Below, in pieces: positions 1-64,000 of a stretch of 64,000 nucleotides of DNA. Made by a program: the position numbers and the translations under genes. The stretch's first letter is position 1. Each line of letters starts with the position of its first letter. Source of the DNA: Chrysomallon squamiferum. Lineage: Eukaryota > Animalia > Mollusca. The stretch covers positions 22,072,001 through 22,136,000 of the forward strand of contig CM022673.1 in assembly GCA_012295275.1 (NCBI GenBank), read 5' to 3'. Under the pieces are notes generated by a model, which saw only the letters and a list, made by a program, of their open reading frames with translations, had not been told where the DNA came from and did no database searches.

Positions 1-322
1 TATCATATAGCAGTTTATAATGTTCACAATTTAACTTGGTAAAAAAGAAACTAACCAACATATACACACACCCACACACCCATACAACCATACACCCCAC
101 ACACCCCCTATTAAAAAACCTGAACAAAAAAACAACAACAAAAAAGTCCAAACAAAATTAAAGAATTAAATAATAAGACAGTCTGAAAAATTGAATCAAA
201 AGAGAAGTTAATATTTAAATCTGAAAAAAATAAAAATAAAATAAAAAACCCTGCTTATTTAGAACTTGAGTAGTATAAGAGTACATCACCAGTTTGAAGT
301 GTGTTTTTTTATTTTGTTGCAG

Positions 323-457
323 GTGTTGCGAGAGGCAAGTCTGAACAACGAGTATTATCACAGAATGCAGTCTGAGTCACAGGCTCCAGTGAGAGAAAAC
401 CAACCTGAGGTTGTCACCCACACCCTCACTCACAACAGTAACATATCACAAGTGTAA
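323..457 (+). CDS. Terminal coding exon of an unidentified gene that begins upstream of the window (VLREASLNNEYYHRMQ...HNSNISQV*)
   Basis: Pyrimidine tract plus ttgcag acceptor ending at 322; GC-richer open frame to TAA at 455-457; C-terminal S-Q-V fits a class I PDZ-binding motif; followed by a long AT-rich UTR-like tract. Confidence 0.7.
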   Translation: MLREASLNNEYYHRMQSESQAPVRENQPEVVTHTLTHNSNISQV

Positions 458-3400
458 TGAAAACACCTGTTTGGCAGCTATCAGATTGTTTAACAAAAAA
501 ACATTTTAGTTCTTAGAACATCTTCATATAATGAAAAACATTTTTAGAAATTCATTATCCATGTTTTGATATGAACTTTGAAATTTTTATATGATCATAC
601 ATAATTCAAAATTTATTCTCAGCTTTATTGTCTTATTTTTTCTACTTGTGTGAGAAATCATAAATATTTATAGAAAATTAGCTAGAATCCAAAAGAAAAT
701 ATATTTTGGAGAAAACAAAATTAAAAAATTAAAATAATATCTTTTCTTTTTGGAAGTTATTTTTGAATAATACATTTATTTTAAGTGAGAGTTTTGAAGG
801 AATTGTTTCTCTTTGCAGTTTTCCTTTCTTACATTAGTACTAACTGTAAAGAGAAACTTTACATGTTAATTAATGATTTAAAAATGAAGAGCAGTTAAAT
901 ATATATATATATATATATTTTTTTTTTAAGATACTTTACAGCTTTGACAGTTAATAAGATTATAACAGTTTGAAAATAATAATAACAATAAATACATTTT
1001 TATATTTGAAAAGACAATAATCAAATAACATACAATAATATGTACATGAATGCATATGTATACATATATAAAGCTATTTATTGGGAATTTCTTCTGGTAT
1101 TTGTTTCCAATGTTAAGGATCACAGCTTTTAACAGAAGTGCCTTTCAAACTTATATGTATATACATGTTTATACAAGTTAATCTGTCAAACATTGCAAAT
1201 TGTTTTTTTAAGGATTTATTGAGAAAAACTGTTTCTATTCATATAATGAATATATTATATATTTTTTGTAATGGTTCACAGGGTAGATATCAGTCACAAA
1301 TATTAAATTACATATTTATTCTATAGATATTTTTGCTGGTATCAGTAGTTTTATTTACTTTGAATTACAGAGATTTGTTTTAAAAATGCAGATATATTTC
1401 ATACTTGTATCGAATTACAACAGTTACAAATGTTTTCTGTTATGCTTTTAAAATTTATTTTGTTTTGTAAGGATTTTTTTAAACTTGTAATATTTTTTGT
1501 ATTTTAAGGAATACTATTTGACTTCATTAAACAAGAAATGTCTTCTATGTTTAAATATGATTAATCAAAATGGCAGATTTTTAAATGTTATTTTGTAAAT
1601 GCTGTAAAATATTTTTATATTCATTTTTAAACCATTATGTCCACACAGTAGAGATTTGCAAACTGCTTCACTAAAAAATTGACAGAGATTAAATTGTTAC
1701 TGTTACTTTATATATACTGTATACATGGTAATAATCTATGCAGTTCAATCAGCCCTTCCTGATATGTTTTTTCTATTTATTTTTGTTAGTTGTACACTAA
1801 ATATATTTGCTCATTATACTGCATTCCTTCATTTAAGTTTATCATTGTATACTACAGGTGCTGGATGACATTTTTTAAAGTTTTTTCTTTAAGGGGTTTT
1901 TCTTTTCTAATTTTTTTATTATTATTTTTTTTTTTTAATATAACATAACAGTTAGTTTACTTTCTCCTAAAATTGTTTTGAAAAGTGAATATAGAGTTCT
2001 ATAAAGCATAGGACATCTGCACTTACAAATATTTCTGTTTCTTTCCTCATAAAAAACGGTTGGAGTAAAGTCTTTTGAAATATTGTAAAATCTAGAATGC
2101 AACACTAAAAAATGAAAAAATAATGTTATAAAATAAATCATTATACATGATATTTTGTAAAGAGTAAAAAATAAAAATTAAATATTTATATAGTTATAAA
2201 TGATTGCAAAGTGACTGGAATTGTATAAATAACATTATTGGTACTTCTTTTGCAGCTGACTTCTTTCTACAGAATATTTTGACCAACATTAGATATTAAT
2301 TCAGTTAAACAAATGTGTTTTTAAGAGAGAAATAATAATTTAAAAAAGGAATGACATCTATTGAGTAAAATAGGTACAGTAAATATTCATATATTTGGTT
2401 TGTTGTAATTGTTATTTATTTTATTATTGTTTTAATATTTGACATGAAACAAAAATGTTCAGATTTTATTTTGTATATCATTACTGGGTATTTGATTAAT
2501 CTTTTCACTCCTCCAAATAAAAAGTAAATTTATGGGGAAAAACAAAGAGAGAGAAATATTCAGTAAATCATCATATTCACCCAATGAATAATTATTTCTG
2601 AATTGATTTTATAAATTTGGATAACATTTTAAAATATTACAGGTGGTCAGAAATTTAAATAACACTATTTTTAGAAAAGATTGATTTATTGTGTCATTGC
2701 TTCTTTGTTTTAGCATGTTGGTGCAGGGTTAGAAGAGTGACTGTATTTGTAAATGTATTTTACCAGTACTATAACTTTTCATGATGTGGCCTTTCACTAT
2801 TTAAGTGACAAAATCTATAAAAAGTTATTGTATAGCACAGATAATGTTTGTACATAGGAAATGAAGTGTGGACTTGTTGTTGTCTCGTTTTCTTTAGAGC
2901 AGTATTATTCCTTGATAATGTGAGTGTTTACTACAGAGATAATCATTTAGTATCTAACTGGTTTTAGAAATTACACCAGAGAAATTATTATTATAACTTA
3001 TTAAATTTAATAAAAGACATCTTCAAAAATATACTCATAATGTAGTGATAAAAAGCTTTTGTTTAAAATGAAAACAATCTAAATTATTAAATATAAATCA
3101 AGATTTTTGATAATGTACTCCATAAAGTAGTTTTATTGTTCTGTAATGAATGATAAACACTAGTTCTATTTTCACACTAGAACTGGTCATAAACTTTGAA
3201 ATATTTGAAGTCGTGAGTTGGGTTTTTGTTAATGGAGACAAACTGACGGTTTTTTAATTACATTATGTATATACATTCCATTTGTCATATATCACATATT
3301 TACATTCCTCCATGAACTTATTTTCATTCCTTTCATAAATATTCCAGTTCGGTGCCATATACCTTTATTTTGCATAAACATATCTATACAGTCATAGCTA

Positions 3401-5063
3401 TGTGTGTGTTCAAGGCTTGTCTATTCTGGAATTGGGGTAAATTTTATATCTGCTTACTTCATAATCATGCCAACTAAAATTTCTTAACAGATATTTTTTT
3501 AATGTTTTTTCTTTTCTTATTTTTATTGTGGAACAACTATGCAGAACATTTTTTAACACATTCCATATGCAAGAAACAAACATACCCTGATGACTTATTG
3601 AAATATGGTCACAATTTTTATACAATACTCAACTGATTTAAGGAAATACACAATATATATTAATGTACTGACATTAATGGGTAATATTCAGCTTATACAA
3701 AAATTGTTAAGAATATTAATATTAATATTAAAATGTGATTTTATTATTAGTATTTATTTCAAATAATTTTGATTTAAATGTTCATTAAAAAAAATCATCA
3801 AATCATATTTTCATGATTGTATATATATATATATATATGTCTGGTACCATCATTTATGTACTCCAGCACAAACAAATCTGTAATTTGATATTAGAAAAGA
3901 AAGACATGAGACTTTAGGAAATTATTTTTAATTTCACACAAATTTGTTAATTTTTTATAATTCTTTACTGTTTAAAAAGCAAAAAATATTTTTAAAATAT
4001 TTGTCTTTATCACATCAAAATGTAAGTATGTTATAGTTTCTTTTACTAATCAGGATGTCATTTTGAAATTGTTTATTAAAACAATTAACATTTTAAAGAA
4101 TAAAAGTAAAATTGCTAAAGATGAGATACAATATAGATTTTATATATTGCTGGAATTTTTTTTAAACATTCTTCGAAATAAAAGGTAAAGAATCAATTTT
4201 TTATCATTTTTAAATTCTCATAGTTGATGTTATTACTTTAGCAATACATTCCACAATTTATAATTTAAAAAAATTAAAATAATAATAATGTATTTAAGAA
4301 TTGTGTGCTTTTTTTTTTTTAAAGTATCTAATTTTTGAAATCTAAAGTTATTAATGTAAATTGCATCAAACATTTGTATATTACATTTTCATGGTTTACA
4401 TGCAGTTTCTGCAAACAGACATTTTATAGCAGAATAAAGAAAATTTATTCACTTATTTCTTTTTGTTGTTTGTTTCTAATTATGTTTTTAGACAATATTA
4501 ACATTTCTCTAAGTTAATCAATTAAACATTAATGCCATTCCATTTGAAGATAATCATTTGTTTTCCTCATGAATATCAGTTCCGTTTGAACTTTTTATTT
4601 TGGCTTCCTCTTTTAAAAATTATTTCAGTTGAGAAAATAGAGGACAACTTACAAAGTAACTTCTAAAGTATGTCTCTGAAGCTTACTATCTTATGCTGGC
4701 ACTGAGAGAAAACCTAAAATGAAAAGCTTAACAACCTAAGCATATTAACATAATGGTAAATAATAATATATCCTCCAATGATGAGATAGTGAACTAGTCT
4801 TTCATTTTCTCTTGATAACAATGTATTTCAGCTTTAGACACATCATATGTAATTGGGGAAAAGTATTGATTTTATTAATAATAACACTTCAGACCATTGC
4901 TCTAACCAATGAGCTACAGCATGCACATGAAACTTGTAACACACATGAATCAACAAAAGTGGACCCATGAAAAATGTATTACAGGCATTTGTGTTTGGTC
5001 ACAGGTTAGATAAATATTTATTAAAAAGTAATGCTGATTGTTATTTTTAAAATTGTTCAAACA

Positions 5064-5138
5064 TCAAGATGGGTCATAATTCATTAAACAAACAAGACTA
5101 TGAGGAGGAGACTGTTCTCTGCATAATGGACATTCTGC
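5064..5138 (-). CDS. PEX10: PEX10 exon 7 (last): AECPLCREQSPPHSLVCLMNYDPS*
   Basis: ttttccag acceptor, phase 0; supplies the final CPLC pair of the C3HC4 RING; TGA at 5066-5064. Confidence 0.95.
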   Translation of the reverse strand, partial: AECPLCREQSPPHSLVCLMNYDPS

Positions 5139-5452
5139 CTGGAAAAAATAACATTTAATAAAATGGTCATCATTATCACACACACGACACATATATACAC
5201 ATTCACACACACACATTTATATGTATGTATGTATTTATGTATGTATATGTATGTACGTGTGTTTGTGTGCATGCACATTTTTTTATGCATTTTAAATAAA
5301 TATAAATATTCAGCATTTTCAAGAAAATATTGCAATGTGTCTGAAAAGCTATTCCAATTTTACATTTTATCAAGTCATTTACCTGTTTAGTTTTGTATGT
5401 AAGTGATTACATTTGAAATTGTATGTTTCGTAGTGGTTCAGCCACTTGTGTA

Positions 5453-5636
5453 ATCTGAATCTGGCACATCATTTCATACCAAAATGTGCTTCTCACTCAC
5501 CTGCCTCTTTTTTCTCCATGACAAATAACTTAAAATTACAGATGTTCTAGATTTTCACAGATCTAAGTATTTTATTAATGAAATTGAAAGTAACATTTTG
5601 TTGCATACTGCCGGTTGATTGTTACATGGTAATTTT
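5453..5636. repeat. Direct intronic duplication, copy A (PEX10 intron 6)
   Basis: Near-identical to 7395-7557 (shared ctcacctgcctcttttttctccatgac...gaaagtaacattttgttgca), with a ~17-nt insertion. Confidence 0.9.
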
Positions 5637-6023
5637 GATTATCATTTTACCTCAAAGATCAAAATATATTTTACAGAAATTTAATTAAATGCAGCCTGTG
5701 TTTATTACAATTATTTCATTCCTTATTTTAAAATATTTATCTTAATAACTAAAAGTGATTCTGACTTAAAGTATTTTATCTATAAATATATTAACAAAAT
5801 TATCTCATATCTATAAATTCATAGTCACTGTTACCAAAAAACACCCTGATAAAAAAGCGGTTATTAATTAAAAATTAAATTTATGCAAATTTAGCATTAC
5901 CATTTACTATAATTTAATATTATTGCAGCTTAGAAGTTTATTTTAAGTATTATTTAAATTTCTATTGTGATAAATGTCATTACATTTAAAAAACATTTTT
6001 TCAAGTATGAATTTCACTTTTAC

Positions 6024-6162
6024 CTTTGTCTGGCACCATTCATGTATACATGCCCAGCAGAACAGATGACCACAAGGTGTGGATGTTGTATTTTTTCTTA
6101 ACTCCAAACACAGAGAGCATTTCTGGATAGGAGGGACAATACTCAAGGAATTTTTTCTAGAC
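6024..6162 (-). CDS. PEX10: PEX10 exon 6: RING finger CSLCLE...[19 protein letters not shown]
   Basis: tttctcag acceptor, AAG|GTAAAA donor, phase 2 to 0; matches the PEX10 RING (human [25 protein letters not shown]). Confidence 0.96.
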
Positions 6163-7394
6163 CTGAGAAAGGAAAAGTGTAAATGTAATAATAATAATAA
6201 TAATAAATCTGAAAAAAATCATAATATATAAAAGAAATAATAATAACAAATATTTATGGTATTAAAAAAAGGATGGTTTAAGTAATTATGACTAAAATAA
6301 AGTAACTTGAATTTAAAAATATATTACAATAAAAACAAGCTGATAATAAGACAGCTAGCATTTTATATTTATTAATTAATTTCAATCTTGTAAAATTATT
6401 TTGTTATTAATTTATTCTAATCAATAATTATTAACAGTAATTTGTATCTAAATTTAAAAAAAATTTCCTGTACGTGTATATCAGAATGTAGCTATATGCA
6501 TGAAATGAGTGTGTCTCTGGTGAAAGTCAGATAATATGCAATATTAAATCAATGTGCCTCGCCTCTTACATTTTCCTGACCAAACTATTTTGTTTGACTG
6601 TTATGCGAGAAATATATATATGTTTTTCATATTTAAGTTTAGTATTAAATAAGTTACTTTGTCTTCAAAAATGGCTTGGTTTTTAACAGGTCATCTTGAC
6701 AAATGATGGAATGCAGAGCTTAGGTTAACAAAAGATGCACCATTAGATGTCAGTGATAAAAAGTTACAAAAATAATGATGTGAGTCTCCTTTAATAATTT
6801 CTACCAATAACATGAACTAATGTAAGTAGGTTTGTGCAAATAACCCGTTTTGCTCTCACAAGATTTCTCTGCTGTGAGGTTAGTATTGCGCACAGCATCA
6901 GCAAAGTGTGGTCTTCAATAATTCCATTCTGTCAGTCTATTTGAAAAATCTCTTTAATGAAATTTAGATTTATGATGTAGTATACATATCTTCATACAAC
7001 CTGGCTTTCGATTTTTGAATACTGATGAAGGAGAAGTTTCTCAAAGTTTTAGGTCATTATTCTAGAAATAAGGAAGATATGACCAAATGTCTCAGTTTCT
7101 CACATCAGCAATCACACTTTTTCTATATGTCTAATGGAATTTTTAAGGAACAATAAAAATGTCACATCTTCATTGTTTCTCAACCTTCTAACTTGTGATA
7201 CTTTGATTTTTTTCCACACACCTAGTATAAGAATTATATGAAAAAGATATATTAGAAATTAGTGTGATATATTAATGTAAATAATCACATCATTGAATTA
7301 ATATTATGACTGATTTTATTTTAAGTTTTACATTAATTAAAATGGAGGAACCCTTTAAGTTCAGGCATTTGTGCAATCATTTGACTAAATAGTC

Positions 7395-7557
7395 ATCTGA
7401 ATATGGCACATCATTTCACTCACCTGCCTCTTTTTTCTCCATGACAATAACTTAAAATTACAGATGTTCTAGATTTTCACAGATCTAAATATTTTGTTAA
7501 TGAAACTGAAAGTAACATTTTGTTGCAAACTGCTGATTGATTGTTACAAGGTAATTT
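7395..7557. repeat. Direct intronic duplication, copy B (PEX10 intron 5)
   Basis: Near-identical to 5453-5636; ends about 16 nt from the exon 5 donor. Confidence 0.9.
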
Positions 7558-7573
7558 TTCTATGAATATATAC

Positions 7574-7740
7574 CTGTTAGGCAATACAGGTTTATCTTTC
7601 TGCCCAAATGTTTTCTGATGTAATTTCTTCGACGTGTACAACTGGAGCACTAAACTTCCTGCCAGTTGGACCAATGAGAGCCAACCAAGAATTTTAAAAG
7701 TTTTGCTTTTGAAATTGTCTTGTTTTGGCATATACTGAAT
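7574..7740 (-). CDS. PEX10: PEX10 exon 5: IQYMPKQDNFKSKTFKILGWLSLVQLAGSLVLQLY...
   Basis: ttacag acceptor, AG|GTATAT donor, 167 nt, phase 0 to 2; hydrophobic segment aligns with PEX10 YRLLGVISLLHL..LQLY. Confidence 0.93.
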
Positions 7741-8064
7741 CTGTAATAAATAATTGATTGTATCTTATTAAATAAGTGACATATTTTGTTTTATAATAAT
7801 TTTCAAGAATGTAACTGTTCAACAAATAAAACCAAATTAAATAGTGCTATATATATATTTATGTAAGCTATAGTGGTAAAAGGTACCTTCAATGCATTTA
7901 TATGGATTATAATATACATACCTTATTATTAGCAAAATCATATTGCCAGTAACAAATAAAATAGTCCAATCAAACTATACTGCATAATAAAGATATTTAA
8001 GCAATTTTACCTTTTAAACAAGTATATTTGAACATTAAAACTTTCATTTATCAAATCTACTCAC

Positions 8065-8310
8065 ATAGTGAACACCAAAGATACGTTTTGCTAGATGGTA
8101 AAAAATTCCATTAATATAAAAAACTGCAAGGTGACTTCTGTGTAAAATTGTGATGATGTGTTTCAGCACTGGAACTGTCTGTAGCAGGAACTGTCTGCTT
8201 TCTTCTCTCACATCCAGAGATGATGTCTGAAGATACCACTCAAGCTTTTCAATAGCTTTTCTCAGTGCATAAGGTGACAGTACATGTAAAGTTACCATCA
8301 GAATCCTTTT
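8065..8310 (-). CDS. PEX10: PEX10 exon 4: KRILMVTLHVLSPY...HRSHLAVFYINGIFYHLAKRIFGVHY
   Basis: ttactag acceptor, TAT|GTGAGT donor, 246 nt, phase 0 to 0; Pex2/Pex10/Pex12 N-terminal domain motif H..FY..G.FYHLAKR..G..Y. Confidence 0.96.
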
Positions 8311-8711
8311 CTAGTAATAATAATAATATTGATGTTGAAGATGATGACTTATAATAATAAAAACAGAAATAATAAATAAAAACAACAAGTTAAAAGAAAA
8401 AAAAAAGAACAAGGAATTTAAATATATTAAAAGTGCGTTTGCTAATTATTTAATTTAATTTAATTATTATTATTATAATATATTTTTTGTAATCGAATAA
8501 ATAAGAAATTAATTCACTGTTATGTGAATATTATTAAAATTTGTAATAAAGAAAGAAAATTCTAAAACATATTTATTGATTTTATTCTATTATTAAATCA
8601 AATCTACCAGACATAATACAATTCCAATATTTGAATTAATTTTTTTTGGTGAAAAAATATAATATAAATCAATTTTTAATTATGTAGTTAAATTTAACCT
8701 GACAACATTAC

Positions 8712-8788
8712 CCATTGGGAAGGCAGTGACCTTAATGTTTTATCAACTTGAATAATGTTCACATATTCCTCTCCGATAGTCTGCAGAC
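8712..8788 (-). CDS. PEX10: PEX10 exon 3: GLQTIGEEYVNIIQVDKTLRSLPSQW
   Basis: tttgacag acceptor, TGG|GTAATG donor; conserved QT(L/I)GEEY motif of PEX10; not in the ORF track. Confidence 0.96.
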
Positions 8789-9288
8789 CTGTCAAATAAA
8801 CAGTGAAATAATAGATAACTCTGGTAACCATTGACAATGAGAAACAACTGGATGCAGAGAATTCTCAAATCTGTGTGATTATTTCTGTTTTATATTTTTG
8901 TATAATAGTCTATATTCTAATTTAAATTTATTGTCAATAAAATGACATCTGAAAATAATTTTTATCATCAACTAAATTTTTGAAAAAATATTCTCATTTA
9001 TTATTTTTTTGTCATATTTTAAAACCATACAATTACTAACTGCTATTACCAGTTTTATTATTATTATTATTATTTTTATTTATATAATTTAATGTAACAA
9101 AAAATAAATCAATCATTTGTTTCATCATATGTTTTAATTTTGATTGCAGTAAGTGGATGAAGTTGAACAATAATATTCAGAAATACCATGTGACTGATTT
9201 TGTCTTCAGTTCTTGTAAACTTTGTACTTGAAATATAAATTTCTTAATGACAAAGTTAACATAAAATATTTTAATATAATAAACAAAC

Positions 9289-9369
9289 CTGAGAAAGTTG
9301 TTAAAATGAAATATACAAGATCAGCCAACACATCAATTTCATGTCTCCAACTTATCCATCTTTTTGAGC
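9289..9369 (-). CDS. PEX10: PEX10 exon 2: GSKRWISWRHEIDVLADLVYFILTTFS
   Basis: attacag acceptor, G|GTTTGT donor, 81 nt, phase 1 to 1; aligns to human [28 protein letters not shown]. Confidence 0.95.
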
Positions 9370-9676
9370 CTGTAATAAATTTAATAAATTTATCTTTTTT
9401 ATATGTGTTTGTGTGTGTGTCTTTGATGTGCACGTTTGTTTGTCTGTGTATGTGTATAATTTAATGATTTTTTTCTTATCGATTAACAGCAAAAAATTAG
9501 TTTTTATACCTTCTCATATTCATGAATATTCAAACACTGGCCTTTAAACTATTAGTTCAAATGGAAAATAGCAAAAAGAATTCACCAAGAACTGATGCAA
9601 AACCATCCACTAACAATTGAATCTAAACTGACATACATAAACCCCTGTTAGACAGGTAGACATGCATATACATACT

Positions 9677-9679
<3 letters not shown>

Positions 9680-9752
<73 letters not shown>
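9680..9752. repeat. (AG)n microsatellite
   Basis: Direct reading. Confidence 0.98.
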
Positions 9753-9759
<7 letters not shown>

Positions 9760-9972
9760 CGCTTGTGCATAATAAGTCATTATAACGGTAGTTTAAGTTG
9801 AATTAAAAATTTAACTACATTAATTTCTACTTCTTTTTTTTGTTTTGTTTTGTTTTGTTGTTGTTTTCGTGAATACTTTTATTTTTATTAGCGTGCTAGT
9901 ACTTCGACAACAGAAGGAGGAATATACGATGAAAGAAAGGAGATTATTTGGTAAAAATGAAAATCGATATAC

Positions 9973-10081
9973 CTGCTAATATTTGAACAATATCTGTTAC
10001 TGAAGATCGATGATAGTGGAGATAAAATTCGTCTTTTTGATGCGATCGTACAAGTTCTGGAATTCCAGCTCTTCTGAACAT
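9973..10081 (-). CDS. PEX10: PEX10 exon 1 (peroxisome biogenesis factor 10, RING E3 ligase; joined CDS 894 nt, 297 aa): MFRRAGIPELVRSHQKDEFY...
   Basis: ATG at 10081-10079; PE.(V/I)R..QKDE.Y motif; G|GTATAT donor; all seven exons join in frame without stops. Confidence 0.93.
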
Positions 10082-10240
10082 TATCAAACCTAACAAACCT
10101 CGATTAATGATTCTGATGTAATTTCTTACCAAACGTACGCGATCCATTGCATAGAGCGCAATTCAGGGGATAGCTGGTAAAACTGTGAAGGAAACTGGGG
10201 CAGAACAAGAGGAAAGAGATATTTGTGTCCCAATATCCGC

Positions 10241-10241
<1 letters not shown>

Positions 10242-10299
<58 letters not shown>
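10242..10299. repeat. (TC)n microsatellite upstream of PEX10
   Basis: Direct reading. Confidence 0.98.
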
Positions 10300-10304
<5 letters not shown>

Positions 10305-11169
10305 TGGACAACTGCTCTTTTTCAGTGATGCAGAAGGTAGGCAGGTTCCTTCAAGGTAGAATTATAAAGAAAAAGAAATAATGATTTTTTTCTGGGGGCT
10401 TGTTGTTTTTAATGAATTTTTTTTGTTTGTTTCTTTGTGTGTTGTGTTTTTTGTTTATTAATTTTTGTTGTTGTTTTGGGATTTTTTTGGGCGGTGGGTT
10501 GTTTGCATATTCGGATTTCGATTTAAGTTAAACAAATTCAAGCTTAGCTCCTGACAGTTTGAATGGAGGCCTTAAATTAACTTTTCCTTTTCTTATTCCT
10601 TGTTTTCGTTTCATACAGTTTTATGATAATTTATAACGTCATTCTGAGCTGGTAATAATTTCTTATCTCTACAATTTTGAAAATATATCTAGATATAAAA
10701 ATATAATCATAAAAACACTATCTCCTAACAGAATAATCTACTTACAAATAGATAAATATAAAACCGCCAACTTACAACAGAACAAACATACGCAAACGTT
10801 CATACATAAATATGTATCTAGATTAAGCAGATTCACTATTTCCAATTTCAAAGAATTAATAATAATAATAATAAATGAAAATGAAGTAACTAATAATAAT
10901 TTCTATTACATGAATACTTTATGTTATATATATATACAAAGAAAGAAAGAAAGAAAGAAAAGAAAAGAAAAGAAAAGAAAGAAGAAGAAAATGAGAACAA
11001 AGCTGAATTTTATTTTAATAAAAAAAAATTAAAAGGATGGTATAATTATCTGTTATTTGCTCCACCTATGTAAAATTTCTTGAATCACTTCCGATCAATA
11101 TTTTGTCCTTGAACTTTATCTAAGTGATAATGCGTGTGTTTATTTTTAACCTGGTTGAGAAATACAAAC

Positions 11170-11206
11170 ATGAAGCTGCTGTTTCTTCTCATTCTCTCAG
11201 TGTTAC
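11170..11206 (+). CDS. Secreted Cys-rich peptide, exon 1: signal peptide MKLLFLLILSVL
   Basis: caaacATG context; MK plus hydrophobic core; consensus donor C|GTAAGT at 11207, phase 1. Confidence 0.85.
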
Positions 11207-11285
11207 GTAAGTATTAGTTTTAATTATAGACCGACACCCACCAACTCCAGATAAAGCACAAATTGCTAATACAAGATATTAATCA

Positions 11286-11395
11286 ATGTGTATGAACGGA
11301 AAAGTATATATATAAACTGAGTATATATACATACATACATATATATGTATGTATATATACTCAGTTTATATATATACTTTTCCGTTCATACACAT
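11286..11395. repeat. Perfect inverted repeat (52-bp arms, 6-nt loop) in intron 1 of the peptide gene
   Basis: 11286-11337 is the exact reverse complement of 11344-11395 and includes non-repetitive sequence (gaacggaaaag, aaactgag). Confidence 0.95.
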
Positions 11396-11552
11396 ATATA
11401 TTATATAAAGGCAACCGCATACAAAATTTCTTTCTTAGAATACTAACCGCAGACATAATTTACACTAATTCCATATAAGCACGAGTACAACATTTACAGA
11501 ATGATTTTTTTTTTTTTTATTTTTTTTTTTATTGTTTAATTATTTGAAACAG

Positions 11553-11634
11553 TTATTACATTCGTTGCGTGCGCTCCAGATCAGCTATGTCCGCCTTCTG
11601 AAGTGTGCCCTTTGGACCCCAGTGCAACTTGCAG
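11553..11634 (+). CDS. Secreted Cys-rich peptide, exon 2: LITFVAC-APDQLCPPSEVCPLDPSATC
   Basis: Poly-T tract plus aaacag acceptor; GC-rich island; AG|GTATGT donor; phase 1 to 2; completes the signal peptide. Confidence 0.85.
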
Positions 11635-12474
11635 GTATGTCAGTTCCCACTCACAATTTATCTTATTAACTGTACTTGATGTCTTCAGGCAAAATATCAG
11701 CCTTTATTGTTTGACGAAAATGTCGGATACGGAAACGGTGGGTAGTTAAACTTTTTATTATTATTATAACAACAACAATATATATATATATAGGAAATGA
11801 TTTCCAGAGGAAGTAATTTATGTTCGTGGAAACAGACGTACAAAAATACACATAATCAAATTTATATGCAAGTATACAGTTGAATACACAGAGTACATAT
11901 GTAATATTATAACACTTAAAAATATAAAAATCAAATGAATTAAAAAAAGAACCACTGAGAAAACACTCACTGAAGGGATTAGCAAAACAGAAACAGATTA
12001 TAGAAGCATACATTATTTATGAAAATGAATATCAGTAACCATTAGTCTGAGATAATCCAGTAACATTTTGAAAATTATGTAGAAATTTGCCTCGCTTTTG
12101 AAAAATTCCAGTGTGAAAATACACATTTAGCAGTGTAAGCGGTATTTTCAGTACTCGAACATTATTAAGATGTGATAAAATGTCACGAAAAATTAATCTT
12201 TATCAAGATTTTCTTACTAATAAAGAAAACCATTATCAGAAGATCTCTAAGCGTGGCAGTAAGTGTCAGAATTTAAAACTATCCTGTAACTAGACACGGA
12301 CATTACAATTAACCATTAACAACAGTCCGGTTAATCCGTGAAACTGACAAGTCCTATTCGTGTTATATACAACATATCTTGTTTTCTCTCTTTCATATAT
12401 ACATACATACATACATACATACACACACACACACCTATATATATATATATAGGTGTGTGTGTGTTTGCATGGGG

Positions 12475-12509
<35 letters not shown>

Positions 12510-12919
12510 TACGAGTCTTTTGTGTTAACTATATAATTTAAAATCTTTATTTTATTCTTGTCAAAAGAGTATATAATAATTATTTGATTACATGTAGACT
12601 CACTTCTTAAGAATAAAACAGGCAAAAATTTAGACATGTTTGTGTATGAATAATGAAAACCTTATTAAGACAAAACCCGACTGAATCCCACTCATTCAAA
12701 AGCAAACTTCGACAAAACTCGACTTCACTCATAATAACCACAAGCAAACTAAGTTTTCAGTTTTTTATACATAAAAATATTCAGCATTGTCCATAAACAA
12801 TAGAACCCATCTGGAAATATAATACAAGGATTATATGTTAGATTTGGAAAAAAATGTTATATACTTTTGGATTCTGTTGTTTTTTGTTTGTGTTTGTGTT
12901 TATCTTTCTATATATGTAC

Positions 12920-12951
<32 letters not shown>

Positions 12952-13267
12952 CTGTATATCTCGTGTGTGTGTATACATGTATGGTATACACAGTATACAC
13001 AGTTTAGTTATTTATTATTGTTCTAGATTTTTAAAACATAAACAGGTGAAAAAAAAGAAGAAGAAAAATCGATTTCAAGTATTTGCAGTGTTACTGCTAA
13101 CAGGTTTACTTATGTAACACTTTGTTAGGTTAATGATGCTTTTTCAAAGCCGGTCAAGTAATGCAAGGATTATGTGAATATAATAAAAACCATCAATTTT
13201 GCCCAGAATTATGATTAAAGTTTTTGTCCTGTTGGGCTACGTGCTTGTGTGTGTGTGTGTGTGTGTT

Positions 13268-13314
<47 letters not shown>

Positions 13315-13866
13315 AGTGTTTTGCAAATAATGAAATAAATCATTGCGAGTGGTCAAGTCGGATGAAAATCCGAAACTGAAATTAATGTGTATGGCCTATC
13401 TTTAAAATTTGTTTTCACAGTTAATCAAGCTGTATAACACCTATATGGATATACTGTGTTTTAAAATCTAGTTGTTTTAATAGGCCATGTTCATAAATTA
13501 TTGATAACCTAGGCCAGGTTAGGCAAAAGTATGTAACCATTATATATAAATAACAAATATTTATAAAAATAATGATGTAATGGCATTCATTATTATTGTT
13601 ATTTTTGTTTTGAATTATTTGAAAACGAAATGTTAAAAATAAATGCGTTTATAGTTAAGAATATTATTAATGCGAATAGTACTTACCGCAGATTTTACAA
13701 TGTGTGTGTGTGTATCTCTGTTTCTGTCTGTCTGTCTCTATATCTATCTATCTATATTTCTATGTCTGTCTATATGTATGACTGTCTTTCTGTCTGTCTG
13801 TCTAACTCTGTCTGACTACGCACACGCACACACACATTTGACTATAACTCTCTCTATATATTTCAG

Positions 13867-13954
13867 ACTGCACTGCTGGGATGCGCTGAAGCACAGAGAA
13901 TGTGTGTATCGTTTCTTCACGGAGCACGGAGATGTGGCTCACTGCTGGGAGTAG
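13867..13954 (+). CDS. Secreted Cys-rich peptide, exon 3: RLHCWDALKHRECVYRFFTEHGDVAHCWE*
   Basis: atttcag acceptor, phase 2; double stop TAG TAA; AATAAA at 13994-13999; joined CDS 207 nt, 68 aa, 6 Cys in the mature part. Confidence 0.83.
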
Positions 13955-16281
13955 TAACGTTGACATCACATAGACCAGTGTAAACGGCATCACAATAAAA
14001 CACTTTTTAACTACAGTATGGATTTCTATTTCACTTCTGGGGAAGCGTTTACTCCGAGAATCTGAACTAAAATTTAATGTGACCTTTTAAACTGATATGT
14101 TAGACAAATGTTTCTAGTTTGCCTACGAAAGACTATAGATTAGGGAGAGAGAGAAAAAAAAGGTAATGGTTTTATGTCTGAGCTATTTATATAATGTGGC
14201 CATTATGTGAAATATTACTATACTGTTAAAATTACAAGTGAAGGCTATGTGACGGTAATCGATCAAGCAAAAACGTCATGTCCATGGTAAACATGCCTGA
14301 ACCTTAACTCATTACAGTTAATAATGACCAGTGTTAAATCATACTGTCCACAACGATTTCACTATTTTATTTATCTGAACCACTAATTGTAGTTCGACAA
14401 AAATAATCCATAGCACGATAACGCCAACGAGCTACTTATCCTCTCTTACAAGTGACACAGATTTTGTCTTCTGAAAAACTCAGCCCAGAAAAGATAATTT
14501 GAAAGATAAATAAGTCAGTAGCATAACATGGGATACATTGGTGTTGTTTTAAACGAAATTCCTTTTCTTGTATGTTTTATTATCCAGTCTTAGTATTAAC
14601 TGATACGTGAATTCTAGCAATACATCCTGCCAAAAACTAATTGCATAAGAAAATACATAAATCTTTACATCCCAATACACCTCTTACATTTTCTGTCTTG
14701 CTAATCTAAAATTATTTAAAGAGATAACTGAGCCTAGGCATTTAAAAACAGACAGTCACTTTAGTGACTAGCAAATTACAAACATTCTCAACTATTCTGC
14801 AGTGTTTTCTTCCTGTGGCGTTTCCTGCAGGTAAAAAGGACCATGTTAAGTATCTATCTTGTCGTCTTACACGTTGAACAGAGACATTAACACTTCTTGA
14901 CAGATATCAAAGATATTAACTTTTATTTTTGACCCAAAATCCCGGCGCATCCAAGCATATCAACAAATTTAGTCTCTTGCCATTCATAAGTGCTAATGAA
15001 AATATACTGATTCTTTTCACTGAATGAGAAATTGAAATATTTAAGATGATCTCGTCTGACGACGATGACAAATTACATGTCACTGTTTCTGCAAGACAAG
15101 CTTGGCCGACTTGCAGACGACAAGTCTGATCAGCGCGGCACAAGCAGCAGACGACATGTCTAATCGCATGAAGAGATCACGTGAAGAGTCATCTCCCGCC
15201 TGTTGAACAATGATCTGGATATTACTTTTATGAGAATTCGGAAGAGGGGTCAAGACAACTGACCTTTGCAGAACCAGAATTACTGTTCTTAACGAATTAA
15301 GCTGCTGTCTTTCTGTTTTATCATTATTATTTGGTGAATGGATTTGATTTCATTCGTGTAATAGAATTTTGATAACGTTATATTTTTATATAAAAAAGAG
15401 AGATTACATTGTACTAAAAAAAAAAAAAAAAAAAAAAAAAGAAAAAAAAAGAAGTAACACAGAACATAACAAAACAAAACAAACACAAAAATATACAAAT
15501 AAATAAATTTAAAAAATTAAAGAAGAACAATATAATTAACCTAGCGAACCATAAATAATAATTTACATAAATATAAATGCAGATCATTTGAATGTGTAAT
15601 AGATATTAATAAATATAGTGGAAGACAGAAAAATTAAATGAAAGTAAAAAAAGCAACAAAAAATCACAACTACAACTGAAAGTATTATCTCTTAACAAAT
15701 GGATTCGAGCAAAGAAATTCAATATATTAACATAATCTGTCATTTGCCATTTGAAAGGCGAGATTATTGTCATCCAAAACGCCTAGTCTGATTACAGTGA
15801 CAGTCGTCTTTAAAATCTTCATTAGTAAGATTTATAGCACAAAGCGAGGGATAACAGACTGAAAACATCCGTGAATGATTTGTTTGATAGAAAGAGTTCA
15901 GTTACATAGACAAACGTTAAATGTTTTTAAAAATTATAGCAATGTTTTGTTTCTTCTTATTATTATTTACGCCATGTACAGTTTTAATGAGTGCACAATC
16001 TGTCATAAATCAAAACAAGTTATTAAATATAAATCCAGTAGATCCCTTTATACTTTATCAGTAAAAGACATAATGTGCAAGCAAATGAGAACAAGCCCTT
16101 TTAATTTATAATATAAGATTCAAAAAATATATCTTATCCCAATTTGTTTCATTCACTTTACTATTATTATTCTGATTATTATTCTGACAACGATGATTAT
16201 CATTATTATCATCATCATCATCATCAGCCATCGTCATCAGTATCAACATCATCATGATCGGCATCATCATCATCATCATTA

Positions 16282-16315
<34 letters not shown>

Positions 16316-16785
16316 TTAATGTAGGTGCTTTCATTAATTCCAACAGCAGGAAGCTGGAAGTTGATTACAAAATAACGATTTCATTTCCGACTAACTGCAC
16401 TTAATTGAAATTATTTTAAGGTCATTATTCATGTGAGTACTTGTGATATTTTTTCTTGTCAGCACCTATGTATTATTTCAAAAACAAGATCAAAGCAACA
16501 ACATTTTAAATAGAAAAAACAACAACTGCAATGTACTAAGTAACATCTATTATTAAACATAAAGTATACGTCATGGAAACGGAACAATCTAGCAAAAAAG
16601 CATATAATTAAAATTTGAATATATATGCATGAGCCGCATTTGTATGATTAGAGATATATCTTGTCATTAAAAGTAAATGTTGTAATTAACAAGAATATAG
16701 TCATTGTTGAAAAGTTATGTAGCATTTTTATAAGCACTCACATCCGTATGAACTATTAAATTTGTGATTATGTTTCTAAAGAGCT

Positions 16786-16973
16786 ATATTAATGCCTGTT
16801 AAAAAAGGAACAAGTATCGGAAACGAGTTCGAGGCTCTTTGAAATTAAACGGAATTGTTTTATCACGTTTGTCTAACTGGTTTGAGATAAAGTTTGTTTA
16901 TTCCGCAGTTAAGTATTTAGTTTAATAATAGATGTCACTTAGTACAATATAAGTTTTGTTTCTCGATATTTAC
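16786..16973 (+). repeat. Dispersed repeat, copy 1 (inverted relative to 23729-23876)
   Basis: atattaatgcctgttaaaaaagga...tggtttgagataaagtttgtttattccgca...tctcgatatttac matches the reverse complement of 23729-23876, with a ~30-nt indel. Confidence 0.9.
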
Positions 16974-17056
16974 AAATTCAAAGGACATTATTGCTCGGTA
17001 ATTACTAATTTATATATATATGTACAAACAGATGAGAGATAGATAGATAAACAGAT

Positions 17057-17129
<73 letters not shown>

Positions 17130-17899
17130 AAAAGCAAATAAACAAAGACAAACTCACACAACAAAAAAGGCCAACCCCCTCAAAAAAAAAAAGCCCACAA
17201 GAACACCCATCAGAATTAATTATGAATATGTACCGAAAACGTTAAAAAACCCCAAATAAATCATGTAACAAACAGTCTGATGTTAGGTAATTTGCCAAGG
17301 TCTGTTATTTTTGGTCATTTCTGTGGGTGGTGAGGAGAAAAAAGAAAATCAAATGCTTTAAATCACGATGATCAGTTTATATTATTTGTAATTGTCGTCG
17401 ATTAAATAAGTTTTATGCGAATTTAACAAGATTATTATTTTCCGAAGGATTTTTGAAAAAAGTCCTCTTTTCGTTTGGGACTTAAGCCGCGATAATTGAT
17501 TTGATTCTGCCTTTAGGATAGAGAAATTTCTATCTGATGTCATTGGTTTGTTTTTATTTAGACGGTCCTTTTCTGGACGAGATTTGGTTTGTCAAACGCC
17601 ATATCACCAAGGGATGCTCTTAGAGTTGTAAAAAGTGTATCAGTTTGCATTCTATATAACATTCTATTGATTTATCTTTCCATCTTTTAATTTTTAATTT
17701 TTGTATTATTATTCGTCTTTTTAACTCGTTTTGCCAGTCTGTTTGGTTCACAAAAACACAACAAATTCTCTCTCTCTCTCTCTCTCTCTTCTTTGAATAT
17801 ACTAAATTTTGAAAATGTTCTTACGTAAGAATAAAAATTTTAATTATAATTAAATGCAGTGAAAATCAATAAAATTAATTTTATTATTATAATTATTTT

Positions 17900-17938
<39 letters not shown>

Positions 17939-19002
17939 GAATATAAATATTTTTAATATGATTATAATAATGATATTTATTTATTATCACTTTTATTTTT
18001 TTTTATTATTGTTATATGAAAAGAAAGTACTGACTGAACGCGACTAATGGTTTATCCGTGAAGACGTTGACCAATTTCTCCTCTGTTTCAACACAACAGC
18101 CTCGATATTGACTTCGTAGTGCTCAATATTTGTATAGATACCACGCAGAAAGAAGGCAAGCTCGGGAAAACTTTGTCAACATTATAACGAGACGATGAAA
18201 TGCATAATGTAGATGGTTTGATGATGTTCATGCGTGAGGGTAAACACAATTACTGTTGATGTGGAAAAAGCAAAGATTCAAAAGCACATATTTCGTGTGA
18301 CCTCATTTTGTAGCAGAAGCTATTATTAATTTGCAGTGTTGGTTGTATTTCGATACTGAGTTTTTCATGCAAGTAACAGTTTCTATGAGACAAAACTAAA
18401 TAAAACTGAGATTGAGAAATTTACTCGAAATTGAATAATAAATGTAAAGATTAACATAAAGAAAAAATCTTGATTTAGAAAAGTAAGAATATTTAAAAAA
18501 GCACAAAAAAAACAACAACAAAAAATAAAAAATGTGCTGAATTCAATTTGGATAAAAATTTTAAAAAATGTGTTTCTTTGAGGTTTTAATTATATATCAA
18601 TGTAAAATAAATAAACAAAAAACAAACAAGTAAATAAATAAATAAGTAATAAAAAAAAGGTAAATTAAAAAAAAGAAAAGAAGAAGAAATAAGTAAGAAA
18701 AGAAGTTAAAGTAATAAAATGAGAATATCCCAACAAAAAAAAAAAGAAAAAAAAAAGTCTTTAAGATGCTATTACTCCTCTAAACAAAAACAAACATTAT
18801 TATCTGACCCCACAGCAGGCACTAATGTAACCACGAAGAGAGTTATAATGTTTTTTGTTGGGTTTTTTTGACCGCAAAAGACTCCTCAGCATTTTTTTGA
18901 TGTAATATAGTTTTACAGCAAAGATACATCTATCATGATAAATTTCGAACGCATGCACACACAATACACATACTGAAATATTTATATATTATTTGTGAAT
19001 AA

Positions 19003-19048
<46 letters not shown>

Positions 19049-19751
19049 CAGAATAGCGGTTTTTAATTTGTAATAAATAAAGCACACAGATAAATGATTA
19101 TGGTGAAAGAATTCTTAACTTTTTCTGATTCGATTTTCCTTTTAACTCAGAAAAAAGAAATATAGAAAAAAAGAAAACAAATAATAATGATAAGAAGAGA
19201 ACGTTAAACAAACAAGAGAGAAAAAGAAACGCAGCTGAAGAAAAGAAACTAATCAAAGAAGCTAAAGCTGCAGATGTCACATTTAGTGATCGACAAAGAA
19301 AATATAATGAATGTCGCCAATCACACTTATACCGGATGAAAAAATAATAGCCGGAAAGAAAATCACGTTATTGACAGTTGTGTCGATTTTTAGTTTTTGA
19401 TCAAATGTTTCTTTTCTTAGCACATTTATTATGAACTTTTATTCGAGTTGATTTTGTTTTCTGCTAAATGTGAATTGAAAACATTGGCTAGAAAATATAA
19501 TCAGTTACGAAGGGCGGGCTTTGTTTCTGTGACATGTGTAACGTATTTTCCTTTAAGAGAAATATTTTCGTCAACAGCTAGTGGAAAGTTGTGATGATCA
19601 CAAAAATAATAGAACGAATAAAAAAATAAACAAGCAAATAAACAAACAAAAAATAAATTCGTCAGCTAAGATTATTTCATTTCTTTTCACTATCAAATTT
19701 ATTTATACCTTGATTAGAATTCAACATGTTAGATTCAAATTGATAGCCTAC

Positions 19752-19831
<80 letters not shown>

Positions 19832-20674
19832 CTAAATGAATCTGCGACTGTGTAATTAGTTAATTACTGGTACTTTATCTGTTAACATCAGCTAACTGTC
19901 TAGGAAGCTGTTGAGTGTATTATTTGTCATTTTCTCATGTATTAAAGATTATTTATGTCGCGTTCCATGCAGGCGCCACTTTGTGTGTCCCAAGAGAATG
20001 TATTGGCGATTGTCAGGGCAGCGGCACAAATTACCATTCTGCAGAGTTTAACGTCAAGCGTTAATCTTGTAGTCCAGAGCACCCACTTTAGTGATTATCC
20101 TTATAGCAAGAAAATTTTGTTCGAAGGATAACTTCGAATATGCCGAAACACAGCAGAGTTTTATCTCTACATCTTATTATTAATGAAGGAGATTAACTTT
20201 CCCATAGTTCCACCAAACATGGCCATCAGGTTAACTGCAGTAATAGATAAATTAACAGATTTTCCGTTAGACAGATTAATGGTTAATCCCTTTGTTAAAT
20301 TACCACGTGGCCCGAAACACCTACGTACAATGTATCTGTCTTCTGGCATCCTCCAATAAAATAATCCCGCCTTTTAGCTTAATTGCCGTTTCCCAAAACG
20401 AAGCAAACGATTGGCGCTTACATCAACTGATCCAGGTAAACCATCCAATGAAGGTAAAGACTGTAAAATTGCTGTCTGAAATAAGACTTATAAATTCTGC
20501 AGCTCTCTTGCATTTCATCATTCACTTTTTGAAAGTGCTTTCTTAACATCGGAACATTGGAAAGTAAATTTAGGGACAACGAGGAGAAAATGAACTACAT
20601 TCACATTGTTCAAGCTTTGGCTTTCTGTATTCTTTTCTCCATTCAAGGAATACTGTCAAGAGGTCTATACCAAG

Positions 20675-20760
<86 letters not shown>

Positions 20761-23728
20761 GCTTTTTCCTCTCTTTCTCTCTTTATCTATATTCATAAAT
20801 ATATACTGGTTTTTTCTTTCTGTATATTTTAAATTTTATTTGGGTCACTGTTATAATTTTCTGCAATCAACTCACATACACACAAACACTCACACACATA
20901 CACACACTAACACACACACATATATTAATTTCTTTTTTTTGTCAGCTTTGCTGTTTGTTTGCTTCCTTCTGTCTTTCAGTGTTTTATATGTGTGTGTTTA
21001 TGCAGGTGTATGTATGTATGTATGTATATATTCTTCTTCATCTCTATTAGTCATATTCCTGTCTTATTTGATGTCTCTCTGACTATGTCTCATGTTTTTC
21101 ACAATTTCCTTTTTTAAAGTAGTTATTTACATACTGTTCACAACCATGCTATTGAATTTAAATGAACATGATTAGATATTTCCTGCTTCATATTGAATAC
21201 ATTTTAAATTAAGTAAAATACGATTAAGTAAAATTAATAAATAAAAAGCTCAGATCTTTCTCTATTTATTTATTTATTTATTTCGTTATTATAATTATAG
21301 TAAATTACATTTTTAAGAATTTATAACGATTGCAGGACTATGTCTAATCCTGTTTTCATGGTCTGTATCACACATGCACACACGTATGCAAGCACTAACA
21401 GTATCATACATTAAATGTAACAAATATACAAAACTGAAATAATTTTGTATTAATCAAGAAGGTATTTCGTAAAGAAATTATGGAGACATAGTTACATATA
21501 GCCTATGCGTACTGGATAAGCAGGGCATTAGGAGAGAAAGTAAATATATTACGTTAGGCTTTATAAATAAAAGTATATTAAAATAGGTCAGATTGGAATC
21601 AATTACATATTTCCAAATGTTAACGGTTTGAGAGCAAGTTGAATGAACTAGTAAGTTCAAAATAGAATGATGTGGACCCTTTGAAAGTTTAGTAAATTCG
21701 GTTAGCGTAGATTTCATAACGTGTTATAAAAGGAATTTGCAACTTACTACATTTATTAATTGCTATTAATTTAGGACTACTTACATTGGAATAGTTTGGC
21801 AAGAGATGGAAAAGGGATAGGATAAAATAAGTAATTTAGATTTGCTTACAATAGAACAGAAAAGTAGAATTAGAATTGTTAATGTATCTGACTTCTTGCA
21901 TCCTTCGGTAATATGCCTAGTATTAAGTTAGCCTAGCTTACATTAGAATAATTTAACATAAAAAAAGAGAGTGGAAACAAATCAGCTTGGTTTAATAAGA
22001 TTTTAATCAATTTGGAATCTGGTTATTTTCTCAAGCAGTGAATACTAGGTATATAATAATGTCCGAAATGTCGCGGCTGAATTTTGATTGAGGCAGCTAA
22101 TCGTGGCATTGATGACTTTATGCTGCTTAAAACAACATTAGATTAACGTTCGTAGATGTATCTGCATCTGCACTTTTGTTAAAATTTTAATAGGGAAATA
22201 AAAGAAGAAAACTATTTTGAGTATGAATGTCTTGTTATTGTTAACCTTTGCTGTCACGAGCGAAACTTAAACGCCTGAAAATATTCATCTTCGGATAGTA
22301 CCGAACTAGTTGAGGATTTCTGTGCATTGTTCAACTAACAGAGGGTTGGGAAACTGTCTCAGATGTAGCAATACCTACTAATGTTCACTTGTGGTGGACC
22401 CCTTATTTCTAGCTAGCAACCAGAAGAAGGATGCCATCTTTAATCCCGTCGATTTAGACATTTCTGAAATAAGAACAGAAACCAGACGCGTTTTGTCACA
22501 CACCTATTTCCTTCTCTTGTAGTCTTATAAACAAAATGTCGGCTTTTGTTCCGACTTTTTTTCTACATCTAATTTAGAATGCTTGCTTTGTTGGTCTGTC
22601 AGAAATAAGCTTTTTGTACTGACTAGAATACAGTCTAAGAACACATAGAAATAATTGTTTATTAGAGTTCGGTTTATCAAGCAGCATTCATTTCCAAAAT
22701 CATTCATTTTTGCAATATGGTTGGATATTAAGAGATAACCGAATTAACATTTTTTGTTGTTACGTTATTATTTTTATTATTACTATTACTGCTGTTGTTG
22801 TGTTGTTGCTGTTGTTGCTAATACATGTGTATACCAACGTACACATTTTCAGAGAGAGAGACTGTGTTTCATGTGGGCGTGAGCGCGCTTTTATATCTAT
22901 ATATAAACTGTATAAATATTTTTTGATACAGTTAAACTTTATTCTGAAGCATTTATTCTTCTTTGTTTCTCCTATCATTTTTCATGTGGTAAAAATATCT
23001 TTTTACAAAAGTAAATTAACAGTTATGTTTAGTTGTCTTTCTGCACTAGAAAGTTCACTTGACAGTATTGCTTTAACATATACTTTCGTAATAAGCAAAC
23101 ATGTGACTCTTTGGTTTTATTTTTGGTACAGAAATGCTTTATAATTAATGGAAACAGATAAAATATCATCTACATAAGAGGAAATCATTCATATACTGAT
23201 ATATATATATACAAGATGGCAATAAAGTCACTAACAGTTACTTACAATAACAATAAAGACAAAGCAATTAATCAACAGTCCAGAAATTTATTATTAAAAT
23301 GGTTCTGGTTAATTCTGGTTAATAACAATAAAATACTATGGTAAAAATAGTAAATTAATTACCAATACTGTTCGAAATGCAACCCACTTTTTTTTTTATA
23401 TAAGTAACTATATAGTAACTTTATTGCCACACACTTTTATATATATATATATAGACACTCACATGTGTAGGTATGTTTTGAATTATTATTATATTTCTAT
23501 TATTAATGTAAATTTTATGAAGTGTTTTGCACATTGTCACTAATAATTAGGCAGCTGTTTATAACACCAGGCTCTGTTTCGTCTTTAATTTTGTTGTGAT
23601 TTTAACTTATATGAATAATGCCTTAAACTAGCAGATCAAAATGATCAGGGCGCATCTTTTCCTTCGCACCGTTTTGATAAAACCCTTTACATCTTTCTTC
23701 ATATAAAGCAATATCATCTATTAAATTG

Positions 23729-23876
23729 GTAAATATCGAGAGAAACAAAAATTGTACTATGTATTATTAAACTAAATACTTAAGTGCGGAATAAACAAAC
23801 TTTATCTCAAACCAGATAGATAAACGTGATAAAACTCGTTTCCGGTACTTATTCCTTTTTTAACAGGCATTAATAT
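23729..23876 (-). repeat. Dispersed repeat, copy 2
   Basis: Reverse complement of 16786-16973. Confidence 0.9.
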
Positions 23877-24415
23877 GGCGCTCTCGATACTGTTTTAGTC
23901 ATACCTTCTTTTCAAGCATTCATGTTTGAAATATGTTACGTATTTTAATTTAGAGAAACAATATGCTTGAAGGCTGCTTTATTTAAAGAGATTTCATCAC
24001 AACTTCATTTTATAGGCAAATAACCTGTTCATAGGAAGCAGTAATAGGGAGGACGGCCTGCGTTATTAAATAAGTTTAGTTAATAGCTGAGTTTTGTGTG
24101 CTAGGCGCCTCAACAGAGATTCTGTAAACTTGCATGGCTCTTGGGTATAGACAAACGAAAAGGAAGGCTAATAAAATTATATATAGATATTATTATATTA
24201 TTTCAATGATGTCTATAGCCTTCTATGAAAGCTAGCCCAAGTCTGAAGAGCAGCTCTTACCTCGTTATCAACTATTTAACTCAAAGATACCTGTACTTTT
24301 AGTAATAATAAACACCAAGTCTACTATTTATATCAGTTATTTACAAATATGATGTTTTATATGTTTTAAGAACTTTTCACATAGATAATATGTGTATGTA
24401 TGTATGTATGTAATG

Positions 24416-24448
<33 letters not shown>

Positions 24449-25112
24449 GTGAACATATAGGTGAGTAGGTAGGCGCCCATGTAAAAAATAAAACATAAAT
24501 AAAAAAAGAACTGAAAAAAAGTAAGAAAATAAAAATTTCAGAAAAAAAAGGTAAAAAAAAAAAAAATCGAAAAATAAGAAAAACATGTTAAAGAAAAATC
24601 CATGCCAATAACAACATTACGGAAGTTAGTTTAACCAGTTTTTAGTGGAATCTTTCACTGGTTCGACTTTGATAGCTGGAAAAAACTGTTGTTGCATGTA
24701 TCTTCGGGCCATTTCGTAAAACGACTTTTGTGCCCCTTGAAAAGAAAGAATAACTTGATGCCGTCAGACGGAAAGATAAAGAGAAATGAATTAGTGGATG
24801 AAATTCCCTGCCCAGTATTGATACAACTTACAGAGGCCGTGTAACAAATGGTTAATTCAGAAACTGTTTTCATTTCATTGGAAGGTGATGTCGCTGCTGC
24901 GGATGACGCTGACTGTAAAGACAGTTTATTATCCAATCCATGTGTGCTATAATTGTTATTGATGAAGTATGCAATCCATCAACGTGTATTGAAATAAAAC
25001 ATTTGGCTGCCTGCTGGTTAATTAAGATTCTAAAAAAAAATCATTTTTCTTACTGTAAAGTATTTAATAATTTGGTGACGATTGTTTTGTGTTTTCTTCT
25101 TCTCTCTGTCTT

Positions 25113-25201
<89 letters not shown>

Positions 25202-25262
25202 CTCTATTATCTTCCTGTCTCTCACATACACACATACACACATTGCTTCCTTTCTGTCCTAT

Positions 25263-25304
<42 letters not shown>

Positions 25305-26166
25305 TTTCTCTCTTTCTCTTTCTGTTCTCCAATATTCTGAATCTCTATGTTACGTCTGCCTCTCACTCTGTCTCTTCTCTATCCTCTTTGACAGTTGTCA
25401 CTGAAAAACAAGACCAAAAGAATCTGAATACTATTATATCGAGGTCTCAGTTTACCGTTCCTACAACAGGATTCAAACAGGTTTAATTAATAATCTGTTA
25501 GTGAAAAATAAATTTGTTTTTGAACAGATATGCAACAATGTTTTTCTGTCAAAAACAATTTCAAAATATTACAGTCGTCAATCTCCTGCATTATCTAATT
25601 ATAAGTGAGTGGATGTTCTGTGTAATATTAACCTAGAATACAAAGAGCTAATTAGGTTTTGTCAAAGTAGAATATTAATAACATAACGTGCTGAAATGAT
25701 CTAATTTGACAGCGGTAGTAATCGATAAGTAGAACCTTTGGTATCGATAAATTAAACTCATAGACTCATTTGGGGAAATGATTAGAACACATACCATGAT
25801 CTGTTAAAGAATATGTTAATTTTCATATTATAAATTGTTTTGTAAAAATTTATTAAATGAAGGTTACTCAACAGAGGCAAATATACACACAAAGATACAT
25901 TTCTTTTTTTTAACTCGCGAATGTTCGGCCGAATACTTATACTTATTCTAAGAATGAGAAAATCAATTACAATTAGAACCGTAGGAGTGAAATTAGAGTT
26001 GTTGTGTGGAATACTGTTTTTAATTGAAAGTGGCCTCAGAACATTTAGACCAAATGAGGATCTGCATAATCAGAAATAATTTGACTATGACGGAGTGCCG
26101 GAAAATTTTACTTTACAGAACTTCTACTGGTTTATTTCAAAGTGCTATATATTTTACTCTATGGTT

Positions 26167-26310
26167 GTATGTATGTATGTATGTATGTATGTATGTATGT
26201 ATGTATGTATGTATGTATGTATGTATGTATGTATGTATGTATGTATGTATGTATGTATGTATGTATGTATGTATGTATGTATGTATGTATGTATGTATGT
26301 ATGTATGTAT
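26167..26310. repeat. (GTAT)n tetranucleotide microsatellite with a degenerate extension to about 26515
   Basis: Direct reading. Confidence 0.98.
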
Positions 26311-29300
26311 TTATGTATATATGTATGTATATAACTTTATGTAGGTAGGTAGGTATGTCTATAACTTTATGTACGTACGTATTTATGTATGTATGTATGT
26401 ATGTATAGGTGTGTATGTGTTTATGTATGTGTGTATGTATGTATGTATAGGTGTGTATGTGTTTATGTATGTGTGTATGTATGTATGTTTGTTTGTTTGT
26501 TGTGTATATGTATGTACAATTTTGTTAACCTTGCGAATTTTAATATATTTGTTTTTGTTTTCTTATTGGTCTGTTTTTATTAATTAGTAAATTAGTTTGT
26601 TTTGTTTGTTCAGTAATATATTTCTGTTCAATTCGCCTCTTTGCACTGAGGCTACTGTGTCTTCTTCTTCATCATCGTTATCATCTCCAACTATGTCGTC
26701 GTACTTACAGAATTATCATCTAATGATTTAAGTAATGAAAGTCAGAAAATCTTAAAAGTTAAAAAGAAGGGTACGTACAACTCATGAACCAAACAAAAAA
26801 AAGACTTCAAGTTGCGTCTTTATCATCAAACTCCGGAAGGACATGCTTATGAAAGAGCAAAAGTCCTAGAAATATCAAATGAGAGCACACATTCATTAAG
26901 TTGATGGATTTCGCTAGTTAAGGTGTGTCTGTAAGTATGCCTACTTCACGTCTCATGGTAAATGTAACAACTGGAATATCGATCATCTTCAGAAAGAAAC
27001 AGGTGTACTTCACACACTTATGTCGTCTTGATTCTGAACACAAAGAAAAATACTGGTGAGTGAAGAAACCAAGTTTTAAAATAGTTTTGTTTATATTTAG
27101 AAAATAATTTAAATGAATTATATTTAAAATATAAGACATTTCAAACTGAAGCATCAGTATTAAGAGTCTACCAATAGATTTAAATGTCTCAAAGTGTATC
27201 AGCAAGTTTTCAGTGTCACAATAAGCTTGCCATCTCCCACTGTCTGTTAATAAGCTGTCAGTCTCACAGAAAATAGACAAATATGTTCGTGTACATTAAC
27301 ACGCTTGTGAAAGGTTTCTGCAGTTGTAGTAATTAAAGCTAGAGGCAGGCAAAGATTAATATATTCCAATTACATTAATTCAAATATTTTACAATTATAC
27401 TAACTCAAGCTGCAGGCAAAGTTGTAAATCATCTGTGAAAGTTTGGATAAACCAGATTCAGCTGCCATGTGGTTACAGTAGAAGAGTGCAAGAAAGATCA
27501 GCATTTAAGAACTTACTTTTACAAGAATCAGTAATACAGTAATATTAAAAATTAATGTATAAAATGAAATATCTGAATAAGTTAAAACCTTAATGAAAAT
27601 GAAAAACAAAAACAAAAACGAAGAGAAAAAGCGTGGATGATAACCAGTTCAAACAGCACCGACAACGATATCGTAATTGCATGCAATTTATTTTTAATCA
27701 AGTTTTAAAAATGACCAAAATATTCTGGGAACAAGTGTATGACGAGCGGCAGATTTTAACAAAACGATATCTAACACCTAGTAGATGTAAAACGAACAAA
27801 AAGGAACCTGTAATATCTGCCTGCTGTACGCAACAACATCATTACGTAGTCAAGTCACGAAAGTAAATGCGAAATCCGATTTATCGAAAACTAAATGCAA
27901 TGAAAACTGGTAACAGAGCTGAAATTAAATAATGATATTTACTACACTAACGAATCGCCCACGTTGTCCATTTTTTTTTTTTTTTTAACTCATCTGTAAA
28001 AACAGTTTCTTTTCTGTGTAAGATGTGAATGGCAGTGAGGCAATGCTGTGACGATATGTATATCATGTAACATCTGATAATTAATTATTTTCTGGGTTTC
28101 TTCTCTCGCCGTTGTTATAACAAAGATCTACCTCCCACACAACTGTGAAGAAAAACTAACAACTCACCTCAGACTATGTCTGGCTCTGCGGCAGCTAATA
28201 AATGCTATATATTACGTCATTATCTTCATCATCAAAATCTCCTGTATCTATTACTTTTAGGTTTTGGACTAAAATCATGAAGGTAACCTAACTTTTAAGT
28301 TCTTGAGTGGAAATCAGGAACGTATACTTTATCTAATGGTATTACTTTTTTGGAATGAATACATACTGTATCTAATATTTGTAGATATTTGAACTGAATT
28401 CGTTAAGGTATCCAACATTTACAAACTGTAGATATTTTAACTGAAATTATGAACGTTTGATGTTCTTAGAGAATCTTGATAAATTAGTTATCTATATAAT
28501 AATAATAATATTAATTTTGTGTGTGCTGTTTAACAGATTTTTAAAATTATTATATTTACAATAATTTAAAATATAATCCGATTTTAAGCTTTTCGTTTAT
28601 TACAGTCAGACTAAGGTCACAGCATAGTTTTCAATATTATGGCTGATTGATAAATATATTTAATGTCATCGAATGTATAAATGTTTGTGTGTGTTTGTAT
28701 GAATGTGTAAGTGTGTAAATAAATGTTTATGTTTATTGGCTTCAGGCTATTGAATTTACAGACAGAAACGTTACTCTCACATGCACAGACATATCTATAT
28801 GTACATTTGTGTCATATTCTTGTTCTAGCTAAATTATAAAACCGTTCTAGCAAAAGCAGGTAATTTTCTCATACTAACGACATACAGAACTAATTACTCA
28901 TAGATTGGGCCTGCTAGATCGTATAGAAGATCCAAAGTCAGAATTACTTTCTAGGGAGATTAATTATAGGTTAATTAGAAAGTAGGTGAGTAACACTGGA
29001 TGTTAGGCTGTTCGGTTTTCCCATTAGAATCATGATCGCACTGGAAAGCGAGTTTTGCGGTGTAAGTGTCCAAGGTGGTGCTGGTACATAACCATTACAC
29101 AAATAAATTTGTTCACAAAGTGACGAAGGAAAATTTATCAAATGTTTGCACTGTTTTGTAAAGTGATACATTAGTAGATAATATCCGAAATTCTCATTTA
29201 AGAACAGAGTTAATTAATTTTTATACTAAAGTAAACGGTGATGTTGGGAAATAAAATATCGATATTTTATTGTCAGCCTAAGCACTGCTCCTTTCTTGAA

Positions 29301-31339
29301 GAGCAATGTAAATATGTACATTATTATAATTTTATTTGTTTATCGATGAATATAGATTTTTATGAAATTATATTTCTGCTTGTGACACTGATATAATCAA
29401 AATCTGTAGTACGTGCTGTCTTGTCAGGTATTAAATGTATGTGAAATGTTTCTCTGTTGCTGATACGTCACGTGGAACGCATTTTAGATCTGTGACATCA
29501 AGTAATGGCGGGTTTGAAACTGTATAAATAGCAGAGGCATCATGACTGTGTGCGTGTGTGTGCACGTGTGTGTGTATGTATGTATGTACCTATCATTTCT
29601 TTTTCTGTTTAACTCCAAATAATGATGCTTCGCGTAATAACTCTTTATTAATATATAATATCAGACTATGTTCCAGACGGAAATACTATGAACGGACAGA
29701 AAAATAATTATATTTAAGAAGAAAGTTCTAACACATACAAAACCAATTTACTGTCGTCACCATGATCACCATCAAGATCATCACTTTATCCCTATTCATC
29801 AACATCAGTAACACAACAAAAAAACAACATTAAAAAACTAACAATATTTTTAAGATGACAGTAATGCAAATTTAGAAATATCTAATATTAAGTTTTTACG
29901 AAGAATATACTACAGAGCTATCAAATTTCTGTTAACGACATAGTTTCAAAGTACAGACAGGAGTTTGTTCTAGAGAAACTGTAAATAAATAAATTTAAAA
30001 ATATTATTCGTCTAGGTTGAAGTATCAGTTTACTATGTCACATTGTACTTACAGTCTGAAAAATAAAAATCTGTGTAGAAACAGGCAACATGTTTGTGAA
30101 TATAAACAAGAGAAGTACGATTCTCTTCTCTGTAAATACCTTTATTTCTAACAATTTTTAATTCCACATCTAAAAAATGTTCTCGTCAAAATCGAAACAA
30201 ATATTTTTTCTAACTCGTTCATTTTGTTTTTCCCTTTTTTCAGATAATGATTTAACTGTATTTTCCTTTTCATTTAAGATACGTTTTTTTTAATTTTCTC
30301 TTGTTATACAAGTGGAGACAGTTAGAATTATTCAACCAAGTTTCTTTAAGAGATGTTGCTTGAAGCAGTTTTGTAAAAAAAAAAATTCTAAAATGTTCAT
30401 TAATTCCCAGATTATTCCATCTTGAAAGGAAGGTTTTTATTTAAGAAGAAAAAATCTGTAAAATGGAAGAAAATATTATTTTGTTTAAATAATCGAAAGT
30501 TAATGTCATGATTTCTGAAAATTAATCTCAAGAGTTTTCCATGTAAAATTTTTTTACTCCAAAGTTACAATTTAAGTACAGTTTTTAATTTAATATTTTA
30601 TTATTATTTCTAAATGAATTTTTTTCTTTTCTTTATTTCGTTTATTCTTTGTATTAGTAAATAGATGAATGTCACTCGGTTGTTGAAGAAAAAAGTAGAA
30701 AAGAAGACCTTGAAAATGGATAATGACATATTAATTAATATAAATGGGTGAGAAAATGGTCGATTGCGAAATAACTTAAATGAAGATTATAGTTTTAATT
30801 ATAAATAACCTTGTTGAAATATCGCAGACAACGAAACTGGTTTAACGAATAGATCATTATTTCTCTTAACAGCAATGTTAGACTACGTTTTGGTGAAATA
30901 CGTTTTGGTTTGAACGTCCACAGTAAAATACTCTTCAGCTTTCCGGATACTTAACTTGGACAATTAAAGTGGTTGGATAATGGTATGGTATCAAAAAAAA
31001 AAAAATAATAATAATAATAATAATAAAATACAATTGAAAAAAGAAAAGGTAAAGAAAATATTAATGCAGGAAATGTTTTATTCAGAGGGAATAATCAAGT
31101 AAACCTCGACCACAATGACATTACTATTAAACATAATCTCAAATACATTAATTAATTTCATATACTTAATAATTTAGTATCTACCGCGTGGATATCTAAC
31201 TGGTTTATGGTTAATGCGCTGGTTAACGAGCGTGTGTGTATGTTTAACAGTTTAGAAAAGAGGATATATTAATAACCGTTTTTAAATATGAAAGTATTAA
31301 GAAATAACATTCGACTGCGTTTCTGAAAATATGTAATAC

Positions 31340-31409
<70 letters not shown>

Positions 31410-32880
31410 TAAATAATTAAAATGTAATAAAATTTAAAATACATACACACATAGACTAAGTTTTGCAGCCAGTGTTGAAAGCCGACTGATCAGTTTTCAT
31501 TTCAAGTAATCTTTTAATCCCTTAATCCTGGTTATCATTACAGGTATACTCATAATGATGACACTGGTTACCTTGAATATTTTGTCTTTCCGACTAACTG
31601 ATTGTTTGTAAACTGTGTAAAACACCGGAGTAATTTTATTTACAGCCTCCTGTCATTTATCTCTGTATTTCATGTTGGAATCAATAATCAAATAATTTCA
31701 GCACAAAAACTGGCATGTCCAATTTCATTAGCATGTTCATAAAGTGGTATCGTGTAAACGAGAAAAGCTTTTAATTAAATATAAAACGTCTGCTTTGAAG
31801 TTTGGTGTGTTGATTTGTTCACTTAACGGCAGATGGAAAATAGACAACTGTGCATGTGCATTATCAGATCGCATAGGGTACAAACAACATACGTGCATAT
31901 CCACATTATCAGTACGAATATATATGTAATGTATGTTTTATTTATTCATGTGTGTGATTTACTGGCTGGACATTCTGGTAAAGAAATAATCTGACGTAGT
32001 CGTGCATATCATACGAAGTGTGACACACGCATGGGAAATAAAACACTTTCCAAATTTGTACATCACACACGTATCCGCTACAATATTGATTTAAGGTACA
32101 CAAATTAGCCTATCAGGGAACTGTCCAAGTCATGGAAACAGCGGCCTTTGTCAGCCTTTAAATACTTTGTGAATCACTGGAAAAATCAGTGTAAATAACA
32201 GCAGCAACAACAGCGTCTACAGAGAAGTAAATAGGCCATAACATGTTAAAACAGATATCTGAGTTTCTAACATCATCACCATCATTACCAATTAAAACAG
32301 CAATGATAATGACGATGATGATGACAAATATGATATAACATGAAGAAGAACCTCTGAACTAAAATGTTTAGGAACGACAGTCTAAACTAAGTTTTAGTAG
32401 TATATTTTTATAATCTTAGTTTCTTCTAACGCTAAAATGAGCAATAATTTAAAAAGCTTTAATCTAACATTTATAAAACGTACTTCAGTTTCCACATTTT
32501 CTTAACAATACGTACTTTGTAAACACAATTACTTGAAGATTTTTTTTTTCTGTTTATCATTATCCATTTGATTTTACATTCTTTTTTATTTCTATTTATT
32601 ATTATTATTATTATTGTTGTTGTTGTTGTTTTTGTTTTTGTTGTTGTGTTATTACAAGTTTTGTGAAAACAAACTGTGATATTTTCATCCCTCTGACTGC
32701 TCTTCCAGTAAGAACCGTAGCTGAAGCTAGATTTAGATTAGATTAAATCACAGTTGGTCTAGGATTAAGACAAGGAAGAGAATTTGATTAGATGAAGTGT
32801 GTTTTTAAGTCCATGTTGAAGAAATTTCTGATTACGTTCCAGAGTTATACGAACTAAAACAGTGAGTATTATGTTTTCAG

Positions 32881-32976
32881 AGAGAAGCTCTTCAGAATGT
32901 CCCCAAGGTTGGCGAGAGGTTCACGGTTATTATGTAGACTCAGGCCATCCGATAGTGGAAGTTCTTTGTATAAAAG
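32881..32976 (+). CDS. Prohormone-like precursor, internal exon: RSSSECPQGWREVHGYYVDSGHPIVEVLCIK
   Basis: gttttcag acceptor; AAG|GTAAAG donor; 96 nt, symmetric phase 1; GC-richer island; one Cys pair. Confidence 0.65.
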
Positions 32977-33330
32977 GTAAAGTTTAACATTCAGTGTATA
33001 AGTTACAGATAGGTAGTGCTGGGGATTGAAACTAAGAAGAACAAATTCAGAACATTACTTTTTAACTAATCCTCCAGTTAACACTATCTTACACCCTAGA
33101 TTATGTTCTAAACAGACGTACTTTAACGTTTAGATGACGAAAAGAAACATTTTAAATCTGAACATATAAAATTATTCGCAAGATTTTGATCTGATTAGCA
33201 CGTTTAAATTTTACAAGATACTGTAGTCAACTGTAAATTATAAACATGGATTAATATGCAAACATAAAAGATATTAAAATCAGTGCATACAATTTATTTT
33301 CTCGTATTATCAAATACTAAACTAAAAGTA

Positions 33331-33364
<34 letters not shown>

Positions 33365-34904
33365 ATAAACAAAAATAACATGCATCAGCTCAAACTATGC
33401 ACATTTCCTCCAATGTCTCTTTAGCCAAGACGTGAACACTGTTCACGACGTTTGTCAATGGACAGCAACATTAAAATTCAAAACAAAAAGAAAAAAAGAA
33501 ATGAAAAGAAAACTAAATAAAACTATAAAAAATATAAATAAATAAAGCCTGCAAAGACAGAAGCATTTAGTTACAATCAAAGAGAATGAGTTTAAACAGA
33601 AAAATTATGCACTCATTTCGTATTAGTGTCTAGGTAAGTCAGCTCATTCGTTATTTTCTGTGAAGAAACTGGGGGATAACGGAAATAAAGTGAGAAAAAT
33701 CCAGTTAGAAGCTACTTAGCAGTATATTAAAGATAAAATGCAGCTGAGAATTACGCCTATCGCGATAAAACATATTGAAGGTTTCATCAGGATTTTTTTT
33801 TTTTTTTTTTTAACTGCATGGAATTATAAGTCATTATGAATTTCACGTAATTATTGGTTTTTCCTTTTAAACAACATTAACTATTTTATTTTCACAATCT
33901 ATTCCTGGAATATTTTAAACTTTCTTTTTAGCAAGATAACATCTTCTGAGAGTATTTAGAATTCAGTATTTATCTAGTACTTATTTCGATTCGGTTTCAA
34001 GTATATGTATCCAGCTATTTACCTCGAGTAAAACAAGCGAAACGAACCGGGTCTGTGGATTCCTTTAGAATAAAGAAACATAATATACTTCATGTTCTAT
34101 GATTATTATTATTATCATTTTAAATAACGGTGGAAAAATAAGAGCAACTGAAAGATAAAATCAGCAGCTGATAGTTCCCACTGACGTACTGTTTATAGAA
34201 TTATTGACAGTTTCAACACTGATTCTCGTAGATTCGCCAAAGAGAAACTTTTGACGATGATACGTAGGCTTTAATTCGCAACGTTAGAAGATACCGGAAC
34301 ACAAAAAGCATAAAAAGATAAAATACTATGACTTTTTCACACTGTACGAGGCAGTAGTAAAGTAAAAACAAAGACACTGACAGCTCGGAGTCACGGTTTG
34401 ATGCATAATCCGCCGACGTTTTTTGACGGCAAGTAATTGCTGGCGAAACGATTGAAGCAATCGAAACTGTTTGGCTTCCGGCATATGGATATGAACTCCC
34501 TTGTTCCATTGTGTACCCAGCAAAATATATTACGTGTCCTGCAGGAGAAATAAATTGCCCTAGTTAATCCCTTTTTTCTCAAGTCTGTGCTACAATGCCC
34601 TAAACATGATTTGTTCTGAGATTACAAGTTCATTTAATAAACCAAATCAAACTAATTTCCGTACTAGTGACCTTTTCGGCAATATCGCATTTTCTTTTAT
34701 TTTCCATCTCTTATTTCTTTCTTTCTTCAAATGTTTTTGTATTTTCTTTCGTTTGTTCCAAAATAAGTATTCGATGTAATTAATTTGGTCTAAATATCTT
34801 AACATTGCTTCAAATTGGTACAGTTAATTATTTACTGATTATAAACATGTTTGTAAATAAGCTGTACAGTAAAAGATTATTTTTTTTATTTTCTCTTCAA
34901 ACAG

Positions 34905-34934
34905 GGCCAGAGAATCCAGCCAAAACAAAACGAG
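34905..34934 (+). CDS. Prohormone-like precursor, 30-nt micro-exon: GPENPAKTKR
   Basis: Long pyrimidine tract plus aaacag acceptor; GAG|GTATGT donor; symmetric phase 1; ends in a KxKR convertase site. Confidence 0.75.
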
Positions 34935-35785
34935 GTATGTATTAGTTAACAGCAAACAATATATTAAATATTACACTGATATAATTTATTAGAAGATCTG
35001 TATGCAAGACACCACTAACTCACATTTTAAAGCTTTTGGAAAAACGTTCTACTCTAAACATCTCATTGAAATAAAGTCATTGCATTACATTATAATGAAA
35101 AATATAAAATTATATATATAAATTATTGCAAAAAAAATGAAACAAAGAATGAGAAAAAATAATAATAATAATTTAATAAAATAAACTAATAAAATAAAAA
35201 TTATTAAAAAACTATATATGCTACAAGTATACTTTACATAGCTATCAACCAAATTACGTTTGTTTCGGCTTGAGAGGAAGTACAAAGTTCGAGTGTTAAG
35301 AGTACTGGTTGATGATCTGTTGAACAAAATTCGTTCTCAGCTTGAATAATCAATAACTCAATTCGTATCTGAGACTGCGTGTTAATGTTGATTTGAGTTA
35401 ATTTAAAAACTAAACTTTTGTGAATCTGATTAGAAAGCAATTAGAAATCAGATGAGAAAAACTGACCAATTAGATGAATGAGGGAATCATTTTATATGAA
35501 AATTCCTAACGATGCTTAAACTCAGTTAAAATATGTCTATCACACAACCAAATCACAATTCATTAAATCTTTCCAGACTCGTAAATTATAATATTTTGTA
35601 AGTTTTAGAATTTCACTGATTTTAAACGTGGTAGGTTAAGGGAACGCTCAGCTGAGATATGAATAATATATAATGATCGTTTAACTTACTTTTTATAAAT
35701 CCGCGTCCTAATTATTATTATTTATGCAATTTTATTGTTTCTCTGTAATACACATTAATTTTTTCCTTTTCTTTTTTAATTCCAG

Positions 35786-35817
35786 TTTTCGGCAATTCTG
35801 GGTGGGGCAGAAAATAG
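35786..35817 (+). CDS. Prohormone-like precursor, last exon: VFGNSGWGRK* (predicted VFGNSGW-amide)
   Basis: Strong pyrimidine tract plus ttccag acceptor, phase 1; G-RK-stop amidation signal; AATAAA at 35862-35867. Confidence 0.75.
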
Positions 35818-38800
35818 TCGCCAACGTTTTCGCCATTTGGACTTCTGCAAATCTCAGAAAAAATAAAGTTTAACAAACTTATACATTTTTCACTTTTTTG
35901 TTTTTATTTATTTATTTAGTATTTTGTGTGTTTTTCTACAACTGTTACACTTTTGCTGTAATTCAGCTGAACAGGAAAGACGAATGCCAAATATGGAAAA
36001 ATCTTTCAAACTATCGCAAAGGATTAAAGGTTGAAATTAAAGTTCAAAGTTGCGGGTCTCTTGTCGGGATCGGATATTGTAGTGTACCAGTTAGTTTTAT
36101 TTCCCAGTACTCCTTGTGTATACTTGGACTGTTCGTATCCTAGCGATGAGTTCAGTATCACAGATGTATGCCTGACCGAACAGTATGTTTAATGTTTTGT
36201 TCTACAGTATCTATACTAGTTTTTAATTAGCAAGAGCAAATTACAGAATGCGCCTCACTTCAGTAGGCTGATGTTTTTATTTCTTTATATATAGTTGATT
36301 AATAAATATTTTTACAGATGAAGGTTTTAACGTTAAGTGAAATACACAGGTTAAAGATTATACAAGAACTCACACTTGCAAATTTAAAATAAGTAAATAA
36401 AAGAAATAAGTCAACCTTAATTTTCTTCACCATGCCCATTTCAGTGTCAAGATATCTATCTCTGACATACACACACACGAACGTATACACATACAATTCC
36501 CCCCCTCACTCATTCACACATGCATCTATATATAATACACACATATACACACAGATATTTCTATATATCCATACGTTGATAAAGTACCAGCTGTCAATTA
36601 ATTCAAATACTTTTCACGTTCGAAAATCTAAAATTTACAATACTTTATCTTATATCAGATTCATTCGTTGGTTAAACAAATGATAATTATAAAAAAATAA
36701 AAGTCAGGAGTAAATGAATCAAACAACGATATTAAACTAAATTTATTTTTACGGTCTACTGGTTTTAATTCGGCGCCTTTCGGATAAGCTTTACCAGACA
36801 CCGCTTAAAATAACTGCACACGAATCTCTCTTGTAGTTTAATTTTTGTAGCGAAGAGAGAGAAAAGTCAACGATTTCTTTTTTGTTATCCTTTTACTCCA
36901 GAGAACCCTTCATTCCCTAGAAAAACTGATTAACTTGAACAAAACAATGTGACTAAAAGCTATTTGCTTTGCTACAGTTATTTCGCGGTTAATGAGTGGA
37001 CATGCTGAAATTAAAGTTTTTCACTAGATATTCGTTATTAACGTCAAACAGTAACGTTAATCTGGAAAGTTCAGCATTAACATGATCTCACTGTAGTATT
37101 AGGAATTCTGCACTAGCATCCTAAGGGAGGATTTCTTCACAAAAAAGACTCGGAAACAAATTAGAAACTCAAAACACGTAGAAATCAAGAACATTTGTCA
37201 CTGAGAGATTCCTTAGAGATCACGATTATTTTTAATTCTTTCCATTTAATTTTTTTCTTATTTTCTTGTATACTTTCTTTTTTGTTTTCAGTCACACACA
37301 CACATGCAGTGTTGCTCGTGCTTCTTATGTCTCTTTATTTTTGCCAGTGATATCATTTGATGAAGACACATGACTGAATTCATTTTCAATCATTATCATC
37401 AAATCTCATGTTACACACAGAAAGGCTATTTAAATATTTACATGCAGAAAGGCTTGAAATCTTGTTCGTATAATCCAAAATTGGGATTATTGATTTTCGG
37501 ATAACACTTGTTTGACTGTATTGCCAGTGTTATTGTTGTTGTTATTATTTGTTATGTTGTTGTTGTTGTTGCTGCCATTATGGATGTGTATACGTTTATG
37601 TGTGGAGATTTATATATATATATATAATTATTTTTGTTATAAATATTTATACGTATACGTGTGGGTGTATACATATGTTTATAAGAAAAATAATTAAAAC
37701 AACACAAAACAAATCGAACTATTGCTTCTTGGCTTACAGCTATTTTAACTTCCACTGTTTTCATGATGTTTGAAAAAAGTGAATTGATTATTTCATCGAT
37801 GTTTTAAATTTTTATTAAAGGTTATATCGTTTCTTAGATTTATATATAAAAAAGAAATATGCTAAAAGCGTCATTTTCTTTGGATTATGAAAAAGAAATG
37901 GATTGCATAAAAATATTTTAAAAAGAAACAAAATCTCTATATGAGAAGTAGAAATTGTAATAAAAAGTGCAATGAGAAATAAAAAATCTGAATAGAAAAA
38001 TTAAACAGTATTTTTTGTCTGCTGTGAGAAGGTTTCATTTGAAAACAGTAATTGTATTTATAATAATAACAGTATAACTAAAACAACAACAATAATAATA
38101 ATAATAATTAATGAAAATTAATGAAAATTAATAATACAATAATTTTATTATTAATTTTCATTAATTATTATTATTACTATTGTTGTTGCTGTTATATTGT
38201 TATTATTATAATTATTGCTATTATTTTGTTATTGCTATTGTTTGTTTATTTACTTACGTTGTTAGTAGTGAATTTCAAGTTCATACTCAGTTAAAATATT
38301 ATTTTAAAAATTGTCGAAAGTACACATACAAAAACACAAATTAACAAATAAGAAAGAAAAAAATGAATATAAGTTAGTTCATGCTGACTTTATTCCACAG
38401 TTTTCATCTAGATTAATAATTAAAATATAATTATTGCTAATTAGTGCGGGAAAGTGTCTATAAATTGGGTACAATTGAGGGGAAATAACTCTGCCGCACT
38501 TTCTTTTTACTGAGCATTACACAGGTATGTAGGGAATAAATAGTTACTGTTCTAAAATATCAGATTTAGACTGTGAAGGTTCGACTGATAAATGTGATGC
38601 ACTAACGAATTATTTTTTTTTCTTCTTTTATTTATTAGCTCACGGCTCTCCACACTAGCATACTGATGTACAAAATAATTTATTTGTTATTTTCAAAACG
38701 ACCTCTTAAGAACTGAACACTGAAAAGGTAATTTTGAACAACATCAACTAAACAATCACAAACCCACACCCACAATTAATGATACAAGAAATACCACAAC

Positions 38801-41800
38801 TACCAATGCTTATATTACTACCACAACCACTACTACTGCTACTACAACCACATATTTGACTTCAGTATCAGTTTCCTAACAAATGAGACACAGATATAGT
38901 TTCCAGTCGAGAAAGGATTTTCCCTGAAAGCTTTACTCAAATAGTAACACAACCCTTATTTCACAGTCCTTTTATCAAGCCTGACAATAAAATGTTATTT
39001 ATGAAGTTTTTATTGATTATGGATAATGTCGCTGATATTACATGTGGATGTCTTGCAGGATTACTTAATATATCAGCAATAGCTGAAATAGATCAAGAGA
39101 CATTTCTCGACTTATCTTTCTCATATCTTTATAAATTAATATTCACTTCCTCCTAAAGCAGAATTAAAGTATTACAAAGGCCAAATGTATTACTAAAAGA
39201 TAACACAGATTTCATTAACGTAAAACGTTTTACTGTAAATTTAATCCATACAGTTTTAATTTCCTTATTATCTCAAGGATTCTATATTCCATGGATTGCC
39301 TTTTATACTGTGATGAACTGTATGACCTCATATTTATTTTCAATAAAATATGTAGTCAACTGTTTTTTAATAATAGGCTTTTCCTTGGATTTTTAAAAGA
39401 GATTACTTATTTTCTGCTGTCATGTTATGACTGAAAATTATTCTCAAAATTTCTTAATCATGTCACTTTCTATATATAGAGGAGAGTAAAAGCAGAATTT
39501 AAACTATAAAAAAATCAACATAATTAAATTATTTAAATATTTATGCGAAAATATTTTGAAACTCAAATATTATTATTATTCGCAAAACACAATGGGAGAA
39601 TTTATTAACAAATAAATAGAAAACAATATTTATGTCACTTTAAAAGATAAACATTCAAAATACAAATATCCTCTTGAAGATTGACTGCAATAGTACATCA
39701 CAAACCATATAATAAAAATGTAAAAAGGATATTTCGCATTAAAATACTTCAACCTATATTATGAAATGTTATTGTTAAAATTTATTTATTTTATTTTAAA
39801 ATATTTTTTCTTCTTCTTTATATTTATATTTATATTTATTTATATTAATATTAATTTAATTTTTTATATACCGATCTAATGGCTCTATTTGAAATATACC
39901 AGAAAAAAATTAATCAAGAAAATAAATCACAATCATAAACATCGATATTGGTTTATTGATCAAATATCAATTCTATTCATGTTCTCAAAGATATTAAATT
40001 ATATACGTGATATTTTATATACAAAGTTTTGTCTGGAATGGGAAAAACGTCACATCGAGCTGGCGACTTTATAAAATGTCTTTTTAGTTTTATATGACAT
40101 TACTTTTTGTGTTATTGCATTTCATATCTGATTTAGTCCCAGTTGTATTTATATTTTATTTACTATAAAGATATCTGTCGCATAAACATATCACAGACAT
40201 TTGTCATTTAAATTGTCGTTAAATACAATTTCAAGCAATTGTTAAAATTATGTCTAAACAAAACAAAACAAATATCAAAAATACCACAGAAACAAAAAAA
40301 AAAAAAAAAATACTAATAATTTTTTTTTAATAATAATTAAAAAAAATAGAAAACAATTCACAGTTTAGAACACAATTATGGTAATGAGTTTTAATTTCTT
40401 TTTCTTTACTGTTTTTTTCTTTCCTTTTTTTTTCAGTTCCTTTTTTAAATCAGTAGATATCGGTTCATAACTCAGAATTTCTATTTCTAAAAGAGAGGTT
40501 ATTTTTGTGATTTCAGTAATGATTTTAGCATTGTCTGCTTTCTTCAGTATCCATTAAAAAATATACACGAAAAAAAAATTACCATCTCAACAGCAGCAGA
40601 CTATAAAAGTGCAGATAATTCAAACTTCGTTATCAGAACATTCAAATCATCAAAAATGTAGAAGAAATATTTTATATATTATACTGATTAAATATTTCTG
40701 TTTTATGCTCTATAGAATCCCTCACCCCGAACTTCTAGGTGAAGCCTAATGAGCCGGTGAAATGAGTAAGTAACGTGTACGTGGTCATTTGATAATGCTA
40801 GTAATTGTTAAGTAACGACACGTTTAAAACGAGAACACTGACATGTGATACACACATTCAAGTGTGACGTTGATGGATGCATCTGGGTGGAGTACAGTTA
40901 TTTGTTTGTTTTCTGCGGGAGATGGCAGAATATAATATAACATGGTTACACTTCTAGAAAAAAAAAGAAGAAGAAAAAGAAATGAAACAACAAACAAACA
41001 AACAAAATAAATAAATAAATAAACAAATAATATCGAAAAATAAATAATAGAATTGTAAGAGAGAGAGAGACAGAGCGAAAGAAAGGTAGCGAGAGAAAGA
41101 CAAAGAGAAAGAGAGAGTGAAAGAGAACGAGAGAGAGAGAGAGAGAGACCACCTAATCTGATAAATAATTAGACAATTTGTCAAGTTAATGTCTTGAAGC
41201 AAATGGCATTACTAATTTTTTATCAAACTGAAATATAGGCAAATAAAATCATTAAAAAAAAAAATAATAATATATACAATAATAAAAAATAAACCGCCTA
41301 GGAAAACTGAAACATTGTGTAAAAAAATCTAACCCTTTGATATCATCTGACAATTTAATTGTCACCGACTAAACTCTTGAGCTGAAATGTCACTTCTGAA
41401 TCACATCGCACTTACAGAAACAAGACACAAATCATTTTTGCCAGTCTCAAGTACGGAGCGACAATCGGGACATCTGTATTGTACGCTCTGTGTTAATTGA
41501 GCCTTACCAATGAATTAATGACAACGGCAATATTTGTCAGACAGTTGTACTTTATTAGTTGCGTGGACGGTATGAAGATATTAGCAGCTGCCTCGGAAGA
41601 TTAAATCAGTTATTAGTTATGAAAAAAGTAGGCATGTTAAGGCATGTGAACATATACAGCTGAAAATCTGTATTTGTGTTATACAAGCATTTCAGAAAAA
41701 TTAAGATTAGTAATATAGCAAAAGATTTTTTTATTTCATATTATTCAATATTATTATTCTATATTTTTATAGTGTAAAATTATTGACAATAATGATGGAC

Positions 41801-42358
41801 AGAAAGCACTAACAGTAAATTTACAGTTATGTCTCTTTATTGAACATAACAAAACTAAAATCAGTTTATTCTGATTTCATTACCAGCGCATACTTTACTT
41901 TCACACAGTTGTTACATCACCTTATTATTGTGTTGTGTTTAAAAAATAAAGATGGAACACAAGTCAAAAATCAAACACTTCGTCATCAGATTTTTAACAT
42001 TTTCAATGAAAAAAATACAGAAAAATCTGTATATCAATACTGAAAAATTAAAATCTATATATATTTCCAATCAAGGCTTTTGAAGCCAAACACATTGTTA
42101 TCGTACCTACTCCTTATTATTATTATTTTTAACAAATACTCGTTAAAATGAATACAGACAAAGTTAAAAATAGGTAAGATGTAAGATATGTAAATGAGAG
42201 AATTCAGCACGATTTTGACAGTAATGGATGGTTAGATCTAATAAAGAAATTATTTTATCTTTTAACAAATGCGCAGAGACATTTAATCTGTCGTCGGATG
42301 GGCGGTGGTTAATTTATTTGCATTTGTTGCACACGGAGGTGAAATAAAAGATAAGATG

Positions 42359-42468
<110 letters not shown>

Positions 42469-42560
42469 ACACACACACACACACATTAGATAGATTGTTT
42501 TATATAAACAGTTTTTCGAAATATGTTGTCCAAAAAAATAATAATAATAATAAATAAAAA

Positions 42561-42597
<37 letters not shown>

Positions 42598-43732
42598 AAT
42601 ATTTTAAAGAAGAAATGTTTATTTAGAATTGTGTCGATTATTTACCTAACTTTATTTTTCATTTGGTAGATGAGATCTCAACAATTCCAAAAACGCGTTG
42701 TTACTTCTAGTGAATTAAATAATTTTAAATTACTGTTTATGTGATACGCTTCAACTGTATAGGTAATCACCGAGCTTAGACCCTTGGGCTAAAAGAGGTG
42801 TTTACCCTTCTTGGCAAATCTCCCAGGTTTGGTTATATATCTGAAAGAGGTTAATTCTGTGACGTTGAAAAATATTGTCTTCGTTATTACAAAAGCATTT
42901 CGAACTTTACGTAGTGAAATGCAATTTCCAAATAACCACTTTATCTATTTTACATTTTTTAGTGTCATTAAGTTTGTTTGTTGTTGTGTGTTTTTTTGTG
43001 TGGATATGTATATATATTAGATAGACAGAGAGAAAGTTTGAGAGAAAAAGAGGCAGAGAGATTAGAAAACACTTATGACAATTTAATATAATACATGTTG
43101 CATTCTTTGTTTCATTGTAAAAACATGTTTTATCAAGTTTTAATTTGACTGTGTCTTGTTTATGGTGTACATTATAATTCCAATTTTCAGTAATACACAG
43201 GCATAGCTACAGAATTTCTTTTCCTTAAAAAGAAAAGTTGTAGTTCAATACAGTATATAATTACTTTTAAAATATTTCATTTTAATGCAGAATAACAAAA
43301 TAATGTTTGTGAGGTCCCCTGAATCAGGATTTTAATAGTTTGAAAAGATCAGCGAATAAACACGCGTTTTATGTGCATTGAGTTTTGATAGACAATGCCA
43401 GCTCTCTATTGTGACGCAACTGTACTGTCAAAAAATATAATAGTCAGGCTGTCAACACAGTTATATAAATTGTAAAGAATTAATAGCTTAAAAAACAAAA
43501 CAAACAAAACAAACATTAATAATAAAAATAATAATAATAAATTATAAAACTGCAAAGAAAAGAGATATATTAATGAGCAGGGTTTTATACTCTGTCAAAA
43601 CCAACGATATATACCATTTTAGACAGGCTGCCTGTTTATAAAGATTAAAATGACATAAAATAATTGGAATAGGTTTTATATCAAACATTATTGTTAAACG
43701 TCATCTGAGAAACAGTCTGTCATCGACGCTTG

Positions 43733-44032
43733 CTATATTTTTTTTTTCTGATTTCTCTCCAAAGCAAACTCCTCTGTGATGGCCTCCATGCTTAACATCG
43801 GTTGCGAAAGTCTGCTTTCAGTAGCAGCCGCAAAATATTTAATTTGTTTTATCATTTTAAGAACGTCAGTGAACGAAAGATCAGTCACTGTGTGTATCGT
43901 CGATCCATTCAGTTTTTTGAGTTTGCGGTCGTTACTCTCTGCCGAAATATTCGTTTTCGTACAATTGTCGATAATGGTCAGTACGTTTTAAAATGTCAAA
44001 TATTGCCTGTCTTTATATTTCAAATTGTATTG
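43733..44032 (-). mobile_element. Possible decayed hAT transposase C-terminal (dimerisation) fragment
   Basis: Minus frame reads ...YLTF*NVLTIIDNC...KMIKQIKY...ESRLSQPMLSMEAITEEF, resembling FPN(L/V)..L.D...K.IK...RSRLS.; the central ERxFS motif is not visible. Confidence 0.3.
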
Positions 44033-44117
44033 CTAAGATTCAGTTGTACTAAACTTAGGCTTACCATTAACTCAAAGTCGCCTTGTTTTCACTTTTTTTA
44101 AATTTAATTAATTAATT

Positions 44118-44214
<97 letters not shown>

Positions 44215-45169
44215 TTTAAATACATCACTTGGAAGTTGAAAGTATCGAAACATTTTGCCTCTATTTTGTCCAACGATCTTGAAACACATTCTGTGATCGG
44301 TCAGCGGACTTCCGTTATTTCCGAAATGAATTGTTTTTCTTTTGTGATTAGAATTTGACAGTAAACACAGTTCTTTTAAACTTGTATACGAAGTAAATGA
44401 ATTGAGACTGCCATAATAAATGACATAATTACATGTACAGTAAAGATTAGAATTAACAAACCAACCTAAGTAGAGGTCCAAGACTTGAGAAAGCAGGCTG
44501 CAAGTATTTGTAAACCAACATAAGAATAAAACTTTTGTTAAATAATTTTATTACTGAAGGCACCAGTCTTTATACAGTACTTTGTTAATGGCCCTATTTC
44601 ACTAGAAACAGAACACCGATGTTTACATATATATGTTTAATTTTATGTTTGTGACAATAGCTTAGTTTATAAAATTCTATACGTTGCCGTTTTTTGTTTT
44701 AGGACGCTCTGCCATTACGACGAACTCAATAAAACAAAACCTTTGAACCTTGAAAAAAATGAACGAGCTAATCAGAGGAAGCTGTTGTGAAGCACGTCTA
44801 CGACGGGAACGCTTTCTGACAGGTCAGCGGGCGTGTCCATCGCAATAAAACAAAACAAAATGTGCACATTAAATATATCTGCAGATTTCTGCTTTTGACA
44901 CTAAATCTAATGAGTTCATTCACTTAGGAATCAACACTAATAATAATCTTTTTCATTTTGCTGTATATAGTAATTACAAGAACATTTCATTATTGTTTAT
45001 AAATCTTTCAAAAAGTGCGATTATTTCATCTTGAGCACGCGATAGCCTATTTGCCGTCTTTGTTTAAGAAGTGATCGTACTTGCAAAATTAAGTGTCGTT
45101 TTAGTAATTACTATATAAACTGTTCTTTTGTTCTGTAATTTAAACCCGGTATTCGAAGTAGACAATGAC

Positions 45170-45530
45170 AAACTGTAGGAACTTTTAGCTATTAGGCTAT
45201 ACATAACTTTCATTGCTTTGTCATATAGTTGTTTTACGTTGTAACTGAACAGACCGTTTCTTGTAAAGTGTATGTCCAAATCTCTCCATTCAATTCAAAT
45301 ATATAATTACGAAGTTTTCTCCCTTTAGCGAAAATTATTATTTTATTTTTATTTGTATTAGCAGTATTTGGCAAAAATGTTAAGATTATGTTGTAGAGCA
45401 TCCGGTGATTCTGCTAACAGTATTGTATCGTCCACATATAGCAAAATAAAAAACTTTAAATAAATTCTTCACTAAACATTGCTGTAATTGATTCTAGTCC
45501 ATTTGCCTTATTATAAGAAATTCCTGTAAG
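45170..45530 (-). mobile_element. Decayed LINE reverse-transcriptase fragment (CR1/L2-like)
   Basis: Frameshifted minus-strand reading FFILLYVDDTILLAESPDALQHNLNIFAKYC (YxDD at 45438-45427), then IIIFAKGRKLRNYIFELNGE and IHFTRNGLFSYNVKQLYDKAMKVMYSL, the usual order of motifs after YADD in LINE ORF2. Confidence 0.85.
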
Positions 45531-45664
45531 TGATAGAAAATAAAAAAGTCAGAGAATATACGGATTAGTCAAAGTTTTGTTCATAATAGATTAACGATTG
45601 CAAGCCGGGACTTTGAAATGATGTAGCTCAGGGTTAATCAAAGACCGGTTTCCGTAGAGTTCAC

Positions 45665-45824
<160 letters not shown>

Positions 45825-46055
45825 AAAAAATTACTCTATAGTCTATTACAAGTTTTGAATTTACAACTCAACACAAAATTATGTTTAATGATCCGTGCTA
45901 TACAGACCTACTTTCCACATTAACGCTTGCATAGACCACTTAAAAAATTGTCACGGATTTTGACTTAATTTGGCAGTGACCGTTATCCATTACACAAATC
46001 CATGATTAATCCAAGTTACTTCTATTTAGTATCAGCAAGAGAAAGACGTTGTTGA

Positions 46056-46206
<151 letters not shown>

Positions 46207-47317
46207 GTCCATCACGTTACATTAATATATTATCGAAGCTGATTTAATACGTATATCAAATGTGCGATATGTAATGATATGTAGTAATATATAAGATATC
46301 AATAATTTTCAGTAATGCTTGTAAGGTTATATATATATATATCATAATCTGAATCCGTAACTAACAATATACTGATAAATATCAATGATCATATACATAG
46401 ACCATTATTTAATATTATTTAATTAATAGAATGCATAAAATGTCGACAGCTTAATTTTATATGGCAGAGTACCTGGTAAGGACATACAAATTAGGGTAAA
46501 AATAGCTAGATATTTCTTTTAGCTCAGAAAAAATAAATAAATAAATAAATAAATAAAAAAATAAATAAATAAATAAATAATGTTAAAACAAAAAACTATA
46601 AATAATTCAGAATCAAATATAAATAAGTAAATAAACACGACAGATAAATAAGTATAAATAAGAATAAACTAAAAAGGAAAACATCCAACCAGCCAACAAA
46701 CCAAGCAAACAAAGAAACAAACAGATATCAATAAATAAATAAATAAATAAATAAATAAATATTCTATAAATTGTTAAGATAAAAGAGTATTTAAGAAACA
46801 AAAACTGGTTAATTTAGACAAATTTCACGTACTGGACATCACATACCTAACGTTTTGATGTGCTTAACAGTGTAAAAAACAGACCTGTATATTTAGCTCT
46901 GAGCTACGTGTAAATGTTTGCGACTAATAATAAGTACTATTATAATCGGGTGAGTTAAGCTTGTCGCTGTGAATAGCTCAACTTTTGAACATGGTAAGGT
47001 AAAATATAACAAACCAATGCACCGAAGCAGAAATAATACATAGTCAAACTGAGTTTGGCACAAAACGTTTGTAATAACTAGCTCTTAGTTAATTATGTTT
47101 AGCGTCAAAGAAGACGGGATGTTTACCTAACGTTTTCTTCACAGCTAAGTGTAACGGGATATTATTGTACACTGGCATATTCCTAAATTGGCTATGTACC
47201 TATGAATATCTACGAATGCATGTCGGTAAGCAGGTCAGTGTGTATAATCAGAAGAGTTTAACTTGCGAATATGAGTTGATATTTGACTGTCTGTCACTGG
47301 TCTGACACCTGCTGGTC

Positions 47318-47863
47318 ATGGAGTCCTACAGTTCAGAAATTGAAGCTGAAGTGTTGGAGGATACAGCCAGTTCGATTTCGGAATACATCGCAGAAACGAA
47401 AGACGCCATAATTCGATTCAACGTAGGAGGCTGTAAGTTTCAGACATTTGAATCAACTCTGAACAAACCTTTAGACTCTAGCGTAAAACTCTGTGACAAG
47501 GAGTTCCTCCAGGGCCACTTCATTGAGGAAAATAATGAATATTTTTTTGACCGAGATCCAGAAATGTTCCGCGTCATTTTGAACCTGCTGAGAACGGGGA
47601 GACTTCATCTTCCGGCAAACGTGTGTGGCCCAGTCGTGAAAGAAGAGCTCGAGTTCTGGGGTGTTCATCAAGTAGACATCGAGGCATGCTGCTGGGGACA
47701 TTTTAATGCCTGGAACTCGACAGAGAAAGCTTTGGCCAAGATGGAGAAGGAAAGAAAAGCACACGCTGACTCTCTCAGCAGTGAGGGTAAACATGGGTTA
47801 GAGAAAGTTAGACACATCACTTGGCTGCTTTTAACTAAGCATACGTCATCTATAGGGTCACAG
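47318..47863 (+). CDS. Voltage-gated K+ channel, Shaw/Kv3 (KCNC)-like paralogue A, exon 1 (T1/BTB domain)
   Basis: FNVGG..F.T, EYFFDRDP, and RTGRLHLPANVCG...ELEFWG...IEACCW (HX5CX20CC Zn site); CAG|GTAAGT donor at 47864, phase 0. Confidence 0.95.
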
Positions 47864-48051
47864 GTAAGTGATATTGGACATCTCTCTCCATGATTCTAGT
47901 TAATAATCAGAAACCAATATTATAAAATAGTAGGAAAGAGTCTGTTAGCAAAGATAACTATTATTATTAATTATATTTTTTAATCTTACAATTAGAACTA
48001 TCACAATATTTCAAAGAACAAGAAAATAAACGCAAAGACAAACACTACATA

Positions 48052-48109
<58 letters not shown>

Positions 48110-48700
48110 GTTTCAGTATTTAACTTTGTGAATTTCGAAACTGGAAATACCCGCACATATGAGGCTTTGTTTGATAAATGAATAAACATTTTACTAGAAA
48201 GCAGAATCAGAATGATTGTTTATTTATCTATTTAGTGAAAGCATTTCGAAAACCTTAAACATAAAGAGACCTTTGTACGAGTAAACTCGTTCCATTACTG
48301 TATAACACGAGGTGGGATCTATTTTCAGATTCAGTTATATTTTATGTTCTTGTACACAAACAGTTCTCTCTTGAACAATGTTTGACGTCATCCAGACTTA
48401 AGCTAGGTCAAGGGAACTAAGGTTATTGCTGTCACTTCTGTAAGCTGTTTATTTGTAGACAAGCTATTCATAAAGATAACTGCTGTACCGTGCTTGTATT
48501 AATTCGTATTACAGACTACTGAAGCCAGATTTATTAATATATTCAAGTAATAGATCTCGTTTGATTTTGTAATACTACTGCAGTCGAACTTTGGACAACT
48601 TGCTGTTCAGATATTGGTACCATCATATCAAAAAATAATGCAGTCTTTCTTGTTCAGAATTTGATGTTTTGTTACTTTATAACAAACAAATACCACATTG

Positions 48701-48783
<83 letters not shown>

Positions 48784-51108
48784 GTTTTTACAATTTTCAA
48801 TTCTCTGAATATGCATGTTGAAGTTTTTTCTATTAGGATTATTATATAATCAGTAAAAAAGAATTATACGCCATCCAAACTTATTCAGATTTGGAAAGAC
48901 ATATTAGTAAAACGATGAAAGCTTTATACAATTTTTTTACAATAATACTGAATAAAGATGTTTATTAGAAGTCAACAATAACAAAATAAGTCGTTTTTCG
49001 TAAATAATACTGTGAGCAGAGAAAATAAGGCGGAATTTTTTTGACTGTTAAATAATAATAATAAAATAATAAAACAAAATAGTAGTCCGGAAAGATACCT
49101 AGCTCCACGAAAATGTTCTAGAAACATTAATCACTCAGTTAGCATCCGTGTGCATTGATCAGTGCTTGTAACCCACTTCTCATGCTAGGAAACAATCTCT
49201 GAATTGTTTGCTGTTGGAGCAATACCCAATACTGATGTAAAGCAGCTTCAAGTACTACTACAGTTTGAATTGGTGGATTCCTTTGTCAAATGATAGTCCA
49301 AGAATGTCCCGTTGGACTTCAACAGCAAATTGACTGTTATTGTGCGTCTAAATATGAATTCACCCAATCGGTAACCCGCAGTACACTCCAAGATCCCTGC
49401 AGCACATAAAAAGTTGATGGTTATGTCTATTAGTCAGCTGAAGACTTTTAAGAGGTCTATACGATCGATATTCCTCAGCCTTGAAAGGATTTCTGATCCT
49501 CTGGAGTGCGAATTGCCGGTATTCCATTGGTTCATATGTTAAGGTGTACTGGTGAAGGGGACATCTTACAAGTTAAATCAGATTTCGATCTTCAAGAACA
49601 CATGTTTTAGTCTTGCGGACGTTGGACTGTCCTTGGAGATATCAGTTTGCTTCTCAGTCTAGTGATAACTACTAGCATATGGTGAAAAGCTAGCTGTCTT
49701 GTATTAGCCGCGCAAGACATTCAGCCAATTTTTATTCGTATTATTCTCCATCTCTTGTCATTAGAAAGTTCAACTGAAACAAAATTAAAGTGTTTAGACA
49801 AACGATAAATAGAAGTCCACGTTAGTTTGCTACACTCCAGGCTGTAAGTGCATGGCACAGTGAAATATAGACAAATATATTACTGTTTATAACACTAATA
49901 ACATTTATTTTTAATATTTACCTCAAGCCAAAATACTATTCAGATATTGTTTAGATGGCGATTAAGTTTTTGTATTACGTATGCTGGTCTGTCTAAATTT
50001 AATAATTACACTTTTCGAAAACAGATTCAACAACATTAAATCAATGTGTATAGGTATAATGTGTGTGTATGTTTGTATACATATACATACACACACACAT
50101 ACACATACACACACACATACACACACACACACACATACATACACACGCATACACACACACACATAAATACCTAATCACATTGGTCGAATGGATTAAATCA
50201 TTGATAGAGAACCTAAACAAATACAAAAAAAAAAAATACACAAATTAAATTTGAAATATCATAAAACACAACTGAGTTTTCACTGATAAAAATCAAATAC
50301 AATATAAAATATAATAAAACAGACAGTGGACAAACTCTAGCTCGTTGTAACTGACGTCACAGTAGTGTTGCCAGCGGCAATTCAAAGGCCTCTTTATGTA
50401 TTTCATTGTATTTTTGTTGTCAGCTGACTGACTGTAAATGGAGAACGCTAGAAGAATGTTAATGCGCTCGGGTGAGCAGCCAGCTCCCAGGTCCTGGCTT
50501 TTACAAACAGATCACTGCGACAAGCTGGCGGTTACTCGATGGTGACAGGGCGTGGTTGTAATTTCAACTTGTATTTCCCGTGCGTTTGTTTAGGGTTTAT
50601 GTTCAACTCTCTGTGCTAGCTGTATCTTGCTGCACAGAGCTGAGTGTATGTCAGCAATATAGAAAAACAAATAACAATCAATAATATGAATAATTGCTTG
50701 TTATTTCAATATATGTTAGTATATATATATATATCTGTGTGTGTTGTTGTATTATATTTTTATTCCGTTAGTACCTATGTATTACCAATACCTATCTATC
50801 ATACAATTAAACATAAATACACAATAACACATTAGTGCAAAACGCACACATACATATATATGCTAATCCTTTGTAATGTTGTATGTAAATGATACACATA
50901 AATAATTTATATATTAAAAATACTGGCAAGGTTAGGCATTATCTTAATTTTGTTATTTTGTTTTATTACTATACTATGATTACAAAACAACGCAATTTGA
51001 TGGTATGTCGATAATTAAAAATTTATAGTTTTTGTTGTTGTTGTTTATTGTTTTATCGAACTATATGGATATATTTCACTGGGATGCTTACTATACTCTC
51101 TGTTTCAG

Positions 51109-52029
51109 GTTTACGGATGGATTTCTCTCGTGTTTGTAATGATGGCAATTTTCTCCTTCTGCGCGACCACGCACACTTTCTTCCGCGTTCCCGTCTCTCT
51201 GCCACCGAGTTTTAACACTACCGAAGAAGAATACAACGTCACCAACAACATCGTTACGTCGGAATCGGAAAGTGTGAAAAGCAAGAGCAGTGTGGCCACG
51301 AGACCTCACGAGGCTCTGGTGATTCTCGACATCGCGTGTCTTGTGTTCTTCAGCCTGGAGTACCTCATCAGAATGCTCTGTGCTCCACACCTCTTGAAGT
51401 TCCTCAGATCCCCTCTCTCGGTGGTGGACATGCTCGCTATACTCCCAGATTATGTGGAACTCATAGCCAAAACCATAGACCCTTCGTCAATGGAGGCAGG
51501 AACTTTTGTGAACTTCATGCCTCTCCTCAGACTGATGCGAGCTTTTAGGATATTCCGCCTCATCCGTCACATTTCTGGCTTGTGGGTTCTCTTCTACACT
51601 CTGAAGGCTAGTCGCAAAGAACTGTTCATGATGCTCGTTTTTCTCTTGGTGGGTATGCTGCTTTGTGCATCTCTTATGTACTACGTTGACGATAAAGAGA
51701 CATTCACAAGCATCCCGCATTCGTTCTGGTGGGCTGTTATTACCATGACCACCGTTGGGTACGGAGATATGTACCCGACTAAGCCTCTCGGGTACCTGGT
51801 TGGTTCGTGTACGGCTGTTTTTGGGGTTCTTATGCTTGGTTTTACTATTCCGGCTCTGGTAAACAATTTCGCCGTGTATTATCATCATTTAGAGTTCGCT
51901 GAAGAAAAGGAGAGAATAATAAAAGAAAGAGAAAATCTAGAAAAACAGAAAGCGTTAGAAATAAAAACAGTCAACGGAAAAGCGACAACAGACACTATAG
52001 AACAATTACCACTGGCAACACTGACATAG
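51109..52029 (+). CDS. Shaw/Kv3-like K+ channel paralogue A, exon 2 (S1-S6 and pore); joined protein 488 aa
   Basis: tgtttcag acceptor; S4 RLMRAFRIFRLIRH; WWAVITMTTVGYGDMYP selectivity filter (TVGYGD at 51751-51768); TAG at 52027-52029. Confidence 0.96.
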   Translation, partial: VYGWISLVFVMMAIFSFCATTHTFFRVPVSLPPSFNTTEEEYNVTNNIVTSESESVKSKSSVATRPHEALVILDIACLVFFSLEYLIRMLCAPHLLKFLRSPLSVVDMLAILPDYVELIAKTIDPSSMEAGTFVNFMPLLRLMRAFRIFRLIRHISGLWVLFYTLKASRKELFMMLVFLLVGMLLCASLMYYVDDKETFTSIPHSFWWAVITMTTVGYGDMYPTKPLGYLVGSCTAVFGVLMLGFTIPALVNNFAVYYHHLEFAEEKERIIKERENLEKQKALEIKTVNGKATTDTIEQLPLATLT

Positions 52030-52137
52030 TATGAACAATATAATTAATTAATTTGTATTATTTGTTAATATAGCGCAATTTCCAGAACTGTTCAAGTGCG
52101 CTTTGACAGTTATTTCCCCTGACTGAGAGATGTTTTC

Positions 52138-52284
52138 TTACCCAGGACACACCTCAGCTCCCTGGGGAGCATACAGCGTATTGGCGCAGTGCACTAATCG
52201 CAACTGCTGCGTGACAGAGTTGCAACTCCAGTGTCTCGAACTCGCGACCTTTCCGTTATGTGTCCAAAATTCTAAACGACGGCG
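52138..52284 (-). mobile_element. tRNA-derived SINE fragment, possibly MetaSINE-type
   Basis: Minus strand has a tRNA-like head with a B-box-like ggtcgcgagttcgagac, followed by gctgtatgctccccagggagctgag, which I recall as the MetaSINE core (not verified). Confidence 0.6.
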
Positions 52285-54362
52285 ATGATTCTATTTCAGT
52301 GTTGTTTTTACTTGCTCCATGGATTATTATTTTGGTTGATACTCATGAAAATTTTATCATGGTCGAAAAATAATGAAAAAGCCAGAAGTGGTGCTATAAT
52401 AATAATAATAATAAAAGTGCATACATTAACCTGCTTTTTATGACTGAAAAACTTGTATGACATTGAGATTAGTCAAATCACCGGATGTAACACGTGAAAT
52501 GAAAGAAATGTACATGTGAGAGAAATTTAAACTGAAACACTGTTGTGCAAGGCGATAATTATTTACACATAAATCAAACCTTTCTAAGTGTGTTTCTGTC
52601 GTAAGAAAATTAATTTTATTTAATTATGAACGAAAGAACTTCTTTGATGGCCGGAAAGGTACGGAAAAAACTTAATTTGTATTCAAACCACGATTAACAA
52701 CGTCCTTGCGAATAATTAAATAGTTGACAGAGGTTTAGAGATCTTCTTTCGTTTTTTTTAATAATATTCCCCGAAACATTTCGATATGTTTTGAATGCTT
52801 TGTTATATTTAAATAATGATTATTAATAATCAAAAAGATAATTTTACGAACTCTAAAAATAAAATGTATTTTTGTACTAATATTACAATTCTCTGAATTA
52901 ACAAACTTGAGATATCTTTTAATTGTGTTTGTTATCATTAGTCCAGAATCAACAAGTTAAGTGAAAAGAATATACAAAAATATAGATAAGAAAATTGTGC
53001 TTATTGAGATGTGGTTTCATTCAAGCTGTATAACCTAGTTACATTAGAACGCTCGCCTAAGCTTGCTGTGGTGAAAATGAGTTTGCTGTAAGGCACAATG
53101 TTGAGACGCAGACTGAGTTCAGGTACGAGCTTTGACATTGTCTCGTTTACATTAACCTCGTAAATATCCTAGTGCACTGACCTGACAGGTTCTAACCAGC
53201 ACTTTCCAGTTCAGTTAGCCTAATTACAGTTACACTGTTAACTCACTGTATCGAGCGTTTTTCTAATTCTAAATGTAATATTTGTATTATTACTACTTTT
53301 CATTTTTTTTTACATTATAAATATACTACTACTACTACTACTACGACTACGACAAATTATTATTATTATAGTAGTAGTAGTAGTATTATCTAGTATGTTA
53401 GCCCGAACATGGTATGAGTTTTTCTGTGTGATGTACATGCAAAATAATTGGAGCGATTTCTTTTCTCATTATAAAAACGAAACAAATAAACATGCAAACA
53501 AAACAAAAACAACAGCATATGTTGAATATGTACCAAGAGTTGATATTAATTATGAAATATTAGTGAACAAATATACTGATATTGTAAACCTACAAAAGCA
53601 GCATTATCCTTACACAGTTTCACTAACAAATATCTGTGGTGATTTACTGCGTGTTTCAGCGATACAAGTTACTCATGAATTAAACAACATCGAGGCTGGT
53701 AATTCAACAGCCATGTTAGAGATTCAGCTACGCTTACTTTGGTGATGTCTAAGCTTTCAACAATCAAAGGACAAAAGAGAACACAAATAAAGAGATCAAC
53801 TCCGGTGTCCCTGGCCTTGAAACAGCAGAGACACCAACCATCTTCACACGTGACTCGATCAAAGGAAATTCAGTCTTAGGCTAAGAAAGTATTTTTATAC
53901 ATACGTATTCTAAAATTATGTTATTTCTTTCTTTTTCTGTCTTTCTTCTTTCTTTCTTTATTGTGTAATAGTAGAATAAGTTTATGATGATTTTTCTCAT
54001 TAAGTGAAGCAAGAAAATATTTTGTTTCGTGTTTAATAACAGAATATAATGTTTTTATATCATTAGTAAAAAACGAATCCAGCATTAAGATAATGACAGA
54101 GTTCACATACCTATCTACCTACCTTCCTATCTACCTAGGTATAAACACATGTAAATATACATACACAGGTATATATATATATATATATACTCTCACATAC
54201 ACAAACACAAACGCTAACATATACACATGCTAACATATAAATATACACATACTCACATACACAAACATATGCATAGATACATATACACATATTTAATTAC
54301 TCGTACACATACATAGACCAACACATACACACACATACGTTATACTGACCCAGTATCCACAG

Positions 54363-54394
<32 letters not shown>

Positions 54395-54687
54395 GCTAAC
54401 GCACTGAAATGCATAAATTATATATATGAAATATATATAATAAAACAATTTAGAAAAAACTGAAATTAAAATATATAAATAAAAAAATAAAAAAAATAAG
54501 CAATACATTTTGTTCAAATTCAGTTCATTTAATACTGAAATTTCGAAATGCATTATCTAAAAACAAAAAGAAGGAATCTAACAGTGAGAGTTACAAGTTA
54601 CCTCTTTATTTATTGTTACTATGGGTATTAAAATAAATTATGTCAATGTGACGAAAATAAATAAATATATATATAATTATGCTGCAA

Positions 54688-54803
<116 letters not shown>

Positions 54804-55285
54804 ATATGTGCATGCATATCAGTTAGAGATATACCGAAGAGACAGAGAGAGAGGAAAGGGAAAATTTACAGAAAAAAAACAAGATAACCGAAGGTTTAGT
54901 CTCAGAAATCGTATAATTGCTTAAGAAACAAACAAACAAAATCCTCGAAATAGCACAAGAAAAGAAAAATAGCAATAATTATGTTAAGAAGAGGAGAGTA
55001 AACCAAGTCTGGTCTAACCCTTCACTGAGCCGCGGTACAACTACAGTCTTTCTTTCTCTCCGGATGAAAAAACCCAAACAAAAACAAACAAACAAAAAAA
55101 CATATCTTTTTTACTTCTTGCTTCAAGAGAAAATAATGTACTTAGAAAAAATTTACGGTTAGCTGCATATGTTATATGACAATAACATCAACATCTTTAA
55201 CCTGGAGGTCGAGTCCATTTTCTTACCTGAAAGTGAACCAGCTACAGCTCTATTCACCAGCGGATGTAACATTGTATGTACTGCG

Positions 55286-55293
55286 TATAAAAG
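55286..55293 (+). promoter_or_regulatory. Candidate TATA box of Kv paralogue B
   Basis: TATAAAAG about 265 nt upstream of the ATG, with an initiator-like TCATT about 30 nt downstream. Confidence 0.35.
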
Positions 55294-55551
55294 ATGAAAA
55301 TTGCCAGTCTGCTGTTCATTGTATTTCCTAGACGACACATATTTTTAGTACGCCACATTACAACACAGTATATATATGTATATTTTTATCACCGGTCTAC
55401 CCTGCATTACCAGTTTGTGCGAGGATGCATGCTTGAGTTTTAAAAATCTGTCATCATATAAAACGACCGACAGTTTGAGGCAACATCCACAAACAAAATA
55501 AAAAAGGGGTGAAACGAATTATGCTGTAGGAAACAAAATTTTATTTTAAAG

Positions 55552-56133
55552 ATGTCTCAAGTAAAAGAGGATCGCGGTTTGGGAAAGCAAAACATCCTGA
55601 GTGCTATTTTACCAGGAGCTCAGTACGACGAAAAACAAAGAAAAGTCATTTTAAATCTTTCCATTTCTAAAGAAATTGTCTGCTTCAACATTGGTGGGAT
55701 GAGATTCGAAACCTACCGGAATACTTTACATCGCTTGCCCAACAGTCCCCTTGCTAACGAGGAGTTCCTGCAGAAACATTACAGAGAAAATTCTCAGGAT
55801 TATTTCTTTGACAGGGATCCTGACGTTTTTAAAGCCATCATGAATTACCTCAGAACTGGAGAACTTCATTTACCGTCGTGGGCTTGTGGTGCGGCTGTGA
55901 AGCATGAACTGGAATTCTGGGGCATAGAGGAAGACGAAATCGAAGCCTGCTGCTGGAATAACTACATCTCATGGAACTCAACACTAGAGGCGCTTAGAGA
56001 ACTGGAGAAGAAACGAAATACATTTGTTTGTGACACTAATCAAGTCAGCACTAACAGAGAAAACACGAGATCGACTTTTCAGCAGAAAGTGTGGAGAATG
56101 TTCAACAATCCTAATTCATCCAAGGCAGCTAAG
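55552..56133 (+). CDS. Voltage-gated K+ channel, Shaw/Kv3 (KCNC)-like paralogue B, exon 1 (T1/BTB domain)
   Basis: FNIGGMRFETY, DYFFDRDP, and RTGELHLPSWACG...ELEFWG...IEACCW; AAG|GTAAAT donor at 56134, phase 0. Confidence 0.95.
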
Positions 56134-56581
56134 GTAAATAATATTAGATTCCTGAAACCAAATAATGATGAAAATAATACAACTAAGCTACTCTGTTTCT
56201 GGTGATAATCAGATTGACAGTTATATATGATAATATAAAGTGCAGGCTAGCGTTGCTTATATTATTTTTTCATTCGTGTTGCAGATTTTATTAGGCGTAA
56301 GGTGTTGTTTTTTTTTTTTTTTTTTTTCCCAACAGGAAAAACGATAAAATGTACTTTAAAGTAATTCTAATATTCCGTTTACTCCAGATATATATACCCG
56401 ACATTCAGATGGTAAGTTTGAAAAGTTCATTAAATAATTATAAAATTTTATAGATTCAAAATTACTACATTAATGGCATTGGAGAAACTCAAAACTGAGA
56501 TTCAAATATATGTAATTTTAAAAACCAAAAATTAGAATATATTTGAATCTGGTTTTTAATGTGTATTGATATTTGTTTCAG

Positions 56582-57397
56582 ATGTACGGATTTATATCTT
56601 TTCTCTTTGTCTGTGCGTCCATCTTCTCGTTTTGCGCAGAGACTCACGAATCATTCCAAATTCCCAAAGGTACGTCTAATAACGAGAACCTTACAGAGCA
56701 ACTAAACAACACAGACAAAGAAGAATCAGCCATGCAGACTCATCCAGCTCTCTTCACTATTGACGTAGTTTGTCTTTTCTACTTCTTGGCTGAGTTAATC
56801 TGTCGCTTCGCCTTCTCGCCAGACAAAGTGAAATTCTGGAAAATACCACAGACCATCCAGGACACGATTGCTTTGATTCCTGACTTCATAGAAATTGTCT
56901 ACCGTCTGTATCTGCATAGCTACTATGCACAGAATATCAACAACGTCGTAAAGATGTTGAAAGTTCTACGCATTCTGAGATTCTTCCGTCTGATGAATCA
57001 CGTGACTGGACTTTGGATTCTTTTCTACACTCTGAAAGCGAGCATCAAGGAACTGCTTCTCATGATGTTGTTTCTGTTTGTGGGCACAATAGTTTTCGCT
57101 TCTCTTATCTATTTCGCAGAGAACAGTCAGATTTTCAGCAGCATTCCACAGTGCTTCTGGTGGGCTCTTATCACCATGACTACAGTGGGATATGGAGATA
57201 TGTATCCAGTAACTAAATGGGGATACTTTATCGGATCCTTTACGGCCATAGCGGGCCTAATAATGATTGGCTTCACCGTCCCTGTGATGGTAAATAACTT
57301 CCTTCTGTACTACACTCACACCATCTCCTCACTAGCCAGAGAGGAGAAACGAAAACTGAGAAAGAAAAACCGCGCCAAGCCGCCACTTAAAGCCTGA
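56582..57397 (+). CDS. Shaw/Kv3-like K+ channel paralogue B, exon 2 (S1-S6 and pore); joined protein 465 aa
   Basis: tgtttcag acceptor; S4 KMLKVLRILRFFRLMNH; WWALITMTTVGYGDMYP; TGA at 57395-57397; same intron position as paralogue A. Confidence 0.96.
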   Translation: MYGFISFLFVCASIFSFCAETHESFQIPKGTSNNENLTEQLNNTDKEESAMQTHPALFTIDVVCLFYFLAELICRFAFSPDKVKFWKIPQTIQDTIALIPDFIEIVYRLYLHSYYAQNINNVVKMLKVLRILRFFRLMNHVTGLWILFYTLKASIKELLLMMLFLFVGTIVFASLIYFAENSQIFSSIPQCFWWALITMTTVGYGDMYPVTKWGYFIGSFTAIAGLIMIGFTVPVMVNNFLLYYTHTISSLAREEKRKLRKKNRAKPPLKA

Positions 57398-59066
57398 GTG
57401 TTGCTAAAATGATGGAGTAATTTCCGCCGATATTTTCGATTCTTTAACACATTAATTTCTGTAACATGAATTCTTCATTAGGCAAGGTAAACTAATTATA
57501 AATTCTATAACTCACTTCACAACAAAAACAACGACAAAAATACAACAATTACGGTGGAAAATCTTCTTCGTTTGAACTTGTTACAGACTAGTAATGGACG
57601 AAGATGCTGCTGTAAATGCTAAACGCTGTTTAAAAAGTTTCAAAAACTTTATTCTAACACTCCGTGGTGATATATGATTCATCGAACATATCACATTTCT
57701 ACCAGATAATCCAGTTTGGACATTCACAGTTTACTATACTTTTGTTCCTATGTTGTTTTTTTTACACTAAGACTCATTTTTATGTGCAAGACTGTAACAC
57801 GAATGAGATGTCGTAAAATGTATATATTTTTTACACAGATAGACAGACACATCCCTGTTTAGGAGACTGTAAACAAACACATATATCATAAACATTCCAG
57901 TTTATTATACAAAAACAACACATACGCATTTATTAATACGTCTATACAAATAAGCACTTAAACAAACTATTACATACATAAATATACAACATATATATAC
58001 ACGTACATACGTACAGATATTCATGCCTGCATGAATAAAATTATACATATATAGTTTAGAAATGCACCTCCTATATGATCTTAAATCAACAGTAAAACGC
58101 TAACAAAGTATCTAATGTATTATAAACTTTAAAAAATTCATAATAATCATTTACTTTAGGTTTCCTATATCGACAATGAGGTGGAAGATAATTTCAGTGA
58201 TGGAGAATAAGAACTGTAAACAAATTAATTAACAATTCAGTGGTTCTATTTTTTAAAATAAAATCTTAATAATTTGTTTTTGTTTTAAATAAGATTTTAA
58301 TTATACTTTGTCACTCCTTTAATGCGGTATTTATATCACTCCTTTGTCATGCCACTCCCACCATTGTTACTCGAAACAGACCAGTAAAAGTAGATAACGA
58401 AGTATTTAAAACGTACTGTATTTTATCTGGGCTAGGGTTAACAATATATATATTCACATAACTCACTGTTTTCTTTTCAGTAGTATTATCAACTAACGTG
58501 TAGTGATTTAAACAGTCAAAAACCAAATCAAGATATTAGAAACATTTAAAATTTACTAAAATAAATTATATATATATATTTATAAAATATTTAGATGATG
58601 AAAATATGTAAAACATAAAATATTTGTTCAAAAAGTTCTTTACAGTATTTAATCATCTGTTAACTATTAAATTAATTCTGAATTAGCAAATAAATAAAAA
58701 TAAACTAATTATCGAGTAAATAATTATATATTAAAATAAATAAATAAACATAAATGACTTTTTTATAAATTGTGGAGAAGGTGAAAAACATTCAAACCTT
58801 TGAAATATATTTAAGATAACTGAACACTTTTACTTATTTATTTATTTATTTATTATTATTATTATATTATTATTTTATTGCATTATATTGTATTTTATTG
58901 CATTATATTATGTTATATTATATTATATTATATTATATTATATTATATTATATTATATTATATTATATTTTTATTTGTTAAATGGAATTTGGGAAGATAA
59001 ACGAAACAATAACTGTTTTCGTAAGAATTAAACTAAACTGTTTATTAAAAGAAAATTATCTAGTGT

Positions 59067-59121
<55 letters not shown>

Positions 59122-61506
59122 TTCACTGGTTAAAAAATATGATATTGCAAAAAATATTTCTTCATGTTTTGTGAATATATAAAACGGCAATCCGGAAAGA
59201 GATGGATGGTTGCATTAAAAAGTAATTCTGAGCAAAACAGGAATAAAAATATCTAGTTATAATAGTAATAAAAAAAATTCGACAACATTGTTTATTCAAG
59301 GAAAAAATAAGAAAGAAGAAGTATCTCTCTCGCTCTCTAAAAAAAAATATATATTAAACGAAAATCGCTAGCAAACATTAAAATTTATGTAATATAAAAA
59401 TATCTGTCACCCACTGAAAAATAGTTATAAAAATGCTATTCAAAAGCTTCCAAAAATGCTATTAACATTGTGAATTCACTATTTAATTCTCAAAAAGCCA
59501 TTAAGTAAATCAGAATATATAAAAGATATTCGCATCGAAGGGAAAACAATTCTTGATTCTTATACCTTGAAAATATTACCGATAATGCGTCTTTAATAAA
59601 AATTAAATTCCACACTTACTGCTGCACTGCTGGCACTGTAAGGTAAACAACTCAGGGGGTCTATGAAGCTACACCTGCGTTCTTTTTCTCAACTTGTAAA
59701 ATCCATCACAAGCCGGAAGCGTTCAAGTGCAGCCAACCGGATAGAAAAGGCGTGTGTAACGTTTATGACTGATCATCTAAAACGTTTCACTCGGCAACAC
59801 TCTCGTTTATGGCAAAGATCTGACTGAGAACAAACGATGGAGATAAAAATGAACAACTGTATGAATGAGCAGATGAACGAATGAACAAATAATAAATCAC
59901 TAAGATAAAGGAATACATAAACGAATAAATGAATTAATTAACGAATGTATAAAGTAATAAGTATGAAGGAATAAATAAATATATAAATAAAATATATTGT
60001 TTTGAACTAACGATTTTAATTTTTTCAATTTTTTTTTTTAATGATACGTCACGGTTCGTTGTAAAAAAGTGCATATCTATATATAAACAACTAAATTAAT
60101 GGGTGGAGGACGAAACATTCTTATAATGTTTTATACGTTTTTAGACTGACAGTTATTAACTTTTCATAAGTATCTCTATTGATGATACGTAATCAATTCA
60201 GTATAAACATTGGATGGTTCAAACATTGTGTAGAACAAAAAAAATATATATAATGAATAAAAATAGATTTATGTTATATTCTAACAGCAACTAACGTCTC
60301 AGATATTTGTGTTACTAACATGATTAAGGTTGTGGTTGAGAATAAAACGAATAAAATAAGGATTTTCTGGTGATGGCACATATCTTGTTTAGAAACAAAC
60401 GTATGTTGGAATGACAGAATGAACCAAATGATATGTGAAAAGAAGAAAACGAAAAAACGAACGAATTAAGATATAATCAAATTATGTCTGTATGTGTATT
60501 TGTGTCTGTGTGTAAACATGTTATATCTGTTATTATACGATATTTTTTGTTACCCATCAAAACATCTAAATTCATTCATACTTTATTTATTTATTTATTG
60601 GTTTAGTTAACATCTAAATGCTCTTTTATATTACATATCGGTTATTCTAAAATCTAACAGTTAAATAACAACAAAGACAAAACACTGGTTTCTCAAATAT
60701 AATAGGTTAACAACTTTTAAAAAAAAGATGTGAAATGTAGAATATTGTACCTGTACTAGAATTCAACCCTCATCAAGAGAAGTAAACTGAAAAAACCTAT
60801 GTCTTTTTATATACGTTACAATCTGTAGAATATCTAAATATTTGAAGCAATTTACACATAGCCAAAGGTTTCAGTGTAATTTCTCGACACATTACCTGAA
60901 ATGAAAGATCCATTCATGTAATGTTGCTATTGTCTTTTTATTAATGGCAAATAACGTTAGTAACAGAGATAGTAATTGTAGTAGTATTAGTAACTATAAT
61001 AATAATAATAATAATAATAATAATTATAATTATAATAATAATAATTATAATTATAATAATAATAATAATAATAAAATATGTATTACACCCGGACGTAAAA
61101 TCCAGACATTAATAAAATGAATAATGGAAACAAATTATCCTAAAAGATCTGAAAATGAATTAAAGTTTCGCTTGTTAGGAAAATTAACTTAAGAAACTAT
61201 GTTTTAATTTTACTGAGATTGTATTTAGTCTAGCTACTTGCAAAGTTATATACAGTATATGTATTAGTATTATATATCTAATATGTAATAAATAAATGAA
61301 TAAATAAATAAATAAATAAATGTAGTTACAAATCCAGTAGAAATAGTAATACTCTAAAGCAGTGTTTTTAAGATAACGTGTACCTAACATTTAAAAAAAT
61401 CACGGTAACTTACACTCTCAGCCAGTCAGAAAATCAACCAATCAGTTTGTCTGTCTGTCTATTACCAACTTATAAGGCTATGTTGTTTTTTTTGTCTGTC
61501 TTTTAA

Positions 61507-61871
<365 letters not shown>

Positions 61872-62161
61872 ACAGTGATTCGTTCGATTTATGCACCATG
61901 CTATCTCTCTTTCTGTTGATCTTCTGTCTATAGTGGATGGTTATATCTGTAATAAACAAGTTTTCAAATATTTCTATTGTTTTAATTGTTTTAATTGTTT
62001 GGATTAATTCTATTTCTATTCCCTAGCAATGCAAAATCGTATTGTAGTGATATTTTCACACTAAAGACATTTCTTAACATGTTCATATTCATTACAACTC
62101 GCCACTGAGCAAACAGTCAAATCAGGAAACAACAGTTTGCATGTAAGTAAGTAAATATGTA

Positions 62162-62237
<76 letters not shown>

Positions 62238-63537
62238 CTAGCCTTCATGTAAGCATTTAGATTTCATTTATTTCATTATAAGAATTACTCTGCGAACAGT
62301 GAGACACAATTATATTATTACCTTAAATAGTTTAAAATATGCACGATTTCCTATTTATGCATCACTACTTGATCATGTACTTTACTTAATTTTGTATGTT
62401 TTTACTAAACACACTTGATTAGTAATAGATAAAAAGGAAAATTTAATTTTTTATATGTACTTCATGATTAAGAAAGACTCGACTCACAAATATAAAAATA
62501 TCCGCTTATGTGTGTGTATTTGTGTGTGTGTCTGTGTGTGTGTGTGAGTGTCTTTGTGTTTGTGTTTGTATCATTATGTATATACTTTAAAATACTAAAA
62601 TATGCATTCATTGATATTTTTGTCGAAACTGACATTATCCAGCTCTGTCATTAACACCAGTTTTGTATATCGAGCACTGCGTTGAATTAACAATCTGTAA
62701 CGTTTACTGTAATTGTTTAGAATGATTCAAGGTTCTACAGCTGTGCGAATGACACGACTGTCGTTCATTATAACCATTATCAAACATTTCTTTTATGATC
62801 AGAACCATTAATATTTAATATATTGTTTTAGAAATAATAAAAATAGTCTGTTCGTTGGCCTCGTTCACGTGTCATCGTTACTTGTGGTAAACAAACGAGT
62901 TTGCGTCCTCTGCAGACTGTCAGTTGGCTCGGCTGTGCTGCACTATCTGACAAAAGTTTACACTTTTTTGTATTCACTGGTAAGTCTTACATTTATTTAT
63001 TTTATTGTTATTTCGATCGTTATCTTTAGTTATTTATACATTACATTTACTGTTATATCTATTTTCTGTTTTTATAATAGTTATGTTTTGGGGGTTTTAA
63101 AATAAGTGTTTCGCTATTGCTAAAGCTCCACTATGACTACTACTACTTCTACTACCACTACTACCATTACGACTACTACCATTTCTGCTCCTACAACAAC
63201 TACTACTACAATTATTAGTACATATTTACTATTATTATTATATTATTATCGTCGTAGTTATCATCATCATTATCATCATCATTATTAACAAATTAAAAAA
63301 TAAATATGACGAGTGTAATTTAAAATTTGTTAATTTTTTTTTATGAATGTCTGTAAATTCTCAAACTGTATTTTCAAAATGGTTTTACAAACGACGAAAG
63401 TATTAATTTCTTATAAACATCAATTGTTGTTCTAATGTAATGGACATTTAACTCTATTCATAAATTCTAGAATTAAGAGTCCTTTTAAATTTCTAATCTC
63501 TTTTCTTAGGAATGATTGAACATTTACGTATACACAT

Positions 63538-63754
63538 AAATTAACTATCGTAAAGAACTATCATAAATTAACTAGCGTAAATTAACTAGCGTAAATTAAC
63601 TATTCTAAATTAACTGTAAAAATTAACTAGCGCAAAGTAACTATCGTAAATTAATTGTATTAAATTAACTATAAATAAACTATTGTAAATTAAATATTGT
63701 AAATTATAGTAAATAACTATTTTAAATTAAATATAATAAATTAACTAACGTAAA
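63538..63754. repeat. Degenerate ~14-bp minisatellite (consensus AAATTAACTATCGT / AAATTAACTAGCGT), about 15 units
   Basis: Tandem aaattaactagcgt and aaattaactatcgt variants read directly. Confidence 0.9.
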
Positions 63755-64000
63755 TGGAACAAATGAAGAAACAACATTTATAATTTTTAGTAAATTTTAT
63801 AGAAAACTGAAATAAACAATTACGACAACGTATGCATTATATAAAATCACATTAAAAATGTAAACGAAAGGAAAATAATCTATGAATAATTAGAACTTCG
63901 TCCATGTATATTTTAAAACGTTGACGTTTTGACTATTATTTTGACTGCGTAGATCAGAATGACGTTCTGCACGTCTGATTCTTGGTGGCTGACTGAGGAA

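Follow-up and report, generated by a model that had tools for sequence, protein, structure and literature searches.

A candidate prohormone gene of small phase-1 exons in Chrysomallon squamiferum, with VFGNSGW-amide as its predicted product

The locus lies in a stretch of 64,000 nucleotides of Chrysomallon squamiferum DNA, the whole of which is here called the window. Its neighbours include PEX10 (best match Gigantopelta aegis, 75%) and tandem Kv genes; a further one, which shares the strand of exon 1 and lies 7-9 kb upstream of it, encodes a second small cysteine-rich secreted peptide and has the same small-exon build. The features of the candidate gene are as follows.

20489..20495, + strand: TATA-like element by sequence, with a putative function, some 100 nt before the proposed start codon
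20590..20674, + strand: proposed first coding exon, with start codon, predicted signal peptide (about residues 1-23) and phase-1 donor
32881..32976, + strand: exon 2, 96 nt, phase 1-1, residues 29-61
32898-32900 and 32967-32969, + strand: codons of Cys35 and Cys58 in exon 2, spaced C-x22-C
34905..34934, + strand: exon 3, 30 nt, phase 1-1; linker, Lys-Arg convertase site at its end (34928-34933) and first base of the Val codon
35786..35817, + strand: coding part of exon 4, 32 nt; remainder of the heptapeptide, amide-donor Gly (35806-35808), Arg-Lys and stop
35862..35867, + strand: AATAAA, candidate polyadenylation signal 45 nt past the stop, weak by itself

Joined by the predicted splicing, exons 2-4 share a frame that ends KR-VFGNSGW-G-RK-stop. 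The original prediction had described three exons of 96, 30 and 32 nt with phases 1-1, 1-1 and 1-stop in one joined frame, together with the KR site, the G-RK-stop terminus, the C-x22-C spacing and an AATAAA 45 nt past the stop, and on recomputation every one of these came out as stated. It had also called the splice sites good. When sites were ranked by a simple consensus matrix against the window's 7201 GT and 6601 AG sites, the exon-3 sites proved the strongest of the gene (acceptor top 0.23%, donor top 0.47%), followed by the exon-4 acceptor (top 0.67%) and the exon-2 donor (top 1.7%); at the exon-2 acceptor the rank is only the top 17%, so that the description holds for four of the five sites. 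Other exon-2 acceptors at 32843 and 32908 were rejected, being in the wrong phase for exon 1 or costing Cys35. The exons have a GC content of 45-50% against a background of about 30%, and the peptide-coding pattern has no second match in the window, even with up to three mismatches allowed. Small phase-1 exons are ordinary in genes for lineage-restricted mollusc precursors. The single variant across 201 nt compared with DNA run X1, which may be the source sample, is a synonymous allele at 32915 in exon 2.

Could such an arrangement arise by chance? Counting all six frames, the window should contain G[KR][KR]-stop 3.1 times by chance and contains it once, in exon 4, and AATAAA turns up at 2.8 per kb, so neither alone is evidence. 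A loose two-exon cassette with a poly(A) signal appeared in 76 of 1020 simulated windows and, in further sets, in 26 of 503 and 44 of 491 (thus in 5-9%). Adding a dibasic end and an AATAAA within 100 nt reduced this to one window in each of the latter sets (1/503 and 1/491, or 2/994), and also requiring a third GC-rich in-frame upstream exon left 0 of 994; exon pairs, however, are about 40% scarcer in the simulated windows than in the real one (892-953 vs 1504). By these tiers of criteria, set post hoc after the locus had been seen, the three-exon cassette is beyond chance. A model that is wrong or dead, whether a chance alignment, a pseudogene or the end of a longer protein encoded by different exons upstream, would yield no amidated heptapeptide, and we consider it improbable. 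The frequency of loose cassettes speaks for it, as do, on the minus strand of the window, eight chance cassettes that overlap one another and lack AATAAA, and two weak symmetric exon candidates within intron 1 (20946-21005 and 24885-24941); moreover, because many windows were scanned, rare chance cassettes are expected somewhere. Against it stand the absence of the strict cassette from all 994 simulations, frames that are all open, the GC-richness of the exons, and an independent signal exon and TATA box upstream in the right phase.

That upstream exon, 20590-20674, has a hydropathy peak of 2.9 and a donor in the top 6.5% of the GT sites of the window by the consensus matrix. It is the only candidate on the + strand of 14000-32880 with a donor score of at least 5, with four weaker ATG candidates at a donor score of at least 2, and no other ATG lies between the TATA-like element and 20590. 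By hydropathy, phase and TATA box it is a good candidate for the signal-peptide exon, and its join to exon 2 across 12 kb is likely from these features. The join is nonetheless not secure, because this AT-rich window contains other signal-like exons (nine at the same threshold on both strands). The exon-1 donor and the exon-2 acceptor are both mediocre, which also counts against the model. The prohormone reading of the original prediction gains support here, because the signal peptide it was missing now has a candidate first exon, with a phase-1 donor and a TATA-like element at 20489.

Joined in this way, exons 1-4 would likely encode an 80-residue prepropeptide with a single dibasic site, a terminal G-RK and an even number of cysteines past the signal peptide. 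Given the predicted splicing, KR falls at residues 69-70, the peptide at 71-77, Gly at 78 and RK at 79-80, directly before the stop. A putative convertase site before the peptide and a Gly-basic amidation signal after it are what a prohormone should have, as is the lack of a non-neuropeptide protein domain, none of which showed in the low-sensitivity Pfam and PDB searches described below. Following established prohormone biology, the signal peptide would be removed near residue 20-23, a convertase would cut after Lys69-Arg70, a carboxypeptidase would trim Arg79-Lys80, and PAM would convert Gly78 to the amide, releasing VFGNSGW-amide with a predicted MH+ of 765.37. The N-terminal peptide co-released with it would comprise 45-48 residues (about 5.07-5.38 kDa), carry a net charge of -1, and contain a predicted Cys35-Cys58 beta-hairpin. 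Of this model, the DNA sequence itself shows the exons, their frame, the KR site, the G-RK-stop terminus, and a first exon whose product is hydrophobic and whose phase matches.

Single-sequence AlphaFold models of the exon-2 module give two strands and a tight turn, that is, a beta-hairpin, with pLDDT values of 89 and 77, and the cysteine pair is predicted to close it by a disulfide. Compared with the C-type lectin N-terminal motif, EGF-like and Sushi folds, a hairpin of 31 residues is too small to assign, and fold searches returned nothing significant (best Foldseek E 3.1, best VIA-align Z 2.1). Pfam returned no family for exon 1 or exon 2, and PDB sequences no match to exon 2, both with short queries of low sensitivity.

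Searches for relatives used single exons as protein queries and were weak. The exon-2 frame gave one candidate among proteins of 71-2000 aa and none at E<=10; a word search of proteins of 4-90 aa with exons 2-4 gave no candidate, and the ESM Atlas no usable match to exon 2, its leads, all under 0.9, being confined to the neighbour gene. Five phmmer matches of exon 2 at E<=0.001, among 1.84 billion representatives, were rejected as repeat proteins summing four to eight weak stretches. In metagenome contigs (28 of 64 parts scanned), one of 593 matched stretches passed; it lies in an off-frame of a bacterial chemotaxis-receptor-like open reading frame (L001) and was likewise rejected. With these weak single-exon searches, no orthologue showing a conserved heptapeptide, KR or GRK was found. 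An RNA search with 32000-36200, a query long relative to the exons and weak for that, gave no match, and none of three RNA contig sets with the same organism label matched the exon-2 stretch; neither result says anything on expression.

How, then, might this product be used? The same gene, processed in the same way, could serve an exocrine or defensive role in saliva, mucus, mantle or at a symbiont-facing surface, with the hairpin as the main product or the Trp-amide acting outside the body. We regard this as a serious possibility, if on balance unlikely. The lack of a homologue in very large protein collections is as expected of fast-evolving secreted peptides, and the upstream cysteine-rich peptide gene shares build and strand. 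The propeptide is predicted by AlphaFold to fold; neuropeptide spacers are usually acidic and unstructured. On the other hand, typical antimicrobials are cationic, whereas the hairpin peptide is not; a devoted KR-peptide-G-RK terminus is a hallmark of regulated neuroendocrine processing; and the two neighbouring peptide genes have no detectable sequence similarity. Orphan status itself is at least equally consistent with an exocrine product, because most neuropeptide families are conserved across molluscs (PMC6425005).

Comparison with precursor layouts of APGWamide and AKH/RPCH bears out the original claim that this one fits neither. RPCH, too, ends in GW-amide, and the AKH/RPCH/GnRH/corazonin group likewise has one short peptide whose end region includes Phe and Trp-Gly; those peptides, however, begin with pyroglutamate and immediately follow the signal peptide, an arrangement seen in the Reishia AKH precursor, whereas the peptide here is C-terminal, at residues 71-77, and begins with Val. 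The APGWamide/RGWamide precursors share the GW-amide terminus and a cysteine pair 20-30 residues apart (here 22). Their peptides, however, are repeated xPGW/RGW-amide tetrapeptides in the N-terminal part, followed by a cysteine pair split by a phase-0 intron, whereas here a single C-terminal heptapeptide follows a pair contained within one phase 1-1 exon. The original comparison omitted MIP/allatostatin-B, whose insect members include SGW-amide endings, as in Tribolium and Drosophila. These and WWamide are likewise amidated peptides of 7-9 residues with a C-terminal Trp and an aromatic residue five positions earlier, and they share KR and G-K/R processing. Mollusc MIPs follow W-x4-7-W-amide in 4-25 copies per precursor, and their first Trp, present in all of them, is reported to matter for activity (PMC8514136). 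Here, in contrast, Phe replaces that invariant Trp (V-F-x4-W-amide), the window holds a single copy, and the propeptide is a cysteine hairpin. A highly derived single-copy offshoot of either Wamide family, its repeats lost, would account for the Phe-x4-Trp-amide that mimics the MIP spacing and for the cysteine spacing; the missing first Trp, the single copy, an N-terminal cysteine pair within one exon and introns all in phase 1 make such descent very unlikely.

Several other peptides were set aside. The scallop 'GWamide'/oyster GWE precursor has a name and a GW dipeptide in common with ours and is unrelated: it is long and multi-copy, GW opens each of its peptides, and its cysteine-rich part is C-terminal. 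Platynereis NGEW and Reishia VHGY are multi-copy, the latter having only a tetrapeptide in common with exon 2; oyster GSWN and WGAGamide are distinguished by their descriptions, not by precursor sequences. Lineage-restricted precursors turn up regularly in mollusc peptidomes: scallop gave 13, abalone 8, and in oyster 44 were newly characterised. Like ours, these (scallop Vamide/LRYamide/GNamide, oyster GSWN/WGAGamide/RTLFamide, abalone MAP1-8) are orphans with a signal peptide and dibasic sites, and some mix cysteine peptides with amidated ones; many, however, are backed by peptide or expression evidence, while the VFGNSGW precursor is known here from its sequence alone. No sequence match to them was found in the text or supplements searched. 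The mollusc peptide catalogues checked, text and supplements, hold no record of the VFGNSGW precursor, and the original claim that it is undescribed stands for these catalogues and extends no further.

Overall, a lineage-restricted prohormone is our best reading: with moderate confidence, we take this to be a real four-exon gene whose 80-residue prepropeptide would give rise to VFGNSGW-amide and a disulfide hairpin peptide, the Trp-amide likely acting through a protostome Wamide-type GPCR. Least certain are that the producing cells would be neuronal or neuroendocrine, and that the receptor might be one of the MIP/RGWamide/myosuppressin group, for which the ligands carry an amidated aromatic residue at their end. 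Peptides whose C-terminus is aromatic and amidated activate receptors of the protostome expansion (PMC8557429); this and the SGW-amide endings of insect MIPs speak for the best reading. Wamide-gated channels were set aside as a target, their clade being described from annelids (PMC11993918). A bolder extension, which we think rather unlikely, is that the gene founds an unrecognised gastropod, possibly wider lophotrochozoan, Wamide family in which a single-copy Phe-x4-Trp-amide, paired with an independently folded hairpin, is the native ligand of an orphan receptor of the MIP/RGWamide group. Such a family could have been missed because tiny exons escape both gene annotation and repeat-based neuropeptide screens.

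If the lineage-restricted prohormone is expressed and processed as predicted, it would add a layout of signal peptide, one-disulfide hairpin and single C-terminal GW-amide that the mollusc catalogues checked lack. This would be a new precursor layout of a known kind, with no new chemistry and no new kind of system implied, and, with no orthologues found, its reach may not go beyond a single lineage. It would also make available, at little cost, an exactly defined ligand (7 residues, MH+ 765.37) with which mollusc Wamide-group GPCRs could be deorphanised; several of these receptors are uncharacterised (PMC8514136). The locus likewise offers an example of how small-exon, single-copy peptide genes can escape annotation.

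We believe that the cassette formed by joining exons 2 to 4 very probably represents the 3' portion of a genuine gene, and we hold with considerable confidence that the VFGNSGW-amide gene itself is real. Its features, and those of its neighbours, are as follows.

Features of the window (coordinates, strand, description)
5067-10081, minus: PEX10 orthologue, seven exons, 46-75% identical to Gigantopelta aegis
11170-13999, plus (same strand as the VFGNSGW-amide gene): unannotated six-cysteine small-exon gene; exons 11170-11206 (signal-peptide start, phase 1), 11580-11634 and 13867-13954, with good splice sites; AATAAA at 13994
20489, plus: TATA-like element, seen in the sequence; no ATG between it and the start of exon 1
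20590-20674, plus: proposed exon 1; ATG, 28 codons, hydrophobic core, phase-1 donor
32881-32976, plus: exon 2, 96 nt; GT-AG, phase-1 introns; C-x22-C segment
34905-34934, plus: exon 3, 30 nt; GT-AG, phase-1 introns
35786-35817, plus: exon 4, coding part, 32 nt including the stop; preceding intron GT-AG, phase 1
35862-35867, plus: AATAAA, candidate poly(A) signal 3' of the exon 4 stop
47306-52029 and 55513-57397, plus: two tandem two-exon Kv-type potassium channel genes, each with a BTB_2 exon and an Ion_trans exon

The original prediction described exons 2 to 4, and the sequence bears it out in their positions, lengths, phase 1 and in-frame join, the KR site, the GRK-stop end and the AATAAA. 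Once joined, they encode, in order, the C-x22-C segment, a short linker, Lys-Arg, VFGNSGW, Gly-Arg-Lys and a stop. Their splice sites, also called good, are so in four of five cases: a simple consensus score places these four among the best 0.2-1.7% of the window's GT or AG sites, but the exon-2 acceptor reaches only the top 17% of AG sites. The exons have a GC content of 45-50%, versus about 30% across the window. Slight support for the gene model also comes from X1, a DNA sequencing run compared with the window, whose sole variant in 201 nt (G for A at 32915) is synonymous, in an Arg codon of exon 2.

A G[KR][KR]-stop end is no rarity by itself, being expected 3.1 times in the six frames of the window and observed once. 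Among Markov-simulated windows, a two-exon cassette with a poly(A) signal, loosely defined, arose in 76 of 1020. The count fell to 1 of 503 and 1 of 491 when a dibasic end and an AATAAA within 100 nt were required, and to 0 of 994 when the exons also had to be GC-rich and to include a third one in frame upstream; these rates indicate orders of magnitude only, because the tiers of criteria were set post hoc and each simulated window held fewer exon pairs (892-953) than the real one (1504). On its minus strand the real window contains eight overlapping chance cassettes, all without AATAAA.

The prohormone reading of exons 2 to 4 is strengthened by the candidate signal-peptide exon at 20590-20674. 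It is the sole such plus-strand candidate in 14000-32880 at a donor score of at least 5, a cut-off equal to its own score and passed by nine signal-exon candidates on both strands of the whole window; four weaker ATG candidates appear in 14000-32880 at a lower donor threshold. Spliced to exons 2-4, exon 1 would yield an 80-residue precursor with Cys35, Cys58, KR at 69-70 and G-RK at 78-80. Within the 12-kb first intron lie two weak symmetric phase 1-1 candidates (20946-21005, of low complexity, and 24885-24941, both plus strand), which may be extra exons of the gene.

Processing on established prohormone lines would remove the signal peptide near residue 20-23, cleave after KR with a convertase, take off RK with a carboxypeptidase and convert Gly78 to the amide with PAM. 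It would release VFGNSGW-amide (MH+ 765.37) together with a peptide of 45-48 residues that has a net charge of -1 and one predicted disulfide; we regard this processing as likely.

The precursor is predicted to act in the manner of a Wamide prohormone, yet by its sequence features it belongs to none of the MIP, APGWamide/RGWamide or AKH families. Mollusc MIPs are W-x4-7-W-amides in 4-25 copies per precursor (PMC8514136), whereas VFGNSGW-amide has Phe in place of the first Trp and a single copy. APGWamide/RGWamide precursors carry tetrapeptide repeats followed by two C-terminal cysteines with a phase-0 intron between them (PMC8557429); here the pair precedes the peptide, within one exon. AKH peptides directly follow the signal peptide, as in the Reishia precursor (PMC10036341), whereas VFGNSGW stands at the C-terminal end. 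Cysteine position and peptide placement thus uphold the earlier claim that neither the APGWamide nor the AKH/RPCH layout fits. The layout appears new and the kind familiar, for a precursor known here from genome sequence alone. The most likely partner would be a receptor of the MIP/RGWamide/myosuppressin group, because this protostome expansion answers to amidated aromatic C-termini (PMC8557429). That the gene encodes a neuropeptide acting via a GPCR we judge an even chance.

Searches for relatives were negative within their scope. Exon 2 gave no scoring match among proteins of 71-2000 aa and nothing in ESM Atlas, Pfam or PDB, and pooled words of exons 2-4 picked out none of the proteins of 4-90 aa. 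Against 1.84 billion representatives, all five exon 2 matches were dropped as repeat-protein artefacts; a single match among metagenome contigs fell by chance off-frame in a bacterial ORF (contig L001:1574-3271), presumably resembling a methyl-accepting chemotaxis receptor. Since each query was one short exon, an orthologue with 50-60% identity could have gone unnoticed.

FGNSGW had no match in the main texts of the literature searched, and peptide-related matches listed for SGW-amide variants were insect/crustacean MIP, AKH, RPCH and accessory-gland peptides. Within the portions available, the text and supplements of PMC8557429 hold no match to the precursor, the supplements of PMC5996578, PMC8398477 (some pages being pictures) and PMC6523705 no relative, the PMC10036341 supplement no SGW, and supplementary file 2 of PMC6425005 no GWGRK; FGNS, NSGW and SGWG strings do match in the PMC6425005 supplements, where only part of those matches is visible. 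The mollusc catalogues searched, in the parts available, yielded no relative; further supplement parts may hold one. Mollusc peptidomes regularly include orphan precursors (PMC5996578, PMC8398477, PMC6523705).

An exocrine product is the chief alternative, and a rather unlikely one; it is suggested by the lack of relatives to these short single-exon queries, the predicted folding of the propeptide and a cysteine-rich secreted neighbour gene. The AlphaFold single-sequence model of exon 2 is a two-stranded hairpin (pLDDT 89; 77 with flanks), whose register would place Cys58 near the Cys35-bearing loop; fold searches with it were uninformative, the module being too small. The neighbour, the six-cysteine gene, has a predicted 59-aa secreted product, and its last exon has no Pfam match; ESM Atlas gave only leads under 0.9 for this gene. 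A further exon is possible because its signal peptide looks short, and it has no sequence in common with the VFGNSGW-amide gene.

Exons 2 and 3 are symmetric, and skipping of exon 2 would preserve the frame, giving a 48-aa precursor without the hairpin. PEX10 and the six-cysteine gene stand head to head, their starts about 1.1 kb apart, and a PEX10 exon matches Gigantopelta aegis at 75% identity, the sole match at E<=1e-10 (of 26 candidates). The tandem Kv-type genes are apparently divergent paralogues from a local duplication.
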